Virus record (IMG/VR): IMGVR_UViG_2695420600_000017
Reading direction: 5' to 3' (one strand)
Length of the DNA: 37,554 bases
Source: a virus
Lineage: Duplodnaviria > Heunggongvirae > Uroviricota > Caudoviricetes
In this document: in pieces, positions 1 through 37,554 of the stretch
Layout of the letters: each line of letters starts with the position of its first letter
How positions within the stretch are numbered: position 1 is the first letter of the stretch
Translations under genes and position numbers: made by a program
Notes under the pieces: generated by a model
Seen by the model: only the letters and a program-made list of their open reading frames with translations
Databases searched by the model: none
Told to the model about the DNA's origin: nothing

Positions 1-330
1 GAACGTCTGGTTCAGCAGATTTGGCGCAACTGGCAGATTGTGGTTCGAGTTCGTAGTCGCTCTGAACTTGCGTTTCTGCTTACAGCGTAGCCTTAGCTCC
101 TTACGAAGACGTGCCAGTCGGTCACGACCAACGATGATGCCATTCTCTGCCAGCTCCGTCTGGAGCCGCCGGGTTCCATATGTTTCGCGAGTGCGGATAT
201 GTGCCACCTTAATCTCCAGTTTTAGCCGCTCATCACTTTGTTTTCTGTCTGAGGGTTCATGCTGTACCCAGTTGTAATAACCGCTCCTGGATACACCAAA
301 TACCTGACACATATAGCGCGGCGATTTTTT
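1..330 (-). mobile_element. IS3-family insertion sequence fragment (transposase OrfB-region N-terminal part, runs off window start; no orfA upstream)
   Basis: Hand translation of minus strand from ATG at 310-312 gives MCQVFGVSRSGYYNWVQHEPSDRKQSDERLKLEIKVAHIRTRETYGTRRLQTELAENGIIVGRDRLARLRKELRL..., the typical IS3-family OrfB N-terminal region before the DDE domain. An A7 run sits just upstream (about 324-331). Family-level resemblance ends near 313-330, where the prophage end repeats begin. Confidence 0.55.
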
Positions 331-439
331 TGATACCGATTTGCATTTCATTTGATACCGCTGAAAAACGCCGATACGCAACTTATTTGATACTAAATCG
401 GCGCTTTTCTTTTGAGTTTTAGAATGAGTTTTTAAGCGT
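331..439. repeat. Prophage right-end region with three direct TTGATAC(CG) repeats (candidate transposase-binding sites)
   Basis: TTGATACCG at 330-338 and 352-360, TTGATAC at 387-393; the second repeat TGATACCGCTGAAAAACGCC resembles the recalled Mu right-end sequence TGAAGCGGCGCACGAAAAACGC. Lies between the mom stop (440) and the IS fragment. Exact terminus not determined. Confidence 0.4.
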
Positions 440-1180
440 TCATTCACTCTCTTTCAAACCAGTTTTAACTGTTTGTGGTTTTGGGTAAGGCTGGACTTTG
501 AATAGCTTTGTGTTAAGGCGTTTTCTGGCTCTCTTGTCCAGAAACCGGATGTAACGAAACTGACGGAATTTATGAACACTGGCTCTGTCGATATTAGCCC
601 GCAGATGTTCACCTCGCTGTCCTCCTCGTTTGATTGCATTCTTGCAAATCTCGTGATACCACTCGCCATCAAGTTCATAGAATGTTGTTTCATGACTGCC
701 TACATAATCAAAATTGCTTGCCTGGTACACGACACCAAGACAGCCACAACGCTCATCTGCAAACGACTGAACCCACTGCACCTGCGGATAAAGTTGTCTG
801 ATTAGTTTGAGCGCGTAACTGATTGCCCTTGATTCGGAGTTTCTCGGCATACAGTCATGCAGCCATAACCGGTTAAGCTCCATATATTCGCGGTTCTGCG
901 TGCCAGTTACGACGCGTGCACCATTGTTTGGATTAAGGGCATAACCCCATTGCATTACGCCAACCAGCTCCCGTTCTGAAAATATGCCCAGATGAAGGTA
1001 GGAATTATTTACGAAACGATGGCTGTAATGTTTATTGACGACGACCAGCCGGGCCAGCCAGCAACTTATTGTCTCAACCCGTAACTCACGGGAGCCATAA
1101 CCGACGATATTGTCGTTATAGTGAATAAGTTCAGGCGTGCTGATGATACGGGATGTAACTTGCTTTCTGTTCCCCACGAC
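440..1180 (-). CDS. mom: Mom-like DNA modification protein; start uncertain (GTG at 1178-1180 chosen, ORF is open up to 1372)
   Basis: Long ORF overlapping and directly downstream of a com-like zinc-finger gene, at the extreme right end of a Mu-like prophage, as in Mu. No in-frame ATG near the com stop, so a non-ATG or internal start is inferred. Confidence 0.55.
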
Positions 1181-1331
1181 AGGATTTCCTTGTGTATGTG
1201 GGGTGCTCTGTGGCGCTCTGAGATGTGATTTGATTGAGGGTTTTACAGCGCGGACATTTGACTTCCAGATAACTGAAGCTGGCTCGTGCCAGTAGCTTGT
1301 TACAATGTCGGCACCGTATGTTTCGATACAT
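1131..1331 (-). CDS. com: Com-like zinc-finger translational activator of mom
   Basis: [34 protein letters not shown]... carries the CxxC...CxxC pattern and resembles recalled Mu Com (MKSIRCKNCNKLLFKA...RCPRCK). AGGAGG about 10 nt upstream of the ATG at 1329-1331. The track ORF begins at a TTG further upstream. Confidence 0.7.
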
Positions 1332-1470
1332 GGCCGCATAACCTCCTGCTTTGTTGTTGATATCTTTATCACTCAATCGATCGACAAAAACGATCGATTT
1401 GATTTATTTAATTGATACAACAAATAACACGAAATGTCATTAGCGAAAATTTATGAGTTTGATCACTAAT
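1332..1470 (-). promoter_or_regulatory. Putative com-mom promoter/operator region with GATC (Dam) sites
   Basis: GATC at about 1379-1382 and 1392-1395 (within TCGATCGA and CGATCG palindromes) and again at about 1461-1464, upstream of com. In Mu the mom promoter is controlled through clustered GATC sites. Promoter elements themselves not identified. Confidence 0.3.
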
Positions 1471-1587
1471 TTTAAACGGTGCTGTAACGCATAAGTGCTG
1501 AATGATTGTACATTTGAATACCGCAAAGCAAACAAATCAACTAATTTATAGAAGTCAATTGGTTAATTGCCAGCGTAAGAGGCTGCT

Positions 1588-1881
1588 ATGGACAATCATG
1601 TAACGACGAGAAATCGAAAAATGATTGAAAATGCGGAAATCTATAATGATTATTTTTCCGATTATTCAGATGCCTGCAAATACAGTTCGAGTGCGGGAGA
1701 GTTCATATGCTTCAACTTTTTTATTAAATCTTATGTTTTTCCTCCACAGCAAGAAGATGGAGGTGTGCCACCTCCTGAAATCACTTTGCACCGTATAGCC
1801 TCCGTCTCAATGATGGAGCAACAGGCTAATGAGCTGTATAGCATTCTGGGAACGATTCTACAAAAGCGTGAATCGGACTAA
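1588..1881 (+). CDS. Hypothetical protein (97 aa), plus-strand gene in AT-rich accessory region
   Basis: ORF preceded by GAGG 8-10 nt upstream of the ATG and about 200 bp of AT-rich sequence; no recognisable motif. Confidence 0.35.
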   Translation: MDNHVTTRNRKMIENAEIYNDYFSDYSDACKYSSSAGEFICFNFFIKSYVFPPQQEDGGVPPPEITLHRIASVSMMEQQANELYSILGTILQKRESD

Positions 1882-2048
1882 TGATACCGGTTCATTTGCC
1901 TGCCCGGATGGGGAAGCAGGATTGACTGCTCCATAAGCAGCTATATTTCTGAATACGAAATACTATCCAGCGATTACATATGGCTGGATAGCGGCAAAGA
2001 TGTTTTCATTAGTGTCAAACCGGCAGAGGACACCACCGGTTTGTATTG

Positions 2049-2303
2049 TTACATCATGGTACTGTCAGTTCCGGGCTGAGCCGGGTCTGGTTGCTCTGGC
2101 TGCGCGTCGGTTTTCGGCTCATTATCAGCATCACTGGCCGCAACTGCTGGCCCAATAAGTTTTGCCAGCACTTCATCAACGTAAGTGTCGATTTGTGCCT
2201 CAAAATCCTTGCGGACCTGCGCTTTCAGTAATTTATTTACTTCACCGGAATACAGTGCCTGTTTTACCAGGACTTCAGTGACGGTGCCTTTAATCTCTGG
2301 CAT
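2049..2303 (-). CDS. Hypothetical protein (84 aa), helical N-terminus with acidic Pro/Gln-rich tail
   Basis: Strong SD (AAGGAGG) 7 nt upstream of the ATG; an inverted repeat AAACCGG...CCGGTTT at about 2027-2052 overlaps the stop region. Confidence 0.5.
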   Translation of the reverse strand: MPEIKGTVTEVLVKQALYSGEVNKLLKAQVRKDFEAQIDTYVDEVLAKLIGPAVAASDADNEPKTDAQPEQPDPAQPGTDSTMM

Positions 2304-2338
2304 GTATATCCTCCTTATGTGGGAATACAGCCCTGCAA

Positions 2339-2521
2339 TCAGGGCTGGGTCGGGTCTTTTGGGAGCGGAGTTGCCTGCGCTGTTTTACTGAGCTTTTCAG
2401 CTGCTGCGTCATCAATTTTGCGGCGAACATAATTTCTGATGGCCTTATAACCACCGCTCACCAGATATAACGCACTGACCACAGTGCAGAAATAAAGCAG
2501 CATCGTATGAACAAATGTCAT
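2339..2521 (-). CDS. Small membrane protein (60 aa, one predicted TM helix)
   Basis: N-terminal hydrophobic stretch LLYFCTVVSALYLVSGG followed by a basic/charged tail; lies 35 bp upstream of the 84-aa gene on the same strand. Confidence 0.4.
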   Translation of the reverse strand: MTFVHTMLLYFCTVVSALYLVSGGYKAIRNYVRRKIDDAAAEKLSKTAQATPLPKDPTQP

Positions 2522-2686
2522 ATAACCTTACCTTTGATATTGACTACAGAAACAGTTTTCAGCTAAAAAGTAACCGCGTACATAATGGTCTTCTTTGTCA
2601 GAGGTTGTAGCTTTCCTTAATGGGTTTGGAATATCACCCGCCAGTCAACAAATGGCTCTTTGACCGGCGGGATTTTTTTATCCTGC

Positions 2687-4741
2687 TTACGCGTTATTCA
2701 CTTCCACCACGATACTGTCAATCAGTACCGGGTAAGTCGCATTTTTAGTGATATCGGTCACGCGCAACTTGTCTGCCGTAAACGTGCCGACCGGAGACTG
2801 CGACAGCATGAATGGTGTCCCGTCCTTACCATCAATGACCGGCGTCACCTCAATACTGTTGTTACCGGCAAAACGGAAGCCCAGCGTATGCCATTCGTTA
2901 TTAAATGCGCCGAATGACCCCAGCTTCGTGTTCTGCGCCGTGTTTCCTTTGTGATACATCACGTTAAGGTCTGTGGCATCGCTCTGTACGTAGAACGATG
3001 CCAGCAGGTTATGACCGGCATTTCCTTCCAGAGTAACCCCTTGCGGCAGGGCAGAAACCGGCCAGTACAGCGCCAGTGCGTACTGATTAGCCGTAAGCGC
3101 GCCATCGAGTTTAAAACGACAACTGACAAGACCACCTTTACCCAGCAGGTCCGCACCATTACCAGCATCATGCTCAAGGTACCAGGGGGCTCTTCCTGTT
3201 TCCTTGGTCAGTTTCATTGCCTTACCCCCGCTAGCTCCGGCATCATCCACGATTTGAGCCTTGCCACCTCCGGCAGCCCAACCCTGTGGTGTCAACCGTC
3301 CTTCAGACTCAGATGCCCGGTAAGCAAATAGCGTACTCATCGTCGTGGTGTCTGCGGGTGGCGTGGACGGTTTTGATGGTGTATCAGGTGACGGCTTCTC
3401 ATCCGGTGGTGTCACGGTCTGCCCGCGCATCAGTTCAGCCGTGCGCCCTGCATGGAGCATAATAGCTGAGGCCAGACGGTCTGAAATGACGCCCCTGCGT
3501 GCCCATGAGCTGAAATGGCTGTCACGCTGTGTCGAAACAAAACTGCCCTGGGTTCGGGATGCTGCACCGTAATACCCGACAGCCACAATATCCGGGTCTT
3601 CCGCCGGAGCATTCGTTGGCGTGCTCTGTCCATTCTCATCCGTCAGGAACGGTACAAAGAAAATTTTCTGTGCTTCCTTGCCTTTGTAGCCACCGTATAC
3701 TGCCTCATATTTATCGGTGCCAGCGTTTTTCCAGTAATACGTGGTATCACCGCAAATCCACGGCACCGTGGTGGCATTTCCACTCACGCACTGCGCAGCA
3801 AGCGGAGCCAGGTCAGTTCTGAACTGCTGAACCATGGCCGTGAATAAACTATTATGCTGCTGGCTTCCTGAGGCAAGGTCTGCCTCTCCCTGCATCCAGA
3901 CCACAGCCAGAAGTTTGTTTTTCGGGTTTTTCGCCAGCGCGACTTTGGTGCGGCTTACCAGGTCCTGATACAGAGGTTTACCGGCCCCCCAGCGTGAAGA
4001 ATCAGCGGAAGCACCGCTGGCCTCACTGAATGAGCCGTCGGCTCCAGTGGTGAATGCTGACCCGCCACGACAACAGGGCACCAGAAGTATCCCCGCATTC
4101 TGTGGGATATAGGGAAGCAGTTTTTTGGCAATATGCAACCCCTGACCGACAGTCCCGTACTGGCCTTTTGCCAGATCAGCTTTCGGGTGGTTTATCCCGC
4201 TCATATCCTGAACATCATGCAGGCAGTGGTCTGCCGGAATGATGTCGTTGTATGTACACGACGTACCGTTGGGCGTTACCGTACTGCGGCGTGCCAGTTG
4301 CTTAATGCGTGGGTCCGGGCGGTCAAACGAATCCGGTAACGGCAGCCCCTCGCCGTAGGCCATGCCATTTGACTGACCCGCGAGAATGACAACAAAGTAA
4401 TATTCCGGCTCTGAACTGCTGCCATTCGTGCTACCGGAAGGCCCGGCGTTATCCGGTGCATTCCAGTCGGAGGGCGTGAGCGTTCCGGCCACGTCAGATG
4501 TGATTGGAATGATGCCAGTCACGCCTGAACTGGTGATTTCTGCACTGGGATTACCGGATACCGGCATTACCCATAATGGCTCTTTCGTGCTGAAGCGGAT
4601 CACGCAGTCTGCGAAGGTGATCCCCCCTTTATTACCCGAAGGGCGGAAAGGGCTTTCAATAAATGCCACCGTGCCACCGGCAACCTTGACTGAAAACTCT
4701 CCGGGCATGGCGGAGAGCATTTTCCACTTGGAGTCTGACAT
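2687..4741 (-). CDS. Prophage sialate O-acetylesterase, NanS-p-like (SGNH/SASA esterase domain with N- and C-terminal accessory domains)
   Basis: 684-aa ORF with VVILAGQSNGMAYGEG (GQSN catalytic-serine block) and VVWMQGEAD (QGE(S/A)D block), characteristic of sialate 9-O-acetylesterases. Sits just beyond the tail-fibre genes, as nanS-p genes do in E. coli prophages. Family assignment is from motifs, not a search. Confidence 0.7.
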   Translation of the reverse strand: MSDSKWKMLSAMPGEFSVKVAGGTVAFIESPFRPSGNKGGITFADCVIRFSTKEPLWVMPVSGNPSAEITSSGVTGIIPITSDVAGTLTPSDWNAPDNAGPSGSTNGSSSEPEYYFVVILAGQSNGMAYGEGLPLPDSFDRPDPRIKQLARRSTVTPNGTSCTYNDIIPADHCLHDVQDMSGINHPKADLAKGQYGTVGQGLHIAKKLLPYIPQNAGILLVPCCRGGSAFTTGADGSFSEASGASADSSRWGAGKPLYQDLVSRTKVALAKNPKNKLLAVVWMQGEADLASGSQQHNSLFTAMVQQFRTDLAPLAAQCVSGNATTVPWICGDTTYYWKNAGTDKYEAVYGGYKGKEAQKIFFVPFLTDENGQSTPTNAPAEDPDIVAVGYYGAASRTQGSFVSTQRDSHFSSWARRGVISDRLASAIMLHAGRTAELMRGQTVTPPDEKPSPDTPSKPSTPPADTTTMSTLFAYRASESEGRLTPQGWAAGGGKAQIVDDAGASGGKAMKLTKETGRAPWYLEHDAGNGADLLGKGGLVSCRFKLDGALTANQYALALYWPVSALPQGVTLEGNAGHNLLASFYVQSDATDLNVMYHKGNTAQNTKLGSFGAFNNEWHTLGFRFAGNNSIEVTPVIDGKDGTPFMLSQSPVGTFTADKLRVTDITKNATYPVLIDSIVVEVNNA

Positions 4742-5045
4742 CGTCTTTTCTGCCTGTTTCTGAATTAAACAGAGTCAGAATAACAACCGCTGATAAATAT
4801 GTGTTTTGCGGAAATTCAAAAAAAGCATCACGGTACTTTTTGTGACGGAGCCGGTTAGGCAGGAACATAACGACAAAGGATGGACAGGCCAATACGATAA
4901 CCGCATATTACCGGCTTATAATTGATTTAACGATTCATGACGCTGCGGTCAGCATCTGAAAATATGCGTTATTTCAGAAACCCCTTGCCTGTATATGGCG
5001 ATATTATTATTCCTGTTTTTATCATTGATTTACATGGTGATGTTT

Positions 5046-5567
5046 ATGCAACTGATTAATGTTAAACGATATTACCCGGAACAAAAACCCTTTGGTAATG
5101 ATGTACAGTATTTTCAAAGTGAAGATGGTAAGGATTTCTATGAGTCCCTGCCATTATTCACCAAAAAATATAAACTTTGCATAACCCCTGACAGCGGTGT
5201 TATCTGCTCAATATCACAGGATGCTTCGGCGCTGTATCCTGCGGGTTTTTCCGTTGTTGAGACAGACGAATTACCTGAAGGTACTGATATTTCAGGTAAC
5301 TGGAAGTTTGATAATGGTGTCATCTCACAACTCCCGGTTAACTATACCAAAAAAGCGGAAGCACTGCGCCAGTCATATCTTAATCAGGCATATGAAAAGA
5401 TTAATGACTGGAGAACTGAGTTACAGCTGGGCACGATTAGTGATGAAAACAGAGCTGCGCTTACACGATGGATGAAATACATCAGTCAGGTGAAAAAAAT
5501 GGAACTACCAGCGATTAAAAACAAAGCTGAATTTGACGCCATTAAATGGCCGGAGAAGCCTGAATAA
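5046..5567 (+). CDS. Tail fibre assembly protein (Mu U/U'-like, Tfa family), opposite strand to the late operon
   Basis: DISGNWKFDNGV and LQLGTISDENRAALTRWMKYISQV resemble recalled Mu U (DISGKWMFKDGVV, LRLGIISDENKQKLTEWM). Start chosen at the ATG with GGTGATG upstream; the track ORF starts at 4995. Confidence 0.7.
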   Translation: MQLINVKRYYPEQKPFGNDVQYFQSEDGKDFYESLPLFTKKYKLCITPDSGVICSISQDASALYPAGFSVVETDELPEGTDISGNWKFDNGVISQLPVNYTKKAEALRQSYLNQAYEKINDWRTELQLGTISDENRAALTRWMKYISQVKKMELPAIKNKAEFDAIKWPEKPE

Positions 5568-5570
5568 CAT

Positions 5571-5600
5571 AAAGGGTGCTTATCGCACCCTTTTCCTTTA
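5571..5600. terminator. Bidirectional intrinsic terminator between convergent tfa (+) and S (-)
   Basis: AAAGGGTGC-TTATC-GCACCCTTT hairpin followed by a T-rich tract on both strands, in the 34-bp gap between the two stop codons. Confidence 0.5.
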
Positions 5601-5601
5601 A

Positions 5602-6513
5602 TCAGACGGATGAAACTGTGCGCCAGGCATTACCGATATATATCTGCACCGGACGGTAATAAACGCCTCCGATATTATCGGCTGAACTTTTCCCGGTATC
5701 CTGCACGTTAATACCTGAAAGCATACAACCAGAAGGTGCACCATAACTCCAGGACATTTCATTACCTCCGGGTGAATGGTAACTCTGGGCACCAAGCTGA
5801 ACGTTGCTAACGTATTTGTTATCAGCAGTAGCTTCAGTCATACCGGAGGTAATGTATATGTCCTGCGTCCCGTCAAAAGGAACGCCATTAATATTTCTTG
5901 GGGTGGAGAGTTTATTCGCGGCAACGGCGGTGCCGTCCGATGGCAGAGCATTCGCCGCCTTATTCACCGTTTCCCGTAAACCGACGTTATCGATAAAAGC
6001 CCCTTTATCCGGAATGTCTGCGCCGTTCTGCTCCCTGCGCAGGTAACGGTTATCACCTTCGCTTTTGCTGTAAACATCCAGATTATTACGGGCGGTTCCC
6101 TTATTCTCCAGGTCGGCGAGATTCTGATCCTTCGCCAGGGCATTAACGTCACCGGGACCAAGACTGTTTTTTGTGGCAAGCGTCCCCAGACCAAGATAAC
6201 CACGGGCCAGACGCTGGGCCTCCGCACCGGCATCAGCAATTTCTTTCAGGTTATTTTTCCGGGAAAAGGCATTCGCAGCGATAATGGCTTTAATGGACAG
6301 CGTAAGCTGGTTTAACTGCGCCTTATCCGGCTGAATACTGGCTTCAGCCAGAATATTCAGCAGTTCGGCCTGGAGAATATTCAGCCAGTCCTGACCAATC
6401 CAGCTGATACCTTTTTGTCCGTCACCTTCGGTAAACCAGGTGGTGGTATTACTCTGCGCCGGTGCCAGCGCAGGCATATTCGCCACGCCGGAATTATTAT
6501 CAACATGAAACAT
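5602..6513 (-). CDS. S: Tail fibre protein (Mu S-like; constant N-terminal part plus short variable C-terminal part)
   Basis: Follows the R-like gene in Mu order. 303 aa versus about 500 in Mu. A gix-like site lies at about codon 176, the position of the Sc/Sv junction in Mu. Confidence 0.7.
   Translation of the reverse strand: MFHVDNNSGVANMPALAPAQSNTTTWFTEGDGQKGISWIGQDWLNILQAELLNILAEASIQPDKAQLNQLTLSIKAIIAANAFSRKNNLKEIADAGAEAQRLARGYLGLGTLATKNSLGPGDVNALAKDQNLADLENKGTARNNLDVYSKSEGDNRYLRREQNGADIPDKGAFIDNVGLRETVNKAANALPSDGTAVAANKLSTPRNINGVPFDGTQDIYITSGMTEATADNKYVSNVQLGAQSYHSPGGNEMSWSYGAPSGCMLSGINVQDTGKSSADNIGGVYYRPVQIYIGNAWRTVSSV
5971..5996. other. gix-like (Gin/Hin/Cin/Pin-family) crossover-site sequence inside the tail-fibre gene
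   Basis: TTCCCGTAAACCGACGTTATCGATAA matches the recalled Mu gix site TTCCTGTAAACCGAGGTTTTGGATAA at 22 of 26 positions, including the central GA. Confidence 0.45.
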
Positions 6514-7073
6514 TAAATAGTCTCCTCTTCATGGCTGTTTGCATAAACGTAAATAAACGTCTGCCATGCAGGCTTATAACGGTTCAGAATACATTCCAGC
6601 GCACTGCCTTCATAAATACGCAGCGGCGTGAGAATATCATCCAGCACATTCATATTCCGGTAGCCGGTTTCACTGTTAATCGTGACAATACTGACCCACT
6701 GCGAATCCGGTGAGGGCTGAATGTCAATCTGATAACCAAACTCCGCCGCAAACCGGATATAAAATTCACGGTTCAGCGAGGGCTTCATCCGGTATTTATT
6801 GCCGGCATAACGCTGTCGCTCCGTGAGGGTGGCTCCGGCCATATCACACTCGGGAAGCCCGAGATAACGCTCCCAGTCTTCCAGCAGCAGGCGCGACGTG
6901 TCAGGGAAACGCTCGGCAAGCAGCTGTTTACCCGTCCAGGATACACGCGCTGTCGAATGACTGAGGCCCAGACATAATGATGCCAGTACGGATGACGGAC
7001 GCTTGTCCCATGCCAGCCCGTCAGGCAGTAACTGCAACAGGGCGCGCTGATGTGGGGTCAGGGTTACAGCCAT
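6513..7073 (-). CDS. Tail fibre-associated baseplate protein (Mu gp48/R-like)
   Basis: 186 aa, located between the baseplate J-like gene and the tail fibre gene as in Mu. Confidence 0.65.
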   Translation of the reverse strand: MAVTLTPHQRALLQLLPDGLAWDKRPSSVLASLCLGLSHSTARVSWTGKQLLAERFPDTSRLLLEDWERYLGLPECDMAGATLTERQRYAGNKYRMKPSLNREFYIRFAAEFGYQIDIQPSPDSQWVSIVTINSETGYRNMNVLDDILTPLRIYEGSALECILNRYKPAWQTFIYVYANSHEEETI

Positions 7074-8146
7074 GTGATTTCTCCTACCGTCAGCAGCTCA
7101 CTGTCTCCCGCCTGAACTGACGTCAGCGGACTGCGCACTTCAAAATCCTCCAGATTTTTCACCCCCGCCACAGCACGCCAGAAAGACGACGGCAGAACCA
7201 GACCGCCGGGCCGGGATTCGTTGTATAACAGGTCGGTCAGCGCCTGTTTTACGGCCGCCTGATTCTCCGGTGTTTTCGGGATGATCCTGATGCTGAAGGG
7301 CACCGGCTTATTGGTCAGTTTAAACACGGTCACCGTCGGCCCCAGAGGCTGTCCGACAGGCTGGCCGGTCGCCGGATCATCATGACTGCGGATATAATCC
7401 GCCACCCGCTGAACATCACCGTCACCGGGGAAAATATCCGGGTTATTATCCTGAACAAACGTTACCCCCACGCTGCCCGCCTGCGGCCATTCCGGGCGGC
7501 ACCATGCCCGCGTCACGCCCGGCACTTCACGCGCCCAGCGTTCAAAATCATACTGCGTGCCGCCGGACGGTGGATTCTGCACCCGGAAAACCAGACGGGA
7601 AAGCAGCTCCGGCACGGTTTCCACATCCGCACCACCGGTGATCCCCGTTCCTGTCACCGTGGCCGTCTGGTTGATCCCCGCCTGCGGTGTGATAAATGTC
7701 AGTTTTGTCCCTGCCGGGGCATTCCCCGCACGACCGGCACTTTCGGCTTCCACACTGACATTCAGCGTACCGGCCTTACCGGTCAGTGAGGTGGTGATAC
7801 GGTAAACCACGCCATCACTTCGCTGGAGAAGCACACCTTCCTTGATCCCCGCATCCGTGGTCAGCATCAGCTGAACCGGCCCGTCCCCCCGAGAGGCAGG
7901 CTTACGCATGACGCCCCAGAATGCACAGTGTTTCAGCAGTTCGGCTTCATCGGCTTCGGTCGGGATGATCTGACGCGCAATCCAGGCCAGATGCTCATGC
8001 TCCTGAGCAGATAACCCTGCCTGAGCGTAAGCAATGGCATTCAGGGTGGTTTCATTCACACCCGGCTGCGAGCCGGGCAGGCGCTGGCTGATATCCTGCT
8101 GTGTCTGCGTGATTAACTGTGCCAGCGGTAAAGGCTGATAAGGCAT
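7064..8146 (-). CDS. Baseplate J-like protein (Mu gp47/W-like)
   Basis: 360 aa; position and size as Mu gp47; overlapping start/stop coupling with neighbours. Confidence 0.75.
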   Translation of the reverse strand: MPYQPLPLAQLITQTQQDISQRLPGSQPGVNETTLNAIAYAQAGLSAQEHEHLAWIARQIIPTEADEAELLKHCAFWGVMRKPASRGDGPVQLMLTTDAGIKEGVLLQRSDGVVYRITTSLTGKAGTLNVSVEAESAGRAGNAPAGTKLTFITPQAGINQTATVTGTGITGGADVETVPELLSRLVFRVQNPPSGGTQYDFERWAREVPGVTRAWCRPEWPQAGSVGVTFVQDNNPDIFPGDGDVQRVADYIRSHDDPATGQPVGQPLGPTVTVFKLTNKPVPFSIRIIPKTPENQAAVKQALTDLLYNESRPGGLVLPSSFWRAVAGVKNLEDFEVRSPLTSVQAGDSELLTVGEITWL

Positions 8147-8583
8147 TACTCCCCCTTAAGATCAGCATAAAAAATCATGGGCCTCACTGAACCATCAGGC
8201 AGGGTTATGCGCACCGAAAGCGCCAGCCGCGCGTGCCCCACACGTTCTGCATGACAGACCACGGATGACGCCACGCCATCCTGACTGAGCCAGCCCAGCG
8301 CCTCATCCGCATAGGCACGGGCACGGCTTATCACGGAGGCCAGCGTTTTTTCCCGGCGGAGAAGCCACAGACGGGAGCCAATGGGACGCGGGCGAAAACT
8401 GTCTCCCCACCATCCCCGGCGGTCACGCGTACCGTCAGGGATTTCATCCGATGCCAGCGCCCGGCGGTCAGTAAACAGCGAAATCAGAACGGCCGTCAGC
8501 AGACTGTCATCCGTCAGCAGGTCGGCACCGTTCAGTTGCAGCGAACCGCACCCCTGATCCCATACAATTGCAATATCAGCCAT
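8146..8583 (-). CDS. Baseplate protein (Mu gp46/V-like)
   Basis: Start set at the ATG at 8581-8583 (MADIAIVWDQG...), just upstream of the stop of the preceding gene; 145 aa. The track ORF is extended upstream to 8727. Confidence 0.65.
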   Translation of the reverse strand: MADIAIVWDQGCGSLQLNGADLLTDDSLLTAVLISLFTDRRALASDEIPDGTRDRRGWWGDSFRPRPIGSRLWLLRREKTLASVISRARAYADEALGWLSQDGVASSVVCHAERVGHARLALSVRITLPDGSVRPMIFYADLKGE

Positions 8584-9190
8584 TCTCCGGCGCTCCTGTC
8601 TTACTGCCTTTGCCGTTATCCTGATGCACATGGCCGGAATAGGTGATCCCGGCAATAACGGCATCAGACATCGTGAACAGCCCGTCTGATTTACCTGTAC
8701 CATCAAGCACGAAATTACCCTTAACATGCAGGTTTTTATCCACCGTCACATTGCCCGTAAAGGTGGCCTCCGGCGTATCCACCCGCATCCCCTCATCGGC
8801 GTAAATCTCCAGCATTTTGCATGTCACAATAATGCGACCATCCTTTGTTAACCGTATCCGGTGCCCCTCATGGTGATACACCCCCGTATCTCCGGCTGTG
8901 AGTCCGGTCGGGCGGCTGCGCCGGTCTTCCACCACAAGCACCACAGTCTGATCCCGCTGTCCGCCCAGACAGGCAAAAAAGGTTTCCGCACCCGGCAGGG
9001 GAACGCTGATCTGCCCGTACTGCTGGGGACGCTCCACATCATCAAAGGTTTCGCCGTCCATGCCGGTGAGCTGCACATTCTGCATTTTCAGTTCGTCATG
9101 TGTGCCGGTCAGAACGCCCCGGCCAAACAACAGGCGAATACCGCGCGTTACCGGGGCAATCAGGCGGCTGAACACTTCATCATTCATCAA
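8576..9190 (-). CDS. Baseplate assembly/spike protein (Mu gp45/Q-like)
   Basis: 204 aa; position and size as Mu gp45. Confidence 0.7.
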   Translation of the reverse strand: MMNDEVFSRLIAPVTRGIRLLFGRGVLTGTHDELKMQNVQLTGMDGETFDDVERPQQYGQISVPLPGAETFFACLGGQRDQTVVLVVEDRRSRPTGLTAGDTGVYHHEGHRIRLTKDGRIIVTCKMLEIYADEGMRVDTPEATFTGNVTVDKNLHVKGNFVLDGTGKSDGLFTMSDAVIAGITYSGHVHQDNGKGSKTGAPENG

Positions 9191-10304
9191 AGCTGATCCC
9201 CTGTTTTTTCATCTGCTGGCGAATAAAGGCATCAACATCGTCACCGGAACCACCCCGGCCCTTACTGTCCGGCTCTGCCGGAACGATAAAGCCGTCACGC
9301 GGTGCCAGTACCAGCCGGGTGACTTCCCCGTTATGTTCATCAAGTAAAAACTCTACCTGACAGACCAGCAGTTCAGTCTGTTCTATACCGAAACGCAGGG
9401 CTGAAACACCGGTCAGCAGATTGACATCCCATAACCGGCCATCATCCCGGAACCAGCCACGCACGGTGGCAGAAAACCGTTCTGAACGGGCAATCGCACG
9501 GCGCATTTCACGCAGGGCACGCTGCCGTGCACCGGTGGTGTCTGTCTGTTGATCGGCGAGGATGATTTTCGGCCGGTAGCGGCCGATCTGCTCATCACTG
9601 ATGACGCCCACAGGTGCTGCCAGACGGGCGGCGGATTCGCTGTCTCCCCGTTTGCCACCACCGCGCCCGTGTCCCCGGACACGGTATTCGCTGTATCGTC
9701 CTCGCCAGTCCGTGTTGTAATCGGCATCAAGCAGGTTATCTCCCAGCACCAGTCTGTCCGTCTGCTGGCTTCCTGCCTGGGTGAACACCAGATCGCCGTC
9801 AGCATTACTGGTCACCAGCACCCCGCGATGCCGGGCAGCACGGGTCAGCGCATCCGCCACGGTTTCTGAGTTTTCCAGCGTAAAAGAGCTGAAGGGGCGT
9901 GCAGCCGTGTCGTCGTTAACCTGCCAGCGCACGGCTATCCCGAAGGGCGCACATAAATCTGCGGCAATCTGTGCCAGCGTCCGGTTGCGCCACTGGCTGC
10001 CGGGATGGATGGCGGCACAGTCCACCAGGTCGCCGGTTTTATCCCGACCGCTGATGCTGATCTGATGACGGGTTGCACTGATCCGCTGACTGACCTGATC
10101 CAGCCAGCCACTGATGACCGTCTGCCCGTTAATTCTGAGCGTCAGGGACTGACCGGTTCGCAGGGCTGAGGGGATGCGCTCACCGGGCAGCATCAGCCCC
10201 AGTTCAAACGACCCGGCCAGATGCTCCAGCGAGCGACGGACGCTGACCGTCAGCCAGCCGGAAAAAATACTGCCACCGATATACAGTTCAATCCTGCTGC
10301 TCAC
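9180..10304 (-). CDS. Baseplate hub/tail protein (Mu gp44/P-like)
   Basis: 374 aa; position and size as Mu gp44. Confidence 0.75.
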   Translation of the reverse strand: MSSRIELYIGGSIFSGWLTVSVRRSLEHLAGSFELGLMLPGERIPSALRTGQSLTLRINGQTVISGWLDQVSQRISATRHQISISGRDKTGDLVDCAAIHPGSQWRNRTLAQIAADLCAPFGIAVRWQVNDDTAARPFSSFTLENSETVADALTRAARHRGVLVTSNADGDLVFTQAGSQQTDRLVLGDNLLDADYNTDWRGRYSEYRVRGHGRGGGKRGDSESAARLAAPVGVISDEQIGRYRPKIILADQQTDTTGARQRALREMRRAIARSERFSATVRGWFRDDGRLWDVNLLTGVSALRFGIEQTELLVCQVEFLLDEHNGEVTRLVLAPRDGFIVPAEPDSKGRGGSGDDVDAFIRQQMKKQGISFDE

Positions 10305-11646
10305 TGATCACCTCCACGCTGCGGCCACCCGGAACAAAAACCGGATCGGGGATATTGTTTCTGCGGACAAAATACTGCCAGCGACTGCTGTTGCCGGTGG
10401 CACGGTACAGCGTGACCAGTGCCGGTTCGGTGGTGCGAACCATGACCTGAAAAGCACCGGGAAGATGCACGCTCCGTGTGGTTAAATCTTCTGTCAGCGC
10501 AAGCCCTGCATCACGTAATGCAAGGGCAGTCCCGGTATAGCCCTGTGCGGACAGATCCAGCACCTGTTGTTCCATGGCATCGCTCAAATCCCGGTTGATA
10601 CGCTGCACATCAGCAGAACTTTCCAGCCAGGCCAGTCCGCCCGAACGGTCAGTATCCTGAACGTGCGTCGTATTCTGCCGGATGACCTGATCCAGCAGTT
10701 TTCCGAGCGTCTGTGCCTGCGACACCAGGGTTGCACTCTGCATCACGCTCCGCAGCAGACGGATATTTTTCTGTGCCGCAGGCGTCAGGCCAATCAGGCG
10801 CTGTGGATCATCCTGTTCGCTGAGGGTGTAACGCAGAGAGGAAAGTGTGCGGTACAGCTGCGGCATGGCCTGCTCTGCTATGCTGTCACGGTTTGTGGTC
10901 AGGCTGCCGGACGGCGTTCCGGCTTTTCCGGTCAGAGACAGGGAAGGATCGTCGGGCAGCCCGGTCAGCACGGCAAACATTCCGGCCAGCGATTCAGCCA
11001 TGCGACGGGGCGCATTAATCAGGGCGGCGGCATTGCCTTTCAGGGCAGTAAAACTGGCCGTAAAGGCACTGATATCCTGCACAATCCCCATCCCCGAAAC
11101 GGCATTCTCCAGTGCATCAATCTTATCGCTGATGGTGTCGGTCATGGCCTGTACATCATGCAGACCGTCTGAAATCACCGTCCAGCCGTCTGAAAGCGTG
11201 TTAAACAGCTGATTCATTGCTGAGCCGCTTTTCTGCTCCAGCGCAGCTGCCGTATCTTCTGCCACCGCAGGGGCGGTATCGTCACTGGCGGGGATCACGT
11301 TGATCGTGAACTCAACCGTTCCCTGCTCGCTGGCGTTATAACGGCTTTCAAAGCTGTTTATCAGCACGTTTAACGTGCCGTAATCCGGGTGCATCAGTTC
11401 ACCGGCACCGGGTGCACGCAGCGCATCACGCAGGCGGCTTCGCTGTGTCTGAAGATCGTCTCCGGTCACCAGAACCGTGAATGTGAACTCCGGGAGTTTT
11501 GGCCCCAGATCATCCGCACCGCCGCTTTCACGCAGTGGGTATTCACGGCGCACAATGTTACGTCCGCCCCGTTCCCGCTGCTCCTGATAAACCAGGAACG
11601 GTACGCCACGAAAGGAGCCACGCCCCGGCGTGTCAGTAGAGGCCAT
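10288..11646 (-). CDS. DNA circularisation protein N-like (Mu gp43)
   Basis: 452 aa immediately after the tape measure gene, as in Mu. Confidence 0.7.
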   Translation of the reverse strand: MASTDTPGRGSFRGVPFLVYQEQRERGGRNIVRREYPLRESGGADDLGPKLPEFTFTVLVTGDDLQTQRSRLRDALRAPGAGELMHPDYGTLNVLINSFESRYNASEQGTVEFTINVIPASDDTAPAVAEDTAAALEQKSGSAMNQLFNTLSDGWTVISDGLHDVQAMTDTISDKIDALENAVSGMGIVQDISAFTASFTALKGNAAALINAPRRMAESLAGMFAVLTGLPDDPSLSLTGKAGTPSGSLTTNRDSIAEQAMPQLYRTLSSLRYTLSEQDDPQRLIGLTPAAQKNIRLLRSVMQSATLVSQAQTLGKLLDQVIRQNTTHVQDTDRSGGLAWLESSADVQRINRDLSDAMEQQVLDLSAQGYTGTALALRDAGLALTEDLTTRSVHLPGAFQVMVRTTEPALVTLYRATGNSSRWQYFVRRNNIPDPVFVPGGRSVEVISEQQD

Positions 11647-13690
11647 AGTTCCCTCCGTTCCAGACGTTCACATCCAGGCCATGCTGTGCGGTATCATCCA
11701 CATCAATACTGCGCGCCCGCCAGCCTTCAGGGGCCACAAGCTCCACCCGTGCGGCGGTTTTCGCGGTGGCCTGTCCGCCGTTTTCGTCACTGCCGCCACG
11801 CAGTTTCTGCCAGGCCTGCGTCAGCCAGCCCCCCAGATAATCACCGAGATAGCTGCCCACCGTGGAACCAATGGCAACCCCGACCGGACCAGCAGCCGCC
11901 CCCAGCGCGCCACCGGCGATACTTCCGGCAAGGGAACCCACGGCACCGGCTTTATCGGCTGCACTGGCGCTGCTGTCCAGCAGTACAGGAGCCGCCATGG
12001 CACCGGCCCACAGGGCACCACCACCCAGCCGACCGGCACCACGGAACAGCCCGGCAAAACGCCCCAGCCCCATGCGGTTTCCGGCCGCCGTTAGCAGACC
12101 ACCGGCACGGCTCATCATACGACCGAAGAAGCCCTGTTTACCGGCACTCTCCGCCAGTTGCTCACCGGCAGTCACGACGGTCGTGACACCCCGTCCACGT
12201 CCGGGGCCGCGTTTTTTACGGCCGCGCACGGTTTTGCCGTCACCGCTGACCACCACATCCCCGCCACCTGAGGCCAGGCCACCCGCAGGCCAGTTGGTGA
12301 CCAGCACGGGCTGAACGGCAGCCGGATTTACCCCGGTAAGGAAATTCAGGAACCGGCCAGCGCGTCCGGGCTGCGTTCCCGGTACAGTGGTCTGCGGTTT
12401 GCGGAAGGGCGACGTCAGCACGGAGGTCATCGCCATGCCATAGCGTAAGGGGGTTGCGCCAAGACGTAATGCCCCCGTCCCCGCAAACCTGAGCACCTTC
12501 AGCGCACGGGAGGCGAGATACATATACATCAGGTACTTTGCGGCGGTCTGCGCACCCTGACCAATGCGATCCAGCGCATCGCCATAACCGGCGTCGCGCA
12601 GTGCCTGAAGCGTTTCCCTGACTTTCTGAATGACCCGGTAAAAGCCGGTCGCAGCGTCTCTGGCATACTCAAATCCCTGATTCAGAGCTGAGGCCGTCTG
12701 TGTGGCCAGCTTATCCTGTAAGCCGCTTTTCTGTGCCGCATCGGCATAATCCAGGAAGCCTTTCAGGCTCTTTTTCAGGCTGTCAAACGGTCCCTTTGCC
12801 ATCACCTCGCGGGCAAATCCGTCCCAGACGTCGCCCATCATGGACGTCATTCCCGTCCAGGAATTCATGGCGTTTTTCTGGGCACCTTTTGCCTGTTCGG
12901 CCATCACCTGAAATAACAGGCGAATGCTGTCCGGCCCCAGTTTTCCTTTTTCGCCTTTCTCACGGATGATCTTCTGGTTTACGCCCAGCTTATCGGCCAG
13001 TAACTGGTAAACGTTAATCCCGTATCCGGTCAGAATATTGGCGTCCGCTGCCTGGATACTCTGGCGGGCAAACATCTGTTTGAGTTGCAGGGACGCACCC
13101 TGTGCATCTGACAGTGACCAGCCGTGATAGCCGCCCTGATCCTGAAGCATGGTAATAAAGCGACGGGCTTCCCTGTCACTCATGCCAAACCCGCGACTGG
13201 AGGCGTATTCCTGCATAACCCCCGCCAGCCCCCAGGTGGTGTCTTTGGCGTTCTGTACTGCCCAGGCTTTCACTGCTTCCGTTTTTGCCGTATCGCCATG
13301 ATTAATGGCGTTGAGACGCAGAATATAGTTCTCCATCTCTGCGGCCGGGCGGATAAAGGCTTTATTAAAACCGTAGACCGCAGCCCCTCCCGCCAGCATC
13401 CCGTAAAGGTTGCTTATCCGCCCGATGGTGCCGGTAATGCTGCCCTGCAGGCGGTCAAAATCTGACGTTACCGTGCGGATGCTGCCACGAACACCGGCAA
13501 GCGTTCGCTGCATACGGGAGCCGACAAGTTCTGTTTCCTGACCGGCCCGGCGGGCTGCATTTCCAAGACCACCCAGGCCTGTCCTGCCGGAACGGGAGAA
13601 CGCCCCCAGCTCCTGTGACCACTGGCGGGATTTGGCGGAAATATTGCCGAGTAAATCGACAATCAGGGAGGCTTTCAGGTTTTTTGCCAT
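11633..13690 (-). CDS. Tail tape measure protein (Mu gp42-like)
   Basis: 685 aa with Gly/Ala-rich repetitive C-terminal half; position between chaperone-like gp41 and N. Confidence 0.85.
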   Translation of the reverse strand: MAKNLKASLIVDLLGNISAKSRQWSQELGAFSRSGRTGLGGLGNAARRAGQETELVGSRMQRTLAGVRGSIRTVTSDFDRLQGSITGTIGRISNLYGMLAGGAAVYGFNKAFIRPAAEMENYILRLNAINHGDTAKTEAVKAWAVQNAKDTTWGLAGVMQEYASSRGFGMSDREARRFITMLQDQGGYHGWSLSDAQGASLQLKQMFARQSIQAADANILTGYGINVYQLLADKLGVNQKIIREKGEKGKLGPDSIRLLFQVMAEQAKGAQKNAMNSWTGMTSMMGDVWDGFAREVMAKGPFDSLKKSLKGFLDYADAAQKSGLQDKLATQTASALNQGFEYARDAATGFYRVIQKVRETLQALRDAGYGDALDRIGQGAQTAAKYLMYMYLASRALKVLRFAGTGALRLGATPLRYGMAMTSVLTSPFRKPQTTVPGTQPGRAGRFLNFLTGVNPAAVQPVLVTNWPAGGLASGGGDVVVSGDGKTVRGRKKRGPGRGRGVTTVVTAGEQLAESAGKQGFFGRMMSRAGGLLTAAGNRMGLGRFAGLFRGAGRLGGGALWAGAMAAPVLLDSSASAADKAGAVGSLAGSIAGGALGAAAGPVGVAIGSTVGSYLGDYLGGWLTQAWQKLRGGSDENGGQATAKTAARVELVAPEGWRARSIDVDDTAQHGLDVNVWNGGNYGLY

Positions 13691-13693
13691 GGG

Positions 13694-13888
13694 TTACTGC
13701 TTCGTTCTGAGAATTTTTTCGGTCTGTCGGCAGTGCCGGTAAAGCTGCGATAAAGGGAGGTTAAGCGCCCACTCCGGGCCGCTTTTTGTCACCATCCCCA
13801 GCACAATTGCGGCTTCTTCAATCTGATCCCGGCACTGCATCTGGTCGCCCCCGTTCAGCGACCAGCTTTCCTGCCATCGCGGAATCAA
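13694..13888 (-). CDS. Small ORF (64 aa) overlapping the 3' end of the gp41-like gene
   Basis: Fills the gap between the gp41-like gene and the tape measure gene; could be a separate small gene. Coding status uncertain. Confidence 0.3.
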   Translation of the reverse strand: MIPRWQESWSLNGGDQMQCRDQIEEAAIVLGMVTKSGPEWALNLPLSQLYRHCRQTEKILRTKQ

Positions 13889-14297
13889 GCAGGCTTACCG
13901 CCGCCATCAGACGGGAGAGATCGCGCTCGCTGAGCTGTCCGATCTGACGCGGAGACAATGGCCCCTCAATCTGGCCAACAGCGGCAATCTGACGGCGCAG
14001 CAGTGCAATGCCGCGCAGTGCCGGCGAGGCTATCAGAACCGGGCCGCCATTTCGGGTTTCCATAAGACGCTCGGCCTCGGTTTCCGCGTCAATGCTGTCT
14101 TTCGCCGTCAGTTCGCGGAAGGTGACGCGGTATTCACGGGATTCCCCGAACGGCAGACCGTCGAGCAGATCCACATAGCCGTTCGCCAGCTGTTCAGCCA
14201 GCCCGGCGGTGCGGGGATCGCCGTCTTCAAGTGCATCCCGGATAGCCTCCATCACGGCCTCGTCAGAAACCGCCGTTTTTTTCTTACGTGTGGTCAT
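13818..14297 (-). CDS. Tail assembly protein (Mu gp41-like)
   Basis: 159 aa between the tail tube and tape measure genes. Confidence 0.6.
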   Translation of the reverse strand: MTTRKKKTAVSDEAVMEAIRDALEDGDPRTAGLAEQLANGYVDLLDGLPFGESREYRVTFRELTAKDSIDAETEAERLMETRNGGPVLIASPALRGIALLRRQIAAVGQIEGPLSPRQIGQLSERDLSRLMAAVSLLDSAMAGKLVAERGRPDAVPGSD

Positions 14298-14311
14298 TGC
14301 ATTTTTCCTGA

Positions 14312-14677
14312 TTACTGGACACGGGTACTGGTGGCGCTGGCGAACTTCGCGGAGATATCACCGCCACCGTCAAGCGAGGCCGGTTCACTGCTCCAGGCCT
14401 TCGTCATCATATGGACTTCACCGGTATCGGCCACGAACTCAATCGTGACCGCAGTCCAGGTGTTGATTTCATCGGCAGCCGGTGAACCTTCTCCGCCAGC
14501 CGGAAATTTACAGTCCAGCGTCGCCTCACGGGGTTTCTCACGATAGCCATAGACTTTCGCGCCTTTCACCACTTCACGCTCAAAGCCGGACGGGGAGAAC
14601 GTGGCTCCCTCAAGGGTGGCGTACTCCTGTCCGTTCACACGGATGGTGGCCGTGCCCTGATGCTGTTTTCCGCTCAT
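14312..14677 (-). CDS. Tail tube protein (Mu gp40/M-like)
   Basis: 121 aa directly downstream of the sheath gene. Confidence 0.75.
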   Translation of the reverse strand: MSGKQHQGTATIRVNGQEYATLEGATFSPSGFEREVVKGAKVYGYREKPREATLDCKFPAGGEGSPAADEINTWTAVTIEFVADTGEVHMMTKAWSSEPASLDGGGDISAKFASATSTRVQ

Positions 14678-14685
14678 GCCTTACC

Positions 14686-16188
14686 TCACAAAATGAAACG
14701 GATCTGCGCGGCCATGAAGCGGAACTGGTTAACCAGATCCGGTGTACACATCACATCCAGACGGTTACGGTCTTTTGTGTTGCGCTCCACGAGCAGATTC
14801 TTTTTAAAGGTGTCCAGATTTTCGACCAGCCCGAGTTCCACCCATTCTTCCCCCAGTGCAATCAGCTGGAGCGTCATAATCTCCGGCGTCACGATATTCT
14901 GACCGGGCCGGACGGGAGTACCGTTATCGGCCAGTTTGTGGCGCGGGAAACGCTGCGTGATAAAGGTGCGCAGGGAATAACGCAGATATGACAGGGTGTA
15001 GATGGTTTCTACATCCAGATAGCTGGGATCGCTTTCGCCGTATGCATTCTGACGGTACATCGTCACCTGACGTTCAATCTGCACCACATCAGCGGCCGCA
15101 ACGGTCACCGTGGACATGCCGGTATAAAGCAGGCTGTTTCGCTCTTCCCGCGTCAGACGATCCGGTGCTTCAGGTGCCATACGGGCAGGCAGCGCCAGTG
15201 TCTGTAATGGTCGGGCCGGATCCGTTGACAGGGAGGGCGCACAGACCGCACAAATGGAGGCAGCCCAGACATAATCCGGCTCTGGTGCTTTAGGAATAGA
15301 AGTGCAGGTAAACAGGAAGTCATTACGGGATTCACCAAAACTGGTTGCCGTACCGAAGGTGCCGGTATGCGCCATCCAGACCATACCGTCCGACATTTTT
15401 ACCGGTCCCCAGCGTTTCAGCAGTTCATCCGCCAGAATTTTGAGATTTGCCGCATCCTTATAGGGCATGACGATGTAGTTGTACTGACGATTCCCCATCC
15501 CTGAGACGCTACGGGTGATATCGGGGTTTGTTGCCTTCTGTGTTGGCGCGACGAGCTCCAGCGTAAGACCGGCCGGTGTAGTTTCACCGTCATAATAGTT
15601 CACCCGTAAATCATGAGCTGAGCATTCACCGATAAAGCGGGCGTTAACCCCCATGCTGCCTTTAAGTCCTTCAGCATTATCACCACTGACTTCAGCTGCG
15701 ATAGCAGTGAATGGCGCATCAGTGTCAGCGTTAATGACCTTAGCCAGCTCTTCCACAAGCTCTTTACCTTTTTTCCCCTTACTGACGGGCAGGAGGTAAC
15801 GGCGACCGCCGATGTAAACACTTAACACCCCGTCTGCCAATGCTGTTCCAATGATATTCATCACGCATGCCCTGGACTGACCTGTTCCAGCCCCCTGTGC
15901 AATGGCATATAACTCTGTGTCAGGGTTAATGGCGATAAATTCCTCTACCATCAGTGCAATCATGGAACCTCGCCCCCAGAGTTCTCTTGCTTGTGAAGCT
16001 CGGGTAATACGTACTGGTACATCAAGCTGACCGCGCCCCTGAATGGTGGTGTCTTTCATTGCAGCCTGACCAAACAACAGTACCGCCTGACGCTGTGGTG
16101 GAGTGCCGGTCACGGCCATTGAATTATTGATTTCAATCTGTACCAGCGGAATGCGATTGTTATCGCCGATATAATCAAAGTTAATCAT
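14686..16188 (-). CDS. Contractile tail sheath protein (Mu gp39/L-like)
   Basis: 500 aa; size and position as the Mu sheath protein. Confidence 0.85.
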   Translation of the reverse strand: MINFDYIGDNNRIPLVQIEINNSMAVTGTPPQRQAVLLFGQAAMKDTTIQGRGQLDVPVRITRASQARELWGRGSMIALMVEEFIAINPDTELYAIAQGAGTGQSRACVMNIIGTALADGVLSVYIGGRRYLLPVSKGKKGKELVEELAKVINADTDAPFTAIAAEVSGDNAEGLKGSMGVNARFIGECSAHDLRVNYYDGETTPAGLTLELVAPTQKATNPDITRSVSGMGNRQYNYIVMPYKDAANLKILADELLKRWGPVKMSDGMVWMAHTGTFGTATSFGESRNDFLFTCTSIPKAPEPDYVWAASICAVCAPSLSTDPARPLQTLALPARMAPEAPDRLTREERNSLLYTGMSTVTVAAADVVQIERQVTMYRQNAYGESDPSYLDVETIYTLSYLRYSLRTFITQRFPRHKLADNGTPVRPGQNIVTPEIMTLQLIALGEEWVELGLVENLDTFKKNLLVERNTKDRNRLDVMCTPDLVNQFRFMAAQIRFIL

Positions 16189-16466
16189 CAGGACGTCCCC
16201 TTATCTGATGCTGCGGTTTTTTCAGCCACCGCCGCAGTTTTTTCTGCTGCCGCTCCCGCTGGTTTTGCCGCCGCGCCGGTATTACCTGTTGTGGCAGCCG
16301 GGGCAGGCTCCTCCGTTTTATCCACCACAATGACGTCACCATCATTAAGACGGCGGCACCAGAACGGAGTGAAGGGTTTCTCTTCACCGTCCTGTGAGAG
16401 CGGAGTCATCGTGTCGGGATCGCGAATCAGGCATCCCGGCGCAGGTTTAATAAAAATGGTTGTCAT
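16188..16466 (-). CDS. Small tail/head-completion protein (Mu gp38-like), Ala/Pro/Lys-rich C-terminus
   Basis: 92 aa ORF coupled to the sheath gene start. Confidence 0.55.
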   Translation of the reverse strand: MTTIFIKPAPGCLIRDPDTMTPLSQDGEEKPFTPFWCRRLNDGDVIVVDKTEEPAPAATTGNTGAAAKPAGAAAEKTAAVAEKTAASDKGTS

Positions 16467-16469
16467 CTG

Positions 16470-17033
16470 TTATTCCTCTGACGGTCCGGCGTTTTCACCG
16501 GCGGCAGTTGCACCAGGCAGACGGATGTGTGCCTTAAACTCCGGCGTGCCTTCCGGTTCGGTAAAGGTTTCGTAATGGCGCAGGAAATCATCCAGCGAGC
16601 TGATATCCGTCAGCGGGTCGATCATTTCCTCGCATGAGAAATACAGGGCGTACATCACGGCACCGCTGCCTGCCTGCGTTTCGGTGTAACCGTTGACCGC
16701 CTTTTCAAAGTAAAGCGGTGAGGTTTTTTCTGCTCTGAAGCCGTCCAGCAAGGTAATCAGGCGGGCCACAATCTGATAAAGCCCGGGACGGCTGACCTCA
16801 CGGCCATTGAGCATGTCGCCGATGACGTAGAACACCCAGTGACTGACCAGACGCCCACGGGTACGCCCTTCACCGGCACCCAGCCAGGCAACATAGATAG
16901 CCGGGGCGTTAATCAGCATGGTACGCAGTACGCTGTCGCTCCAGTCGCCGGGATGTGTGTCAACAGACACCAGTTCATTCCCGAAATACTCACGGATACG
17001 GGCGATGTACGCTTGCTCGGTTTCCGTAATCAT
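16470..17033 (-). CDS. Head-tail joining/tail completion protein (Mu gp37-like)
   Basis: 187 aa; position as Mu gp37. Confidence 0.6.
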   Translation of the reverse strand: MITETEQAYIARIREYFGNELVSVDTHPGDWSDSVLRTMLINAPAIYVAWLGAGEGRTRGRLVSHWVFYVIGDMLNGREVSRPGLYQIVARLITLLDGFRAEKTSPLYFEKAVNGYTETQAGSGAVMYALYFSCEEMIDPLTDISSLDDFLRHYETFTEPEGTPEFKAHIRLPGATAAGENAGPSEE

Positions 17034-17449
17034 ATAAAGCCCTTCTGGTTGCGCCCGAACACCGCCGCATCAGACTGCACCTGCGGTAAATCCCCGGATT
17101 CAGGGGCCGCACCGTCTGTATCCACGCCGACCGGCACGTTACCGTTCATGACATCTTTCAGCCAGGCCAGCGCCTCACGGTAACGGTCACGCGCCTGATC
17201 GGATGCCCGCTGATCGCACAGGTAATAAAAGGCAATCGTGCAGCAATGCTGAACAAGGACCGCCGGAACCACCGCCAGCGGCAGCGTGTAACGGGCAGAC
17301 AGGTAACTGTCGATAAGGGCAGACGCGTCCGTCAGTGCCCGGTTCAGCTTGCGTGTGTCCGGCTCATCCGAACGGGGCACGGCCAGTAATGGCCTGAGCA
17401 AATCCTCGCGGTAACGTGCCCGCATATCGGTTTCGGTGGCGTAATTCAT
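17030..17449 (-). CDS. Head-tail connector protein (Mu gp36-like)
   Basis: 139 aa; position as Mu gp36. Confidence 0.6.
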   Translation of the reverse strand: MNYATETDMRARYREDLLRPLLAVPRSDEPDTRKLNRALTDASALIDSYLSARYTLPLAVVPAVLVQHCCTIAFYYLCDQRASDQARDRYREALAWLKDVMNGNVPVGVDTDGAAPESGDLPQVQSDAAVFGRNQKGFI

Positions 17450-17799
17450 GCGCGAGCCTTTTTCGCCTGTCTGGCGTTATTGCCGGTCTTTTTCCGGGGA
17501 GCATCCTGTCCGGCTTCGGCTAAATCTGCACCGGTCTCTGCATGAACCACACCCGCCACGGCTCCCGCATCATCACCAGGCGTCTGTAGTATTCGTACAG
17601 TGAGGCATGGCTCCGCTTCCAGTCGGGCAAGCTGCTCCGGGGTGACGTCAACCTGCTGGCGTCCCCGCATGAACAGGAACCCCGCACGACGAAACTGCGC
17701 ACGACTGCAACGCACTTCTGCCAGTACCGTGACAGGACTGTCACCACTGACCTGAAGGCCTGAATCATCTGTTGCTGCCACAGTGTGATGTTCATTCAT
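17446..17799 (-). CDS. Hypothetical head protein (Mu gp35-like)
   Basis: 117 aa ORF between the major capsid gene and the gp36-like gene. Confidence 0.5.
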   Translation of the reverse strand: MNEHHTVAATDDSGLQVSGDSPVTVLAEVRCSRAQFRRAGFLFMRGRQQVDVTPEQLARLEAEPCLTVRILQTPGDDAGAVAGVVHAETGADLAEAGQDAPRKKTGNNARQAKKARA

Positions 17800-17842
17800 A
17801 TTTGCCCTCCGCAGGGGCCGGGCCGTAAGCCCGGCTCACCGT

Positions 17843-18790
17843 TTACAGATAATCCGCGACAACCAGCTCCAGCTTGCCCTTCATCTCGTTAGAGACGGTG
17901 GTGTTACCGTCCGCGAACAGCTCGCGCTCCAGCAGCTGCACCGCCTGTTTTTCCAGCGAGGTGGGGACAACAATATGGGTGGGTTTGATGCCGAGTTTGC
18001 GGCCACCGTCAGCCTTAAAGTCACGCATGGCTGACCAGCCGTGCCACAGCGCATCCAGCGTCAGCGGTGACTGCATCATGTAGGCCATCTGCCAGAAGCC
18101 GTAGCCCACATTGCGACGGGCGGAAGCACCGAACACAAACTCGTTATCAGTAAACGCACGGCCTTCATCGACTTTTGTCTGGGCAACCAGTTCGGCCTTG
18201 CGGCGATCCTGATAAATCAGCGGTTTTACCGCGCGGGAGCAGTCAAGCAGATACCAGGCCGGGCCGCTGTAATCCGCCTGTGCACCGACAGAGCCGGTTT
18301 TTGCCACAAACATATTGCTGACCATCTGTGCATCACCGGAGCCATCCACTTTGGGGTAAACAGGGTGTTCGGTATCAAAGAAGTTCTGGCCGTCATAGCA
18401 GGCCGCATTCAGACCATCACGCAGTGCAGCAAAGACCAGTTCATCCGGTTGTGCCGCCGCAGCGCGCCCCATCTCCTGGAACAACGGGGAGTAGATGCCA
18501 AGATTGTCGTCTTCAAAGTCATCGCGGCTAATGGCAACGGTGCCTTCAAAGGTTTTGTTCACGATGGCGTAGCCATAGGCTTTCATCTTCTCGATGACGC
18601 GGGAGCCGATCCACTCACGGAACTGCGGGAACTGCCCCAGCCAGCCGTAGGTGTTGGATTTCGACGTGGACGGTACGGTCATCGCAATTTTCTGGTACTG
18701 AGACGGAGCCATGGACATCCCGGCCTGAAAATCAGAACGGTAGCCCGTCATCAGGGCGGTGATCATCGCCGGTGTGATCGGGGTAGGCAT
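17843..18790 (-). CDS. Major capsid protein (Mu T/gp34-like)
   Basis: 315 aa immediately downstream of the protease/scaffold gene, as in Mu. Confidence 0.85.
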   Translation of the reverse strand: MPTPITPAMITALMTGYRSDFQAGMSMAPSQYQKIAMTVPSTSKSNTYGWLGQFPQFREWIGSRVIEKMKAYGYAIVNKTFEGTVAISRDDFEDDNLGIYSPLFQEMGRAAAAQPDELVFAALRDGLNAACYDGQNFFDTEHPVYPKVDGSGDAQMVSNMFVAKTGSVGAQADYSGPAWYLLDCSRAVKPLIYQDRRKAELVAQTKVDEGRAFTDNEFVFGASARRNVGYGFWQMAYMMQSPLTLDALWHGWSAMRDFKADGGRKLGIKPTHIVVPTSLEKQAVQLLERELFADGNTTVSNEMKGKLELVVADYL

Positions 18791-19914
18791 TATTGCATTT
18801 CCTCTTTCATTTTCAGGAACTCGGCTTCGGTTTTACCCAGCAGATGGGCGGCGGCGATATCTTCAGCCGACAGCGCAGCGGTGGCGGTCTTTTTATCCGG
18901 CACGGTTACGGTGTCGGTCTGAAGAGTGGTCAGAGCCGCAACCGGCTGGCGGGCGTCAAGCTGTGCAGAAAGTGCCGCAACACCAATCTGTTGTCCGAGT
19001 CCTTCCATGTATCCGCGTTCGCTTTTGAAAATGCGTCCTTCGGACTCGGCCTTATCCAGCAACTGCTCCAGCGTGGTGCTGCCGTGTTGTGCCGACAACG
19101 CGACATATTCGGTACGCAGGGCGTTATACGTCTCAACGGGCACGTATTTCGTCAGATCAATAGTGCCGCCAGTTGGTGTGCCTTTTGCGGTTTCCAGCTC
19201 TGCCGACAGGCTGGCAACCTGCGTTTTCAGGGTGTCGTGCGCATCCGCACGGGTTTTGATCCCGGTAAGGGCAGACAGCGCCGCCGTGCCCAGTTCCGGT
19301 GTAAATTCGTCACCGTCGGCCACGGTCAGACCGAGCGCCGTCAGCAACTGGCGTAATTGCTCATTCATGGAGGTGTCCTTTAAAGGAGGGTTTAAGGCGT
19401 TATAAAGGTCATCCGCCGACAGTGCGGCGACAGGATTCATGCCAGTCAGACCGGGGTCACCGGTAATAGCCAGCATCCGAAGCTCAACAGGTTCACCGGT
19501 GATTTCGTCATAACCAATCACCGGGGAAAACCAGGGAAATTCGTTATTGCGCAGGTGTTCAATGGCCGGAGGGTTCCAGTCCGGACGCACTTCAAAACCC
19601 CGCTCTTCACTGAAGCGGAAGTTTTCCGGTGAGGCCATGACAAAACCGGCAGCCGGTGCCGGATGCCCCTTAATCAGGGTCTGGTGGTTGTAGTCAATTT
19701 TTACCGGCTGATTGAGCGCCACAACCCGGGATACCATGCGCTCAACGGCCGCATGGTTAATCAGCCAGCCTTCCGCCGGTTTTTCCGGGCGACCGTCACG
19801 GGCCTTTACCCGACCGGCTGGCATGATCTGACACCAGTCACCGTCCCCGTCTGCGGACAGGCTGATGGCATTCAGAATGGCATAAGCAAGTTTGGGCGTG
19901 TTTTTCGTCTTCAT
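18790..19914 (-). CDS. Head maturation protease/scaffold protein (Mu I/gp32-like)
   Basis: 374 aa with an Ala-rich helical C-terminal half; directly upstream of the capsid gene. Confidence 0.8.
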   Translation of the reverse strand: MKTKNTPKLAYAILNAISLSADGDGDWCQIMPAGRVKARDGRPEKPAEGWLINHAAVERMVSRVVALNQPVKIDYNHQTLIKGHPAPAAGFVMASPENFRFSEERGFEVRPDWNPPAIEHLRNNEFPWFSPVIGYDEITGEPVELRMLAITGDPGLTGMNPVAALSADDLYNALNPPLKDTSMNEQLRQLLTALGLTVADGDEFTPELGTAALSALTGIKTRADAHDTLKTQVASLSAELETAKGTPTGGTIDLTKYVPVETYNALRTEYVALSAQHGSTTLEQLLDKAESEGRIFKSERGYMEGLGQQIGVAALSAQLDARQPVAALTTLQTDTVTVPDKKTATAALSAEDIAAAHLLGKTEAEFLKMKEEMQ

Positions 19915-20091
19915 TCCGGCAGCATAAGCCGGTGTTTTTCGGGGCCGGTTTTGCGGGACTTCAGAAAGTGCTGACAGGGGAAAAATGAGAAAGGCGCTTC
20001 ACGCAGATTTTAAAGCCCGTTAAATACAGGTTAGAAAATCACGACACGCGCCTGAAGAGGGTAAGGCAATGCGTTTGTATACCTTAAACCA

Positions 20092-20565
20092 TTACGGCGT
20101 TTCTGTGGCCTTTTTAAAGCGTTTTCTGATTTCGTCCATGATCTCCTGTTCTGCCACCTGATCAAAGCCCATATACGGACGTGCGCCAATGGCCGCCGGT
20201 CCCGGTGGCATACCAGGCAGGCCACCCCACTGATGAATGGCCGCATAAGGTTCATTTGATCCAATCAGCGCCCAGGTATCGCCATAATCCGTGGTCAGGC
20301 GGCGGGCCAGATCGCCGTTCAGTGTCAGGATTTTGCCGGGCGTGTATCCCTTACGGGTACGCCACTTGCGGTAAGGATCTGACCAGTCATGCCAGCGTTC
20401 GCCGTCCGGCTCTTTTTCCTGTTCAAACGCCATTTCTGACGATGACAGAAGACTCTCCGCCACACTGCGGGCCAGGTCTTTTCCGCCGCCCACAAACTGA
20501 AGCCGGGCAAACACCCGCTGGAGACGCGTAACGTCAACAACGACAGCGGCATCAATGGATGACAT
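20092..20565 (-). CDS. Virion morphogenesis protein (Mu G/gp31-like)
   Basis: 157 aa; position and size as Mu gp31. Confidence 0.7.
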   Translation of the reverse strand: MSSIDAAVVVDVTRLQRVFARLQFVGGGKDLARSVAESLLSSSEMAFEQEKEPDGERWHDWSDPYRKWRTRKGYTPGKILTLNGDLARRLTTDYGDTWALIGSNEPYAAIHQWGGLPGMPPGPAAIGARPYMGFDQVAEQEIMDEIRKRFKKATETP

Positions 20566-20686
20566 ATTGCCTCCGCATAAAGGATGAATATAAAATAAAC
20601 AGGCGGTCAGTGTACGCTTAACTGGTAAAGTCGGTGCCTGCCTCCGGGTGGATCATGTATGCGGGTTCGACCCCCGCCACTGACCG

Positions 20687-22018
20687 TTAATCAATTTGTC
20701 CTTCCAGCACCTCAAGCATTCCGCCCCGGATATCCGATTTCAGCTTATCCATATTGATAACCCGATAAGCATTCACAATCACATCCAGTTTGTCGGGCTG
20801 ACGTTTCAGACTGTACGGTGCATTAACGGCAATCTGCACACTGCCATCCTTATTTTCCACGATATACATCAGATTTTTGTGCCGTTTGTCCCACAGCACC
20901 GCTTTTGGCTTTGCCAGCATTGCCGGTAAGCGCCCGAAGTCCTCTGGCATCAGGGCGATGCCGTCATTCTGATGTTTCACACTGTCTGCATGGAGCACAT
21001 TTTTACCGCTCATCGCCAGCAGGCGGGCCGGTGGCGTTCCCGTCCGGCTTTCCACTGCCTGCGCAATGCTTTCAGTCATAAAGCCCAGCGTGCGGATATC
21101 GTTACCACCTCGCCGGGTCTGCATGATGTTTTTTGCCCAGATGCGGAACGCCAGCTGCCGCTCCGGGCTGTTGTTCATCTCCTGAACCACCATTTCCCGT
21201 AACGCCGGGCTTTTCACCTCGATCAGTTTGCGGATCAGCGCCTGGTCTGTGCCGAACGCTGCCGAGCCGGGGTTATATGACCAGCCCACATCCGGTGTCA
21301 TGGTTCTGGTGCCATCTGAATATGTGGTCACCGGCATTTCTCTGACTTCTCCGGTCTGTTTATCCACGCCAGCCTCAACATTGCGGGTGGAGAGATGATC
21401 CTCACCGGATGAAACGGATAACCCCATTGCATCCAGACGAGCCTGAGACAATGGCCGCACACGGCAGCGGCAGTTCCAGCCATTAGGTGGGTAGTGTGTT
21501 TTCCAGAACGGATCGTCATAGCGGAATACCAGACCGTTAAGGGCGGAATGCGACGGGCGGGTACGGCTGTCCATGACCGCCACATACTGCCAGAACGGAT
21601 GCGTGTCCGTGTTGTTCATCATCTGCGTGTAACGCCCGGCATTGTAAGCCACCCGGGTGTTCACGTTGTAAATCAGCGCCAGACGACGGGGACTGCCCAG
21701 TTGCACTTCTTCCGCGTTACCGTCGCTGTCCACCACAATCTGCTTTCCCCACCATCCCAGCTTTTGCAGGCGTGGCGTCAGCGTGCGGATAAATGCTTTC
21801 TGTGAAATTCCCTCATCAATGGCCCGCTGCACTTCGGCCTGTAACGTGGTCACCACATCCAGGCGTGCCGCTTTTGCTGCCGTGAATGAGCGGGCATGAA
21901 CATCCGCGGCTGTTTCGAACCAGTTCCAGCTGATATGCGCCCCTTTGACACGGAAGTATGCTACCGCCTCTTTTGAGGGAAGCGTGGCGGCATAACCTAA
22001 ATCAATCCCCTGTGTCAT
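20687..22018 (-). CDS. Head morphogenesis protein (Mu F/gp30-like)
   Basis: 443 aa directly after the portal gene. Confidence 0.8.
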   Translation of the reverse strand: MTQGIDLGYAATLPSKEAVAYFRVKGAHISWNWFETAADVHARSFTAAKAARLDVVTTLQAEVQRAIDEGISQKAFIRTLTPRLQKLGWWGKQIVVDSDGNAEEVQLGSPRRLALIYNVNTRVAYNAGRYTQMMNNTDTHPFWQYVAVMDSRTRPSHSALNGLVFRYDDPFWKTHYPPNGWNCRCRVRPLSQARLDAMGLSVSSGEDHLSTRNVEAGVDKQTGEVREMPVTTYSDGTRTMTPDVGWSYNPGSAAFGTDQALIRKLIEVKSPALREMVVQEMNNSPERQLAFRIWAKNIMQTRRGGNDIRTLGFMTESIAQAVESRTGTPPARLLAMSGKNVLHADSVKHQNDGIALMPEDFGRLPAMLAKPKAVLWDKRHKNLMYIVENKDGSVQIAVNAPYSLKRQPDKLDVIVNAYRVINMDKLKSDIRGGMLEVLEGQID

Positions 22019-23591
22019 CCAGCATCCCCTTCATTTCCGCAGCAAACATGGCATCACTGAGCAGCGTCATCAGGCGGGAATCATCCATTTCACGATAAAG
22101 GGCAGGCAGGTCTGCCAGCGCATCCGCCAGCCCCCGCGTTCTGATGGCATCAATGACCGGCTCCAGTACCGGGTCGATGGCCTCCTGTAAGCGGCGGGCA
22201 GGCACCGCGTCCCCCATATCATCCAGTTCATCACGCGGCGTGCTTTTCGCTTCCGGCAGTCTGGCTGACAGCGCCGTCTGCTCTGTTTTTTCCTGTTTTT
22301 CCGGTGGTGTTTCCCTGTCGGTCTGAGCCGGTTCATTGCCACTCTGACGGACACGGAATATGGCTTCACCGGGCGTGGGCTGCGGAATACCGGTCTGCTC
22401 ACGTATCCAGGGATCAGAAATATCCATCCCCGTACTGAGCTGCATCACCGCACTGGTGATTTTGGTGATATCACCTGGTTCTTTTGTCTGGAAGCAGATA
22501 CGTGGCAGACGGCGGATATCAATAGTGTGCGTGGTGTTCAGGGCGTACAGCGGATACACCAGATCGCGGTTCAGGGTTGCAGCCAGCTGTCGTAAATCAG
22601 AATCCCTGATTTCCCGGCGCACCTCGTTATGTACCTCACCCAGTGAGCGCGCGCCTTTGTCTCCGGCTTCCGTGGTCAGCGTGCCGCCGAGTATTGCTTT
22701 GGAGATGGAACGCTCCCCCCACGAAATCATGGTTTCAAACGGATCGGCCTGACCGTTCGCTGCCGCCTGAAACTCCAGCGACATCCCGGCCGGGATGATC
22801 CCGCCTGTACGTCGCCCGATATCCATCACCGCCCGCATCAGGGCACTTTTCTGCTCCGGTGTTGCCCCGGACGGGTATTTCCCGACCTTCATCGGCAGGC
22901 CGTACACCTCCAGAAATTCCGCCAGATCGCGCACGGAATAGTTTTTGAAAATGAACGGCCAGATAAGCGTCCGGACAAGCCCGGTTGCACCACCGTAACC
23001 GGTGCGTGAACGCGACTGATGCACTATCCAGCCAAAGGGCTGAAACGCCACCCCGGAATGGCTGCCGTCACGCAGCCGCAGTTCGCTCAAATCATCCGGG
23101 TTAAGGCAGAAATGCCCGCTGTCACGCCAGCGGATGGCGCGGATGATGTGCATTTTACCGAGCATCCCGTGCTCAATTTCCATGCAGGAATAGCCCTTCA
23201 GGATGGCATCCGTGGCGTCAAACAGCATGGCATCAAACCAGTCTGCGGAATGCAGATATTCGTCGAGCATTTCCGCGTCCTTTTTCTCATTCGCGCTGGC
23301 GTTCGGTGGCGGCTCAATACTCCATGGCACCCCTTGAATGGCAAGACGTCGCTTGCCCAGCTCCGCAAAAAGGTGGGTGTCCTTTTCTTCAATATCAGCG
23401 GCCAGATCGGACTGGGCAATCAGATCGCCACGTTCAGCCCCGCGAAGGCACTGCGCCGCCCGGTTCGGGGTGATACCCGAAGCCGGATGTTCAATATAAC
23501 GGCTGGCAATCTGCGGAATATCCAGCGCGGCACTCTGCATCTCCGGGTCAAAGGAGAAAGGTTTTCCGTCAGTATCAATGATGCGTCCCAC
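22002..23591 (-). CDS. Portal protein (Mu gp29/H-like)
   Basis: 529 aa directly after the terminase large subunit gene. Confidence 0.85.
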   Translation of the reverse strand: MGRIIDTDGKPFSFDPEMQSAALDIPQIASRYIEHPASGITPNRAAQCLRGAERGDLIAQSDLAADIEEKDTHLFAELGKRRLAIQGVPWSIEPPPNASANEKKDAEMLDEYLHSADWFDAMLFDATDAILKGYSCMEIEHGMLGKMHIIRAIRWRDSGHFCLNPDDLSELRLRDGSHSGVAFQPFGWIVHQSRSRTGYGGATGLVRTLIWPFIFKNYSVRDLAEFLEVYGLPMKVGKYPSGATPEQKSALMRAVMDIGRRTGGIIPAGMSLEFQAAANGQADPFETMISWGERSISKAILGGTLTTEAGDKGARSLGEVHNEVRREIRDSDLRQLAATLNRDLVYPLYALNTTHTIDIRRLPRICFQTKEPGDITKITSAVMQLSTGMDISDPWIREQTGIPQPTPGEAIFRVRQSGNEPAQTDRETPPEKQEKTEQTALSARLPEAKSTPRDELDDMGDAVPARRLQEAIDPVLEPVIDAIRTRGLADALADLPALYREMDDSRLMTLLSDAMFAAEMKGMLDDTGD

Positions 23592-25255
23592 TACCAGCCC
23601 CCCCGATCAAATTCATGATATGCCTCATCGTCATCACGATAACCGCCCTCCATTGCCCGCGACCGCTCCGGTAGCGCCTGACAGGCTGATTCATCCAGGA
23701 TGAAGCCCTCCATGTATGACGCCCGGTTTGCCATACAGAGCGCCACGGCAAAATCACCATGGCGGCGGGCGTTCGCAGCCGTTGCGTTCTGGTCCTTCGT
23801 GCGCCCCTTGTCGATTTGCGGGATACCATTCACTACCTTCACATGGCGCAAATCATCAAGCGTGGTCTGATGGCGGGCGACGAGGATATTCTGATCTTCA
23901 AACTCGGCTTTCAGTTTTGGCATCCACTCGCCGTACCACTTCGGCGACAACATCACGCAGTCGATGATGTCCGGGCCAAAGGCCAGCAGTGCGGCCTCTG
24001 CCAGATAGCCGCCGTTACCGGTGGCGTCGAACGCCGCACCGACCAGCGCCGGAACGCGGGTCAGGATGTACATCATCACCTGTTCCTGCTGGGCATACGG
24101 CAGGTTGCGCAGCTCCACGCGAAACACCTCGCGCTTTGCCAGGGATTCGGTGATTTCCAGCAGCACAAAGCAGGACAGGTCACCGGTGCGGGCAAAGTCT
24201 TCCCCGAAGCTGAAGCGGGAACGGGGATTTAATTTCTCTAAAAGCGGTTTTAAATGTTCTTCACACCAGGTTAAAACTTCCGATTCACGCAGCCATGCGG
24301 CACGGCTGATGAAGTTGTCCGGGGCTTCAAACGTCAGAATCGGGATGTCGCGGATCATCGCCATTTCAATAAGCGCGTGAGGAATATAGGCACCGCCGGA
24401 TTTTTTCGGGATACAGCCGTATTCCTCGTCGGCATCCTCACGGGTCGGGGCGTTTTTGTAGAGATCATCACGCCATTTCTGCTCGCTTTCCGGTGACCAT
24501 TCCTGATCGGTGACGTAACAGATACGACGGTACAGCCCGTCCGCAATGGCATCATCCAGGGTTATGCGGTGGACGCTGTAATCCTTGCGCCCCTCGCGGG
24601 CTTCCTGAATGTACTGATTAAACAGATTATCGACGCCGTTATGCGTGGAGATAATACGCACGCGCGCGCCCCACATAGTGAGCGCCATTGCCGCCTTGAG
24701 AAGTTCATCCAGCGACTCGTGGAACGCGGCTTCATCAATCACCACATCCCCCTGAAGGCCGCGCAGGTTTGACGGACGGGAAGACAATGCCTGAATTTTG
24801 AATCCACTGTTCGGAAAGCGGATCATGTAGGTCAAAATTTCTTCTTTTTTATCCCGATCCCAGAATGTCTGCTCATACACATCAGCATCTGCCAGCTGGT
24901 TAAAGGCACGGGAGAACAGCGCGCAGGCAGAAATATATTCCAGCGCCATCTCCTGTTTTGACCCCACATAAAACACATTGCGGCCACCACGCCGCTTCGG
25001 TTTTGCAGCGGTAATGACGTTACGCCCGGCTTCCGCCCAGGTAAGCCCGGTGCGGCGGGATTTTTCCGCGATGCAGACCTGACTTTCATCCGCAAACCAG
25101 CGGGCCTGATAATCCAGAAACACCGGCATATCACCGGGCAAATCAAGGCTGTCCGGCACATCCACGCCCAGCAGGGCTTTTTCACCGGACAGATCAATTT
25201 TGCGGGGAGGCGTCATTTGTATCAGTGAAGGAGACTTTTCTTTGGCTTTGTTCAT
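23591..25255 (-). CDS. Terminase large subunit (Mu gp28/E-like)
   Basis: 554 aa; size and position as the Mu large terminase. Confidence 0.85.
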   Translation of the reverse strand: MNKAKEKSPSLIQMTPPRKIDLSGEKALLGVDVPDSLDLPGDMPVFLDYQARWFADESQVCIAEKSRRTGLTWAEAGRNVITAAKPKRRGGRNVFYVGSKQEMALEYISACALFSRAFNQLADADVYEQTFWDRDKKEEILTYMIRFPNSGFKIQALSSRPSNLRGLQGDVVIDEAAFHESLDELLKAAMALTMWGARVRIISTHNGVDNLFNQYIQEAREGRKDYSVHRITLDDAIADGLYRRICYVTDQEWSPESEQKWRDDLYKNAPTREDADEEYGCIPKKSGGAYIPHALIEMAMIRDIPILTFEAPDNFISRAAWLRESEVLTWCEEHLKPLLEKLNPRSRFSFGEDFARTGDLSCFVLLEITESLAKREVFRVELRNLPYAQQEQVMMYILTRVPALVGAAFDATGNGGYLAEAALLAFGPDIIDCVMLSPKWYGEWMPKLKAEFEDQNILVARHQTTLDDLRHVKVVNGIPQIDKGRTKDQNATAANARRHGDFAVALCMANRASYMEGFILDESACQALPERSRAMEGGYRDDDEAYHEFDRGGW

Positions 25256-25503
25256 CAGGCTTTACCTGTCAGAATGCTTTTGATTCGGGACTCAAGCTCT
25301 TCAGTCATCACGTCCACGCCGCTCAACTCATCAGTGGCAGCCTCTGCCAGCAGCGAATGCAGTTGTTCCAGGGATATTTCCCCGGCAATGCTGAGTTCAG
25401 TCAACTCACGACACGCTTTTATGGTTTCAGGAGGTAACTGTGTTGCAAGACTGAATGCCTTCAGATGAGCACTACTCATCAGTGAGCGGTTATCTGTTGC
25501 CAT
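25255..25503 (-). CDS. Small protein (82 aa) whose C-terminus duplicates the C-terminus of the adjacent gp27-like protein
   Basis: ATDELSGVDVMTEELESRIKSILTGKA versus VTDELRGVDGMSEQIEFRIRQMLLGKA in the upstream gene. Confidence 0.45.
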   Translation of the reverse strand: MATDNRSLMSSAHLKAFSLATQLPPETIKACRELTELSIAGEISLEQLHSLLAEAATDELSGVDVMTEELESRIKSILTGKA

Positions 25504-25513
25504 GATTCACCTC

Positions 25514-26095
25514 TTATGCCTTACCCAGCAGCATCTGCCTGATACGGAATTCGATCTGCTCGCTCATGCCATCCACGCCGCGTAACTCGTCGGTGACCGC
25601 GTTCGCCATCTCTTCAGCAAATGCGGCCCGGATTTCTTTTTCACGCTTAATACTGCGCTCGGCGGCACTTTCTGCACGCTGTGCCGACAGGAGGATGTCC
25701 TTGATGAGGCGCATATCCACATCGCTGTCGCTGTTCAGGGATTCGGTGGCGGCACGCAGACGGCGGTACATCAGGGCACGGGACATCTCCAGAATCAGTG
25801 CCGTGGTTTCACCGGTCGGCTTATCCCCCAGTTCGGCCATCATGGCTTTTGTCTGCTCGCGTAAATCACGCAGATTACGGGCAATCAGCTCATTACGGGA
25901 GGCTTCCCGGCTGATGGCCGCCGGTGAAAGCTGCTGCTCTTCCGGCAGGCCTGCCTCACGGATCAGACGGTTGATTTCCTCGCGGATCTGGACCTGCGTC
26001 AGGCGTTTTTCACGCAGCATTTCCAGCAGCGGCTTACGGATGCTGTCGGGGAGCAAATCCACCTTGCGTACACGGCCACGCGTCGGCTTATCCAT
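25514..26095 (-). CDS. Putative terminase small subunit (Mu gp27/D-like)
   Basis: 193 aa, immediately upstream of the terminase large subunit in Mu gene order. Confidence 0.7.
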   Translation of the reverse strand: MDKPTRGRVRKVDLLPDSIRKPLLEMLREKRLTQVQIREEINRLIREAGLPEEQQLSPAAISREASRNELIARNLRDLREQTKAMMAELGDKPTGETTALILEMSRALMYRRLRAATESLNSDSDVDMRLIKDILLSAQRAESAAERSIKREKEIRAAFAEEMANAVTDELRGVDGMSEQIEFRIRQMLLGKA

Positions 26096-26097
26096 CG

Positions 26098-26388
26098 TTA
26101 CCCCCTTGCGCGTGGTTTCTTCACACCCGGAACAGTGGCACGACCTTCCGCCACATCCTGACCCCGGCCGGTCAGTTCAGCGATGAAATAACCGTTAACA
26201 AGCGTGCGCTTACGCACCAGTCCCTGCTCAGCAAGCCAGGCAATGTGGGTGTGAACGGTGTCGCGGGACACGCGGTGGCCGTAATCATCCAGGCAGTCCT
26301 GAAGCACGGACTCGCCCAGTTCGCCGTTGTAATCCGCCAGCGACCGCAGAATGACAAGACGCTGATCTTCAGTAATGAAATCACTCAT
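26098..26388 (-). CDS. Small helix-turn-helix protein (Mu gp26-like position)
   Basis: 96 aa; wHTH-like segment HTHIAWLAEQGLVRKR. Confidence 0.5.
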   Translation of the reverse strand: MSDFITEDQRLVILRSLADYNGELGESVLQDCLDDYGHRVSRDTVHTHIAWLAEQGLVRKRTLVNGYFIAELTGRGQDVAEGRATVPGVKKPRARG

Positions 26389-26692
26389 TGTGTTTTTTCC
26401 TTACAGCCTGCTCCAGCAGCAGTTCGTTCTGGTGGGAGACGGATTTCAGGGTGGCATTGGTGGCCTTAAGCTCACCGCGCAGGGTGGTGATTTCGATATT
26501 GAGTCTGTTCACCTCCTGCTGCGTGGGCAGGCCGGAAATCCGGCTCTCCACCCGCTCAACCCGGTCGGAGAGTTTTTCAAAGGCCTCGCGGGGGACAAAG
26601 GTTTTGCGCATCAGCGCCATAAAGATCCCCCCGGCCGTGGCTGTTGCCGACAGGATCGGCACGACATAATCTTTAACGATGCTGACCCACAT
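26381..26692 (-). CDS. Small membrane-anchored coiled-coil protein (Mu late-region small protein)
   Basis: N-terminal hydrophobic helix PILSATATAGGIFMALM, then a heptad-like charged region. Confidence 0.5.
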   Translation of the reverse strand: MWVSIVKDYVVPILSATATAGGIFMALMRKTFVPREAFEKLSDRVERVESRISGLPTQQEVNRLNIEITTLRGELKATNATLKSVSHQNELLLEQAVRKKHNE

Positions 26693-26900
26693 GACCGGCC
26701 TCCATGATGTTCTGGCAGTTCACACAACGGATGGCATCCGGCACGGCAACCAGACGGGCAGCCGGAATGTCACCCCCGCAGTCCGCGCATACACGCCTGC
26801 CCGGTGTCTCCGCCACCCGGCGCTTACGTGTCAGCCGGTCACAAAGGGCGCGTTCTGTTGCACGCTCCATGACTGCCTGAGCACAATCTGAATCATCCAT
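26673..26900 (-). CDS. TraR/DksA-family C4 zinc-finger protein
   Basis: CADCGGDIP...RCVNCQ four-cysteine motif; start at the ATG at 26898-26900 with an AAGGA/AAAGG SD; about 75 aa like TraR. Confidence 0.65.
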   Translation of the reverse strand: MDDSDCAQAVMERATERALCDRLTRKRRVAETPGRRVCADCGGDIPAARLVAVPDAIRCVNCQNIMEAGHVGQHR

Positions 26901-26910
26901 ACCTTTTTCC

Positions 26911-27282
26911 TTACTTCGTCTTTCCTGCCGGAACAGCAGTCGTTCCGGCCATATCAGTAAATTCATGCTGTCGCTGTGTCTCCAGACGGCGGATGCTGGC
27001 CTTGTCCACGTTGCAGTTTTTAATCACCGCCAGCAGTTGCAGGTTGTAAGTGACCGATGCACCAAACGTGAACGGCTGCGGCGCGGGAGGGACCAGGCAG
27101 TCAGCCAGCCATTCAGCGGGGATCGGCACCGGCGGCACAGGGACGAATTTCACAGACGGCCCGCCGCACCCGGTCAGCCACATCATCAGGCACAGGAACA
27201 GAGGCCGCAGGCACCGTTGCCAGCGACCGGCGGACAATGCTCTGCTGTTCCTCGCTGTGCTGCATGTTCTGCTGTTTTTCAT
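26911..27282 (-). CDS. Putative o-spanin (Rz1-like outer-membrane lipoprotein), overlapping the i-spanin gene; start uncertain
   Basis: Lipobox LTGC after a hydrophobic stretch (LFLCLMMWLTGC), then a Pro-rich segment PVPPVPIP; ORF lies in another frame across the 3' end of the Rz-like gene. Confidence 0.45.
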   Translation of the reverse strand: MKNSRTCSTARNSRALSAGRWQRCLRPLFLCLMMWLTGCGGPSVKFVPVPPVPIPAEWLADCLVPPAPQPFTFGASVTYNLQLLAVIKNCNVDKASIRRLETQRQHEFTDMAGTTAVPAGKTK

Positions 27283-27634
27283 TCGTGGCCGCCTTACTGA
27301 TTTGTGAAATGAGTTGCAGGGTACGTTGCTGGTTTGCCAGCACCAGACGGGCTTCGTCCCGTTCACGCACAAGCACATGATTATTGTCTTCAAGACGCTG
27401 TGTCTTCTGGTGCATTCCCCATACCACGGCAGCCAGCACGCTCATCACCCCCAGCGCCGCCATACACCCTCCGGCAATCAGGGCCGGTAAGGGATTATTC
27501 ACCGCAGCCACAGCACACCCCGGAGCACTACAACGACACACAACAGCGCAATCATGAGTGGTCGCCAGAAGCGGTTCAGACTTTCGGCAAATCGTAGCGA
27601 CACAACCATTCATCCGCCGAACGGCGGGCCTCAA
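27113..27634 (-). CDS. Putative i-spanin (Rz-like: N-terminal TM helix plus coiled coil); start may be internal
   Basis: TM segment LPALIAGGCMAALGVMSVLAAVVW followed by a charged helical region (LEDNNHVLVRERDEARLVLANQQ); directly downstream of lys. Confidence 0.55.
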   Translation of the reverse strand: MRPAVRRMNGCVATICRKSEPLLATTHDCAVVCRCSAPGCAVAAVNNPLPALIAGGCMAALGVMSVLAAVVWGMHQKTQRLEDNNHVLVRERDEARLVLANQQRTLQLISQISKAATNEKQQNMQHSEEQQSIVRRSLATVPAASVPVPDDVADRVRRAVCEIRPCAAGADPR

Positions 27635-28076
27635 GACCGGGGAGTTTTACCCCCTTTGAATAAATCCAGCGGATATACTGCTTACAGGACCCGGGCATCT
27701 GCCCGGCATTGATAAGGCGCAGGAGCGTGGAGTTGCGAAAGTTCGTTTCACCGGCCCAGAAAATCCAGGAGGCCAGCGCCACCGTCTGACCACGGGTAAG
27801 CGGCACCTGAACATGACGATCGATAGCCGCAAAGGCCCATTTCATGTCCTTTTCCAGCAGCTCCAGACATTCTTCATCAGTTTTTGTCATCCCCGGTTTC
27901 ACATCCGGGCCGGTATGGCCGTAACAGATGGTGGGGGTGCCGGTGGGATCAATGTACGTGGTGTTTTCTTTCCCTTCCCAGTAGCCGGTGTAGTGCGTGG
28001 CAATGGTGAACGTCCCGGCTCCGGCCAGAACAAGGGCAATCAGCTTTTTACGCAGGGGTGCGGGGAGTTTTGGCAT
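27576..28076 (-). CDS. lys: Endolysin, T4-lysozyme-like muramidase with N-terminal signal-anchor (SAR-type)
   Basis: N-terminal hydrophobic LIALVLAGAGTFTIA; catalytic E...D...T spacing in WEGKENTTYIDPTGTPT; GETNFRNSTLLRLINAG block. Confidence 0.8.
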   Translation of the reverse strand: MPKLPAPLRKKLIALVLAGAGTFTIATHYTGYWEGKENTTYIDPTGTPTICYGHTGPDVKPGMTKTDEECLELLEKDMKWAFAAIDRHVQVPLTRGQTVALASWIFWAGETNFRNSTLLRLINAGQMPGSCKQYIRWIYSKGVKLPGLEARRSADEWLCRYDLPKV

Positions 28077-28147
28077 TGTTACGCTGTCTCATGGTGTTCT
28101 CTGAGTCAGCGTAACCGTGGGAAAAAGTGGGCAGGATTTGCGGAATA

Positions 28148-28570
28148 TCAGAAAAGCCGTGGCTGCGTGCGTTCCTGATGCAGGCGACGCTGGTTGCGGA
28201 TAACGGAGTAAATCTGCGTCTCTGACATCTGGTAGTGGCGGCGCAGGGTTTCAATTTTTTCGCCCTGGCTCCAGCGGGAAAAAATTTCATTATTGCGCAG
28301 TTCGGTGAAAAGGGATTCACCGACCGGGAGATAATAACCACGCCCGCCCATGTACCCGGCCTGTGCGGCTGCAACCTTACGGGCAAGCATTCCCGCCTGA
28401 GCAGGTTCAATCCCCTGACGGTGCAGTTCAGCACTGATCACATCAACCAGGTCCCGCAGCGTGCCGGGCCAGTTCTTTTTCAGCTCATCATCAGGAATAT
28501 CATCCAGACGGTCAATCAGCGCGTGCAGCTGTTCGCTGTCACCAAACATGCTCATCTGTGTTTCAGCCAT
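28148..28570 (-). CDS. mor: Mor/C-family transcriptional activator (positional Mor; the only member of the family in the window)
   Basis: 140 aa directly downstream of gemA; MFGDSEQLHALIDRL N-terminus and C-terminal HTH (ETLRRHYQMSETQIYSVIRNQRRL) resemble recalled Mu Mor. Confidence 0.7.
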   Translation of the reverse strand: MAETQMSMFGDSEQLHALIDRLDDIPDDELKKNWPGTLRDLVDVISAELHRQGIEPAQAGMLARKVAAAQAGYMGGRGYYLPVGESLFTELRNNEIFSRWSQGEKIETLRRHYQMSETQIYSVIRNQRRLHQERTQPRLF

Positions 28571-28640
28571 ACCCGCCTCCGGTCATCATTACACAGGGCA
28601 AGTTTAAAATAAAAATCCCGCGCTGTGGCGGGATTTGGGG

Positions 28641-29153
28641 TTAAAAGGGGGAGGATTCTTCATACAGCCTGCAAACGCGCTCATAACTCATCACTGTACG
28701 CGCTGACATCCCCAGCACATCCAGCATCTTGCGGCGGTGCCAGCGTTTGAGACGCTCCAGCACATCAGAGGCCAGCGCGGGGTGTTGTTCCAGCCACTGC
28801 CAGTTAGCCACACCTTCGCCGCCGTTCTGAGCGGCCGTCTGCGATTTCACCCAGCGGTTAAGGGCTGTTTCCCCGCCATCAGAGATAAAGCCCTGCCGGT
28901 GCATCACCTTCCAGATGGCGCGAATTTTGGCGGTCACCGTACCCGGTTTTAAGGCCCGGTTAACCGGCTTCTGACGCACTTTAAAACCGCGTTTTTTGAA
29001 AACATCCAGCACGCGGGATAACTCATCCGGTGACATATCCCGGCAACTGGGTTTGCCGGTGGCTGCCAGTAGTACGGATGTGTAGGTCTCATGGTCAAGC
29101 TGTAGATCGCGTTTTGCGACATGTATTAAGGTAATCAGGGAAGCGCGATTCAT
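28641..29153 (-). CDS. gemA: GemA-like protein (Mu gp16, gene expression modulator)
   Basis: 170 aa immediately upstream of the Mor-like gene, as in Mu. Confidence 0.6.
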   Translation of the reverse strand: MNRASLITLIHVAKRDLQLDHETYTSVLLAATGKPSCRDMSPDELSRVLDVFKKRGFKVRQKPVNRALKPGTVTAKIRAIWKVMHRQGFISDGGETALNRWVKSQTAAQNGGEGVANWQWLEQHPALASDVLERLKRWHRRKMLDVLGMSARTVMSYERVCRLYEESSPF

Positions 29154-29217
29154 TATCGTGTCTCCGTAACAACAGGCGGCATGGCAACGCCGCCCGGATA
29201 AAACTAAAGGTATCGAT

Positions 29218-29628
29218 ATGAAAATAGATTACGATGAAGTATTAAGTATTCTCACAACTTTTCAGGATGCTGAAACACCTTTCCTTACACTACAGGATCT
29301 GGGCATGGCTGAGGCAGAAGGAGAGGAAAAGGATAAAAAAGTTTTTCATCTTATGCTTCTCGCTGATAATGGCTCAATTGTTAATGGTGATATGCGGTCA
29401 GAAACACCAAAATATATTGGTTTCTTTTTTCATTCTCTGGGCGTTGGTTTCAGAAACACGCCCATTATGCTTACTCAGCAGGGGCATGATTTAGCTAACG
29501 CCCTGAGAAAAAAACCAATCCTTGAAAGAATCAAAAAGGAGTTTACAGACGCGCCATTTGATCTAATCAAAGAAGTTACCAAATCAATGTTAACCAGGTT
29601 CGTCAAAGAACGTATTGGGATTGACTAA
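29218..29628 (+). CDS. Hypothetical protein (136 aa), antisense-oriented gene inside the early operon, low-GC island
   Basis: ORF with AAAGG SD; about 40% GC locally against about 55-60% around it; its 3' end overlaps the convergent 102-aa gene by 39 bp. Confidence 0.5.
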   Translation: MKIDYDEVLSILTTFQDAETPFLTLQDLGMAEAEGEEKDKKVFHLMLLADNGSIVNGDMRSETPKYIGFFFHSLGVGFRNTPIMLTQQGHDLANALRKKPILERIKKEFTDAPFDLIKEVTKSMLTRFVKERIGID

Positions 29629-29898
29629 ACAACTTAATTCAGCCAGTAATCGCAGGGCGGCGACAGCCGCCTGCTTGTCACTTCTTTTAGCTATTTCCGC
29701 AAGGGTATGCACAATCCATAACGGACTTAACGCTACGGCTGAATCCAGAATCATGTCATCCATAATAATTTCTGGCATATCCCGCTTGTCACATTCTTTA
29801 TCCATAAAAGAAACGAATTTTTCAGCATCTTCCGGTTTCATCCCTCCGGCGATAAGGATTTTGCGATATTCATAAGACGATCTTAATTCAATACTCAT
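29590..29898 (-). CDS. Hypothetical protein (102 aa), low-GC island
   Basis: ORF in the AT-rich segment; no recognisable motif. Confidence 0.45.
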   Translation of the reverse strand: MSIELRSSYEYRKILIAGGMKPEDAEKFVSFMDKECDKRDMPEIIMDDMILDSAVALSPLWIVHTLAEIAKRSDKQAAVAALRLLAELSCLVNPNTFFDEPG

Positions 29899-29913
29899 TA
29901 TTCACCTGCCTGC

Positions 29914-30306
29914 TTAATCTGTTTCCAGTGCTTTGCTACGAGCTATAGCCTCACATTCAAAAAATACCGACTCCGGCACGCGCCCTTTTAATTCACGAAC
30001 AAGGAAGTCATTAACGCGTTCATGACGTCTTATATTTCTTTCCTTTTCCTCCTGGCGCAATACAGCAAGGCGGTATTCAACAGCCCGGCGTTGTTTCTGA
30101 AAGACAGCCAGTGCTTTTCTGGCAGCATTACGCCATGCATCATCGCCACATGGTGCGTATTCAAGCTGAAATTTAATCTCTTCAATAGTTTCTTTGATTT
30201 TTGCCAGCAAGCTAAGACAGTCGCTTATTGTCTCCAGCTTTTCATTATCAATATAACTTCTCACGCATTCACCTCCCGTAATTCCGGTAAAGCCGAAATA
30301 TGACAC
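29914..30306 (-). CDS. Hypothetical protein (130 aa), low-GC island
   Basis: ORF in the AT-rich segment; predicted helical and charged (RRAVEYRLAVLRQEEKERNIRRHER). Confidence 0.5.
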   Translation of the reverse strand: MSYFGFTGITGGECVRSYIDNEKLETISDCLSLLAKIKETIEEIKFQLEYAPCGDDAWRNAARKALAVFQKQRRAVEYRLAVLRQEEKERNIRRHERVNDFLVRELKGRVPESVFFECEAIARSKALETD

Positions 30307-30590
30307 CAGTGCGTCACCTGTCCGTCTTCATCTTCAAGGCAGGCTCCGGTTTCTTCATCAACAAAAAAGCCTTCATACCCCATATGGCCGATGCGCAGCT
30401 CCTGACGGTGACCATACTGAACAATCAGCACGACAGCCTCCATATCAGGTGGGAAAGCATCATTCAGTGAATGCCAGGGATAACCGCGTAAATCCCCGAA
30501 ATAAACACCGGTCAGCGTTCCGCCACAGAGCGGCATTCCGGCGGCACACACAAGAGGTTCATCTGATTCAACAAATAAGGTCGTTATCAT
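30261..30590 (-). CDS. Hypothetical protein (109 aa)
   Basis: ORF in the early semi-essential region; start overlaps the upstream gene stop. Confidence 0.45.
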   Translation of the reverse strand: MITTLFVESDEPLVCAAGMPLCGGTLTGVYFGDLRGYPWHSLNDAFPPDMEAVVLIVQYGHRQELRIGHMGYEGFFVDEETGACLEDEDGQVTHWCHISALPELREVNA

Positions 30591-31138
30591 GGCGTTAACT
30601 CCCGTAATACAGCGTCCTCGGCAGTCCGGCGACGGTAATAAACTGCGTGAGCAGAATGTTCAGATATTCCAAACTTTTCGCCAATTTCCCGGAATGACAG
30701 ACGGCGTGGGTAATCGGAATCACGCAGCGCACGTATAAGACGTACATCATCATCAGATATGTGCGTGCCGGGGCGTAACTCTCCGCACTTTGTTAATCCA
30801 GCACCAATCATTCCTGCCCGACATCTGACAGAATCTTTATTACGTCCGAGATATTCTCCCATTTGCTGGCAGGTCATTGTTCTGGCATTTTTTCGAATAA
30901 ACTTATCTTCATCAGGTGTAAATCTTGGGTGTTTATATTTCAGTAACTCCGGGTATGAACTGCGCAATACACCAGTCCGGTTATATACAGCCCAGACAGT
31001 TCTTTTTATTCTGGCAGCAATATCCTTAACCGGGGTGGATGAATAAAGCGCAATCAGCAGCGCATCTTCTTCAGGTGTCCACGGACGGACATGAGCGGGG
31101 GCGCGACCTTTTAGTCCCATGGGTTGTAATTTCATCAT
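30587..31138 (-). CDS. DNA-binding protein with three tandem Myb/SANT-like HTH repeats
   Basis: Three repeats of about 45 aa: WTPEEDALLIALY...AVYNR, FTPDEDKFIRKNA...MGEYLGR, ISDDDVRLIRALR...EIGEKFGIS...AVYYRR. Confidence 0.55.
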   Translation of the reverse strand: MMKLQPMGLKGRAPAHVRPWTPEEDALLIALYSSTPVKDIAARIKRTVWAVYNRTGVLRSSYPELLKYKHPRFTPDEDKFIRKNARTMTCQQMGEYLGRNKDSVRCRAGMIGAGLTKCGELRPGTHISDDDVRLIRALRDSDYPRRLSFREIGEKFGISEHSAHAVYYRRRTAEDAVLRELTP

Positions 31139-31141
31139 GCA

Positions 31142-31657
31142 TCACCCCCTGACTCGCTTTTCAGCAGCATAAAACTCATCAGACAGTATTTCGGTCATTT
31201 TCTGTTTTGCGGGTTTTACGCCGCACTGAAGGTAAATCACATCGTCAACGCAGAACCACTTCACAGGGCCAAACAGGATTGCCGAGAAATCAATACCCAA
31301 CCAGAACAACAGCGCATCGGTTCTGGCATACGTGACGGGCGAATATTCACGCCACAGACTGTTCAGTTCATCAGAGGCAACACGCAGGGTTTTAGGGATA
31401 CGTGATGTGCGCGGTGTGCAGCTCCAGCCATTCGACGCAGTCGGTTTTCGCCATAAGTCGCGATGAAAAGGATATTTGTCCTCCGTAAAACGCAGTCCCT
31501 TAAAGTAAAATCCACTGATACCGGATACAAATACCGACCGGCACGCAACATTCAGCACGGCCTCAAGGCGTTTTGCCTCATCCTTAACTTTCTGGCAGTC
31601 CTGCTGGTATTTTTGCCACGCAGCCAGCGCGGAAGGGTTTGATGTTTTAAAGAACAT
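31142..31657 (-). CDS. Hypothetical protein (171 aa)
   Basis: ORF in the early region, coupled to its neighbours. Confidence 0.5.
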   Translation of the reverse strand: MFFKTSNPSALAAWQKYQQDCQKVKDEAKRLEAVLNVACRSVFVSGISGFYFKGLRFTEDKYPFHRDLWRKPTASNGWSCTPRTSRIPKTLRVASDELNSLWREYSPVTYARTDALLFWLGIDFSAILFGPVKWFCVDDVIYLQCGVKPAKQKMTEILSDEFYAAEKRVRG

Positions 31658-32190
31658 TACGCCACCTCCGCAGATATCCCGGCAGGCGCTGCTGTCCGGT
31701 CAACAATCAGGTAGCGCAGAACATGTTCAGTGATATTCCAGCCGCTTAAACCGCAGATAATGACGCCCAGGCGTATGTCGATATACGCCATCACAAACTG
31801 GGGCACGCCTTCTTTCATGGCCTGCTCATCAACTTCAGCCACCACATAAACGGTTTCACAGGTCAGAACGCCCTGAGCAAATTCCCACGCCATCGACGGA
31901 ATATCATGCCCCTCAATCCATGGCAGGGATTTTCTGAAGCCGCACCACTGAACATCATCAGCCGCAGATTCCTGGCTGCATTTGCGACGAACCGGCTGCA
32001 CCGGGCGGGGGCGCGGAATATCATAAAAACCGTTACATTCCGTCAGCACGCCTGCATCAACCGCATCACGCAGAAAATAAACCATGGAGGATGGCGGCAT
32101 ATTCATTTTTTCAGCCAGTACACCGCAGGTCAGGCGGCCATAAATACACAGCCAGTTTTTAACCCCTTCAAGCACTTTTGCATCAATCAT
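31657..32190 (-). CDS. Hypothetical protein (177 aa)
   Basis: ORF in the early region downstream of gam. Confidence 0.5.
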   Translation of the reverse strand: MIDAKVLEGVKNWLCIYGRLTCGVLAEKMNMPPSSMVYFLRDAVDAGVLTECNGFYDIPRPRPVQPVRRKCSQESAADDVQWCGFRKSLPWIEGHDIPSMAWEFAQGVLTCETVYVVAEVDEQAMKEGVPQFVMAYIDIRLGVIICGLSGWNITEHVLRYLIVDRTAAPAGISAEVA

Positions 32191-32335
32191 GATTTATTTC
32201 CCCACCACATTATTAATGACGATATAAACGTATTTCATATTTCTTAACCCTTATTTTCTGTTTTCAGGCGCAAGCAGTCCCCTGACGCGAGCGCCATAAT
32301 TAAAATGAAGTGATATTTAATTGATTAATGTGGTG

Positions 32336-32866
32336 TTATTTATTCAGTCCGGCGTCCTGTTCAAAAGGCTCGACATAAAAACTTTCAGCGCCTTTATTCA
32401 CCTTGATACCGGCAATGCCTTTCACAGCATCCGGCTCCGCCAGGACGGCTTCCTTGTTCACTTCCTCTTTCGTGCGGATGAAACGCTCAAGCCCCATACG
32501 GCGCAGCATTTCAATCACACCTTCCACATCACGGCTGACGCTGCATGATGGCGTTCCCAGCCGCCATGACACCGTTCCGGTGGTCAGATTGGCTGTTTTG
32601 GTTTTGCCGCCGTTCGTCAGCTCATCACGGTTGGTTTTGCACCAGTCCTGAATCCCTTTAAAAAGCACTTTGATTTGCTTTTTAAGATTTTCAATCTGCG
32701 GCGTATAACGGGCGGTGATTTCTGCCACTTCGTCATTCATCGCCGTTTCCAGGCGCAGCGCCTCTCGCTGAATATCTCCCAGGGTGCGGATATCACGGCT
32801 GACTTCTTCCCGGGTCTGCGGTGCCGCCTCGGCTGCGGCCTTTAATTTTGTAACGCGTTTAGCCAT
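32336..32866 (-). CDS. gam: Gam, host-nuclease inhibitor (Ku-like DNA end-binding protein)
   Basis: Blocks such as RDIRTLGDIQREALRLETAMNDEVAEIT, NRDELTNGGKTKTANLTTGTVSWR and ERFIRTKEEVNKEA match recalled Mu Gam. Confidence 0.9.
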   Translation of the reverse strand: MAKRVTKLKAAAEAAPQTREEVSRDIRTLGDIQREALRLETAMNDEVAEITARYTPQIENLKKQIKVLFKGIQDWCKTNRDELTNGGKTKTANLTTGTVSWRLGTPSCSVSRDVEGVIEMLRRMGLERFIRTKEEVNKEAVLAEPDAVKGIAGIKVNKGAESFYVEPFEQDAGLNK

Positions 32867-32877
32867 TTTGTTTTTCC

Positions 32878-33171
32878 TTATTGCAGTGTGCCTGATGCTT
32901 TATGCACGCGGTGGCGTTTAATGATGGCATCCGCTCCAAAAGACTGTGCAGATGCCTGAAATTCCGCTGAGAGAAACTGAATAATTGCAGGACTGTGATA
33001 CTGGAGAATACTTGCATAAACGTCACAGAGTGACGTCGGCCTGTTATCCGTATCACGTTCTGTTTTCACATCCACTCCAATCTTTTCATGCACTTCAACA
33101 CAGTCATTGCCTGCCAACTTTTCGTCATGCGAAACATGATTAAATTCAAAAATAACGCGTACTTTGCTCAT
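32878..33171 (-). CDS. Small protein (about 97 aa), paralogue of the adjacent upstream gene
   Basis: Start taken at MSKVRVIFEF; shares the N-terminus and a KASA/AEF block with the neighbour. Confidence 0.45.
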   Translation of the reverse strand: MSKVRVIFEFNHVSHDEKLAGNDCVEVHEKIGVDVKTERDTDNRPTSLCDVYASILQYHSPAIIQFLSAEFQASAQSFGADAIIKRHRVHKASGTLQ

Positions 33172-33175
33172 GGAA

Positions 33176-33448
33176 TTACCCCTGTTGATTAAATTCATTA
33201 CCGTTAATAACCCCGGAAGCCATGCCTCTGTCTTTCATGAATGCACTGGCTTTCATTGCCACAAACTCTGCGAAGTTTCTGCTTTCTGCCAGCATAACCA
33301 CCCCAAAAATCATGGCGGGTCCATTATCTTTCTTCTTTATTCCGGTTGAACGTATATCCAGACTTACCCCTCTGTGCGTGCTGCCATCAGAGTTTTTGCA
33401 GATAACATCTTCCTTGTATTCGAAAATAATGCGTACGACTTTACTCAT
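33176..33448 (-). CDS. Small protein (90 aa), paralogue of the adjacent downstream gene
   Basis: N-terminus MSKVVRIIFEYKED, similar to the neighbour. Confidence 0.45.
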   Translation of the reverse strand: MSKVVRIIFEYKEDVICKNSDGSTHRGVSLDIRSTGIKKKDNGPAMIFGVVMLAESRNFAEFVAMKASAFMKDRGMASGVINGNEFNQQG

Positions 33449-33726
33449 CCTCTGGTCCTCGTTCTGTTTGGATAACTGACCCGGCGTCTAACCTCACGGC
33501 AGAACCGAATCATGGCATTAAAGGCTTCTTCCTCCGTCACCGCTTCCGGTATCCCCGGAACCAGTAACTGCTCCTGTTCATCACGTCCATGACGCGCCAT
33601 AACCTCAATCACATGCCGTACCGTGGCAGGCTTTCCGGCAACTATCGGCAATGCACCTTCCGGCAGGACGTAACCAAACTCAATAAGACCACTCGACCAC
33701 GCCCATGCAATGAGATTTTTTTTCAC
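33445..33726 (-). CDS. Hypothetical protein (93 aa)
   Basis: ORF in the early region. Confidence 0.45.
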   Translation of the reverse strand: MKKNLIAWAWSSGLIEFGYVLPEGALPIVAGKPATVRHVIEVMARHGRDEQEQLLVPGIPEAVTEEEAFNAMIRFCREVRRRVSYPNRTRTRG

Positions 33727-33727
33727 C

Positions 33728-33994
33728 TCACACCTCCCAGTAAACCGTGCAGCCGCTGATGCGGGTGGCCTTCACACGGCGGCGCAGGCCGTTGGTCTGT
33801 ATGGTGATTTCAATTTCACCGGTTCCCTGCACGTTGCCTACCGGCGGCGTGGTTTTCAGTGCAAAACGTTGCGGATAGCGCTTACTGCGTTCCAGTACCG
33901 CACCGGCAAGTTCGGTCAGACGGCGCGCGCTGTTCAGGGAGTCGAATAAATTCATTTTGTTACCGCAGGATTGCATATTCATATAACACCTCAT
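33728..33994 (-). CDS. Hypothetical protein (up to 88 aa; start may be the internal MNLFDSLN)
   Basis: ORF in the early region. Confidence 0.4.
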   Translation of the reverse strand: MRCYMNMQSCGNKMNLFDSLNSARRLTELAGAVLERSKRYPQRFALKTTPPVGNVQGTGEIEITIQTNGLRRRVKATRISGCTVYWEV

Positions 33995-34222
33995 TTAGCT
34001 GACTTGTTTCGCACCAACAGAACGGCATATTCCGCTGTAAACTTCTGTCGCACCTTCGCGATCAAGTCCGGCAGATATCACCATTCGTGTGCGGTCATTA
34101 AATTCAAAAAGTAAATCGCCACATTCTTTATTTTCGGCCAGTGAAATCACCTTCACGTTATCGAAATTAACCAGGTAAAAGCGTCCGTAAATATCAGGAA
34201 TATTAAATACCGCCATAATCAC
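33995..34222 (-). CDS. Small protein immediately downstream of B (position of Mu kil)
   Basis: 75 aa; positional analogy only. Confidence 0.4.
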   Translation of the reverse strand: MIMAVFNIPDIYGRFYLVNFDNVKVISLAENKECGDLLFEFNDRTRMVISAGLDREGATEVYSGICRSVGAKQVS

Positions 34223-35160
34223 ACCTGTGAGAGTAATTCAGGGTTGGTATAAACCTCTTTAAAGGCCGCATTAATATGTTTTTCTGTCAGCGCCGCGCCT
34301 TCACCGCTGGCGGTGAGCCACGCCTGGTTAAGCGTATGTGTCAGAACGCGTAACGCTCCCGGCTTTTCAGCGATAGCCTGCATGACGGCCAGCTCGGCCT
34401 CACCACTGATCCCCCACGCCATGGCAATGGCCAGCACATCCGCCTTTTTGGCCTTGCGAAGTTGTTTTGTACGGGCAAGACGGCTGAACAGGCGCGATAA
34501 ATCATCAAAGGCGCGGCGTCCACCTTTAAACAATCCGCGCGGGTTACCAATAAGCACCATCCCGATCCCCGTGGCGTCCTGAATTGCCCGGAGTTGCTCC
34601 AGACCGTCAATACCAAGATGATCCGCCTCATCCACAATCACCAGTCCACGCGTTCCCATCAGGCGACGGCGGATGGCGCGGGATAATGCCCCTTTGTTCG
34701 CGCGGGTGTAATCAATCCCCAGCGCATCGGCCAGCTCCAGCAGACACTCCGTGACGCTGGAGTGCGCGGGTGACAGGGTGATCATCCAGGTGTTTGGTTG
34801 CTCCTGGCAGTAATTACGGGCAGTGGCCGTTTTACCCACACCCGGTACGCCCACAATAACGTTAATACAGCCCATCAGGCGAACCGCCTGAAACAGTGCG
34901 CGCAGCTCCTGGACTGTCTGAGTTTCCACAAACTGCGGCGGTTCCGGCAGTGCGCTTTGTTTATTCCAGTTCTCATACCAGGAGCGCAGGGAAGCAGCCA
35001 CAGCAGCGTTATCGCCTTTATATTTTCCCTTACGGAAAGCCGATAATGTGCCGTCGGAAATTCCCGCCTCTCTGGCGATGGCATACTGCGTCAGTACGCC
35101 GCCATCAATAAGTTCATCAATGGTCTTGATTACATCGTTAATATCGGTCATATTATTCAC
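34219..35160 (-). CDS. B: MuB-like ATP-dependent target-DNA activator (AAA+)
   Basis: 313 aa; Walker A GVPGVGKT and Walker B LVIVDEADHL; N-terminal HTH; directly downstream of the transposase. Confidence 0.9.
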   Translation of the reverse strand: MNNMTDINDVIKTIDELIDGGVLTQYAIAREAGISDGTLSAFRKGKYKGDNAAVAASLRSWYENWNKQSALPEPPQFVETQTVQELRALFQAVRLMGCINVIVGVPGVGKTATARNYCQEQPNTWMITLSPAHSSVTECLLELADALGIDYTRANKGALSRAIRRRLMGTRGLVIVDEADHLGIDGLEQLRAIQDATGIGMVLIGNPRGLFKGGRRAFDDLSRLFSRLARTKQLRKAKKADVLAIAMAWGISGEAELAVMQAIAEKPGALRVLTHTLNQAWLTASGEGAALTEKHINAAFKEVYTNPELLSQV

Positions 35161-35233
35161 CTCGCTTGAGACAGCATTCTCCGAGACTGAAACCTCAAAT
35201 AACCTGAGTCACCCCTCGGGTTATTTTTTTATT

Positions 35234-37321
35234 TCAGGCCAGCGGATCACTTTCTTTTAATTTCGCTTCGAGCAGTTGCAATCCCCGCTGGAAATTACGC
35301 TCGTATTCTTCATCAGGTTCATCGTCAGCGACCGGTTGCTGAACGGTCACCGTATTACCCACAGGGCGGTATATGTTTTCCAGCCAGGGCTCCTGCGGCT
35401 TGTGCTCCAGCACGTTGACAACCTCATCCTCGGCATCACGGATTTTTTCCTCTGCGCGTTTACGCATGCCTTTAAGGCGCTGCTGCTGTTTGTAGTATTC
35501 CGCGCTGACAGGGAAGGCTTCGCGTTTATTGCCGTCCCATACCGCCTCGCAAATCACGCTGCCATCCGGGCGGCGCACGGTAATTCGTTCGGCATCATGA
35601 ATGTCATAGCTGATAAGTACCTTACGGCCATGCTCGTCACGCAGCTCGGGCGCGTAGTAAATATTATTCAGCCAGCGTATTTCACAGCGTCTTACAGGGC
35701 GCTCCACCATCGGCCGGAACATATCCCGCAGTTCAACATCGGACAGCCATTCAATTTCCGTGTCCTCTTCCGCCAGGCGTTTTTTTCTGAACTCCGCCGG
35801 GCTGTAATGTTTACCGTTCGGCTTCATGGGTAATTCATCGTGCGGCCGGTTGTTGTACCACTCAACACCGTCACGAATGGCATCAATCAGTTCAGACCAG
35901 GACGGTAAATCACGCATCGCTGACTGCTGCCGGGCGTTCAGCCGTTTGCCCTGTTGCAGGGCACTGAATGCCGAGCGTAAATCGCGGTTGGTTTTACGTA
36001 ACGTCTCGCGATCTGCTCCTTTCCCGAAATAGGTGCGGTATTTACGGGCTATGCGCATCGGTAATGTGCGGTTAAGCCGTTCGATAATGCCCCGTCCCTG
36101 CGGATTACCGGCAATCCCTGTCGGGTGATTAATCCCCAGTCGTGGCAGTATCCCCACAATCTCCTTATCCAGGACGTCGGCGGTTTCCCCGGAGCCATTA
36201 TCCGAGTAATACAGAAACGGTTTGCCATGATGGCGAATACCGTGCTGTATGGCACCGGCTACGGCGAAAACATTTTCAGCCAGGTCAAGGCTCCAGCCCA
36301 CCACAAAGCGCGTGCCACCGTCGATAACAAAGGTCACTTCCGGTGCGAATGGCCGCCCGTGAACCGGGTGCGCGCATTTCAGCTTCATGCCGTGACCGTC
36401 ACCAATCCAGACATAATTCACCGGCATTTTTGACCAGTCGCGGCGCGTGAATCCCTCAAGCTGGCGGTATTCACTGCCGGTAACCCGTCCTTTTTGTTTC
36501 ACCACTTCCGGCAGTTTCTTCATTGCGCGGCGAATGGTGTCATAAGACGGCATGATATCGAGCATATAAGGCTCATCAGCGTGCCGGTGCTGCCATTCGG
36601 CAACAAAATCCTCGTAAGCCTCGGTCATTGGTCGGCCGTTTGACTGGCGATACTGCGCCAGAAATTCGGGCAACCAGTTAATATCTTCGGCTTTTATTTC
36701 CTGGCGTTTACCTGGTGCCAGCAAAAGCAGGCGTTCAGCAGCGTTCTGTGCCTTATTAAAGGCCGCAATCCAGCGTTTCAGCGTGATTTCACTCAACACG
36801 CGACTGTTTCCCTTTCTGGCGTTCGCTATCTCAACCATTGCCACAATGCGCTCATCCAGTTGCGAGTGTGACAGGCGGTCAACGATGAACCGGATAGCTT
36901 TAGCGCAGCTGAAACCGGGTTGTTGCGTGAATTTCAGCACCTCACTGACGATCGCAATGCGTGCGTCTGCCACCTGGCGCTGGTTTTCAGTCAGGGCATT
37001 GAGGCGTTCGACCATCAGTTGTGGTGATCCGCGATATGCCTCCACCGCATCAACCACGGCAGACGAGCGTCTGGCCTTTGTCACCACCGGAGCCGGTGAT
37101 TCATCGGCTTTTTGCGTCATCAGTTGCAGGGCATAACGTTCGCGTAATGCCTGCTGTGTCACTTCAGGTAAACAGTCAATGCTGTATTCAAAACCTTTAG
37201 CGCCTTTCTTGCGGCGTCTGCTGGTTTCGCTGGTTGCATACTTCCTGATTGAATAGCGAACGCCTTGCTCCGTTCCCGGCATCCCCGGTAATCCAACCAG
37301 TTCTTTGACTGAAGCAAACAT
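35234..37321 (-). CDS. A: MuA-like DDE transposase
   Basis: 695 aa between ner and B; size and position as MuA (663 aa recalled). Confidence 0.9.
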   Translation of the reverse strand: MFASVKELVGLPGMPGTEQGVRYSIRKYATSETSRRRKKGAKGFEYSIDCLPEVTQQALRERYALQLMTQKADESPAPVVTKARRSSAVVDAVEAYRGSPQLMVERLNALTENQRQVADARIAIVSEVLKFTQQPGFSCAKAIRFIVDRLSHSQLDERIVAMVEIANARKGNSRVLSEITLKRWIAAFNKAQNAAERLLLLAPGKRQEIKAEDINWLPEFLAQYRQSNGRPMTEAYEDFVAEWQHRHADEPYMLDIMPSYDTIRRAMKKLPEVVKQKGRVTGSEYRQLEGFTRRDWSKMPVNYVWIGDGHGMKLKCAHPVHGRPFAPEVTFVIDGGTRFVVGWSLDLAENVFAVAGAIQHGIRHHGKPFLYYSDNGSGETADVLDKEIVGILPRLGINHPTGIAGNPQGRGIIERLNRTLPMRIARKYRTYFGKGADRETLRKTNRDLRSAFSALQQGKRLNARQQSAMRDLPSWSELIDAIRDGVEWYNNRPHDELPMKPNGKHYSPAEFRKKRLAEEDTEIEWLSDVELRDMFRPMVERPVRRCEIRWLNNIYYAPELRDEHGRKVLISYDIHDAERITVRRPDGSVICEAVWDGNKREAFPVSAEYYKQQQRLKGMRKRAEEKIRDAEDEVVNVLEHKPQEPWLENIYRPVGNTVTVQQPVADDEPDEEYERNFQRGLQLLEAKLKESDPLA

Positions 37322-37323
37322 AA

Positions 37324-37554
37324 TTACGCGACCTTACGAATGTAGCGGCTGGGCCAAATCTCCTCGGGCGGCACCCCCAGGCATTCCGCGATAATCCCCT
37401 CATACTTGGGAACATGGCGGTATACCGCGTTGTACAGATTGTTCTGACCCACGCCAGCTTTACGGGCCAGCGCCCTCATGCTTCCTTCTCTGGCTCTGAC
37501 TTCCCCCAAAATTCTTTGAGGATGCCAATCAGGCTTAACTTCATTTCTCGCCAT
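37324..37554 (-). CDS. ner: Ner-like DNA-binding regulator (Nlp/Ner family)
   Basis: 76 aa; ends with EEIWPSRY as in recalled Mu Ner (PEVIWPSRY); directly upstream of A. Confidence 0.8.
   Translation of the reverse strand: MARNEVKPDWHPQRILGEVRAREGSMRALARKAGVGQNNLYNAVYRHVPKYEGIIAECLGVPPEEIWPSRYIRKVA

What the first reader, a model, noticed from the sequence alone, without database searches (positions are those of the whole stretch)
1..440. Prophage right end joined to a truncated IS3-family transposase
Position 1-312 encodes a typical IS3-family OrfB N-terminal region on the minus strand, but no orfA precedes it. Instead three TTGATAC repeats resembling transposase-binding sites follow, then mom. 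This suggests the phage transposed into a resident IS element, which would date the insertion relative to the IS. The orfB reading frame stays open through the junction to 453, which may be chance.
Basis: partly seen in the sequence, partly recalled or inferred. Interest (0 to 1): 0.4.

Follow-up and report, generated by a model that had tools for sequence, protein, structure and literature searches.

The report
Mu-like prophage inserted into IS600
A transposable, Mu-like (Sp18-type) prophage has jumped into the middle of a resident IS600 insertion sequence and split it in two; this is an ordinary, already documented kind of event for these phages.

Summary

- **IS fragment:** window 1-311 (minus strand) is nt 714-404 of IS600 (IS3 family) at 100% identity. 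It covers the 5' part of orfB and lacks orfA and the frameshift site.
- **Phage terminus:** the match stops exactly where the right end of an Sp18-type Mu-like prophage begins (window 312, TATAGCGCGG...). More than 20 independent insertions elsewhere define the same terminus.
- **Repeats:** the three TTTGATAC repeats (329-336, 351-358, 386-393) are real. They start 18, 40 and 75 nt from the right terminus. Inverted copies start 18, 113 and 165 nt from the left terminus, and the positions hold in an 81%-identical relative. This is the Mu R1-R3/L1-L3 layout of transposase-binding sites.
- **Other junction:** the window is the first 37,554 nt of contig CXCN01000012.1. There the phage left end (coordinate 38,530) abuts IS600 nt 1-407, with IRL, an intact orfA and the slippery site.
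- **Target duplication:** IS600 nt 404-407 (TGTG; window 308-311 CACA) is duplicated. This is a simple insertion with a 4-bp duplication, not 5 bp. All seven insertions examined show 4 bp.
- **Open frame:** the frame running to 453 is a property of the phage end, joined in phase by chance.

The finding is known biology and of low interest.

The parts
1..311 (-). IS600 (IS3 family) fragment, nt 714-404 of the 1264-bp element. It is the 5' part of orfB (HTH_21 region). The window and its contig start here because the assembly breaks inside the repeat.
   Evidence: 100% identity to IS600 copies; NF033516 and PF13276 hits; coordinates mapped on the intact copy L005.
308..311 (.). Right-hand copy of the 4-bp target-site duplication (CACA on the + strand; TGTG = IS600 nt 404-407).
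   Evidence: The left junction in L067 ends ...GAAGCGATGTG|TATAACC and the right junction reads TATA|TGTGTCAGG. 4-bp duplications are seen in six other insertions.
312..439 (.). Right end (attR) of the transposable prophage. The terminus is TATAGCGCGGCG..., and the non-coding end region runs up to the mom stop codon.
   Evidence: Phage matches from different chromosomal sites all begin at window 311-312. The terminus is identical in L007-L011, L022, L026 and L052.
329..336 (+). TTTGATAC repeat 1, the putative R1 transposase-binding core, starting 18 nt from the terminus.
   Evidence: A copy sits in the same register (nt 18) at the left end, inverted.
351..358 (+). TTTGATAC repeat 2 (putative R2), starting 40 nt from the terminus.
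   Evidence: Conserved in the 81%-identical copy L052.
386..393 (+). TTTGATAC repeat 3 (putative R3), starting 75 nt from the terminus.
   Evidence: Conserved in L052, whereas the GATAC at 373-377 is not.
312..453 (-). Outward-reading open frame of the phage end (47 codons) that happens to be in phase with IS600 orfB.
   Evidence: In JE86-ST02 PGAP starts citF at the GTG equivalent to window 447-445, and a 438-aa fusion is called in L028.
440..1177 (-). mom (245 aa as annotated in relatives; the ORF is open to 1372).
   Evidence: PF25680 E=1.6e-77. RefSeq annotates WP_000528246.1 at the equivalent position.
1131..1331 (-). com (zinc-ribbon translational activator of mom).
   Evidence: PF10122 E=1.3e-12; RefSeq 'Com family' CDS in relatives.
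34219..35151 (-). MuB-type AAA+ transposition protein.
   Evidence: PF09077 E=7.7e-25 and AAA_22.
35234..37321 (-). Mu-type transposase (695 aa).
   Evidence: PF02316 and PF09299 above the gathering score, with only sub-threshold rve core hits. The only PDB relative at the MuA level is the N-terminal domain 1TNS, E=7e-6.
37324..37554 (-). ner-type early regulator. The window stops at its start codon. The repressor gene and the left end lie 976 nt further on, outside the window.
   Evidence: PF13693 E=1e-21; L067.

Best explanation
A 38,219-bp Sp18-type, Mu-like transposable prophage (contig coordinates 312-38,530) integrated by DDE transposition into a pre-existing chromosomal copy of IS600, between or at IS600 nt 404-407.

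Inferred mechanism. The phage transposase binds the TTTGATAC-containing sites, three at each end. R1-R3 lie within 82 nt of the right terminus. L1-L3 start at 18, 113 and 165 nt from the left terminus. The transposase pairs the ends, exposes the 3' OH at the terminal ...TATA-3', and joins both ends to target phosphates staggered by 4 nt. Repair of the gaps duplicates TGTG.

Consequence. IS600 is split. IRL, orfA, the slippery site and the first codons of orfB are on the repressor side. The rest of orfB, and presumably IRR, are on the mom side. That IS copy can no longer make OrfAB transposase or move as a unit.

Shown: both junctions, the duplication, the repeat layout and the gene content. 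Inferred: protein binding to the repeats, and the chemistry.
For: - Right junction. IS600 identity ends and phage identity begins at 311/312. The same phage terminus is seen at citF, ypdB, flgL, bcsA, an rhs element, a diguanylate cyclase gene and others.
- Source. L027 is identical to window 288-21,646 with contig coordinate equal to window coordinate. L067 is identical to window 32,634-37,554.
- Left junction. I predicted it at coordinate 38,530 with sequence ...GGTTATA|CACATCGC before seeing it. It was found exactly so: the flank is IS600 nt 1-407 at 100%, preceded by unique DNA with a kch-like gene.
- Duplication size. It is 4 bp in 7 of 7 insertions. The depositors of LC727895.1 annotate it as 4 bp.
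- Repeats. They are enriched, symmetric at both ends and conserved at 81% divergence.
- Transposition genes. Transposase, MuB, ner, gam, mor, com and mom are all present.
- Literature. Sp18-like Mu-like phages sit at variable sites, and 6 of 10 were inside mobile elements in CC119 STEC (PMC10132054). Strain-specific sites are reported in O157 (PMC7430833).
Against: - Nothing contradicts this explanation.
- The source is a short-read draft contig that begins inside IS600. IS600 nt 715-1264 and the DNA beyond are therefore not seen on the mom side.
- Binding of the transposase to the TTTGATAC sites is inferred from layout and conservation, not measured.
- The termini are TA rather than the CA typical of Mu and most DDE elements, so the cleavage chemistry is assumed by analogy.
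Confidence: 0.96

Rival explanations
1. IS600 came second: it transposed into, or next to, the end of a resident prophage.
For: IS600 is abundant and active in these genomes (up to 43 places per genome). ISs are found inside related prophages, for example an IS5-like element in L008 and IS1 in L019.
Against: An incoming IS would be joined at its own inverted repeats. Here both junctions are internal to IS600 (nt 403/404 and 407/408) and lie at the exact phage termini. The duplicated 4 nt are IS600 sequence, and the IS600 IRL is joined to chromosomal DNA.
Confidence: 0.01
2. The junction is a secondary rearrangement. Replicative or intramolecular transposition, or recombination between two prophage copies or two IS600 copies, left the prophage with unrelated flanks.
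For: Mu-type replicative transposition produces deletions and inversions in which one copy has non-matching flanks (established Mu biology). Some genomes carry 2-4 copies of this phage. Before the left junction was retrieved this could not be excluded.
Against: The flanks are the two complementary parts of one IS600, in the same orientation, overlapping by exactly the 4-nt duplication typical of this phage.
Confidence: 0.02
3. Assembly artefact: a draft-assembly misjoin between a phage end and a repeated IS.
For: The contig is a short-read draft that starts inside IS600. The junction sequence occurs in no other collection searched.
Against: Two independent junctions on the same contig are reciprocal to the base. 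They fall exactly at the termini defined in other genomes and show the family-typical 4-bp duplication. A random misjoin would not do this.
Confidence: 0.01

Closest known systems
Sp18, the Mu-like prophage of E. coli O157:H7 Sakai, and its relatives in STEC (PMC7430833, PMC10132054)
   Same: Same gene order and content. About 96% nucleotide identity of the mom end to O157:H7 copies. Variable insertion sites, frequent insertion into other mobile elements, and a 4-bp duplication as annotated in LC727895.1.
   Different: A different allele mosaic. This copy lacks the invertase and alternative tail-fibre segment present in L007 and L009. The insertion site is strain-specific.
Bacteriophage Mu
   Same: Same lifestyle and early and late gene set: repressor, ner, transposase, MuB, gam, mor, com and mom. 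Three transposase-site repeats at each end, close-packed at the right end and spread out at the left. Near-random target choice with a short duplication.
   Different: No megablast-level DNA similarity to any deposited phage except Mu-like inserts in Stx phages. Against MuA structures the transposase matches only the N-terminal DNA-binding domain (E=7e-6). The end repeats have a different sequence. The termini are TA, with TG at some left ends, instead of TG...CA. The duplication is 4 bp instead of 5 bp (the Mu values are from established knowledge).
IS600 (IS3 family; first described in Shigella sonnei, from my own knowledge)
   Same: 100% identity over 311 nt (window) and 407 nt (left flank). 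The orfA / A7G slippery site / orfB organisation and the terminal inverted repeats are seen in the intact copy L005.
   Different: This copy is split by 38.2 kb of phage DNA and is therefore inactive as a unit.

Membership tests
IS600 / IS3 family | Nucleotide identity to IS600 | tested here: met
   100% over window 1-312 in more than 2,800 records annotated 'IS3-like element IS600 family transposase'. The left flank equals IS600 nt 1-407 at 100%.
IS600 / IS3 family | OrfB with an HTH_21 region followed by a DDE (rve) catalytic core | tested here: inconclusive
   Only the HTH_21 part lies in the window (PF13276 E=1.4e-14). NF033516 scores 97 bits, below its 160-bit cut-off, because the window holds a fragment. 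The rve part lies beyond the start of the contig.
IS600 / IS3 family | orfA, a -1 frameshift site, and an overlapping orfB | tested here: met
   Absent from the window. Present on the other side of the prophage (100-aa PF01527 gene in L067) and in the intact copy (orfA nt 62-364, A7G at nt 316).
IS600 / IS3 family | Terminal inverted repeats TG...CA and a 3-bp duplication | tested here: met
   In the intact copy L005 the ends are TGAGGTAGCC... and ...CACCTCA, flanked by GCG on both sides within ninF. The IRL of the split copy is seen in L067. Its IRR was not seen.
Mu-like transposable phages (Sp18 type) | Mu-type transposase plus MuB-type AAA+ partner | tested here: met
   PF02316 and PF09299 above their cut-offs, with only sub-threshold rve core hits; PF09077 and AAA_22.
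Mu-like transposable phages (Sp18 type) | Many unrelated insertion sites, each flanked by a short duplication | tested here: met
   More than 25 different flanks. A 4-bp duplication in 7 of 7 cases where both ends were read.
Mu-like transposable phages (Sp18 type) | Multiple transposase-binding repeats at both ends, in inverted orientation | tested here: met
   In sequence terms, TTTGATAC starts at nt 18, 40 and 75 (right) and 18, 113 and 165 (left), and is conserved at 81% divergence. Actual binding cannot be tested with these tools.
Bacteriophage Mu sensu stricto | 5'-TG...CA-3' termini and a 5-bp duplication | tested here: not met
   The right terminus is TATA... in all copies. The left terminus is TATA... 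or TGTA... The duplication is 4 bp.
Bacteriophage Mu sensu stricto | Close sequence similarity to Mu and MuA | tested here: not met
   No Mu hit by megablast in 50,697 phage records. Only the MuA N-terminal domain is found in the PDB, at E=7e-6.

The most novel reading that the evidence does not exclude
The Sp18-type clade is a mechanistically distinct branch of Mu-family transposition. It shows a 4-nt target stagger and TA (not CA) transferred-strand termini. Its own TTTGATAC end-site code differs from Mu's, and its transposase core is barely recognisable as MuA. As far as I could find, these features appear only as a GenBank feature note and not in the searchable literature. The window's IS600 insertion is simply one more clean example of this.
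Probability: 0.4. Interest if true: 0.3.

Novelty: already known. Interest (0 to 1): 0.1.

Why it matters
The finding matters little beyond annotation.

- It fixes the exact prophage boundaries (312 to 38,530 on the contig; 38,219 bp).
- It shows that the 'truncated transposase' is one half of a split IS600 and not a separate gene.
- It gives the order of events: IS600 first, phage second.
- It adds one more case of Sp18-type phages landing in mobile elements, which is already reported.
- It cautions that boundary callers and readers who assume Mu's 5-bp duplication and TG...CA ends will misplace the ends of this phage family by a base or more.
- It shows that gene callers fuse host ORFs to the open frame in the phage's right end.

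Tried and rejected
1. Searches for the right junction in E. coli complete genomes, plasmids, GTDB representative genomes and IMG/VR found nothing. The insertion is private to the source lineage.

2. Searches for the predicted left junction in genome, metagenome and viral contig collections found nothing.

3. Exact-protein look-ups with the transposase at 10-kb and 4-kb flanks and with ner returned only other insertion sites. Cluster look-ups of 27 window proteins found no rarer protein near the left end. Shrinking the flank to 2.6 kb finally surfaced the source contig.

4. I tested the hypothesis that the source shares the P2-sheath insertion of the nearly identical, deleted prophage in L019/L020. 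It was rejected: their repressor and truncated-sheath alleles carry no accession from the source assembly, and the left junction then disproved it.

5. L018, which has an IS600 fragment near a phage left end, is a different lineage (1.5-2.7% divergent). There the phage sits in another IS nested in IS600.

6. I looked for an uninterrupted IS600 at the same kch site in E. coli complete genomes. Two genomes have IS600 near kch, but not in a contiguous match. I did not pursue this.

7. A fourth GATAC at 373-377 was considered as a binding site and rejected, because it is not conserved in the 81% relative.

Full report
**What is in the sequence**

The minus strand of window 1-312 translates without stops into MCQVFGVSRSGYYNWVQHEPSDRK.... 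This matches the IS3-family transposase model NF033516 (E=1.2e-27, profile positions 106-210 of 369) and Pfam HTH_21. At the DNA level, 1-312 is 100% identical to IS600 in more than 2,800 E. coli records.

I mapped the fragment on an intact 1264-bp IS600 copy that interrupts ninF in strain E2865 (L005). The window holds IS600 nt 404-714. In that copy orfA is nt 62-364 and the A7G slippery site is at nt 316, so the window lacks orfA, the frameshift site and the first ~20 codons of the orfB frame.

Intact IS600 continues ...CTGACACAT|CGCTTCAATGG, whereas the window reads ...CTGACACA|TATAGCGCGG.

**What it is joined to**

From 312 onward the window is a Mu-like prophage in reverse orientation.
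- mom (PF25680, E=1.6e-77) ends at 440, and com overlaps its start.
- The window ends with MuB, a 695-aa Mu-type transposase and ner.
- Megablast of 1-1400 against 5,426 complete E. coli genomes finds the phage part in many unrelated contexts: citF, ypdB, flgL, bcsA, an rhs element and a diguanylate cyclase gene. Nearly all of these matches begin at window 311-312, a few running 2-10 nt further by chance. No record contains the IS600-phage junction.
- Window 312 is therefore the phage's right terminus, TATAGCGCGGCGATTTTTTTGATACC. Base 312 (T) coincides by chance with the next IS600 base.
- The phage resembles the O157:H7 Mu-like prophages (about 96% identity at the mom end), known in the literature as Sp18-like (PMC7430833, PMC10132054).
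- It has no megablast match to deposited phage genomes, apart from Mu-like inserts inside Stx phages at 81%.

**The repeats**

TTTGATAC occurs four times in the 37.5-kb window against 0.81 expected. Three copies lie at 329-336, 351-358 and 386-393 (repeat families).

Counted from the terminus, they start at nt 18, 40 and 75. In relatives whose left ends I could read, the same octamer sits in inverted orientation at nt 18, 113 and 165 from the left terminus. All of these positions are kept in the 81%-identical copy carried by an Stx1a phage, while the intervening sequence diverges. A fourth GATAC at 373-377 is not kept.

Identical register at both termini, inverted orientation, close packing on the right and wide spacing on the left reproduce the R1-R3/L1-L3 arrangement of phage Mu (established knowledge). 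The sequence is different from Mu's sites. Reading these repeats as transposase-binding sites is well supported by sequence evidence. Binding itself is inferred.

**Target duplication**

In five complete relatives (L007-L011) the element is bounded by TATA...TATA, with TGTA at one left end, and flanked by 4-bp direct repeats, never 5. The depositors of LC727895.1 annotate a 4-bp 'duplication due to insertion of Mu_JNE122137'.

From this I predicted that the other junction of the window's prophage would lie 976 nt beyond the ner start codon (coordinate 38,530). I predicted it would read ...CCTGGTTATA|CACATCGCTTCAATGG, duplicating window 308-311.

**Finding the other junction**

The window stops at the ner start codon, so the left end is outside it. 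The junction sequences are absent from E. coli complete genomes, plasmids, GTDB representatives, JGI metagenomes and IMG/VR.

An exact-protein look-up with a rare allele (the DNA circularisation protein) returned contig CXCN01000012.1 of assembly GCA_001251255.1 (52,862 bp). This contig is identical to the window with the same coordinates. The window is therefore the first 37,554 nt of a draft contig that begins inside IS600 because of an assembly break in a repeat.

After several look-ups that showed only other insertion sites, a transposase look-up with a 2.6-kb flank returned coordinates 32,634-39,921 of the same contig (L067).
- The left terminus is at 38,530.
- The flank is IS600 nt 1-407 at 100%, ending ...GAAGCGATGTG|TATAACCAGG.
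- It contains an intact 100-aa orfA (PF01527).
- It is preceded by unique DNA with a kch-like gene.

The right flank starts at IS600 nt 404. The two halves of one IS600 thus flank the prophage in the same orientation and overlap by TGTG. This is a simple insertion with a 4-bp duplication, exactly as predicted. The prophage is 38,219 bp.

**Rivals**

- IS600 inserting into the phage is excluded. The junctions are internal to IS600 and terminal for the phage.
- A secondary rearrangement is excluded. Replicative transposition or recombination between copies would leave non-matching flanks.
- An assembly chimera would not give two reciprocal junctions with the family-typical duplication.

**The open frame**

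The frame open from 453 to 312 belongs to the phage end and is there in every near-identical copy. PGAP starts citF at the GTG equivalent to window 447-445 in strain JE86-ST02, and a 438-aa fusion ORF is called in L028. In the 81% relative the same frame is open for 40 codons, and a second frame is also open near the terminus.

In the IS3 family the transposase is the OrfAB fusion (established for IS911 and IS3). A fragment lacking the OrfA part is therefore not expected to be active.

**Comparison with the known, and verdict**

This phage works like Mu but is not Mu.
- Against MuA structures the transposase matches only the N-terminal DNA-binding domain (E=7e-6). Its core scores nearer to retroviral integrases.
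- Pfam gives the Mu DNA-binding and Mu-transposase C-terminal domains above threshold, and only sub-threshold hits to the rve core models.
- The termini are TA rather than CA, and the duplication is 4 bp rather than 5.

It is a member of the Sp18-type group. For that group, variable sites and frequent insertion into mobile elements (6 of 10 copies) are already published.

Noticed in passing
window 308-315 and L007-L011, L052/L053, L067: This phage family makes 4-bp, not 5-bp, target duplications (7 of 7). Its ends are TATA... on the right and TATA.../TGTA... on the left, instead of Mu's TG...CA. I found this noted only as a GenBank feature in LC727895.1, not in the papers I could search.
   Followed up: yes
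window 1 (contig CXCN01000012.1 position 1): The window is the first 37,554 nt of a 52,862-bp draft contig that starts at IS600 nt 714, an assembly break inside a multicopy IS. IS600 nt 715-1264 and the DNA beyond are unseen. Several of the window's exact proteins carry source names from Shigella sonnei as well as E. coli.
   Followed up: partly
window 20606-20685 (+): An 80-nt tRNA-like element lies between the virion-morphogenesis and minor-head genes. It is identical to what RefSeq annotates as 'tRNA-OTHER' in relatives. ARAGORN and Rfam find nothing. It folds into a cloverleaf with a 7-bp acceptor stem and a canonical GTTCGA T-loop, but has a 4-nt loop where the anticodon loop should be.
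   Followed up: partly
window 4742-6513 versus L007 7494-9991: This copy lacks the invertase (recombinase) gene and the partial alternative tail-fibre gene that relatives L007, L009 and L024/L025 carry. It has a single tail-fibre/assembly pair, so the host-range switch segment seems absent or fixed.
   Followed up: no
window 35234-37321 (-): The 695-aa transposase is only remotely related to MuA. The PDB search finds just the MuA N-terminal domain (1TNS, E=7e-6). The catalytic core scores nearer to retroviral integrases than to any MuA core structure.
   Followed up: partly
L018 7907-8800: In another genome (GCA_019732275.1) a related phage (1.5-2.7% divergent, identical transposase protein) is inserted in a second IS3-type element that itself interrupts an IS600. 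This is an IS-in-IS-in-phage nest, in line with the published tendency of these phages to sit in mobile elements.
   Followed up: partly
L019/L020 (L050, L059): Two 4.65-Mb assemblies carry a nearly identical phage (1 mismatch in 8.4 kb of the early region) inserted in a P2-like tail-sheath gene. It has an internal deletion equivalent to window 4951-29136, and an IS1 truncates it near window 1389.
   Followed up: partly
L003 129-1637; L028 21301-: Annotation pipelines extend interrupted host genes into the phage's right end, using the open frame and the GTG at window-equivalent 447. This creates chimeric 'citF' and 438-aa proteins.
   Followed up: partly
window 440-1372 (-): The mom reading frame is open for 310 codons from a GTG at 1372 and overlaps com entirely. 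Gene callers give 245, 299 or 310 aa in different records. The Mom domain covers residues 96-298.
   Followed up: no

Follow-up and report, generated by a model that had tools for sequence, protein, structure and literature searches.

The com-mom locus of a Mu-like Escherichia coli prophage: gene assignment, junction RNA hairpins and GATC sites

Genes at the locus and prophage context

The window, by which we mean the whole stretch of 37,554 nucleotides that was analysed, is almost a whole Mu-like prophage read in reverse. According to the listing of open reading frames and a direct reading of the sequence, com and mom are both encoded on its minus strand, where they overlap by 47 nt (1131-1177). 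The coding features are as follows.

440-1177, minus strand: mom coding sequence, GTG start, 245 aa; matched by Pfam Mom PF25680, Mu Mom and PDB 8BV8
1131-1331, minus strand: com coding sequence, ATG 1331 to TGA 1131, a zinc ribbon of 66 aa
1342-1347, minus strand: com ribosome-binding site AGGAGG, read directly, 10 nt before ATG 1331

Mom matched the Pfam Mom family (PF25680) with 260.2 bits (E 1.6e-77; profile positions 1-202 of 202), and Com matched Zn_ribbon_Com (PF10122) with 47.4 bits (E 1.3e-12); the respective Pfam cut-offs are 27.1 and 22.9 bits. An earlier note on this DNA, made from the sequence alone, had described a Com-like zinc-finger gene overlapping a long open reading frame. 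Matches above cut-off for both genes confirm this description, and the full-profile match shows that the long frame does belong to the Mom family. The identification as a com-mom DNA-modification module is likewise supported, with 77-78% identity between Mom and Mu Mom (NC_000929) and 44% identity between Com and Mu Com.

The Mu Mom crystal structure (PDB 8BV8) was matched with an E-value of 2.4e-123 and PHROG 1384 with 2.8e-83; NCBIfam returned no Mom model for this protein. Alignment with Mu Mom revealed identity at W48, H58, Y59, R111, S124, D149, R151, Y159 and W181, the list of catalytic and essential residues and the Mu 241-aa numbering being those of PMC13219725. The helix-turn-helix-like insertion (about residues 175-209), needed for Mom activity, is ungapped and highly conserved relative to Mu Mom and PDB 8BV8. 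Com carries the zinc-ribbon pattern CxxC-N15-CxxC, with C7, C10, C26 and C29 invariant relative to Mu Com. PHROG families matched by Com are named 'translational regulator' or 'gpCom', and its PDB search gave only marginal matches, to ribosomal zinc ribbons. The AGGAGG of com is kept in all close relatives.

The remainder of the minus strand carries a Mu-like set of transposase, Gam, GemA, Mor/C-family activator, lysis, head, tail and baseplate genes. E. coli genomes carry the matching DNA at many different insertion sites, and in each case the match starts at window positions 308-312; LC727881 has its annotated Mu-like insertion boundary there too. This common boundary places the right end of the prophage about 128 nt beyond the mom stop, which bears out the earlier placement of com-mom at the right end. 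Upstream of com, between the tail-fibre/invertase region and the locus, four genes absent from Mu occupy 1588-4741. The flanking features are listed below.

312-439, no strand assigned: right end of the prophage, following mom, where TGATACCG/TGATACT repeats occur at 331-338, 353-360 and 388-394; the repeats are probably right-end transposase-binding sites
1588 or 1621 to 1881, plus strand: divergent orphan open reading frame with no Pfam, PHROG or NCBIfam match
2049-2303, minus strand: DUF826 gene
2339-2521, minus strand: DUF1378 gene
2687-4741, minus strand: DUF6645 protein of 684 aa with a sialate O-acetylesterase (SASA) domain

Outside the prophage, the minus strand of positions 1-311 codes for an N-terminal portion of OrfB, a transposase of the IS3 family (…YNWVQHEPSDRKQSDERLKLEIKVAHIRTRETYGTRRLQTELAENGIIVGRDRLARLRKEL…), so that the Mu-like prophage sits inside an insertion sequence. 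In the closely related prophage L098, the NCBI pipeline annotates a 'tRNA-OTHER' at 21217-21296. ARAGORN found no tRNA or tmRNA in the whole window.

The com-mom region was present in 233 of 5426 complete E. coli genomes. RefSeq already annotates identical proteins, Mom as WP_000528246.1 (245 aa) and Com as the 'Com family' protein WP_014334043.1, while in several genomes the PGAP label for mom is 'hypothetical protein'.

The mom start codon and the RNA hairpins of the junction

The com-mom junction contains the following elements.

1175-1177, minus strand: mom start codon GTG, aligned with the GUG of Mu
1187-1191, minus strand: mom ribosome-binding site AAGGA, 9 nt before the GTG, in the hairpin loop and inner stem
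1172-1203, minus strand: translation-inhibition hairpin, in which CCCCAC (1203-1198) pairs with GUGGGG (1177-1172)
1203-1216, minus strand: predicted Com-binding hairpin GCGC[CACAGA]GCAC, directly 5' of the inhibition hairpin

The mom frame is open over 310 codons, from 1372 to 440, and crosses com in another frame. Between ATG 1339 and ATG 955 its only ATG, GTG or TTG codon is GTG 1177, so the lack of an in-frame ATG near the com stop, pointed out in the earlier note, is confirmed for this whole interval. At the position of the GTG, VVGNRKQ in the window aligns with IVGKEKK in Mu. The crystallised Mu Mom (8BV8) begins at the same position, and the PGAP coding sequence WP_000528246.1 uses the same mom start, with the same coordinates, in identical E. 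coli prophages. Every relative that carries an intact com also keeps the GTG in the mom frame, and the sole exception among com-bearing junctions is the locus L005, which has lost one G of the GUGGGG run. In Mu, the Mom start is a GUG inside the stem of the translation-inhibition structure (PMC6483171), and the protein tolerates the loss of the 10 residues between the upstream ATG and this GUG (PMC13219725). The mom start in the window is thus GTG 1177, giving a protein of 245 aa. The earlier note had called the start unusual, a description that does not hold, since GTG 1177 is the family-typical GUG aligned with the known Mu start. Its conclusion that mom must use a non-ATG or a distant start was right in the first part only, as the upstream stops found in relatives speak against a distant one.

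A long, N-terminally extended Mom translated from ATG 1339 or GTG 1372 is extremely improbable. The frame is indeed open from 1372 to 440 with an ATG available at 1339, but that ATG sits 2 nt from the AGGAGG, and the Pfam Mom profile is covered by residues 96-298 of the 310-codon frame, starting only at residue 96. Nor is the extension conserved: a stop in the mom frame precedes the GTG by 27 codons in 97% identical O157-type prophages, with no intervening start codon, and by a single codon in two further relatives (L096 and L014). Given these upstream stops, the 310-codon frame is best regarded as an accident of this particular sequence. A start at ATG 955 would remove the segment with W48, H58 and Y59, which matter for the activity of Mu Mom (PMC13219725). 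For annotation, mom is therefore the 245-aa gene from GTG 1177, and neither the gene from the first ATG, with essential residues lost, nor the 310-codon frame. Correct annotation of mom in this prophage family is the practical value of the analysis.

Folding of the junction RNA, suggested in the earlier note, placed the GUG in the inhibition hairpin with the predicted Com hairpin adjoining, a layout kept in 20 distinct junctions of related loci. The mom GUG lies in the 3' arm of the inhibition hairpin, which comprises 6 bp and a 20-nt loop; its inner stem pairs the GG of the mom ribosome-binding site. The predicted folding energy was -11.5 kcal/mol (z -2.07), compared with -8.7 for the Mu equivalent. 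Com recognises 5'-CC(N)2-3GAG-3' in a hairpin loop (PMC6483171), and CC-ACA-GAG (1213-1206) forms the loop and closing pair of the predicted Com hairpin. C1203 belongs to both hairpins, in keeping with the notion that each helix is weakened when the other is stabilised.

For comparison, 97 loci encoding Mom relatives were gathered from species genomes and viral contigs; their junctions were extracted, and 20 distinct ones were aligned. When both helices were imposed on the 20 junctions, 97.2% of cells were standard pairs, versus 23-62% with the partners slid by 1-3 columns. CCCAC...GUGGG was 100% paired across the 20 distinct junctions, and the sixth pair of the inhibition hairpin switched between U-A and C-G with no unpaired case; conservation of CCCAC/GUGGG could come in part from the two overlapping reading frames. 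In the Com hairpin, all four pairs (4/4) showed compensatory changes on both sides among the relatives, for example AUGC/GCAU in Mu and GCAC/GUGC in L046 and L007. Its second pair is a C.A mismatch in the window's clade, which makes the predicted hairpin weak (about -1.7 kcal/mol). A natural variant, L022, has U-A at this pair and a predicted energy of -4.3 kcal/mol. The com-mom leader matched no family in Rfam. The comparison across about 97 loci thus adds covariation support for the two-hairpin Com switch, for which Rfam has no family.

A natural switch mutant was observed in E. coli JE86-ST05 (locus L005, NZ_AP022815). One G of the GUGGGG run, equivalent to window positions 1172-1177, is deleted there, com is fused in frame to mom, and the GUG is out of the mom frame. 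The NCBI pipeline annotates com of this strain as frameshifted.

GATC sites and the promoter region

The following features lie upstream of com or concern the late promoters of the phage.

1332-1426, minus strand: regulatory block conserved among the prophage clade; O157-type homology stops at about 1426
1375-1399, no strand assigned: two conserved Dam sites (1379-1382 and 1392-1395) within the inverted repeat AATCGATCG-N7-CGATCGATT
1461-1464, no strand assigned: third GATC, absent from 95-97% identical O157-type regions and from most of 16 clade variants
1380-1416, minus strand: best match to the OxyR consensus (13 of the 20 defined positions of a 37-bp consensus), a similarity only
28108-28143 and 19921-19956, minus strand: probable late-promoter signatures upstream of the lysozyme and head-protease genes
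About 4775-4811, minus strand: near-variant CCGCAAAACA-N18-TTATTCT preceding the DUF6645 gene

The earlier note had seen a cluster of GATC sites upstream of com as an echo of the methylation-sensitive mom promoter of Mu. The sites are present: those at 1379, 1392 and 1461 are the only GATC in the first 4173 bases of the window, which holds 107 GATC in total against 144 expected. Their density is unremarkable, as three GATC per 100 bp are also reached at 10059-10097, and the count per 100 bp is therefore a useless statistic here. The third site is not conserved and is probably incidental. What stands is the pair at 1379 and 1392, conserved at a spacing of 13 bp, and with it the resemblance to Mu. 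Pairwise alignment placed this pair on Mu GATC sites II and III, with ATCAATTAAAT preceding it in both, but the pair lies nearer to com than in Mu, and two sites are conserved.

The arrangement of the pair is not due to chance. No other GATC-N9-GATC exists in the 37.5 kb, for which arithmetic from the GATC count predicts about 0.3. Both sites read CGATCG, of which the window has four, and they fall in a perfect inverted repeat of 9 bp with a 7-nt spacer (1375-1383/1391-1399). Both proximal GATC were intact in 16 of 16 clade sequence variants, while the next 13 nt were variable. In a set of 21 dissimilar regulatory regions, chosen so that no two shared more than 20% of their 8-mers, the com-proximal pair was exactly 13 bp apart in 13, and most of the others had a spacing of 18 bp. 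Across the loci compared, a GATC pair 13 bp apart marks mom loci more widely than does com, and methylation-site control seems more widespread in the Mom family than Com control.

Four IMG/VR contigs (L082, L084, L087 and L088) encode mom without com. Their mom genes begin with ATG, and three GATC lie immediately upstream, within about 60 nt.

The match at 1380-1416 was the joint top OxyR-consensus score of the whole window, and the same scan of the Mu locus put its top score on the known OxyR/GATC region. Because the region is AT-rich, the match in the window is suggestive only. OxyR reportedly represses the unmethylated mom promoter of Mu, a result attributed to Bolker and Kahmann (1989), as cited in PMC4461284.

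The com-mom promoter must lie within 1332-1426 or just upstream. A scan of the minus strand from 1300 to 2700 with the sigma-70 consensus returned no -10/-35 match. In close outgroups with the same compact layout, the -10 hexamers TATACT, TATAGT and TAGATT occur 11-13 nt after the proximal GATC and would put the two GATC near -25 and -38. The equivalent stretch in the window is GAGTGATAAAGAT, which varies among 95-97% identical prophages. If the transcript starts about 7 nt after GATAAAGAT (near 1355), the GATC pair would lie at -25/-38 here as well. As only the two proximal GATC are conserved and they lie much closer to com than in Mu, the geometry of the Mu promoter does not carry over unchanged.

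A late-promoter signature derived upstream of the phage's own lysozyme and protease genes, CCGCAAAWCC-N19-TTAYGCT, has just two copies in the window. Both lie on the late-gene strand, and chance alone would be expected to give none. Mu late promoters share the box-N19-TTAnnCT geometry with a different box sequence, according to our own count on the sequences in PMC4461284. Upstream of com, the minus strand has no copy of CCGCAAAWCC. The Mu C box (CCATAACCCC, up to 1 mismatch) matched on the wrong strand only and nowhere near com, and a direct reading of 1332-1426 found no CCATAAYCCC-like box. TTACGCT at 1578-1572 (minus strand) was considered as a far-upstream -10 and rejected; no box is found at a suitable distance from it, and its position is outside the O157-conserved block.

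Only one Mor/C-family activator gene was seen (28148-28570, minus strand); its identity is 40% with Mu C and 28% with Mor. Mu has two, and the single gene hints at a shorter regulatory cascade. As com-mom misses the late-activator box present at other late promoters, it could be uncoupled from the late-gene cascade, and in this clade and a few lineages of compact layout it could be gated only by methylation and Com. This idea, in which the GATC pair at about -25/-38 would overlap the core promoter and expression might even occur in a subpopulation of lysogens as for agn43 and opvAB, is speculative and in our judgement unlikely.

Functional reading and comparison with known systems

We consider the locus, with a probability of roughly 85%, to be the com-mom operon of an Sp18-type Mu-like E. 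coli prophage, orthologous to that of Mu and working in the same way. This reading is carried by the identity of the genes, the start codon, the RNA elements with their covariation and the conservation of the GATC pair. Com binding, control by OxyR and Dam, the enzyme chemistry and late timing would follow by homology with Mu.

Under such a mechanism, the com-mom transcript would arise from a weak promoter adjoining the two GATC sites. The unmethylated GATC pair would act as an OxyR-type site that blocks transcription, and Dam methylation would lift the block. Com would then be translated from ATG 1331 behind its strong AGGAGG. On the naked mRNA, the mom GUG at 1177 and part of its ribosome-binding site would be locked in the hairpin 1203-1172, with Com presumed to bind the small adjoining hairpin with CC-ACA-GAG (1216-1203). 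Because the Com hairpin shares one nucleotide with the inhibition hairpin, Com binding is expected to open the latter, allowing mom to be translated from the GUG. Mu Mom transfers glycine from Gly-tRNA(Gly) to the N6 of adenine in duplex DNA, and the adduct rearranges to N6-carbamoylmethyl-adenine, which confers protection from restriction (PMC13219725). By analogy, Mom of the window would be a GNAT-fold enzyme performing the same glycyl transfer and shielding phage DNA from many restriction enzymes.

Two other explanations were weighed against this operon. The GATC inverted repeat might serve as the operator of some other protein, or as an intrinsic terminator against antisense transcription from the prophage end, with no Dam/OxyR switch involved. 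Its perfect 9-bp palindrome with a 7-nt spacer, followed on the plus strand by TGATTTATTT, was flagged as terminator-like. The stem has only four G-C pairs, however, and what is kept across lineages is the GATC together with the 13-bp spacing, not the palindrome arms or a T tract: Mu has GATCggtaatacaGATC and L046 has GATCgacgtggccGATC. We therefore regard this as quite improbable. That com-mom is an inactive remnant of a decaying prophage is highly improbable. This reading could draw on the 1-nt deletion that disrupts the com/mom junction in L005 and on the 'hypothetical protein' label given to mom by PGAP in several genomes, but the window keeps both frames intact, with conserved catalytic residues and regulatory RNA, and a full Mu-like gene set is present in the prophage; in relatives, the GATC pair and the hairpins are under purifying selection. 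The orthologous, Mu-like operon is thus retained as the preferred reading. The features that had been flagged as unusual, namely the GTG start and the GATC sites, are canonical in the well-studied mom system, and the system itself is already known, identical genes being named in RefSeq.

Among E. coli prophages, Sp18 of O157:H7 Sakai and identical RefSeq prophages are 95-100% identical to the region in DNA. The O157:H7 copies (95.8% identical) correspond to the Mu-like prophage Sp18 described in PMC2669165. O157-type copies are without the third GATC, and their sequence departs from that of the window beyond about 1426, on the upstream side, as well as in the 13 nt that follow the GATC pair.

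Compared with Mu (NC_000929: com 35768-35956, mom ending at 36602), the window has the same gene order and overlap, and in both phages com-mom is a right-end module that adjoins the transposase-binding end. Both place the GUG in the 3' arm of a CCCAC/GUGGG hairpin with a CC-N3-GAG Com hairpin directly 5', and both have a GATC pair at 13-bp spacing after ATCAATTAAAT. Among the differences, conserved GATC sites number two in the window and three in Mu. The distance between the last GATC and the com ATG is 51 nt, compared with 78 in Mu, the pair lying about 30 nt closer to com. Missing from the window are about 36 nt between GATC and com, which in Mu comprise the C-activator box, a T-run and the -10. 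The upstream in-frame AUG of Mu mom is also absent, and the window has four extra genes upstream of com where Mu has gin. At the protein level, Mom of the window carries 12 C-terminal residues more than Mu Mom.

In a wider group of loci controlled by Dam and OxyR (Mu mom, agn43, opvAB and gtr), GATC lies inside an OxyR-type site, and methylation and repressor binding are mutually exclusive (PMC4856963). Judged by its sequence, the window resembles these loci in having GATC within a candidate OxyR-type site.

Follow-up and report, generated by a model that had tools for sequence, protein, structure and literature searches.

Sialate O-acetylesterases of the NanS-p type have been discussed almost solely as accessory genes carried by lambdoid Stx phages. 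Experiments have shown the lambdoid NanS-p proteins to be active esterases, which sustain growth on Neu5,9Ac2 and also deacetylate glycans of mucin (reviewed in PMC8065619). Enzymes of the NanS type operate with a Ser-His dyad and do not possess a catalytic Asp, the relevant residues of NanS being Ser19, His301, and Gln18 (PMC9063846). In phage phi24B, the DUF1737 domain of gp84, an abundant virion protein, forms hexamers on the capsid hexons (bioRxiv 10.64898/2026.04.10.717836), and a set of sugar-binding (CBM) residues has been proposed for vb_24B_21 (PMC10462455).

A second, unrelated phage type has this catalytic and lectin module too, in a gene that is fixed there but encodes another N-terminal domain. 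In the literature covered by our search, to which Rangel et al. 2016 (PMC5038012) did not belong although it is where the copy in Escherichia coli O157:H7 Sakai would most probably be mentioned, nanS-p or sialate esterase genes were never tied to Mu-like phages, DUF6645, or ECs4993. Here we describe a gene of this kind in a viral DNA sequence of 37,554 nucleotides (IMG/VR record IMGVR_UViG_2695420600_000017), the whole of which is referred to below as the window.

Results

The esterase and its conserved domains

The open reading frame and its GQSN (aa 122-125) and QGEAD (aa 284-288) blocks are exactly as described in a first-pass annotation made from the sequence alone, and the additional regions reported there at the N terminus (aa 1-~110) and the C terminus (aa ~431-684) are likewise present (Table 1). 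The protein is identical to RefSeq WP_001284083.1, occurs in exactly this form on at least 1000 public contigs, and has already been given the public names 'sialate O-acetylesterase' or 'YjhS'. Its assignment to the NanS/NanS-p family was borne out by profile and structure-database searches, which recovered Pfam SASA (aa 117-312, passing the curated cut-off at E 1.5e-13), Pfam DUF6645 (aa 533-650, E 7.4e-68), NanS itself (PDB 3pt5, aa 110-428, E 1.8e-117), and the C-terminal domain of NanS-p (PDB 6yp6, aa 469-683, E 7e-98), with E values far beyond those expected by chance in sequence comparison. Judged by these matches, the gene is a genuine member of the NanS-p-type sialic-acid O-acetylesterase family; it is a variant of a known family and the result is in this respect incremental, since the enzyme family, the likely chemistry, and the sequence were already known.

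Table 1. Coordinates of the esterase gene, its domains, and neighboring features in the window
Feature	Position	Strand	Remarks
Sp18-type Mu-like prophage	312..37554	-	Right end at 311/312; window stops within ner
mom	440..1177	-	Mom family
com	1131..1331	-	Zn-ribbon Com
Stable hairpin after DUF826 stop	2016..2045	-	z -2.8
DUF826 protein gene	2049..2303	-	84 aa; last of three genes that travel together
DUF1378 protein gene	2339..2521	-	60 aa; small hydrophobic protein
Stable hairpin directly past esterase stop	2637..2671	-	z -2.9; no U-tract
Esterase CDS	2687..4741	-	684 aa; ATG start; NanS-p-family variant
C-terminal lectin-like jelly-roll domain (DUF6645)	2690..3337	-	aa 469-684; from Pfam and 6yp6
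Linker 2	3338..3451	-	aa 431-468; Pro/Thr/Ser-rich
Catalytic NanS/SASA domain	3452..4405	-	aa 113-430; 70% identical to phi24B gp84
His409 codon	3515..3517	-	Catalytic base in RDSH, equivalent to NanS His301 by alignment
Ser124 codon	4370..4372	-	Nucleophile in GQSN, equivalent to NanS Ser19 by alignment
Linker 1	4406..4501	-	aa 81-112; Ser/Gly/Pro-rich; low model confidence
N-terminal domain	4502..4741	-	aa 1-80; predicted small barrel of beta strands only, distinct from DUF1737
Spacer from gin to esterase start	4742..4828	-	86 bp; common to gin-containing relatives
gin DNA-invertase remnant	4829..4894	-	Last ~22 codons; deletion scar
Junction sequence	4895..5023		~100-130 bp; not in gin-containing relatives
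Tail-fibre assembly gene	5046..5567	+	U'-like; leftover of invertible fibre segment
Tail fibre gene	5602..6513	-	

The catalytic domain, which is ~68% identical to that of chromosomal NanS, aligns such that Ser124 and His409 correspond to S87 and H373 of gp84 as well as to Ser19 and His301 of NanS, whereas Gln123, immediately preceding the nucleophile, corresponds to gp84 Q86 and to the oxyanion-hole residue Gln18 of NanS. All three residues are invariant in an alignment of 22 homologues. A catalytic Ser/His/Asp had been anticipated for this protein; the Ser and His are conserved in the alignment, but the Asp was a wrong expectation because NanS-type enzymes use a dyad that lacks it (PMC9063846). 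The C-terminal lectin-like domain is 68.5% identical to that of gp84, and Y554, Y559, Y584, and F654 match all four of the sugar-binding residues proposed for vb_24B_21. Pro-rich interdomain linkers are also shared with lambdoid NanS-p and gp84, whereas the proposed self-processing SSP motifs of gp84 are absent. In contrast to this multidomain organization, chromosomal NanS (YjhS), a member of the nan regulon, is a single-domain protein that possesses neither the N-terminal nor the lectin domain. An AlphaFold2 model of the full-length protein, derived from an alignment of 22 sequences, was of no use (mean pLDDT 37.6), and we therefore assign the catalytic and lectin folds by sequence identity to 3pt5 and 6yp6, respectively. 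Three observations led us to reject the possibility that the gene is a pseudogene or relic, namely an intact reading frame, conservation of the catalytic residues, and a dN/dS of ~0.1-0.17.

The N-terminal domain

Similarity between the esterase and lambdoid NanS-p starts only at about aa 94-112, within linker 1. The new point, as far as can be judged from sequence comparison, is what lies upstream, namely a lineage-specific domain of ~80 aa in the place where the lambdoid enzymes have DUF1737. Three lambdoid copies match DUF1737 at aa 3-53, whereas neither the esterase nor its counterpart in prophage Sp18 of O157:H7 Sakai, ECs_4993, does so; in the Pfam profile search DUF1737 (PF08410) was absent from the esterase even at E <= 1, and among precomputed Pfam assignments it is found solely in the 647-650-aa proteins. 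Thus, of the SASA and DUF1737 families suggested at first pass as profiles to search, the former was recovered and the latter was not.

Modeled with AlphaFold2, the N-terminal domain yields pLDDT values of ~80-88 across aa 11-70 and is predicted to be all-beta, with five strands across aa 7-79, unlike the DUF1737 fold, which consists of one helix plus three strands. No Pfam or PHROG match was found for it. The alternative that it is a DUF1737 domain diverged beyond recognition was rejected because the length and the predicted secondary structure differ and the N-terminal alignment with gp84 shows identity at noise level.

An exhaustive HMMER search with the domain identified one true distant relative (P0126, GCA_037428405.1), located in a Mu-like prophage; another candidate, P0127, proved to be a low-complexity false positive. 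A word-indexed protein search returned fragments only, and a scan of GTDB species-representative genomes found no copies. The domain has hence been seen only in esterases of Mu-like prophages, where it occurs at three levels of divergence (100%, 60%, and 30% identity). It is under purifying selection, with pN of 0.23 and saturated pS in the comparison with the Sp18 type.

Genomic context, distribution, and recombination

The element that carries the gene is a Mu-like transposable prophage, as recognized at first pass, and is of the myovirus type. Pfam hits in the window include MuA, MuB, Mor, GemA, the Mu-type portal, the F/I/T head genes, the gp44-48 baseplate proteins, Com, and Mom, and the prophage is collinear with Sakai Sp18 at 74-99% amino acid identity. 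Relatives are inserted at unrelated sites, within citF, ypdB, hofC, or sorM or next to bcsB, and the copy in the window is inserted in an IS element. At the right end, the order of gp47, gp48, the genes for the fibre and its assembly, com, and mom is that of phage Mu, but Mu lacks a ~3.3 kb block made up of the esterase, DUF1378, DUF826, and one small ORF. There, gin runs directly into com, so that Mu has no esterase gene, in agreement with the earlier statement that this is not a Mu gene.

The first-pass annotation went on to regard the esterase as cargo in a different vehicle. This view does not hold, given that in E. coli essentially every Mu-like prophage of the Sp18 type, that of Sakai (ECs_4993) included, has the gene at this position. 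The slot has the order gin, esterase, DUF1378, DUF826, com, mom, and it is found in JE86-ST02, DLI.5a, the P0012 and P0023 contigs, and 34 IMG/VR loci, as well as in O157:H7 PA20, 2012EL-2448, and Sakai Sp18 (ECs_4992-4998). Among 5426 complete E. coli genomes, 229 contain baseplate DNA of this phage lineage, and the two types of esterase N-terminal domain occur in 28-32 and 205 genomes, respectively. Members of the lineage thus essentially all carry the esterase in the same slot, and it is not sporadic cargo. Prophages of the Sp18 type are present in ~4% of complete E. coli genomes and in the majority of O157:H7 strains. Annotated as 'hypothetical protein' or 'DUF6645 domain-containing protein', Sakai ECs_4993 shares with the esterase in the window its domain architecture, its location behind the DNA invertase, and the genes that follow it, but overall identity between the two is only 66%, and 60% in the N-terminal domain.

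The lambdoid phages hold the same three-gene block, with DUF1378 and DUF826 downstream of the esterase, in the order stx, esterase, DUF1378, DUF826, holin; the DUF1378 gene lies 3' of the esterase in Mu-like and lambdoid prophages alike. The surroundings differ, in that the lambdoid genes are located between stx/Q and the lysis genes, whereas the esterase in the window has the gin remnant on one side and com-mom on the other. The catalytic and lectin body of the esterase is 87-91% identical to DUF1737-type proteins; its DNA is about 90% identical to a lambdoid prophage copy, and its dS is ~0.25-0.30 to the lambdoid copy versus 1.0-2.3 to the Sp18 body. The body has recombined with lambdoid nanS-p copies, and the N-terminal domain has been kept with the phage type.

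With respect to the upstream intergenic region that had been ascribed to the gene as its own, a non-coding stretch does exist, but it is composed of the spacer, a gin remnant, and the junction. In intact relatives gin and the esterase share one orientation, with the esterase 86-99 bp beyond gin, and the junction stands in place of about 975 bp comprising gin plus the S'v fibre fragment. Sp18, a spontaneously inducible prophage in Sakai, retains gin and the invertible fibre segment, whereas the phage in the window has lost both. The region is the scar of the deletion that removed gin and not an evolved regulatory region. A scan for sigma-70-like sites on the minus strand from 4742 to 5000 found no convincing promoter. 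Any promoter carried by gin was deleted together with it upstream of the esterase.

Discussion

We consider it highly probable that the gene encodes a functional sialate 9-O-acetylesterase of the NanS-p family, part of a three-gene block fixed in the Sp18-type lineage, in which a lineage-specific N-terminal domain is combined with a lambdoid-exchanged body. In the proposed mechanism, a catalytic domain of the NanS-type SGNH-II class would act through the Ser124-His409 dyad, with Gln123 in the oxyanion hole, and is joined by the Pro/Thr linker to the lectin-like, putative carbohydrate-binding DUF6645 domain. No signal peptide is present in the protein, and for this reason its site of action is most likely extracellular, with release through lysis by the phage. 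Sialic acid, either free or bound to mucin, would then lose its 9-O-acetyl groups to the enzyme under the guidance of the lectin domain, as has been shown for lambdoid NanS-p. The esterase, DUF1378, and DUF826 represent a block fixed between gin and com-mom in Sp18-type prophages of E. coli and Shigella, rather than a chance passenger, and the body has been exchanged with lambdoid nanS-p by recombination, whereas the N-terminal domain has remained associated with the Mu-like backbone. The lambdoid enzymes tested so far are just ~70% identical in the catalytic domain, and the substrate specificity of the present protein could differ from theirs.

With respect to the role of the N-terminal domain, one possibility, compatible with this explanation although on balance unlikely, is that it anchors the esterase to the capsid or tail of the Mu-type particle, comparable to DUF1737 in phi24B, which would add a structural role and provide the phage with a mucin-binding, deacetylating decoration. 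The part of gp84 that binds the phi24B capsid hexons is exactly the part that has been replaced, and the replacement is confined to Mu-like prophages, across all three levels of divergence. Moreover, the domain is maintained by purifying selection and was kept while the rest of the gene was swapped with lambdoid copies, and the gene is near-universal in the lineage and adjoins the tail-fibre module. By extension, NanS-p-type esterases might be modular virion-displayed enzymes with an exchangeable, phage-type-specific N-terminal anchor and a body shuffled between co-resident prophages by recombination, a generalization that we advance with slightly greater reserve still. Were it correct, DUF1737 would fit the capsids of phi24B-like podoviruses and the ~80-aa beta domain would fit Mu-type particles, and the decoration borne by Sp18-type phages would be more than a gene benefiting the lysogen. 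Given that DUF1737 has just been reported as a lambdoid capsid anchor, the domain swap offers a direct test of whether esterases of this kind belong to the virion and are held there by phage-specific anchors.

The view taken at first pass, that a host-adaptation moron was recently copied from a lambdoid prophage of enterohaemorrhagic E. coli into one transposable phage, appears improbable. It draws on the presence of the body, DUF1378, and DUF826 as a block downstream of stx in lambdoid phages, on the close match between the body DNA and a lambdoid copy, and on the lack of the gene in Mu. However, the gene is fixed across the whole phage lineage as two deeply diverged alleles, the same fusion of N-terminal domain and esterase is found in a third, very distant Mu-like prophage, and the N-terminal domain is not of lambdoid origin. 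It is gene conversion of the body that is recent, rather than the capture of the gene as such, and the data point to a Mu-type N-terminal fusion older than the split between the Sp18 type and the type in the window. Least probable is a receptor-modifying enzyme that strips O-acetyl groups from O-antigen or O-acetylated capsule, rather than from mucin, and thereby aids adsorption or blocks superinfection: such a role has been raised for NanS-p (PMC8065619), a SASA domain is present in an actinophage minor tail protein (H149), and the module for tail fibres and host range is next to the gene, but close homologues act on Neu5,9Ac2 and mucin glycans (PMC8065619), chromosomal NanS, to which the catalytic domain is ~68% identical, is a sialate esterase, and Pfam and PHROG searches found no tail-attachment motif in the esterase.

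Counts of nanS-p alleles that rely on DUF1737 or on a lambdoid context will be one copy short in Sakai and similar strains.

The esterase is a variant of the NanS-p family

The first-pass annotation had picked out an open reading frame with the sequence blocks of the sialate O-acetylesterase family, and this assignment holds far beyond chance: the exact frame, both motifs and the Pfam SASA domain (E 1.5e-13, above the curated cut-off) are present, and the structure of Escherichia coli NanS/YjhS (3pt5) matches aa 110-428 with E 1.8e-117. The C-terminal portion contains DUF6645 (E 7.4e-68) and is matched by the structure of the NanS-p C-terminal domain (6yp6; aa 469-683, E 7e-98). Of the two profiles originally anticipated, SASA was recovered whereas DUF1737 was not, there being no Pfam domain beyond SASA and DUF6645 at E <= 1. 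The alignment to PHROG 143 starts at aa 71, with none before, and inspection of the N-terminus revealed no hydrophobic signal-like segment.

Catalysis by E. coli NanS relies on Ser19 and His301; Gln18 sits in the oxyanion hole, and no catalytic Asp takes part (PMC9063846). The equivalent Gln123, Ser124 and His409 of the esterase do not vary across 22 aligned homologues; the predicted Ser/His/Asp triad is thus borne out for Ser and His, and the Asp falls away since NanS works without one. All four carbohydrate-binding residues proposed for the phi24B protein (Y510, Y515, Y540 and F611; PMC10462455) are kept, as Y554, Y559, Y584 and F654. With phi24B gp84, a lambdoid NanS-p homologue bearing an N-terminal DUF1737 domain, the catalytic domain shares 70% and the lectin domain 68.5% identity; in the N-terminus, identity is at noise level. 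The protein shares the catalytic and lectin-domain hallmarks of NanS-p but neither starts with DUF1737 nor is encoded in a lambdoid late region; it is best described as a NanS-p family variant, the counterpart of ECs_4993 in Sp18, the Mu-like prophage of E. coli O157:H7 Sakai. Within the literature searched, nothing linked nanS-p with Mu-like phages, DUF6645 or ECs4993.

Features of the esterase and its surroundings (nucleotide positions in the window; aa, residues of the esterase)
Feature	Position	Remarks
Insertion sequence	1-311	
Right phage end	311/312	
Small ORF	1588-1881 (+)	annotated 1621-1881; AT-rich stretch (GC ~0.42-0.45)
Hairpin after DUF826	2016-2045	stable, no U-tract
DUF1378 and DUF826	2049-2521	DUF1378, 60 aa, hydrophobic
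Hairpin after esterase	2637-2671	stable, no U-tract
Esterase ORF	2687..4741 (-)	ATG start, 684 aa
N-terminal domain	aa 1-80	
Linker 1	aa 81-112	Ser/Gly/Pro-rich
NanS-type catalytic domain	aa 113-430	
SASA (Pfam)	aa 117-312	
GQSN	aa 122-125	
QGEAD	aa 284-288	
Linker 2	aa 431-468	Pro/Thr/Ser-rich
Lectin-like DUF6645 domain	aa 469-684	
DUF6645 (Pfam)	aa 533-650	
Spacer	4742-4828	86 bp
gin remnant	4829-4894	last ~22 codons
Junction sequence	up to 5023	about 130 bp
Terminator-like hairpin	5571-5593	bidirectional; between converging fibre gene and opposite-strand fibre-assembly gene

A fixed gene of the Sp18-type Mu-like phages

The window is a Mu-like transposable prophage on the minus strand, encoding MuA, MuB, GemA, Mor, a Mu-type portal, F, protease I, head protein T, sheath, gp45-48, Com and Mom, with the ner gene interrupted by the window's end. 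The prophage lies in a multi-copy insertion sequence, presumably of the IS629/IS3 family, whose stretch in the window (1-311) matches Stx2a-converting phages at 100% and recurs in 2876 of the 5426 E. coli genomes; the exact junction was found in none of the complete genomes of the collection. The prophage is collinear with Sp18, with protein identities of 96-98% in the head, 74-94% in the tail and just 66% for the esterase. Relative to Sp18, the phage is a mosaic (window 8146-16188 versus 17843-25255), the head and packaging proteins being 96-98% identical, in contrast to gp44, the DNA-circularisation protein, the tape measure and the sheath (74-77%).

In phage Mu, com directly follows gin, and hence the esterase gene is absent there, as the view that it is not a Mu gene had implied. 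In the present lineage, the genes run gp48, fibre, fibre-assembly gene, (S'v, gin), esterase, DUF1378, DUF826, small ORF, com, and mom or a C5 methyltransferase. The same order is found in Sp18 (invertase ECs_4992, then ECs_4993, 679 aa, annotated 'hypothetical protein'), O157:H7 PA20, strain 2012EL-2448, JE86-ST02, DLI.5a, Mu-like phages residing inside Stx phages, metagenome or draft contigs with the related proteins P0012 and P0023, and all IMG/VR loci found with the N-domain (34/34). Among 5426 complete E. coli genomes, DNA of the lineage's gp47-48 occurs in 229, the Sp18-type N-domain in 205 and the window-type N-domain in 28-32; therefore, essentially every member has the esterase, which is a fixed gene of this lineage. 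At least 1000 public contigs carry the exact protein, under the name 'sialate O-acetylesterase' or 'YjhS'. Because the sequence is common in public data and already assigned to the family, the notion of a different vehicle for a cargo trait was overstated; what is new is confined to the domain swap and the pattern of recombination.

In E. coli JE86-ST05 and JE86-ST02 (matches H62, H63 and H250), the window-type N-domain or prophage occurs two or three times, at separate places in the chromosome, consistent with recent transposition of this phage. In several loci (L001, L008-L010, L028, L034 and L040), a C5 DNA methyltransferase (350 aa) replaces mom and com is retained.

In intact relatives, the esterase is read in the same direction as gin and starts 86-99 bp beyond it. 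What had been taken for the gene's own upstream intergenic region is instead the spacer, a gin remnant and junction sequence left by a deletion of about 975 bp that removed most of gin and an S'v fibre fragment, so that the fibre (host-range) segment is frozen in one orientation. The gin-less variant recurs in public loci (L002, L005, L015, L018, L020, L023 and L029-L031). No convincing sigma-70 promoter was detected upstream of the esterase on the coding strand.

Exchange of the esterase body and retention of the N-domain

The catalytic and lectin domains are far nearer to lambdoid DUF1737-type copies (87-91% protein identity, dS about 0.25-0.30) than to the other Mu-type allele, that of Sp18 (dS 1.0-2.3), with recombination breakpoints in linker 1 and in or near DUF1378. 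Among the matches found, the N-domain is seen only in Mu-like prophages; an exhaustive HMMER search covering 1.84 billion representatives contributed a single distant relative, P0126 (30% identity). This is likewise an N-domain-SASA fusion encoded after gin, in a Mu-like prophage that has diverged much further (L007, GCA_037428405.1; gp47 just 30% identical), on a contig that terminates inside the esterase gene. Between the two E. coli alleles, pN of the N-domain is only 0.23 despite saturated synonymous sites (pS 0.77), resembling the catalytic domain; the N-domain is therefore functional and under selection. From these sequence comparisons, the esterase body is exchangeable between phage types, the N-domain staying with the Mu-like backbone.

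Two IMG/VR contigs (L011 and L016) join Mu tail genes and a Mu-type N-domain esterase to lambdoid holin and lysozyme genes; they are either true recombinants of Mu-like and lambdoid prophages via the common esterase body or chimeras that arose in assembly at that repeat. Furthermore, in Peduoviridae (P2/P88-like) records L004 (ON470599.1), ON470623.1 and PV468777.1, the lysis genes are directly followed by an incomplete NanS-p-like esterase gene with which the record ends; this may be a record-end artefact, or the enzyme may occur in a third phage type.

Predicted function

The best-supported prediction is an active sialate 9-O-acetylesterase, extracellular after phage-induced lysis. Once released, the enzyme would remove acetyl groups from Neu5,9Ac2, as free sialic acid or in mucin glycans, aided by the lectin domain; such deacetylation has been demonstrated for lambdoid NanS-p enzymes (PMC8065619).

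According to a 2026 preprint (bioRxiv 10.64898/2026.04.10.717836), phi24B gp84 is processed, abundant in the virion and bound to capsid hexons through its DUF1737 domain. An attractive, if rather doubtful, extension is that the Mu-type N-domain anchors the esterase to the Mu-type particle, given that this capsid-binding part is exactly what is replaced and that the replacement tracks the Mu-like phage type. Against this idea, or at best neutral to it, the N-domain fold is uninformative, stand-alone N-domain proteins were not found, and the N-domains share only 60% identity in phages whose head proteins agree at 96-98%.

The slot between DUF826 and com appears variable: its small plus-strand ORF has no Pfam or PHROG match and no counterpart in Sp18, where a different 154-aa ORF (ECs_4996) is found. 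DUF1378 and DUF826 are constant companions of the esterase in Mu-like and lambdoid phages, preceding the holin gene in the latter, where the trio forms a block between stx and holin. Such joint passage between phage types is a hint that they work with the esterase, perhaps in its release.

What the first reader, a model, noticed from the sequence alone, without database searches (positions are those of the whole stretch)
4995..6513. Relic of an invertible tail-fibre segment: gix-like site inside S, inverted tail-fibre assembly gene, no recombinase
A 26-bp sequence at 5971-5996 matches the recalled Gin/Hin-family crossover site at 22 of 26 positions and lies at about codon 176 of S, where the Mu G segment begins. 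The part of S beyond it is only about 127 codons, and the only tail-fibre assembly gene is on the opposite strand, converging on S across a shared terminator. No serine-recombinase ORF is present anywhere in the window. Either the switch was frozen by deletion, or it is driven in trans by a recombinase elsewhere in the host with a second site I could not find.
Basis: partly seen in the sequence, partly recalled or inferred. Interest (0 to 1): 0.65.

Follow-up and report, generated by a model that had tools for sequence, protein, structure and literature searches.

The report
Deletion-frozen Mu-type tail-fibre inversion switch
A Mu-like prophage of E. coli once carried a DNA-flipping switch that swapped the tip of its tail fibre, but an 870-base deletion removed the flipping enzyme and one of its two target sites, so the fibre is locked in one form; this is ordinary decay of a well-known system.

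Summary
The window is a Mu-like prophage on the - strand. The 26-bp site at 5971-5996 differs from Mu gixR (read from NC_000929) at 4 of 26 positions. It covers S codons 173-181, aligned with Mu's constant/variable junction, and is the only such site in the window. The tfa gene (5046-5567, +) is a U/U' homologue that converges on S over a hairpin.

No recombinase ORF exists. However, a 22-codon 3' stump of a gin gene (4828-4894) directly abuts a 19-codon 3' stump of a silent fibre cassette (4895-4959).

E. coli relatives carry 870 bp in exactly that gap. It holds a Gin homologue (76% identical to Mu Gin), a second inverted site with the same central dinucleotide, and a complete alternative cassette. 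Both orientations of their 1.3-1.4-kb segment occur in complete genomes.

The window therefore holds a switch frozen by a non-site-specific deletion. The same junction is in 8 of 5,426 complete E. coli genomes, at several insertion sites. The "driven in trans" alternative is not supported, because no partner site remains.

This is a known kind of system and of modest interest. One puzzle remains: the family has a single tfa for two alternative tips, antisense to the tail operon in the locked state.

The parts
5602..6513 (-). Tail-fibre gene S (303 codons). The constant part Sc is roughly 5984-6513. The locked variable cassette ('alpha') is 5602-5983.
   Evidence: phrog_1833 at 1e-161. 47% identical to Mu S over residues 1-198, and the C-terminal tip aligns with Mu S 434-503. 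PDB 5yvq_A at 9.5e-49.
5971..5996 (.). Surviving gix-type crossover site ('site A'), central dinucleotide GA at 5983-5984. It is now only coding sequence (FIDNVGLRE).
   Evidence: 22/26 to Mu gixR. Unique in the window. Identical in all seven E. coli chromosomal relatives fetched, including one whose Sc has dS about 1.7. The eighth relative, a Mu-like phage inserted in a Stx phage (L009), has one mismatch.
5820..5991 (.). Stretch homologous to the inner inverted-repeat arm of intact relatives. The partner arm is deleted here.
   Evidence: In L001 the arms 5765-5936 and 6990-7161 are 172 nt and 92% complementary. No such inverted repeat exists in the window.
5571..5593 (.). Hairpin between the converging stop codons of S and tfa, a probable bidirectional terminator.
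   Evidence: Terminator-like site with a 9-pair stem. The same element is found in L001.
5046..5567 (+). Tail-fibre assembly gene (tfa, U/U' homologue). It is intact, and antisense to the tail operon in the locked state.
   Evidence: PF02413 and phrog_136. Mu U and U' comparisons. 5yvq_B. The start is taken from the RefSeq relatives.
4895..4959 (+). 3' stump (19 codons plus stop) of the silent alternative cassette (Sv', 'delta' type).
   Evidence: blastn shows window 4894-5129 = L001 6059-6300 at 88.8%. Sequence read.
4828..4894 (-). 3' stump (about 22 codons, with an internal stop) of the Gin-type invertase gene. The deletion junction is at 4894/4895.
   Evidence: tblastn of L002 Gin residues 162-191 hits window 4917-4828 at E 1.4e-4. 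blastn shows window 4699-4894 = L001 5000-5188 and L002 5000-5194. Junction sequence.

Best explanation
The window carries the remains of a Mu G-segment-type tail-fibre switch that was inactivated by one 870-bp deletion.

In intact relatives, a Gin-type serine invertase is encoded just outside the segment. It recombines two inverted 26-bp sites. Site A lies inside S at codons 173-181. Site B lies between gin and a promoterless cassette. Recombination flips a 1.3-1.4-kb segment and exchanges the last ~125 codons of S.

In the window, the deletion runs from gin codon ~167 to ~20 codons before the end of the silent cassette. Its ends share about one base of homology, which points to illegitimate recombination. 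It removed the enzyme, site B and nearly all of the alternative tip. By analogy with Mu it also removed the Fis-dependent enhancer in the 5' part of gin.

S is therefore locked as Sc fused to the 'alpha' tip, so host range is fixed. Site A persists as ordinary coding sequence. The single tfa of the segment stays intact but faces the tail operon.

Shown: the anatomy, the deletion end points, the inversion in relatives and the spread of the frozen form. Inferred: loss of the enhancer, that the phage is still infectious, and how tfa is expressed.
For: 1. The site matches Mu gixR at 22/26 and lies at the aligned Sc/Sv junction.

2. Relatives L001 and L002 (88-94% identical in the flanks) have extra DNA in the gap. 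It holds a 188-190-aa recombinase 76% identical to Mu Gin (2e-104), site B (TTCCTGAAAACCTCGGTTTACGGGAA) and a complete cassette. Site B is inverted relative to site A and has the same core (GA/TC).

3. The window keeps stumps of both gin and the cassette on either side of one junction at 4894.

4. Inversion is real in relatives. L005 is collinear with flipped L002 over 2,703 bp, whereas native L002 gives three HSPs with the middle 1,355 bp reversed. The gamma cassette is the silent one in 18 genomes and the beta cassette in 4-5. Strain DLI.5a holds both states.

5. The same junction occurs in 8 of 5,426 complete E. coli genomes, including a lineage about 4% diverged with a different expressed tip. 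Complete copies sit in citF and flgK of JE86-ST05, and the window copy has a third, different flank.

6. There is no other recombinase and no second site in the window.
Against: Nothing contradicts the deletion itself. The weak points concern its consequences.

- The enhancer's position is taken from Mu (Kahmann et al. 1985, own knowledge), not tested for this family.
- No reads are available to show that the window's segment never flips.
- Infectivity of the frozen phage is inferred only from its presence in several strains and insertion sites.
- tfa divergence between the two frozen lineages (dS 0.41) far exceeds that of the neighbouring Sc (dS 0.025). Recombination has therefore reshuffled this region since the deletion, and the history is not a simple vertical one.
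Confidence: 0.93

Rival explanations
1. The switch is still live, driven in trans by a Gin/Pin-type invertase encoded elsewhere in the host, using site A and a second site not yet recognised.
For: A near-identical frozen prophage coexists in JE86-ST05 with a third Mu-like prophage that has an intact recombinase gene (WP_000904914.1), so the enzyme can be present in trans. Site A is undamaged.
Against: The best other candidate in the window has 7 mismatches (4551-4576). It is in direct rather than inverted orientation, has a different centre, and is at chance level in shuffles. The true partner site lies inside the deleted 870 bp. The alternative cassette is reduced to 19 codons, so a flip would yield no functional fibre. 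The cis enhancer, in the gin 5' region in Mu, would be gone too (own knowledge).
Confidence: 0.03
2. The match is plain coding conservation between S homologues, and this lineage never had an invertible segment. Relatives gained gin and a cassette by insertion.
For: The site lies in a conserved protein motif (FIDNVGLRE versus Mu FIQNLGLQE).
Against: Truncated 3' ends of gin and of the silent cassette flank the junction in the window. This is what a deletion leaves, not an empty insertion site. The site is invariant at the nucleotide level in a relative whose Sc is only 50-80% identical per 30-nt window, as expected for a recombination site.
Confidence: 0.01
3. The deletion is an assembly artefact, a collapse at the inverted repeats of an intact segment.
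For: Invertible segments with 86-172-nt inverted repeats can confuse assemblers (general knowledge).
Against: The junction lies in neither the inverted repeats nor the sites. The identical junction is present in 8 independently sequenced complete genomes, with about 4% divergence between two groups.
Confidence: 0.01
4. The deletion was made by the invertase itself, through site-specific recombination between site B and a pseudo-site.
For: Serine invertases can occasionally use secondary sites (general knowledge).
Against: Neither end point lies at a gix-like sequence. The left end is in gin codon ~167 and the right end is ~300 nt inside the cassette. The junction shares only about 1 nt.
Confidence: 0.02

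Closest known systems
Phage Mu G segment with Gin and gixL/gixR (NC_000929)
   Same: The host genome type is the same: a Mu-like transposable prophage with MuA, MuB, gp47/48, Com and Mom. The crossover site is at the same place in S and matches at 22/26. The relatives' invertase is 76% identical to Gin and sits just outside the segment. S, U and U' homologues are present.
   Different: The window has no gin, only one site, and a 19-codon stump of the second cassette. In intact relatives the segment is 1.3-1.4 kb rather than 3 kb. Variable parts are about 125 codons rather than about 330. There is one tfa rather than two. The inverted repeats are 86-172 nt, against the 34 bp stated for Mu and SfMu in PMC4406740. 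An esterase/DUF1378/DUF826 block lies between gin and com-mom.
Phage SfMu of Shigella flexneri (PMC4406740)
   Same: It is a Mu-like phage for which the authors suggest the G segment may no longer invert.
   Different: SfMu keeps gin, both repeats and all four genes. The suspected defect is a 1-bp change beside the crossover dinucleotide. Here the switch is physically deleted.
P1 C segment/Cin and e14 P segment/Pin, and the Pin-type recombinases of E. coli cryptic prophages (own knowledge; PinQ/PinR papers were only listed, not read)
   Same: They belong to the same family of serine invertases acting on 26-bp sites at the constant/variable junction of tail-fibre genes, with tfa genes inside the segment.
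   Different: Those systems retain the recombinase. This was not compared at sequence level here.
Salmonella Hin/hix flagellar switch
   Same: It uses the same enzyme family and 26-bp site architecture with a Fis enhancer (own knowledge).
   Different: It flips a promoter rather than a coding cassette, and the recombinase lies inside the segment.

Membership tests
Gin/Cin/Pin-type invertible tail-fibre segment (Mu G-segment type) | Serine invertase gene adjacent to the segment | tested here: not met
   The window holds only a 22-codon 3' stump at 4828-4894. Relatives L001, L002, L006, L008 and L011 have the gene, which in L001 is 76% identical to Mu Gin.
Gin/Cin/Pin-type invertible tail-fibre segment (Mu G-segment type) | Two 26-bp crossover sites in inverted orientation with identical central dinucleotide | tested here: not met
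   The window has one site only. Relatives have sites A and B inverted, with core GA/TC.
Gin/Cin/Pin-type invertible tail-fibre segment (Mu G-segment type) | Crossover site at the constant/variable junction of the tail-fibre gene | tested here: met
   S codons 173-181 align with Mu S 166-174, at the annotated G-segment boundary.
Gin/Cin/Pin-type invertible tail-fibre segment (Mu G-segment type) | A promoterless alternative C-terminal cassette in opposite orientation | tested here: not met
   Only 19 codons plus the stop remain (4895-4959). Relatives have complete cassettes of about 120 codons.
Gin/Cin/Pin-type invertible tail-fibre segment (Mu G-segment type) | Fis-dependent recombinational enhancer in cis (in Mu, within the 5' part of gin) | not testable with these tools
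   The enhancer's position is known for Mu only from the literature (own knowledge). The whole 5' part of gin is absent from the window. The relatives' gin 5' region is 67-82% identical to Mu's in 60-nt windows.
Gin/Cin/Pin-type invertible tail-fibre segment (Mu G-segment type) | Both orientations occur | tested here: inconclusive
   No reads are available for the window itself. All 8 genomes with the deletion show the same orientation. Both states are found in gin-positive relatives.
Mu-like transposable prophage | MuA transposase, MuB ATPase, Mu-type baseplate (gp47/gp48), Com/Mom, and insertion at unrelated chromosomal sites | tested here: met
   Pfam hits for Mu-transpos_C, Phage-MuB_C, Baseplate_J, Phage_Mu_Gp48 and Mom. 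Copies lie in citF and flgK, and the window has a third flank.
Caudovirales tail-fibre assembly protein (Tfa; Mu U/U') | PF02413 match above the curated cut-off and homology to Mu U/U' | tested here: met
   74.1 bits against a cut-off of 22.1. U at 5e-22 and U' at 5e-27. 5yvq_B at 4e-16.

The most novel reading that the evidence does not exclude
In this prophage family, one tfa gene inside the invertible segment serves both alternative fibre tips and is expressed whatever the orientation. Expression would come from a promoter of its own or one outside the late operon; alternatively the tfa-distal tips fold without it. This would explain why a phage locked in the 'tfa-antisense' state has still spread to several strains and insertion sites. 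It would make the family a one-chaperone variant of the two-chaperone Mu/P1/e14 design.
Probability: 0.4. Interest if true: 0.4.

Novelty: new member of a known kind. Interest (0 to 1): 0.3.

Why it matters
The finding has practical value for annotation. A gix-like site plus an inverted tfa does not by itself mean phase-variable host range. This prophage has one fixed fibre tip, and the short stumps at 4828-4959 are what diagnose this.

It also gives a natural matched pair for experiments. Frozen and gin-positive versions of the same phage coexist in one strain, JE86-ST05. They could be used to measure what the switch contributes to host range.

Finally, it raises a small open question about how a single chaperone gene serves two alternative tips. 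Nothing here challenges current understanding of serine invertases.

Tried and rejected
- **Second site.** I searched with the exact site and with Mu gixR at up to 3 mismatches. I then searched with four reference sites at up to 9 mismatches, with shuffled controls. Only site A stands out. The 7-mismatch hit at 4551-4576 was rejected because it is in direct orientation, has the wrong centre and is at chance level.
- **Inverted repeats in the window.** Only a trivial 14-nt pair inside S was found.
- **Promoter for tfa.** Sigma-70-type scans of the window and of two intact relatives found nothing above shuffle expectation. The relatives have no + strand site upstream of tfa. The one site spanning the deletion junction (4881-4909, 9/12) is not significant.
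- **Selection on tfa after the freeze.** dN/dS is 0.12 between the two frozen lineages. However, tfa dS (0.41) is about 16 times that of the adjacent Sc, so recombination has replaced alleles and the test does not date to after the deletion.
- **tRNA.** A 'tRNA-OTHER' is annotated in a near-identical prophage, but ARAGORN finds none in the window.
- **Literature.** A search for the gix sequence returned nothing. The Mu sites were read from the genome record instead.
- **Gin-mediated deletion and assembly artefact.** Both were considered and rejected; see the rival explanations.

Full report
**What the window is.** ORF listing and profile searches show a Mu-like prophage lying on the - strand. 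The components found are:
- MuA transposase, 35234-37321
- MuB, 34219-35160
- baseplate J/gp47, 7064-8146
- gp48/YmfQ, 6513-7073
- a 303-codon tail-fibre gene S, 5602-6513
- a + strand tail-fibre assembly gene
- a 684-aa SASA-esterase/DUF6645 protein, 2687-4741
- Mom, in the ORF 440-1372

Homology to near-identical prophages starts at window position 311-312, so 1-310 is flanking host DNA.

**Checking the observation.**
- *The site.* The 26-mer at 5971-5996 is present once, and no shuffle produces a match at up to 3 mismatches. I did not rely on the recalled gix sequence. I fetched Mu (NC_000929) and read the sequence at its annotated G-segment boundaries. gixL is TTATCCAAAACCTCGGTTTACAGGAA and gixR is TTCCTGTAAACCGAGGTTTTGGATAA. 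The window site differs from gixR at 4 of 26 positions.
- *Its place in S.* On the S strand it covers codons 173-181, FIDNVGLRE. This aligns with Mu S 166-174, FIQNLGLQE, the Sc/Sv junction. About 126 codons follow, against about 334 in Mu.
- *tfa.* The gene passes Pfam PF02413 and resembles Mu U (29%, 5e-22), U' (33%, 5e-27) and PDB chain 5yvq_B. Its real start is probably 5046. A 9-bp-stem hairpin at 5571-5593 separates the two converging stop codons.
- *Recombinase.* A tblastn with three Gin proteins finds no recombinase gene in the window.

**What relatives show.** A megablast of 4700-6600 against 5,426 complete E. coli genomes hits 232 of them. Many carry a 'recombinase family protein' between the DUF6645 gene and tfa. 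In STEC299 (L001) and NCCP13905 (L002), the order on the prophage strand is:
1. S
2. tfa, on the opposite strand
3. a promoterless cassette of about 120 codons upstream of tfa
4. a second 26-bp site, TTCCTGAAAACCTCGGTTTACGGGAA
5. a 188-190-aa recombinase
6. the DUF6645 gene

The recombinase is 76% identical to Mu Gin (2e-104). Sites A and B are inverted relative to each other and share the central dinucleotide (GA on one strand, TC on the other). They bound a 1,317-1,381-bp segment whose ends are 86-172-nt inverted repeats.

Site A is identical in all seven E. coli chromosomal relatives examined. One of these (L008) has an Sc part only 50-80% identical per 30-nt window, with dS about 1.7. The eighth relative, a Mu-like phage inserted in a Stx phage (L009), has one mismatch. 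In L008 the site sits in an island of 87-93% identity.

**The switch works in relatives.** I built an in-silico flip of L002 between the two site centres. Six genomes contain the predicted Sc-gamma junction over its full 720 nt, and a seventh at 80% coverage. In STEC2018-553, S is followed by a co-oriented tfa, then the other cassette reversed, then the recombinase. TOE17 is collinear with flipped L002 over 2,703 bp at 98.7%. Against native L002 it splits into three HSPs, with the central 1,355 bp reversed. Counting gin-proximal cassettes gives 18 genomes with gamma silent and 4-5 with beta silent. Strain DLI.5a has one prophage in each state.

**What happened in the window.** blastn places window 4699-4894 on L001 5000-5188. 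That stretch holds the DUF6645 start, the intergenic region and the last ~22 codons of gin, whose stop is at 4828-4830. Window 4894-5129 falls on L001 6059-6300, which holds the last ~20 codons of the silent 'delta' cassette, the spacer and the start of tfa. The 870 bp between them are missing.

The gin stump now has an internal stop. The junction reads CCAATA|CGATAACCGC and shares about one base between the two parental sequences. It lies at no gix-like sequence. This points to an illegitimate deletion, not a site-specific event. It removed gin codons 1 to ~167, site B and about 100 codons of the alternative tip. It also removed whatever cis elements lie in the gin 5' region. In Mu that region holds the Fis-dependent enhancer; this is from the literature and was not tested here.

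A scan with four reference sites at up to 9 mismatches finds no partner for site A. The next best hit has 7 mismatches, is in direct orientation and is at chance level.

**Spread of the frozen form.** The 231-nt stretch spanning the junction is found over at least 80% of its length in 8 of 5,426 genomes:
- Three are at least 99% identical to the window over 4700-6600.
- M1, M3, M18 and CI5 are about 4-5% diverged and express a different tip (beta), yet share the same junction.
- JE86-ST05 holds two complete copies, in citF and flgK. It also holds a third, gin-positive Mu-like prophage.
- The window copy has yet another flank.

The deletion is therefore real, not recent noise, and compatible with continued transposition. 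Inferring continued infectivity goes beyond the data.

**Mechanism.** The intact system works like Mu's. Gin dimers bound at two inverted sites exchange strands at the central dinucleotide and swap the 3' end of S. In the window the system cannot operate. S is fixed as Sc-alpha, and site A survives only because it is coding sequence and the loss is young. Even with Gin supplied in trans, as is possible in JE86-ST05, there is no inverted partner and no complete cassette to bring in.

**An unresolved point.** Unlike Mu, P1 and e14, the segment in this family has only one tfa, next to the gin-proximal cassette (gamma, delta or epsilon). In the orientation seen in the window, and in most relatives, tfa lies beyond the shared hairpin and antisense to the late operon.

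The tfa N-terminal half is the fibre-binding part in Mu Tfa according to PMC9608196. It is nearly identical between loci with different adjacent cassettes. This fits a generalist chaperone.

Crude sigma-70 scans find no + strand promoter upstream of tfa. Mu-type late promoters would not be detected by such scans. How tfa is expressed, and whether the alpha and beta tips need it, remains open.

**Comparison and novelty.** This is a degenerate member of the Gin/gix class. It fails four of the six defining features tested (invertase, second site, second cassette, and by inference the enhancer), while its relatives have the first three. The nearest published parallel I found is SfMu, where a 1-bp change in one repeat is suggested to block inversion (PMC4406740). 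I found no description of this E. coli family or of its one-tfa layout in the searches made. That is a limited search, not proof of absence.

**Verdict.** The kind of system is known, and interest is modest.

Noticed in passing
L001 5760-7166; L002 5766-7108; L006 3060-4433: Intact relatives have a 'mini-G' segment of 1.3-1.4 kb with two ~120-125-codon cassettes but only one tfa. In the commoner orientation tfa is antisense to the tail operon, beyond a shared hairpin. How it is expressed is unknown.
   Followed up: partly
window 1373-4741 (annotation from L003 and L010): A block encoding a SASA-esterase/DUF6645 protein (684 aa), DUF1378 and DUF826 sits between the gin position and com-mom. These gene types are, to my knowledge, typical of lambdoid/Stx prophage late regions, and they are absent from Mu itself.
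   Followed up: no
window 1-311; L003; L010: The same frozen prophage lies in citF and in flgK of JE86-ST05, while the window copy has a different, IS-like flank. That strain also has a third Mu-like prophage with intact gin (L011).
   Followed up: partly
L008 4085-4500: The silent cassette here is a Mu-S-like 'epsilon' tip. Its stop codon is followed by the 3' tail of the 'delta' cassette, a scar of cassette replacement by recombination.
   Followed up: no
window 5046-5567 versus L007 3847-4368: tfa differs far more between the two frozen lineages (dS 0.41) than the adjacent Sc does (dS 0.025). The tfa/tip region is therefore a recombination hot spot even without the switch.
   Followed up: partly
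window 4551-4576: TTACCGGATACCGGCATTACCCATAA lies inside the esterase gene and has 7 mismatches to site A. It is in direct orientation with centre GG. It is judged a chance match.
   Followed up: yes
window 37190-37554: Homology to the JE86-ST05 citF copy stops at 37190, inside the transposase N-terminal region. The early/immunity end is therefore mosaic between otherwise 99% identical prophages.
   Followed up: no
L010 (NZ_AP022815.1 684000-725500): About 15 of 58 prophage genes are annotated as frameshifted in this assembly, including tfa. The window's versions of the ORFs I read (S, tfa, DUF6645, baseplate J/gp47) are intact. The frameshifts may be assembly errors rather than decay.
   Followed up: no

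What the first reader, a model, noticed from the sequence alone, without database searches (positions are those of the whole stretch)
28077..28640. Only one Mor/C-family activator where Mu has two
Mu has mor followed by C between gemA and lys. Here the 565 bp between them holds a single 140-aa Mor-like gene, and no second family member was seen elsewhere in the window. One protein may drive both middle and late transcription, or late activation works differently.
Basis: partly seen in the sequence, partly recalled or inferred. Interest (0 to 1): 0.4.

Follow-up and report, generated by a model that had tools for sequence, protein, structure and literature searches.

The report
Single C-type late activator, ordinary
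This Mu-like E. coli prophage really has only one Mor/C-family activator gene, but that is the usual state for Mu-like phages outside Mu's own genus, and the gene looks like a normal counterpart of Mu's late activator C.

Summary
The 564 bp between gemA (28641-29153, minus strand) and lys (27576-28076) hold one 140-aa Mor/C-family gene (28148-28570). Profile searches of all six reading frames find no second member. The interpretation needs correcting. The protein resembles Mu C (40% identity, 111 bits) more than Mor (28%, 59 bits). It sits where C sits, directly upstream of lys. It has candidate counterparts of both clamp-binding motifs of MuC. So mor and Mu's small middle operon are what is absent, not C. 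Three promoters with C-type layout share a 19-bp operator (TTTnYTGAnnTnCCGCAAA), no -35, and a TAnnCT -10. They lie upstream of lys, of the head protease gene I, and of a tail-region accessory gene. One Mor/C gene is the norm: among 48 matching phage records only the 14 Mu/D108/SfMu-type records have two. Six complete or near-complete non-Mu transposable phage genomes have one each. This same region occurs in 231 of 5,426 complete E. coli genomes, where RefSeq annotation shows one Mor-family gene. The likely program is two-step, early then late. How the activator gene is transcribed past a terminator-like hairpin after gemA is unresolved. Low interest.

The parts
28641..29153 (-). gemA homologue (170 aa). 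It is the last recognisable early-operon gene upstream of the activator.
   Evidence: Pfam GemA PF06252, 99.7 bits.
28603..28636 (-). Terminator-like hairpin AAATCCCGC-CACAGC-GCGGGATTT (28613-28636), followed by the T-rich tail TTATTTTAAA. It starts 5 nt after the gemA stop codon.
   Evidence: Terminator scan found a 9-bp stem with 5 GC pairs. The RNA fold gives -25.4 kcal/mol for the 80-nt gap, z = -2.5. The stem sequence is invariant in the E. coli, Salmonella and Citrobacter lineages. The same stem occurs in 79 of 120 IMG/VR loci that have no Mor/C gene.
28606..28640 (-). Speculative activator-dependent promoter overlapping the hairpin. A C-box-like CCCCAAATCC (28631-28640) is followed after 19 nt by TATTTT (28606-28611).
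   Evidence: Regex scan and coordinates. The site is weak. It lacks the TTTnYTGA upstream half. The CCCC is replaced in variants L028 and L034. The spacing is 24 nt in the Citrobacter and Salmonella relatives.
28576..28580 (-). GGAGG ribosome-binding site of the activator gene.
   Evidence: Read from the sequence. Conserved in L018.
28148..28570 (-). The single Mor/C-family activator, 140 aa and C-type. It has N-terminal QMSMF and C-terminal QPRLF, which are candidate clamp-binding motifs. It also has the GGR-YY-P beta-strand linker and a C-terminal helix-turn-helix.
   Evidence: Pfam Mor, 106.9 bits. 40% identity and 111 bits to Mu C; 28% and 59 bits to Mor. Best PDB matches are MuC 9l0x and 9vw8 at 102 bits, against Mor 1rr7 at 47 bits. 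Invariant G75, G76, R77, Y80, P82. Motifs listed.
28108..28155 (-). Predicted late promoter Plys. Operator TTTTCTGATATTCCGCAAATCC (28134-28155), -10 TACGCT (28108-28113), no -35.
   Evidence: The box and the -10 are invariant while the spacer varies, across 29 IMG/VR relatives, L018 and Citrobacter L011. The box sits at the same position (-42 to -33) as CCATAATCCC in Mu Plys.
27576..28076 (-). lys (endolysin, 166 aa), the first gene of the late lysis/head operon.
   Evidence: Pfam Phage_lysozyme, 126.8 bits.
19921..19968 (-). Predicted late promoter PI. Operator CTTTCTGAAGTCCCGCAAAACC (19947-19968), -10 TATGCT (19921-19926), immediately upstream of the protease gene I (18790-19914).
   Evidence: Conserved in L018 and in Citrobacter L011.
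4777..4823 (-). Predicted third late promoter. Operator TTTTTTGAATTTCCGCAAAACA (4802-4823), -10 TATTCT (4777-4782), upstream of the 684-aa SASA-esterase/DUF6645 gene (2687-4741).
   Evidence: Found by a weight matrix trained only on the Plys and PI sites. Operator search with at most 1 mismatch gives 3 hits against 0.02 expected. L018 carries a comparable third site.

Best explanation
The gene at 28148-28570 is the phage's only Mor/C-family transcription activator, and it is the functional counterpart of Mu C, the late activator. The phage lacks Mor and Mu's middle operon, so it most likely runs a two-step program. Early transcription from the ner/A/B end reaches gemA. Some of it continues past the terminator-like hairpin (28613-28636) into the activator gene, so the activator accumulates slowly and at a low level. 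The protein then binds a roughly 19-22-bp operator (TTTnYTGAnnTnCCGCAAAnCC) that replaces the -35 element at three or more late promoters: lys, I, and the tail-region accessory gene. There it recruits sigma-70 RNA polymerase to the TAnnCT -10 hexamers. Its two candidate clamp-binding motifs may tie late transcription to phage replication, as reported for MuC. Shown here: family membership, single copy, greater similarity to C than to Mor, position, conserved promoter-like elements, and that single copy is the rule in relatives. Inferred: binding to the operators, read-through of the hairpin, and use of the clamp.
For: Single copy: (L003). C-type identity. It sits directly upstream of lys, as C does in Mu. 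Motifs QMSMF and QPRLF resemble the family consensus Qx[D/E][L/M]F and QPDLF reported by Ho and Harshey, PMC12867686; the third position differs in both. DNA-contact residues reported for C (R72, Y75, P77, S110, Q113, Y115) are conserved, while R98, Q116 and R120 differ. That fits a changed operator sequence. Late promoters: operator plus -10 at a fixed 19-20-nt spacing, occurring only upstream of lys, I and the 684-aa gene, with 3 hits against 0.02 expected. In relatives the box and the -10 are invariant while the spacer varies. The geometry equals Mu's late promoters, where the C site is centred at -43.5 and there is no -35 (PMC2582627). Single activators elsewhere: 34 of 48 phage records have one match, and all 14 with two are Mu/D108/SfMu/Yersinia Mu-type. 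HMM counts are one each in BcepMu, HS6, Kp4866-3, YO107_2, martha 12B12 and the Sp18-like L018, and two in Mu. All 41 hairpin-bearing IMG/VR loci that have a Mor/C gene have exactly one within the stretch held. In Pseudomonas phage Fc02 the paper lists the mor homologue among the genes of the early pE operon (PMC9936078). In BcepMu the gene overlaps gemA.
Against: No transcript or binding data exist for this phage. The hairpin with its U-tract looks like a competent terminator, so read-through could be too weak. In variants L028 and L034 two hairpin copies and a reverse-oriented gene lie between gemA and the activator, which makes pure read-through less comfortable. No operator was found upstream of P or of com/mom, where Mu has C-dependent promoters. 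The weight-matrix score of the third site alone is at the level of the best shuffle. The operator consensus was derived from the sites it then 'finds'.
Confidence: 0.62

Rival explanations
1. The hairpin region after gemA is a composite like Mu's t9.2/Pm. It ends the early operon and at the same time is an activator-dependent promoter for the Mor/C gene. Because no Mor exists, the C-type protein would activate its own gene. That is positive autoregulation, primed by a little read-through, and it would give a switch-like early-to-late transition.
For: The 5' arm CCCCAAATCCCGCC resembles the late box CCGCAAATCC and also Mu Plys CCATAATCCCGC. A -10-like TATTTT follows at 19 nt, and there is no -35. 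In the P0097 lineage (L014, L015) both copies of the hairpin are followed at 20-21 nt by TATACT, TATATA or TATGAT. The stem sequence is invariant across lineages whose flanking DNA cannot be aligned. One variant (T to C, L003 and 2 IMG/VR loci) breaks a stem pair but keeps a box-compatible base. In Mu, Pm overlaps the early terminator. Variants with two hairpins and a reverse gene in between argue that some promoter lies next to the activator gene.
Against: The site lacks the TTTnYTGA upstream half that is present in all three late operators. The CCCC of the box is replaced by TCCT or CTCT in L028 and L034. The spacing to the -10-like hexamer is 24 nt in the Citrobacter and Salmonella relatives. 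The same stem occurs in 79 of 120 IMG/VR loci without any Mor/C gene, so it is a generic terminator stem. An A-tract, GC stem and T-tract will produce 'box + 20 nt + TAT...' as a by-product of terminator geometry.
Confidence: 0.2
2. A non-homologous early protein plays Mor's role and switches on the activator gene. Candidates are GemA and the 183-aa weak Myb/HTH protein at 30587-31138. A three-step cascade would then exist with an unrelated middle regulator.
For: The activator gene is separated from the early operon by a terminator-like hairpin and has no sigma-70 -35 element. The early region encodes several uncharacterised proteins and one with weak Myb/HTH matches.
Against: The 183-aa gene is not conserved in the Citrobacter or Salmonella relatives, which keep the same gemA-hairpin-activator-lys layout. 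No motif other than the hairpin is conserved upstream of the activator. Nothing links GemA to promoter-specific activation.
Confidence: 0.1
3. The prophage is a decayed Mu relative that lost mor and the middle operon by deletion and cannot complete late development.
For: The gap is 564 bp against about 1.7 kb in Mu.
Against: The same compact layout occurs in 231 complete E. coli genomes and in divergent Salmonella, Citrobacter and Vibrio relatives. Sp18-like relatives sit at variable sites, including inside Stx phages with target duplications. The authors take this as consistent with active transposition (PMC10132054). All late genes in the window are intact ORFs.
Confidence: 0.03

Closest known systems
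Bacteriophage Mu late transcription activator C (gp21; PDB 9l0x, 9vw8)
   Same: Same Pfam family and same length (140 aa), 40% identity. Same position immediately upstream of lys. Candidate clamp-binding motifs at both ends. Conserved GGR-Y-P beta-strand and helix-turn-helix contact residues S, Q and Y. Target promoters have no -35, and an operator occupies about -54 to -33.
   Different: The operator sequence differs (CCGCAAA core against Mu's ATAACCCC/TTAT-N6-ATAA). Contact residues R98, Q116 and R120 of C are replaced. The gene is not preceded by a Mor-dependent middle promoter or by gp18-20. No operator was detected upstream of P or com/mom. A third operator instead serves a tail-region accessory gene.
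Bacteriophage Mu middle operon regulator Mor (gp17; PDB 1rr7)
   Same: Same family. Like mor, this is the first regulator gene downstream of gemA, and it is probably fed by early transcription.
   Different: Only 28% identity (59 bits). It does not overlap gemA and lies behind a terminator-like hairpin. There is no downstream second activator gene for it to switch on. Mor has only a partial N-terminal clamp motif (DLF), whereas this protein has candidate motifs at both ends.
Single Mor/C 'late regulator' genes of other transposable phages (BcepMu gp01, Vibrio martha 12B12, Pseudoalteromonas HS6 gp44, Sp18-like E. coli prophages)
   Same: One family member per genome, placed after gemA at the end of the early region or just before the lysis/head genes. 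Public records annotate it as late activator, Mor/C, or middle operon regulator.
   Different: In BcepMu the gene overlaps gemA and the late genes are on the other strand. Here a 70-bp gap with a hairpin separates it from gemA, and lys follows directly.

Membership tests
Mor/C family of phage transcription activators (Pfam PF08765) | Significant match to the family profile over the full domain. | tested here: met
   Pfam Mor 106.9 bits (cut-off 24.9), covering residues 33-139 of 140. 170.7 bits on the own family HMM.
Mor/C family of phage transcription activators (Pfam PF08765) | Small protein (about 100-150 aa), acidic N-terminal half, basic C-terminal half with a helix-turn-helix (PMC2582627). 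| tested here: met
   140 aa. The N-half has 13 D/E against 7 K/R. The C-half has 7 D/E against 11 K/R. The C-terminal region aligns with the helix-turn-helix of C.
Mor/C family of phage transcription activators (Pfam PF08765) | Invariant glycines and Y/P of the beta-strand linker between the dimerisation and DNA-binding domains. | tested here: met
   G75, G76, R77, Y80 and P82 are invariant in the 11-sequence alignment that includes Mu C.
Mor/C family of phage transcription activators (Pfam PF08765) | Clamp-binding motif(s): N-terminal Qx[D/E][L/M]F and/or C-terminal QPDLF (PMC12867686). | tested here: inconclusive
   QMSMF at residues 5-9 and QPRLF at 136-140. The third position differs from the family consensus in both (S and R instead of D/E and D). 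S is allowed in the general clamp consensus QL[SD]LF. This is sequence resemblance only; binding was not tested.
Mor/C family of phage transcription activators (Pfam PF08765) | Binds a dyad-like element centred near -43.5 of promoters lacking a -35, and activates sigma-70 RNA polymerase. | not testable with these tools
   Three conserved operator/-10 arrangements with the right geometry were found. Binding and activation need experiments.
Mu C-type late activator (functional orthologue of gp21) | Closer to C than to Mor in sequence. | tested here: met
   111 bits against 59 bits by BLASTP. 102 bits against 47 bits versus PDB chains.
Mu C-type late activator (functional orthologue of gp21) | Gene lies immediately upstream of Plys and lys. 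| tested here: met
   A 71-bp gap to lys contains the operator and the -10.
Mu C-type late activator (functional orthologue of gp21) | Expressed from a Mor-dependent middle promoter, as part of a middle operon. | tested here: not met
   There is no Mor, no gp18-20 and no match to the Mu Pm region. Only a hairpin and 70 bp precede the gene.
Mu C-type late activator (functional orthologue of gp21) | Controls four late promoters: lys, I, P, mom. | tested here: inconclusive
   Operators were found for lys and I and for a different third gene. None was found upstream of P or com/mom.
Mu Mor-type middle activator | Last gene of the early operon, overlapping gemA, and activating a promoter for a second (C) activator gene. 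| tested here: not met
   A 70-bp gap with a terminator-like hairpin lies between gemA and the gene. There is no second family gene in the window or in the complete relative L003.

The most novel reading that the evidence does not exclude
The conserved hairpin after gemA may be both the early-operon terminator and a promoter that the single C-type activator switches on itself. The phage would then replace Mu's Mor-to-C relay with a self-amplifying loop. The same hairpin also serves as the insertion point for variable cargo genes. Mu's Pm/t9.2 composite would be the two-protein elaboration of this simpler design.
Probability: 0.2. Interest if true: 0.4.

Novelty: already known. Interest (0 to 1): 0.15.

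Why it matters
It matters little beyond correct annotation. It shows that Mu's textbook three-step cascade (early, Mor, C, late) is a speciality of the Mu/D108/SfMu group. Most Mu-like phages, including this very common E. coli Sp18-like prophage lineage, manage with one C-type activator. The predicted operator and three late promoters give concrete, testable targets for anyone studying induction of these prophages in Shiga-toxin-producing and other E. coli. The unresolved point is how the activator gene is expressed behind a terminator-like hairpin. That is a small but tractable question about timing in a two-step phage program.

Tried and rejected
1. Second family member among small ORFs. 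Rejected by phmmer, the own HMM and relaxed tblastn. The 75-aa ORF 33995-34222 gave E = 0.009 to Mor but hhalign probability 3% and no Pfam hit.

2. TGTGTAATGAT upstream of the activator as a Pm-like -10. Rejected because it is not conserved in the 89%-identical L018 lineage.

3. The hairpin as an activator-specific site. Weakened because the same stem occurs in 79 of 120 IMG/VR loci without a Mor/C gene.

4. The 183-aa Myb/HTH-like early protein as a Mor analogue. Unlikely, because it is absent from the Citrobacter and Salmonella relatives.

5. Large-scale locus retrieval with family alignments. This failed for lack of conserved peptide stretches. A narrower alignment gave only 3 genome loci.

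6. Operators upstream of P and com/mom. None found.

7. Rfam on the finding region. Only sub-threshold chance hits.

8. The first weight matrix was over-fitted. Its third hit scored at the level of the best shuffle, so I rely instead on the operator pattern, the -10 spacing and the intergenic position.

Full report
What is there. The window is a Mu-like prophage read on the minus strand. ner is at 37324-37554, the transposase gene A at 35234-37321, B at 34219-35160 and gam at 32336-32866. The head and tail genes follow, and com/mom lie at about 440-1376. By comparison with an annotated relative, bases 1-311 are host flank. In the region of the finding, gemA is 28641-29153, a 140-aa gene is 28148-28570 and lys is 27576-28076. 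The Pfam scores are GemA 99.7, Mor 106.9 and Phage_lysozyme 126.8 bits. The interval 28077-28640 is 564 bp. In Mu (AF083977) the corresponding stretch is about 1.7 kb and holds mor, the middle promoter Pm, gp18, gp19, gp20, C and Plys.

Is it really the only family member? Yes. I took all 865 stop-to-stop ORFs of at least 25 aa in six frames. phmmer with Mu Mor, Mu C and the window protein found only this gene. A family HMM, built from those three query proteins plus 142 representatives at 50% clustering drawn from a 1.8-billion-protein search (145 sequences), scored it at 170.7 bits and the next ORF at 3.8 bits. Relaxed tblastn and a DNA comparison with Mu's gemA-to-lys stretch showed no remnant of a second gene. 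One marginal match remains: the 75-aa ORF 33995-34222, with E = 0.009 to Mor. It covers only part of the dimerisation region, has no Pfam hit and gives hhalign probability 3% against the family alignment. The window lacks the repressor end of the phage. A 99%-identical complete prophage with flanks (L003, strain JE86-ST02) also has one HMM hit, and PGAP annotates one 'Mor transcription activator family protein'.

Which of Mu's two proteins does it correspond to? C.
- It is 40% identical to C (111 bits) and 28% identical to Mor (59 bits). Mor and C themselves share 37%.
- Against solved structures, the best matches are MuC chains 9l0x and 9vw8 (102 bits), ahead of Mor 1rr7 (47 bits).
- It has C's length and C's position immediately upstream of lys.
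- It has QMSMF at residues 5-9 and QPRLF at its C-terminus. MuC has two clamp-binding motifs, QHDLF and QPDLF, that are required for late transcription. Ho and Harshey report the family consensus as N-terminal Qx[D/E][L/M]F and C-terminal QPDLF. Mor has only DLF at its N-terminus (PMC12867686). The window's motifs differ from the consensus at the third position, so they are candidates only.
- The beta-strand linker residues (G75, G76, R77, Y80, P82) are invariant.
- Of the DNA-contact residues listed for C in the cryo-EM preprint, R72, Y75, P77, S110, Q113 and Y115 are conserved. R98, Q116 and R120 are not. That would fit a different operator sequence.

Late promoters. Upstream of lys and of the protease gene I there is a shared element, TTTnYTGAnnTnCCGCAAAnCC. 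It is followed after 20 nt by TACGCT or TATGCT, with no -35.
- With the -10 placed at -12 to -7, the CCGCAAAnCC core lies at -42 to -33. That is where CCATAATCCC lies in Mu Plys, as read from the Mu record. It is also consistent with the C site centred at -43.5 that replaces the -35 (PMC2582627).
- Variation supports function. In 29 IMG/VR relatives, in the 89%-identical Sp18-like phage L018 and in a Citrobacter relative (about 70% DNA identity), the box and the -10 are invariant or nearly so. The spacer between them varies.
- A weight matrix trained only on the lys and I sites picked a third site at 4772-4825, with a 19-nt spacing to TATTCT. It lies in the intergenic region upstream of a 684-aa SASA-esterase/DUF6645 gene.
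- The 19-bp operator pattern with at most one mismatch occurs three times in the window against 0.02 expected. All three are on the phage's coding strand and in front of late genes. The pattern was derived from these sites, so the statistic is partly circular. The third site's weight-matrix score alone is only at the level of the best shuffle.
- No such operator was found upstream of P or of com/mom.

How is the activator gene itself expressed? This is the unresolved part. Immediately after the gemA stop codon lies a hairpin, AAATCCCGC-CACAGC-GCGGGATTT (28613-28636), followed by TTATTTTAAA. The scan calls it terminator-like and it folds stably. Downstream of it there is no conserved sigma-70 promoter. 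A TAATGA that resembles the Mu Pm region is not conserved in L018.

Two readings are possible.
- (a) Read-through of a leaky terminator at the end of the early operon. This would keep a potentially toxic protein low and late; MuC over-expression is lethal. It is the simplest reading. It matches phages in which the single activator gene overlaps or abuts the preceding early gene: BcepMu and L017. It also matches Fc02, where the paper lists the mor homologue among the genes of the early pE operon.
- (b) A composite like Mu's t9.2/Pm, in which the 5' arm (CCCCAAATCC, 19 nt before TATTTT) is a weak C-type box and the protein activates its own gene.

In favour of (b):
- The arm resembles the late box and Mu Plys.
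- Both hairpin copies in L014 and L015 carry a TATAnT-like hexamer at 20-21 nt.
- The stem sequence is invariant across lineages.
- Some variants have two hairpins and a reverse-oriented gene between gemA and the activator.

Against (b):
- The upstream operator half is missing.
- The CCCC is not kept in L028 and L034.
- The spacing is 24 nt in the Citrobacter and Salmonella relatives.
- The same stem occurs in 79 of 120 IMG/VR loci that have no Mor/C gene, so it is a generic terminator stem.

I put (a) ahead of (b).

Is one activator unusual? No.
- A tblastn of the protein against 50,697 phage records found 48 records with a match. The 14 records with two matches are all Mu, D108, SfMu, Mu_3F6, PhiR68_1 or the Yersinia Mu-type phages. 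The other 34 have one; they include Burkholderia BcepMu-type, Vibrio, Shewanella, Pseudoalteromonas, Pasteurella, Klebsiella, Ralstonia and the Sp18-like phages.
- tblastn could miss a divergent paralogue, so I ran the family HMM over six complete or near-complete genomes. BcepMu, HS6, Kp4866-3, YO107_2, martha 12B12 and L018 each gave one hit (82-160 bits, next best at most 8.6 bits). Mu gave two.
- Every other locus fetched had one. So did all 41 hairpin-bearing IMG/VR loci that carry a Mor/C gene, within the stretch held.
- The relative closest to Mu C (P0097, 160 bits) also sits alone between gemA and lys.
- The literature treats 'the late regulator Mor/C' as one core gene of transposable phages (PMC8705779).
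- Mor is not a recent tandem copy of C. C is closer to P0097, P0095 and the window protein than it is to Mor. Mor's nearest representative (P0164, 125 bits) lies directly upstream of an endolysin gene on a short contig.

How common is this element? The identical protein is on at least 1000 public contigs and is named a Mor family protein or transcriptional regulator. The gemA-to-lys region occurs in 231 of 5,426 complete E. coli genomes. The 89%-identical form is the Sp18-like Mu-like phage found at variable sites, including inside Stx phages. Its authors take that as consistent with transposition-dependent replication (PMC10132054). So the compact layout is not decay.

Verdict. It misreads which gene is 'missing' and how unusual this is. 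The element is an ordinary, already annotated single C-type late activator in a two-step Mu-like program. The operator and promoter predictions, and the question of the hairpin, are the only new details, and they are modest.

Noticed in passing
window 20606-20685 (+): A tRNA-like element lies antisense to the late genes, in the gap between F (20687-22018) and G (20092-20565). Rfam tRNA scores 31 bits (gathering score 29), E = 2.7e-4. ARAGORN calls nothing. PGAP labels the equivalent in L003 'tRNA-OTHER'.
   Followed up: partly
window 28613-28636; L014/L015 about 3378 and 3932; L028 806 and 1451; L034 731 and 1451: The post-gemA hairpin AAATCCCGC-N6-GCGGGATTT is duplicated around different cargo genes in relatives. 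The cargo is a forward 140/144-aa ORF in L014/L015 and a reverse 122/144-aa ORF in L028/L034. The hairpin therefore looks like a hotspot for insertion of extra genes between the early and late regions. In L024 the 5' arm is replaced by sequence encoding a 467-aa ORF.
   Followed up: partly
window about 1331-1410 (-): com probably starts at the ATG near 1331 (MYRNIRC...), not at the TTG at 1376. Just upstream is a cluster of GATC sites (AAATCGATCG...GTCGATCGATT), similar to the GATC cluster that lies upstream of the com/mom late promoter in the Mu record. No CCGCAAA operator was found there.
   Followed up: partly
window 19914-19926 (-): The predicted -10 of PI (TATGCT) ends only 6 nt before the ATG of the protease gene I. 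The I mRNA may therefore be leaderless or nearly so. The same arrangement is present in L018 and the Citrobacter relative.
   Followed up: no
window 2687-4741 (-) and 4995-5567 (+): A 684-aa protein with a SASA (sialate O-acetylesterase-type) domain and DUF6645 has its own predicted late promoter. Next to it, a tail-fibre assembly gene lies on the opposite strand. No invertase gene was seen among the ORFs scanned.
   Followed up: no
window 29218-29628 (+) and 30587-31138 (-): A reverse-oriented DUF2513 gene sits inside the early region just upstream of gemA. A 183-aa early protein with weak Myb/HTH matches is present here but absent from the Citrobacter and Salmonella relatives. Both look like accessory cargo.
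   Followed up: partly
window 26673-26966 (-): A TraR/DksA-type zinc-finger protein is encoded among the lysis and packaging genes, and it is conserved in most relatives examined. Because DksA-like proteins act on RNA polymerase, it might modulate late transcription. Not examined further.
   Followed up: no
window 1-311: By comparison with the annotated ends of the Mu-like phage in LC727881, the prophage right end lies at about 312. The first 311 bases are therefore host flank.
   Followed up: partly

What the first reader, a model, noticed from the sequence alone, without database searches (positions are those of the whole stretch)
29200..30306. Low-GC three-gene island with an antisense gene inside the early operon
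About 1.1 kb at roughly 40% GC sits in an otherwise 55-60% GC phage. It encodes a plus-strand 136-aa protein opposed to the early transcript, whose 3' end overlaps a convergent 102-aa gene by 39 bp, plus a 130-aa gene. None has a motif I recognise. The region between B and gemA is a known accessory hotspot in Mu-like phages, so these are candidates for a lysogen-expressed exclusion or anti-defence module.
Basis: partly seen in the sequence, partly recalled or inferred. Interest (0 to 1): 0.6.

Follow-up and report, generated by a model that had tools for sequence, protein, structure and literature searches.

The report
Backwards winged-helix gene in Mu-like prophage
The low-GC patch is not one island but three separately swappable early-region genes of a Mu-like prophage, and only the backwards-facing one stands out: an exchangeable accessory gene for a small winged-helix protein (DUF2513 family) of untested function.

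Summary
Window 29200-30306 has 41.2% GC, the lowest 1.1-kb stretch of this 54% GC Mu-like prophage. The three ORFs and the 39-bp convergent overlap are real, although the "130-aa" gene most likely starts at the ATG at 30264 (116 aa).

The three genes are not a unit. The two minus-strand genes (phrog_1988, phrog_6158) are ordinary co-directional early-operon genes, present in about 220 of 5426 complete E. coli genomes, and each is swapped independently.

The plus-strand gene fills a variable slot between phrog_1988 and gemA. In relatives that slot is empty, holds other genes, or holds this same antisense gene. The antisense arrangement recurs in Mu-like phages of Escherichia, Citrobacter, Klebsiella, Edwardsiella, Pantoea and Kluyvera, down to 31% identity.

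The overlap is a by-product: the neighbour's tail is the antisense reading of the DUF2513 C-terminus.

Best reading: a long-resident, exchangeable, moron-like gene transcribed independently, probably from the prophage. No promoter was found, and no exclusion or anti-defence role is shown.

The parts
29218..29628 (+). DUF2513-family gene (136 aa), antisense to the early operon. The predicted fold is a winged helix with three C-terminal helices. It is the only occupant of the variable slot between the phrog_1988 gene and gemA.
29590..29898 (-). 'Partner' early gene (102 aa, phrog_1988), co-directional with the early operon. It carries the conserved motif DKxAAVAAL. Its last 13 codons are the antisense reading of the DUF2513 C-terminus.
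   Evidence: The homologue in O157-type prophages is 110 aa with an unrelated tail beyond residue 76.
29590..29628 (.). 39-bp convergent 3' overlap of the DUF2513 gene and the partner gene.
   Evidence: Overlaps of 39, 30, 45, 29 or 18 bp, or a 3-bp gap, occur in other lineages.
29914..30264 (-). Early gene of phrog_6158. It is 116 aa from the ATG at 30264; the open frame extends to a GTG at 30306 (130 aa). It is an independently exchangeable cassette.
   Evidence: About 40% identical homologues occur in phages Fraca, AsXd-1, SaltyDalty and Fostie. It is replaced, together with the next gene, by a 61-aa gene in other E. coli prophages.
30261..30590 (-). Upstream early gene (109 aa, phrog_6925), translationally coupled (ATGA) to the 116-aa gene.
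29175..29194 (.). GC-rich palindrome GGCGGC-N8-GCCGCC in the 64-bp gap between the gemA and DUF2513 start codons. On the early (minus) RNA it folds as a 10-bp stem followed by GUUGUUAC. Its role is unknown.
   Evidence: Equivalent stems with base changes occur in L006 and L040, but not in other lineages.
29652..29690 (+). Hairpin (core GGCGGC-GACA-GCCGCC, 29656-29671) followed by a T-rich tail, 24 nt downstream of the DUF2513 stop codon. It is a weak candidate terminator for the plus-strand transcript. It is also the coding sequence of the partner's DKQAAVAAL motif.
   Evidence: It did not pass the terminator scan, and it is also present in phages that lack DUF2513.
29126..29140 (.). Left mosaic breakpoint relative to O157-type Mu-like prophages, inside the 5' end of gemA.
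   Evidence: BLASTN and alignment.
29650..29656 (.). Right mosaic breakpoint, inside the 3' part of the partner gene. The sequence to its right is shared at about 93% identity with about 230 E. coli genomes.
28641..29153 (-). gemA (gp16 family), the gene the early transcript reaches after crossing about 436 nt that lie antisense to DUF2513 and have no minus-strand ORF of 40 aa or more outside the partner's end.
   Evidence: Pfam GemA 2.8e-28; ORF list.
28148..28570 (-). mor (middle/late transcription activator).
   Evidence: Pfam Mor 6.7e-31.

Best explanation
The 1.1-kb low-GC patch is three neighbouring, independently exchangeable cassettes of the 'semi-essential' early region of a Mu-like prophage. 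It is not a functional island.

Two cassettes (phrog_1988 and phrog_6158) are ordinary genes read with the early operon.

The third is a single gene placed backwards in a variable slot directly upstream of gemA-mor. It behaves like a moron. It is compact and AT-rich, it is present, replaced or deleted among close relatives, and its orientation uncouples it from the early promoter.

Inferred, not shown: it is transcribed on its own, most plausibly in the lysogen while the early promoter is repressed, and it is shut down by convergent early transcription after induction.

Its product is a 136-aa DUF2513 protein with a winged-helix fold like TubR, MarR and PadR. Inferred: it binds DNA, or another macromolecule, probably as a dimer through its terminal helices, and it acts as a small regulator of host, own or incoming-phage genes.

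The 39-bp overlap is a structural by-product. When the cassette was placed, the upstream gene lost its native end and now reads through the antisense of the conserved DUF2513 C-terminal helix until it meets a stop codon.

The arrangement is old. It is shared by Mu-like phages of at least six enterobacterial genera.
For: Anatomy and independence of the three genes.

Slot between partner and gemA. It is empty in L110-114. It holds antisense DUF2513 in L063-71, L087-90, L093-96, L100 and L103. It holds 65- and 98-aa genes in the O157 type, a 100-aa gene with or without an antisense 88-aa ORF in the L097 type, and 130- and 161-aa genes in L091. Close backbones differ in slot content (L093-96 against L097-109). 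L067 has a near-precise natural deletion of the DUF2513 ORF. Truncated 115-aa variants occur in more than 125 contigs.

Same antisense position in Mu-like phages. It is seen in loci from Citrobacter braakii, Pantoea rodasii, Edwardsiella anguillarum and Kluyvera genomes. It is also seen in Klebsiella phage Kp4866-3, in an amidase-type Mu-like phage, and in metagenomic contigs.

Age: DUF2513 divergence of 32-65% is on the scale of gemA (27-79%) and the partner (21-52%).

Composition: the gene is lower in GC than its locus in 17 of 17 loci.

Accessory behaviour outside Mu. In Klebsiella phage ST846-OXA48phi9.2 the homologue lies between the lysis genes and terminase. In marine gammaproteobacteria it lies beside GNAT genes, in one case 1.3 kb from a Kiwa KwaB gene, and in one case two genes from a PDC candidate.

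Overlap as a by-product: the partner tails are codon-for-codon antisense of the DUF2513 C-terminus, and they vary or vanish across lineages.
Against: No sigma-70-like promoter was found upstream of the gene, and in several lineages the gap to gemA is only 15-30 bp. Independent transcription, and its timing, are therefore unproven.

The downstream hairpin fails the terminator scan, is largely dictated by Ala codons, and exists without DUF2513.

The family is mostly acidic (median pI 5.3; 80% below 6). The helix equivalent to the recognition helix is largely hydrophobic, and the first helix of a canonical HTH is not predicted. DNA binding is therefore not assured.

A gene kept at exactly one position, in one orientation, down to 31% identity is more conserved than a typical moron. 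That leaves room for a position-dependent role.
Confidence: 0.55

Rival explanations
1. Position-dependent brake on the lytic cascade. The backwards gene sits directly before gemA-mor so that convergent transcription from it, the roughly 436-nt untranslated and C-rich stretch it imposes on the early mRNA (a possible Rho entry site), or binding of its winged-helix product nearby limits read-through from the early operon into mor. That would time or damp the switch to middle and late genes.
For: In every Mu-like locus the gene is antisense and lies directly upstream of gemA, or of mor in Kluyvera, where it moved together with the partner gene.

No minus-strand ORF of 40 aa or more covers 29153-29590 apart from one at the partner's end. 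GC skew on the plus strand is +0.17 over 29200-29500, so the early RNA there has C in excess of G.

A stem-loop followed by GUUGUUAC sits just before the gemA ribosome-binding site. A strong terminator-like hairpin sits between gemA and mor.

In L014 the partner and DUF2513 are retained although the rest of the semi-essential region is gone.
Against: Closely related backbones do without it. The slot is empty or filled with co-directional translated genes in relatives. A deletion variant exists (L067), as do truncated alleles.

Homologues occur in non-Mu contexts, co-directional with their neighbours.

L014 has shortened GemA and Mor and looks like a decaying prophage.

The intergenic hairpin is absent from most lineages and is not significant against shuffles (z -1.6).
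Confidence: 0.2
2. One reading: the three genes together form a lysogen-expressed superinfection-exclusion or anti-defence module.
For: The location is an accessory hotspot. The GC is low. All three proteins lack a known function. Some distant DUF2513 homologues lie near defence genes: Kiwa KwaB in L044 and a PDC candidate in L047.
Against: The three genes are inherited and replaced independently. Two of them are on the early-operon strand, so they would not be expressed in a repressed lysogen. PADLOC gave no hit for any of them. DUF2513 usually occurs as a single gene with no conserved effector partner outside Mu-like phages.
Confidence: 0.1
3. The DUF2513 protein is an acidic inhibitor, for example a nucleic-acid mimic or a binder of a host or defence protein, rather than a DNA-binding regulator. 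It would be expressed constitutively from its own promoter at infection and in lysogeny.
Against: The best fold matches are DNA-binding regulators. The conserved R-L-T-x-x-G segment lies at the end of the predicted wing and the start of the next helix, which from memory resembles the corresponding segment of MarR-family proteins. There is no similarity to any catalogued anti-defence or defence family.
Confidence: 0.12

Closest known systems
Morons of temperate phages (in the sense used for lambdoid phages: an extra gene with its own transcription signals inserted between two genes of a phage operon, often of deviant base composition and expressed from the prophage)
   Same: It is a single extra gene in a slot that is empty or differently filled in close relatives. 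Its GC is 5-15 points below its surroundings. It is uncoupled from the operon around it. A homologue in a Klebsiella phage lies between the lysis genes and terminase, a position I recall as a classic moron site in lambdoid phages.
   Different: It is inverted inside the early operon of a transposable phage. No promoter was recognised and there is only a weak terminator-like hairpin. It has been kept at the same position across at least six genera down to 31% identity, which is unusually stable for a moron.
MarR / PadR / TubR-type winged-helix DNA-binding proteins
   Different: It matches no MarR, PadR or TubR sequence model. It is acidic, with a hydrophobic recognition-helix equivalent, and the first helix of the HTH is not predicted. 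No operator or ligand is known.
Pfam DUF2513 (PF10711) and the related YjcQ family (PF09639)
   Same: RefSeq names the protein DUF2513. 62 of 102 homologues match PF10711, and one also matches YjcQ.
   Different: The window protein itself scores below the Pfam gathering threshold (23.3 against 29.6 bits). It also carries about 35 extra C-terminal residues (helices 99-133) beyond the 100-position model.
Opposite-strand overlapping genes olg1 and gene 10 of the B3-like transposable phage Fc02 of Pseudomonas aeruginosa (PMC9936078)
   Same: Both are transposable phages with a gene on the strand opposite the early lytic operon that overlaps an early gene. In Fc02 the forward-strand genes are transcribed in the lysogen, and olg1 and gene 10 are reported to mediate superinfection exclusion.
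   Different: In Fc02 the genes lie in the repressor/ner control region and overlap completely. Here the gene lies at the far end of the early operon, next to gemA, and overlaps by only 39 bp. No homology between the two was looked for, and no expression or exclusion data exist for the gene here.
Semi-essential early region of phage Mu (between B and gemA; from memory it includes kil, gam, sot, arm, cim and lig)
   Same: The genomic position is the same, and Gam, gp11-C, GemA and Mor homologues flank it. It shows gene-by-gene mosaicism.
   Different: tblastn against 50,697 phage records returned no Escherichia phage Mu or D108 record for any of the three proteins. As far as I recall, Mu has no antisense gene in this region.

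Membership tests
Pfam DUF2513 (PF10711) | Whole-protein score at or above the curated gathering threshold (29.6 bits) | tested here: not met
   23.3 bits, E 8.5e-5, covering residues 2-111 and model positions 1-96 of 100.
Pfam DUF2513 (PF10711) | Homology to family members shown through intermediate sequences | tested here: met
   A profile search found 255 representatives. 62 of 102 aligned homologues match PF10711 at E<=1e-3, best 9.2e-15. RefSeq names identical proteins DUF2513.
MarR/PadR/TubR-type winged-helix regulators | Winged-helix fold | tested here: met
MarR/PadR/TubR-type winged-helix regulators | Match to the family's sequence models | tested here: not met
   No MarR, PadR or TubR Pfam or NCBIfam hit at E<=0.1. 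The PDB profile search found nothing relevant.
MarR/PadR/TubR-type winged-helix regulators | Sequence-specific DNA binding as a dimer | not testable with these tools
   Indirect only: the family is acidic, and one palindrome lies upstream in only 3 lineages.
Moron (autonomously transcribed accessory gene in a phage operon) | Present in some and absent from other closely related phages at the same site | tested here: met
   6 against about 230 E. coli genomes. Five slot states. Deletion variant L067.
Moron (autonomously transcribed accessory gene in a phage operon) | Base composition distinct from the flanks | tested here: met
   GC 0.384 against 0.55 for gemA and mor. It is lower than the locus in 17 of 17 loci.
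Moron (autonomously transcribed accessory gene in a phage operon) | Own promoter and terminator | tested here: inconclusive
   No sigma-70 consensus site upstream. The downstream hairpin with a T-rich tail is not called by the scan and is confounded by coding sequence.
Moron (autonomously transcribed accessory gene in a phage operon) | Expression from the repressed prophage | not testable with these tools
   This needs strand-specific RNA-seq of a lysogen.
Known anti-phage defence systems (PADLOC-DB 2.0) | Match to a defence-system protein model | tested here: not met
   No hit at E<=0.1 for any of the six proteins encoded in 29218-31657.
Phage Mu semi-essential-region gene families | Homologue present in Mu or D108 itself | tested here: not met
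   tblastn of the three proteins against the phage collection returned no Escherichia phage Mu or D108 record. The flanking Gam, gp11-C, GemA and Mor do match Mu families.

The most novel reading that the evidence does not exclude
The backwards DUF2513 gene may be a conserved control element of one branch of Mu-like phages, not just cargo. On this reading it is a prophage-expressed winged-helix protein, together with the convergent transcription unit that makes it, placed head-to-head with gemA-mor. It would either gate read-through of the early operon into the late-gene activator, or define a new single-gene superinfection-immunity or exclusion family. Its fixed position and orientation down to 31% identity, and its co-movement with the partner gene in Kluyvera, would then reflect function rather than history.
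Probability: 0.15. Interest if true: 0.6.

Novelty: new member of a known kind. Interest (0 to 1): 0.3.

Why it matters
If the best explanation is right, this is a clean, well-delimited case of an accessory hotspot in transposable phages, the slot between phrog_1988 and gemA. One recurrent occupant of that slot is a DUF2513 gene, for which the papers searched hold no functional study.

It gives DUF2513 a confident fold and a defined genetic context. Natural presence, absence and deletion variants in E. coli make the gene easy to test.

It also shows that low GC and an antisense orientation do not by themselves mark a recently imported defence island. It shows too that a conserved convergent overlap can be a simple by-product of cassette insertion.

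It would matter more if the gene proves to control the early-to-late switch or to exclude other phages.

Tried and rejected
1. Defence or anti-defence annotation. PADLOC gave nothing for the six proteins of the region. NCBIfam gave nothing meaningful.

2. Literature. Searches for DUF2513, PF10711 and WP_000687317 found no functional study. The SfMu paper does not discuss an antisense gene. The Fc02 paper is an analogy only.

3. Solved structures by sequence gave nothing for any of the three proteins. The BFVD fold search was uninformative. The afdb50 library was unavailable.

4. Known RNA families. Rfam found only chance-level hits in 28000-31000.

5. Promoter search. The consensus scan found nothing upstream of the plus-strand gene. 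Inspecting upstream sequences across lineages showed only conservation explained by gemA coding and the two Shine-Dalgarno sequences.

6. The idea that the two GGCGGC/GCCGCC palindromes bracket a mobile cassette. They are the only two in the window. However, the right one encodes the partner motif AAVAAL and exists in phages without DUF2513, and the left one is lineage-specific. I rejected this as a defining feature.

7. The idea that the hairpin in the AAVAAL region is selected as RNA structure. Some synonymous-site changes are compensatory (GCG/GCC against GCA/GCT). But four of the six pairs are forced by Ala codons, several variants carry mismatches, and the sequences are not independent. 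This is left open.

8. The idea that partner and DUF2513 form an obligate pair, such as a toxin-antitoxin-like system. The partner occurs without DUF2513 in most E. coli prophages, and DUF2513 occurs without the partner outside Mu-like phages. Rejected.

9. Fused domains that might hint at function. The longer family members showed no informative extra Pfam domain.

Full report
**1. What the window is**

The 37.5-kb window is essentially a Mu-like prophage read with its genes on the minus strand.
- Transposase A is the long ORF at 35234-37321, and B is at 34219-35160 (ORF list). They were identified because profiles seeded with these two window ORFs hit the Mu-transposase and AAA genes of related loci.
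- Gam is at 32336-32866, a gp11-C protein at 31657-32190, GemA at 28641-29153 and Mor at 28148-28570.
- The ORF at 27576-28076 corresponds to a gene annotated lysozyme in a 99%-identical prophage. Mom is at 440-1372.

**2. Check of the observation**

The stretch 29200-30306 has 41.2% GC against 54.0% for the window. It is the lowest of 3645 sliding windows of the same length. The 200-bp profile falls from 0.53-0.63 to 0.375-0.47 exactly between 29100 and 30300.

The dip is real, but it sits on an early region that is already GC-poorer (0.42-0.54) than the late region (0.55-0.66). Two other patches fall below 0.45.

The three ORFs and the 39-bp convergent overlap (29590-29628) are as described. 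RefSeq annotation of a 99%-identical prophage starts the third gene at the ATG at 30264 (116 aa), overlapping the stop of the upstream gene by ATGA.

**3. The three genes are not one unit**

Against 5426 complete E. coli genomes, the right-hand part (29654-30400) is found in 232 genomes at about 93% identity. The part carrying the plus-strand gene (29100-29654) is found in only 6.

In the common O157-type Mu-like prophage the plus-strand gene is replaced by two small co-directional genes (65 and 98 aa), and the neighbouring gene is 110 aa with a different tail. The breakpoints lie at about 29126-29140, inside the 5' end of gemA, and at about 29654, inside the 3' part of the 102-aa gene.

The 116-aa gene is a separate cassette. 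About 90 of 217 genomes keep the 102-aa gene but carry a 61-aa gene in place of the 116- and 109-aa genes.

The two minus-strand proteins belong to PHROG families of unknown function: phrog_1988 (E 8e-38) and phrog_6158 (E 3e-54). They have no Pfam, NCBIfam, PADLOC or PDB match. They are therefore ordinary in-operon early genes of E. coli Mu-like prophages, although tblastn returned no Escherichia phage Mu or D108 record for either.

**4. The slot next to gemA is a hotspot**

I collected 52 viral contigs through the 102-aa "partner" protein. In them the interval between the partner gene and gemA takes several forms:
- empty (L110-114);
- antisense DUF2513 (L063-71, L087-90, L093-96, L100, L103);
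- the 65- and 98-aa genes of the O157 type;
- a 100-aa gene with or without a different antisense 88-aa ORF (L097 type);
- 130- and 161-aa genes (L091, L107).

Closely related backbones differ in slot content (L093-96 against L097-109). One contig (L067) has a near-precise deletion of the DUF2513 ORF yet keeps the partner's overlapped tail, so it is a deletion derivative. Truncated 115-aa alleles occur in more than 125 contigs. This is accessory-gene behaviour.

**5. The antisense arrangement is nevertheless old and widespread**

Wherever a DUF2513 homologue occurs in a Mu-like phage, it is antisense and sits between the partner gene and gemA. The cases are:
- loci from Citrobacter braakii, Pantoea rodasii and Edwardsiella anguillarum genomes;
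- Klebsiella phage Kp4866-3, with 31% identity and a 29-bp overlap;
- an amidase-type Mu-like phage, with 35% identity and a 45-bp overlap;
- several metagenomic contigs.

In two Kluyvera genomes the order is gemA, partner, antisense DUF2513, mor, so the gene moved together with the partner.

Pairwise divergence of DUF2513 (32-65% identity) is on the same scale as gemA (27-79%) and the partner (21-52%). The gene has therefore lived in this phage lineage for a long time.

Its GC is 5-15 points below the surrounding locus in all 17 loci tested, including non-Mu contexts. The low GC is a property of the gene, not a mark of recent import.

**6. The overlap**

The partner's last residues are the codon-for-codon antisense reading of the DUF2513 C-terminus. 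Examples are NPNTFFDEPG, NIKPVFDELS and HTEFIFKELG against ...RFVKERIGID and ...KFIKNRLDVE.

The DUF2513 C-terminal helix is part of the confidently predicted fold and is conserved even where there is no overlap. The partner tail is absent in L009, different in the O157 type, and of variable length elsewhere. I read the overlap as a by-product of cassette insertion that has simply been inherited.

**7. The protein**

A profile search of 1.84 billion representatives found 255 relatives. Nearly all are stand-alone proteins of 130-145 aa. Of 102 aligned members, 62 match PF10711 (DUF2513), and one also matches YjcQ. The window protein itself is below the Pfam threshold.

Foldseek ranks MarR-family chains first, with probability up to 0.99 and E about 1e-2.

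Nearly invariant residues are H44, G68, R84 and G89. The R-L-T-x-x-G segment lies at the end of the predicted wing and the start of the next helix.

Three points argue against simple DNA binding. The family is acidic (median pI 5.3). The helix preceding the wing is largely hydrophobic. No first HTH helix is predicted.

There is no PADLOC hit and no functional literature in the library searched.

**8. Transcription signals**

No sigma-70-like site precedes the gene. In several lineages only 15-30 bp separate its start from the gemA start.

Downstream, a GC hairpin with a T-rich tail lies 24 nt after the stop codon, and similar hairpins occur in other lineages. However, it coincides with the codons for the partner motif DKxAAVAAL, is mostly dictated by Ala codons, and exists without DUF2513.

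The early mRNA must cross about 436 nt antisense to the gene without a long ORF. That stretch has C in excess of G, and it is followed by a stem-loop just before the gemA ribosome-binding site. This keeps a position-dependent "brake" model alive.

**9. Contexts outside Mu**

- In Klebsiella phage ST846-OXA48phi9.2 the homologue lies between the lysis genes and terminase. From memory that is a classic moron site in lambdoid phages.
- In Vibrio, Alcanivorax, Methylomonas and other gammaproteobacteria it is co-directional with its neighbours.
- In those genomes it lies next to GNAT acetyltransferases, a baseplate module, a Sir2-like gene or a transposase.
- In one case it is 1.3 kb from a Kiwa KwaB gene, and in another two genes from a PDC candidate.

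No conserved partner emerges from these contexts.

**10. Verdict**

The interesting element is one gene, not three.

It is best described as a long-resident, exchangeable, moron-like gene for a DUF2513 winged-helix protein, inserted backwards in the hotspot next to gemA. Independent, probably lysogenic, expression and a regulatory or binding function are inferences. Exclusion and anti-defence roles are untested and have no direct support.

I rate it a new member of a known kind, with modest interest. The natural presence, absence and deletion variants in E. coli make it easy to test.

Noticed in passing
window 28613-28636 (minus strand): There is a strong intrinsic-terminator-like site, a 9-bp GC-rich stem followed by TTTTTATTTT, in the 70-bp gap between the gemA stop codon and the mor start codon. 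It lies inside what should be the end of the early operon. Its fold z-score against shuffles is -2.3.
   Followed up: partly
window 29175-29194 and 29656-29671: The pattern GGCGGC-N(2-12)-GCCGCC occurs only twice in the 37.5-kb window (0.07 expected by chance), and the two copies bracket the DUF2513 ORF. The right copy encodes the partner motif AAVAAL and also exists in phages without DUF2513. The left copy is present, with base changes that keep pairing, only in L006 and L040.
   Followed up: partly
L067 2760-2900 (IMGVR_UViG_3300012089_000042): This is a natural near-precise deletion of the DUF2513 ORF. The partner gene keeps its overprinted tail NPNTFFDEPG, and the upstream hairpin is now followed by TGTTTTTAC directly before gemA.
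   Followed up: partly
L097 3023-3289 (minus strand in the locus, antisense to the early genes): In a related backbone the same slot next to gemA holds a different antisense 88-aa ORF. It overlaps the 3' end of a co-directional 100-aa gene by 62 nt and has no Pfam match. The sister locus L101 lacks it.
   Followed up: partly
L051 3019-5226 and L052 (Kluyvera genomes): The gene order is rearranged to gemA, partner, antisense DUF2513, mor, with an 18-bp overlap. The partner and DUF2513 stayed together while their position relative to gemA changed.
   Followed up: partly
L014 4344-6608 (Logan ERR117522 contig): This prophage has lost the whole semi-essential region between B and the partner gene, yet it keeps the partner and antisense DUF2513. 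Its GemA (112 aa) and Mor (106 aa) are shortened, so it may be a decaying element.
   Followed up: no
L115 4979-6682 (Klebsiella phage Kp4866-3, OK490420.1, unannotated and UNVERIFIED): This deposited phage genome is Mu-like (A, B, GemA and Mor detected). It carries the same module of mor, gemA, antisense DUF2513 and partner.
   Followed up: partly
L044 1019-3788 (Vibrio MAG) and L047 4001-5840 (Alcanivorax sp. DG881): Distant DUF2513 homologues lie close to defence genes. In L044 a Kiwa KwaB gene (E 2e-94) lies 1.3 kb downstream. In L047 a PDC-S02/S11 candidate lies two genes downstream.
   Followed up: partly
window about 300-2700 and about 4360-6100: These are two other low-GC patches (below 0.45) of the prophage. 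The first contains Mom (440-1372) and an unassigned plus-strand 97-aa ORF (1588-1881). The second contains a plus-strand tail-fibre assembly gene (4995-5567) and an unassigned 303-aa gene.
   Followed up: no
protein cluster of window 29218-29625: Truncated 115-aa alleles of the DUF2513 protein occur on more than 125 E. coli contigs, alongside the full-length 136-aa form, which is found on well over 1000 contigs in E. coli, Shigella sonnei and Salmonella enterica.
   Followed up: no

What the first reader, a model, noticed from the sequence alone, without database searches (positions are those of the whole stretch)
30587..31138. Early protein built from three Myb/SANT-like repeats
The 183-aa protein contains three internal repeats of about 45 residues, each with acidic (E/D)(E/D)D and helix-turn-helix-like blocks. 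This is an unusual architecture for the Mu early region and may be a regulator or host-takeover factor.
Basis: seen in the sequence. Interest (0 to 1): 0.4.

Follow-up and report, generated by a model that had tools for sequence, protein, structure and literature searches.

The report
Phage early three-repeat DNA-binding protein
This is a real 183-residue early gene of a Mu-like E. coli prophage, built from three tandem Myb-like helix-turn-helix modules; it belongs to a known phage family (T5 D5, Mu gp9) that no one has studied in this phage group, so it is a sound but fairly ordinary finding.

Summary

"Myb/SANT-like" fits as a fold description. This protein falls below Pfam's Myb cut-off, and R3 looks like a generic AsnC or sigma-70 region-4 type HTH.

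The gene belongs to PHROG 323, "D5-like". It aligns across all three repeats with phage T5 D5, a DNA-binding protein affecting replication and late gene expression. Mu's own gp9 is a two-repeat relative, so the fold is not foreign to Mu early regions. The gene occurs in 232 of 5426 complete E. coli genomes and also in the early operon of P2-like prophages.

Most likely it is a basic (pI 9.9) dsDNA-binding early accessory regulator. Its exact role is untested. New member of a known kind; modest interest.

The parts
30587..31138 (-). Complete CDS, 183 aa plus stop: D5/gp9-family early protein with three tandem HTH repeats
   Evidence: ORF list. PHROG 323 match at E 1.3e-52. 99.9% identical DNA in E. 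coli TOE17, annotated WP_000977058.1 'SANT/Myb-like DNA-binding domain-containing protein'. dN/dS about 0.25 against the second allele.
31145..31149 (-). GGGGG Shine-Dalgarno-like run upstream of the ATG; the upstream gene's stop (31142-31144) lies 3 nt before the start codon
   Evidence: Read directly from the sequence. No promoter- or terminator-like site beyond chance next to the gene.
31085..31138 (-). N-terminal arm, aa 1-18 (MMKLQPMGLKGRAPAHVR): basic, predicted disordered, yet conserved across the family
   Evidence: pLDDT below 50 for residues 1-16. M2, L4, G11, H16 and V17 are invariant in A1. Mean entropy 1.69, lower than in the recognition helices. 4 K/R and no D/E.
30959..31084 (-). 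Repeat 1, aa 19-60: PWTPEED... Myb-like three-helix unit (H22-31, H37-44, H48-59)
   Evidence: AF2 model. Pfam Myb_DNA-binding partial match at 20.7 bits. W20 is invariant in 31 relatives. hhalign R1 vs R2 98.8%.
30803..30925 (-). Repeat 2, aa 72-112: RFTPDED... three-helix unit (H75-84, H90-97, H101-110)
   Evidence: AF2 model. hhalign R1-R2 and R2-R3. Aligns to c-Myb R3 in the colinear R2R3 match.
30764..30802 (-). Conserved R2-R3 linker, aa 113-125 (AGLTKCGELRPGT); K117 and G119 are invariant family-wide
   Evidence: Alignment A2 has four invariant columns: W20, K117, G119 and D129, the last lying just inside R3. Mean entropy 1.69 for residues 111-128.
30629..30763 (-). Repeat 3, aa 126-170: ISDDDVRLIRALRD...LSFREIGEKFGIS...: diverged HTH unit (H129-140, H149-156, H160-169) and the best-conserved part of the family
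   Evidence: AF2 model. Sub-threshold Pfam matches to HTH_AsnC-type, HTH_10 and Sigma70_r4. hhalign R2-R3 91.7% with a 5-aa insertion. Entropy 1.06 for H1 and 1.21 for H2.
30590..30628 (-). C-terminal helix, aa 171-183 (RTAEDAVLRELTP); T172 and P183 are conserved
   Evidence: AF2 helix H173-181; alignment A2.
30620..31040 (-). Allelic divergent patch inside the gene (about aa 34-172): 63-75% nucleotide identity to the common E. coli allele, while both gene ends and the flanking genes are 88-100% identical
   Evidence: Sliding identity against L021 and L025. dS 0.61-0.66 in this gene against 0.07-0.27 in the flanks. Two discrete allele classes in E. coli genomes.

Best explanation
The gene encodes a small, basic double-stranded-DNA-binding protein of the phage D5/gp9 family (PHROG 323). 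It is expressed from the early lytic operon of a Mu-like prophage.

The protein is a string of three homologous three-helix (Myb/homeodomain-like) helix-turn-helix modules on short linkers. A conserved basic N-terminal arm precedes them and a short C-terminal helix follows. I infer that each module places its third helix in the major groove, as in c-Myb R2R3, Tc3/Mos1 transposase DNA-binding domains and the archaeal Cbp2 protein. The protein would then track along about 2-3 turns of DNA, with the arm possibly lying in the minor groove.

By analogy with T5 D5, the only studied relative, its most likely job is to modulate transcription, DNA replication or both during early lytic development. It would be an accessory regulator, not the main switch, because this phage has its own Mor (and Mu-type phages a Mor/C cascade).

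Shown here: the gene is real and sits in the operon; the repeat architecture and fold; family membership; distribution. Inferred: DNA binding, binding mode and physiological role.
For: - Real coding gene: dN/dS 0.25, and present in 232 of 5426 complete E. coli genomes.
- Early operon: it lies between gam and gemA/mor, translationally coupled or abutting on both sides, with no promoter or terminator of its own.
- Three homologous repeats that fold as three three-helix bundles at pLDDT 82.
- pI 9.9, with 34 K/R against 22 D/E.
- PHROG 323 'transcriptional regulator, D5-like' at E 1.3e-52. hhalign to T5 D5 gives 96.7%, E 4.6e-10, over all three repeats. D5 itself matches PHROG 323 at E 1.2e-71. 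The T5 record describes D5 as a DNA-binding protein required for DNA replication and late transcription and involved in shut-off. The primary paper's title is cited.
- In three unrelated phage types the family member sits in the early or replication gene block: here between gam and gemA; in P2-like prophages between cox and replication gene A; in T5 between ligase and the helicase/primase/polymerase genes.
- Among the Mu-type records examined, the window and the 16 phage records matched by gp9 (14 of them Mu, D108, SfMu and Yersinia Mu-type phages), each carries one family member: two-repeat gp9 upstream of gam, or the three-repeat gene after gp12. The window has no second copy, and no record appears in both hit lists at two different sites.
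Against: - No experiment exists for this protein or for Mu gp9; literature searches found nothing.
- Similarity to D5 is remote, and the roughly 70-residue N-terminal part of D5 is absent, so the D5 function may not transfer.
- SANT-type domains and sigma-70 region-4-like units can bind proteins instead of DNA.
- The third (recognition) helices are the most variable helices of each repeat. That fits either divergent sequence specificity or weak constraint.
- pTM is 0.52, so the relative arrangement of the modules is not defined.
- No candidate binding site was identified.
Confidence: 0.55

Rival explanations
1. Protein-binding adaptor or host-takeover factor. The HTH-like modules would act as SANT-like or sigma-70 region-4-like protein interaction units that dock on RNA polymerase, a sigma factor or another host protein and redirect or inhibit it, rather than binding DNA.
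Against: The protein is strongly basic (pI 9.9). The only characterised relative, T5 D5, is a DNA-binding protein. There are no other sigma regions. Most top structural matches are DNA-bound Myb, Tc3 or Rap1 domains.
Confidence: 0.15
2. Arms-race gene. It would be an anti-defence, superinfection or inter-phage competition factor, for example one that silences a rival element or host defence locus by sequence-specific binding. Its specificity would be diversified by allele exchange.
For: There are two deep allele classes in otherwise near-identical prophages: 72-74% aa identity, dS 0.6 against 0.07-0.27 in the flanks. The same pattern occurs in P2-like prophages, where this gene is 56-58% identical while neighbours are 92-99%. 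It is the only gene within 6 kb on either side that Mu-like and P2-like early regions share. Its recognition helices are the most variable helices.
Against: There is no match in PADLOC, although that library holds defence rather than anti-defence proteins. dN/dS is 0.25, which is purifying selection and not positive selection. Neighbouring early genes (o106, o90, mor) show the same two-class mosaicism, so the pattern is regional and not specific to this gene. The gene is fixed in its prophage lineage, not sporadic.
Confidence: 0.12
3. Orphaned DNA-binding module of a homing endonuclease or methylase: a leftover targeting domain with little function of its own.
For: Two-repeat stretches match HNH endonuclease or DNA methylase genes of mycobacteriophages at 34% identity. 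There are weak matches to PHROGs annotated as HNH endonuclease. Endonucleases with the same tandem fold appear in BFVD.
Against: There is no nuclease domain in the ORF or next to it. Purifying selection acts on it and it is conserved at full length in 232 E. coli genomes, in Salmonella and in P2-like phages. The N-arm, linker and R3 are conserved family-specific features.
Confidence: 0.03

Closest known systems
Bacteriophage T5 D5 protein (T5.118, YP_006946.1), PHROG 323
   Same: Same PHROG family. A colinear alignment covers all three repeats (hhalign 96.7%, E 4.6e-10). It is also an early gene embedded among replication genes. It is described as a DNA-binding protein affecting replication and late gene expression.
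   Different: D5 is 255 aa and has an extra N-terminal part of about 70 residues that this protein lacks. Sequence identity is only about 25%. T5 is a virulent phage with a different transcription programme. Whether the Mu-like protein shares any D5 phenotype is unknown.
Phage Mu gp9 (E8, Mup09, 99 aa) and its copies in D108, SfMu and Yersinia Mu-like phages
   Same: Same family: PHROG 323 at E 5e-29, and hhalign to the family profile 98.3%, E 1.3e-14. It aligns to repeats 2 and 3. It also lies in the semi-essential early region of a transposable phage.
   Different: It has only two repeats, with no R1 and no N-terminal arm, and a shorter R2-R3 linker. It lies upstream of gam, not after gp12. 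Its function is also unknown.
c-Myb R2R3 and other eukaryotic Myb/SANT repeats (Pfam PF00249)
   Different: The score is below Pfam's cut-off (20.7 against 24.4 bits). The second and third core tryptophans are replaced by aliphatic or Tyr residues. The third repeat looks like a generic bacterial HTH. Nothing here speaks for or against direct descent from eukaryotic Myb.
Cbp2 CRISPR-repeat-binding protein (PDB 2LVS) and Tc3/Mos1 transposase bipartite DNA-binding domains
   Different: They have two modules, not three, and different biology (CRISPR arrays, transposon ends). The similarity is weak and at the level of fold and architecture only.
GcrA DNA-binding domain (PDB 5YIU)
   Different: GcrA has one such domain plus a sigma-70-binding domain. 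There is no sequence-level family match for this protein.

Membership tests
PHROG 323 (T5 D5-like transcriptional regulators) | Significant match to the family profile | tested here: met
   E 1.3e-52, 180 bits, residues 2-182 on profile positions 80-256. T5 D5 matches the same profile at E 1.2e-71, and Mu gp9 at 5e-29.
PHROG 323 (T5 D5-like transcriptional regulators) | Colinear homology to T5 D5 itself over the repeat region | tested here: met
   hhalign of A1 against D5: 96.7%, E 4.6e-10, 151 columns, query 17-171 on D5 71-232.
PHROG 323 (T5 D5-like transcriptional regulators) | N-terminal part of D5, about 70 residues | tested here: not met
   The alignment starts at D5 residue 71. This protein has only an 18-residue arm before repeat 1.
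PHROG 323 (T5 D5-like transcriptional regulators) | dsDNA binding, with effects on replication and late transcription | not testable with these tools
   Known for D5 only from the T5 record and from the title of McCorquodale et al. 1979. No data exist for this protein.
Myb/SANT domain (Pfam PF00249 / PF13921) | Score at or above Pfam's gathering cut-off | tested here: not met
   20.7 bits against 24.4 for PF00249, and 17.3 against 22.9 for PF13921. 19 of 31 relatives match at E<0.01, and a multi-repeat relative, P0023, scores 140 bits.
Myb/SANT domain (Pfam PF00249 / PF13921) | Three-helix bundle of about 50 residues with an HTH formed by helices 2 and 3 | tested here: met
Myb/SANT domain (Pfam PF00249 / PF13921) | Three regularly spaced tryptophans (or aromatics) forming the core of each repeat | tested here: not met
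   Only the first position is aromatic and conserved: W20 invariant in R1, and F73 in R2. R3 has I127 there. The second and third positions are aliphatic or Tyr (sequence; alignment A2).
Myb/SANT domain (Pfam PF00249 / PF13921) | Tandem repeats with Myb-like spacing | tested here: met
   The period is exactly 53 residues (sequence). The family profile aligns colinearly to c-Myb R2R3 in 1h88_C, 19-107 on 60-150, E 2.5e-4.
AsnC/Lrp family (name given by several databases) | N-terminal AsnC-type HTH plus C-terminal RAM (AsnC_trans_reg) ligand-binding domain | tested here: not met
   Only a sub-threshold HTH_AsnC-type match on repeat 3 (19.1 against 27 bits), and no RAM domain. 'AsnC family protein' is a misnomer.
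Sigma-70 family | Region 4 together with regions 2 (and 3) | tested here: not met
   Sigma70_r4 scores 12.1 bits against 24.1 on repeat 3 only. TIGR02937 scores 12 against 42.9 bits. No region 2 or 3 is present.
Known anti-phage defence proteins (PADLOC) | Match to any defence-system protein model | tested here: not met
   No hit for this protein or for six neighbours at E<=0.01.

The most novel reading that the evidence does not exclude
The D5/gp9 family would be a universal early function of transposable (Mu-type) phages that has not been recognised as such. Each Mu-type genome examined here carries one member, either two-repeat gp9 upstream of gam or this three-repeat form after gp12. The protein would act as a sequence-specific, allele-diversified DNA-binding factor that boosts phage replication or reprogrammes transcription. 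It could correspond to one of the classically mapped but never assigned semi-essential early functions of Mu. That last link is recalled from memory and was not verified here. The three-repeat form would be a mobile cassette exchanged between Mu-like and P2-like phages.
Probability: 0.12. Interest if true: 0.5.

Novelty: new member of a known kind. Interest (0 to 1): 0.25.

Why it matters
If the protein really binds DNA through three tandem Myb-like modules, it gives a function-level handle on one of the many unassigned genes of the Mu semi-essential early region. It also links three phage groups (T5-like, Mu-like, P2-like) through one shared early DNA-binding factor. The prophage lineage that carries it is common in pathogenic E. 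coli, including O157:H7, so an early regulator of its induction has some practical interest. The architecture is already annotated by NCBI's pipeline, the family is already in PHROGs, and nothing here contradicts expectation. The value is incremental: a corrected family assignment (D5/gp9 family, not AsnC) and a clear, cheap set of experiments.

Tried and rejected
- **Single-sequence repeat detection.** Smith-Waterman against shuffles gave only z 3.1, 1.6 and -0.1, which is not convincing alone. I replaced it with profile-profile comparison.
- **Positive selection as the cause of allele divergence.** Rejected. dN/dS is 0.25 and dS is raised 3-9 fold over the flanks, so this is an old allele brought in by recombination. 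Several neighbouring genes have the same two-class pattern.
- **Linkage of the allele to other variable modules**, which would have hinted at a co-varying target. The presence or absence of o93, o130, o102 and DUF2513 varies independently of the allele.
- **Defence-system membership.** No PADLOC hits.
- **A second family member in the window.** None found with a family HMM over six-frame ORFs.
- **Own promoter or terminator.** Nothing beyond chance. No Rfam family in the window.
- **Species range from genome contigs.** The scan with A1 returned 115 pattern matches but no confirmed relative. A2 was too diverse to derive search patterns.
- **Literature.** No paper found on this protein, on Mu gp9 or on Myb-like proteins in Mu-like prophages. 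A DRT4 paper on a T5 DNA-binding protein concerns ORF55, not D5. The 1979 D5 paper is not held.
- **The + strand ORF 30759..31046 (95 aa)** inside the gene. I treat it as a shadow ORF, because the minus-strand frame has homologues under purifying selection.

Full report
**1. What is at the coordinates.**
Positions 30587..31138 are one ORF on the minus strand: 183 codons plus stop. Its stop overlaps the start of the next gene as ATGA. Its ATG lies 3 nt after the stop of the upstream gene, behind a GGGGG run (sequence). A consensus scan finds no promoter- or terminator-like site beyond chance beside it.

The window is a Mu-like prophage of E. coli. The DNA is 99.9% identical to strain TOE17, where the gene is WP_000977058.1, 'SANT/Myb-like DNA-binding domain-containing protein'. 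The gene order on the minus strand is:

- Mu transposase A, then B
- small ORFs
- gam
- a gp11-like gene (Pfam Gp11_C)
- a gp12-like gene (phrog_2314)
- this gene
- small ORFs of unknown function
- gemA (gp16 family), mor, then lysozyme.

So this is an early-operon gene of the semi-essential early region. It sits where Mu itself has gp13/gp14.

**2. Are the repeats real?**
The acidic triplets are E23-E24-D25, D76-E77-D78 and D129-D130-D131, exactly 53 residues apart, and each lies at the start of a predicted first helix. On the single sequence the similarity is weak: Smith-Waterman against shuffles gives z 3.1 for R1-R2, 1.6 for R2-R3 and nothing for R1-R3. With homologues it is clear. The hhalign results for the three segments taken from the 31-sequence family alignment are (the 13-sequence version is):

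| Pair | Probability | E-value | Note |
|---|---|---|---|
| R1-R2 | 98.8% | 4.7e-17 | |
| R2-R3 | 91.7% | 7.8e-7 | in register, 5-residue insertion before helix 2 of R3 |
| R1-R3 | 86.6% | 4.5e-6 | helix 2 to helix 3 part only |

AlphaFold2 with the 13-sequence alignment gives mean pLDDT 82.4. It predicts three consecutive three-helix units, a disordered N-terminus (residues 1-16) and a short C-terminal helix. pTM is 0.52, so the modules are confidently folded but their mutual orientation is not fixed.

**3. What fold and what family?**
- **Sequence profile against PDB.** The family profile finds c-Myb R2R3 colinearly (E 2.5e-4) and the tandem-HTH CRISPR-repeat-binding protein 2LVS (E 4.9e-4).
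- **Whole-model Foldseek against PDB.** Nothing significant, though 2LVS, SNAPc4 and Tc3 rank at the top.
- **BFVD.** 25 phage proteins reach E<=1e-3. Many are 100-to-320-residue tandem-HTH proteins, mostly uncharacterised. They include a 'D5 protein', 'Myb-like' and 'AsnC family' proteins, and some endonucleases.
- **Pfam on this protein.** Everything is below cut-off: Myb 20.7 against 24.4 bits on R1; AsnC-type HTH, HTH_10 and Sigma70_r4 on R3.
- **Pfam over 31 family members.** Sigma70_r4 is hit by 21 and Myb by 19.

'Myb/SANT-like' is thus a fair fold label for R1 and R2. R3 is a diverged copy that resembles generic bacterial HTH units. 'AsnC family', used by several sources, is wrong, because there is no RAM domain.

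**4. The informative family assignment.**
PHROGs places the protein in phrog_323, 'transcriptional regulator, D5-like' (E 1.3e-52). The T5 D5 protein (T5.118, 255 aa) matches that profile at E 1.2e-71. It aligns with this family over all three repeats: hhalign 96.7%, E 4.6e-10, residues 17-171 on D5 71-232. The T5 record describes D5 as a DNA-binding protein required for DNA replication and late transcription and involved in shut-off. [quoted passage not shown] It is cited in PMC12630848, and the paper itself is not held.

Mu has its own member. gp9 (E8, 99 aa), just upstream of gam, matches phrog_323 at E 5e-29. It aligns to R2+R3 of this family at 98.3%, E 1.3e-14. gp9 is present in Mu, D108, SfMu and the Yersinia Mu-like phages. 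Those records do not appear among the matches to the three-repeat protein, and the window has no second family member. So among the Mu-type genomes examined, each carries one member, in one of two forms and positions.

**5. Distribution and context.**
The word-indexed search finds only close relatives in E. coli and Salmonella. The exhaustive profile search finds 9,895 proteins at E<=1e-3. They include about 30 other 170-to-195-residue three-repeat proteins and many long proteins with 4-9 copies of the R1/R2-type repeat. One example is P0023, a helicase followed by nine repeats, which scores 140 bits on Pfam Myb.

In complete E. coli genomes the gene occurs in 232 of 5426. That is the same number that carry the adjacent gp11/gp12-like pair at full length, so it is fixed in this prophage lineage.

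In IMG/VR, 63 loci encode relatives:

- Loci L002-L043 are Mu-like with the same neighbours.
- Loci L044-L064 share no flanking gene with the window. They are P2-like prophages, as is Citrobacter phage Shae_phiSM (Peduoviridae). There the gene lies in the early operon between cox/ead and the replication endonuclease gene A.

The gene has therefore moved between two unrelated temperate phage types. In each it sits in the early lytic operon, as D5 does in T5.

**6. Alleles.**
E. coli prophages carry two discrete classes. Twenty-nine records have at least 90% nucleotide identity to the window. The other 204 have 60-80%, and these include O157:H7 strains. Against two prophages of the second class the comparison is:

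| Measure | This gene | Flanking genes |
|---|---|---|
| Amino-acid identity | 72-74% | 91-98% |
| dS | 0.61-0.66 | 0.07-0.27 |
| dN/dS | 0.25 | - |

. The divergent patch lies inside the gene, at about 30620-31040 (aa 34-172), and both ends of the gene are conserved. This is recombinational replacement by an old allele under purifying selection, not positive selection. P2-like prophages show the same thing: 56-58% identity here against 92-99% in neighbours. However, o106, o90 and mor also have two classes, and several small ORFs come and go independently of the allele. The mosaicism is therefore regional and not specific to this gene.

**7. Conservation pattern.**
Over 31 relatives the invariant residues are W20, K117, G119 and D129. 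The best-conserved segments are R3 helices 1 and 2, the R2-R3 linker (K-C-G-D/E ... T-K-Y-x-D-x-D-V) and the N-terminal arm. The third helix of every repeat is the most variable helix. The protein is basic: pI 9.9, 34 K/R against 22 D/E, with 4 K/R and no acidic residue in the arm.

**8. How it most likely works.**
- **Shown:** three homologous three-helix HTH modules in a basic early-operon protein of the D5/gp9 family.
- **Inferred:** it binds double-stranded DNA. Each module uses its third helix in the major groove, as established for Myb R2R3, Tc3/Mos1 and homeodomains. It would span two to three helical turns, and the basic arm may add minor-groove or backbone contacts. Variable recognition helices and deep alleles fit either diversified sequence specificity or low-specificity binding.
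- **By analogy with D5:** the likely role is modulation of transcription, replication or both in early lytic growth, as an accessory factor. This phage has its own Mor, so the main switch is elsewhere.

I put about 0.8 on DNA binding and 0.55 on the whole statement. Three rivals remain:

- a protein-binding adaptor, SANT-like or sigma region-4-like (0.15)
- an arms-race or competition factor (0.12)
- an orphaned endonuclease targeting module (0.03).

**9. Novelty and verdict.**
The protein is already labelled SANT/Myb-like by NCBI and is already in a PHROG that includes T5 D5 and Mu gp9. What this analysis adds:

- the explicit three-repeat homology
- the link to D5 and gp9
- the complementary gp9 / three-repeat distribution in Mu-type phages
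- the transfer to P2-like phages
- the internal allelic patch.

It is a new member of a known kind, of modest interest (0.25). Its function remains experimentally open.

Noticed in passing
L065:5265-5462 (Citrobacter phage Shae_phiSM; same region in L050, L053, L063): In P2-like relatives, the roughly 320-bp gap right after the D5-like gene holds two known RNAs: isrK (66.6 bits) and the C4 antisense RNA (84.1 bits). The short target boxes co-vary between phages (for example TTGGAACC/CAACCAAAG against TTCTCAAC/CAAACGAAG), as expected for a c4-type immunity module. The window has no Rfam hit.
   Followed up: partly
window 29218..29628 (+): A DUF2513-like ORF (136 aa, phrog_585) lies on the opposite strand inside the minus-strand early operon. 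Its 3' end overlaps the 3' end of ORF 29590..29898. It is present in only some related prophages, so it may be an independently expressed moron.
   Followed up: partly
window 28613..28636 (-): A strong terminator-like hairpin (9 pairs followed by a T-run) sits in the 70-bp gap between gemA and mor. In Mu these two genes overlap.
   Followed up: no
window 32878..33726 and 28148..28570; loci L002-L043: The whole early region is mosaic. o106 has two classes (about 60% against 92-100% aa identity), o90 has about 80% against 100%, and mor about 83% against 100%. o93, o130, o102 and DUF2513 come and go independently of one another.
   Followed up: partly
window 32190..32336, compared with L021 and L025 at about 4280-4949: Prophages with the other allele carry about 520 extra bases between gam and the gp11-like gene, where the window has only a 145-bp gap. 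I did not examine the content of the insert.
   Followed up: no
P0023, P0031, P0075 and about 100 other long proteins; T5.108 at L066:9546-12332: Many prokaryotic or viral proteins carry 4-9 tandem copies of the same Myb-like unit. Some have an N-terminal helicase: P0023 scores 140 bits on Pfam Myb over 7 stretches. T5's 'replication origin binding' protein T5.108 is annotated with a SANT/Myb plus helicase combination. I could not establish the origin or role of these repeat arrays.
   Followed up: partly
L067:1483-1782 (phage Mu gp9/E8): Mu gp9 is a two-repeat member of the D5-like family with no known function. It is conserved at 86-100% in Mu, D108, SfMu and the Yersinia Mu-like phages.
   Followed up: yes
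Genome-contig scan: The scan with the family alignment matched 115 stretches by pattern, but tblastn confirmed none. Yet the gene is in 232 complete E. coli genomes. Presumably the species-representative genomes lack this prophage, but I did not check.
   Followed up: no
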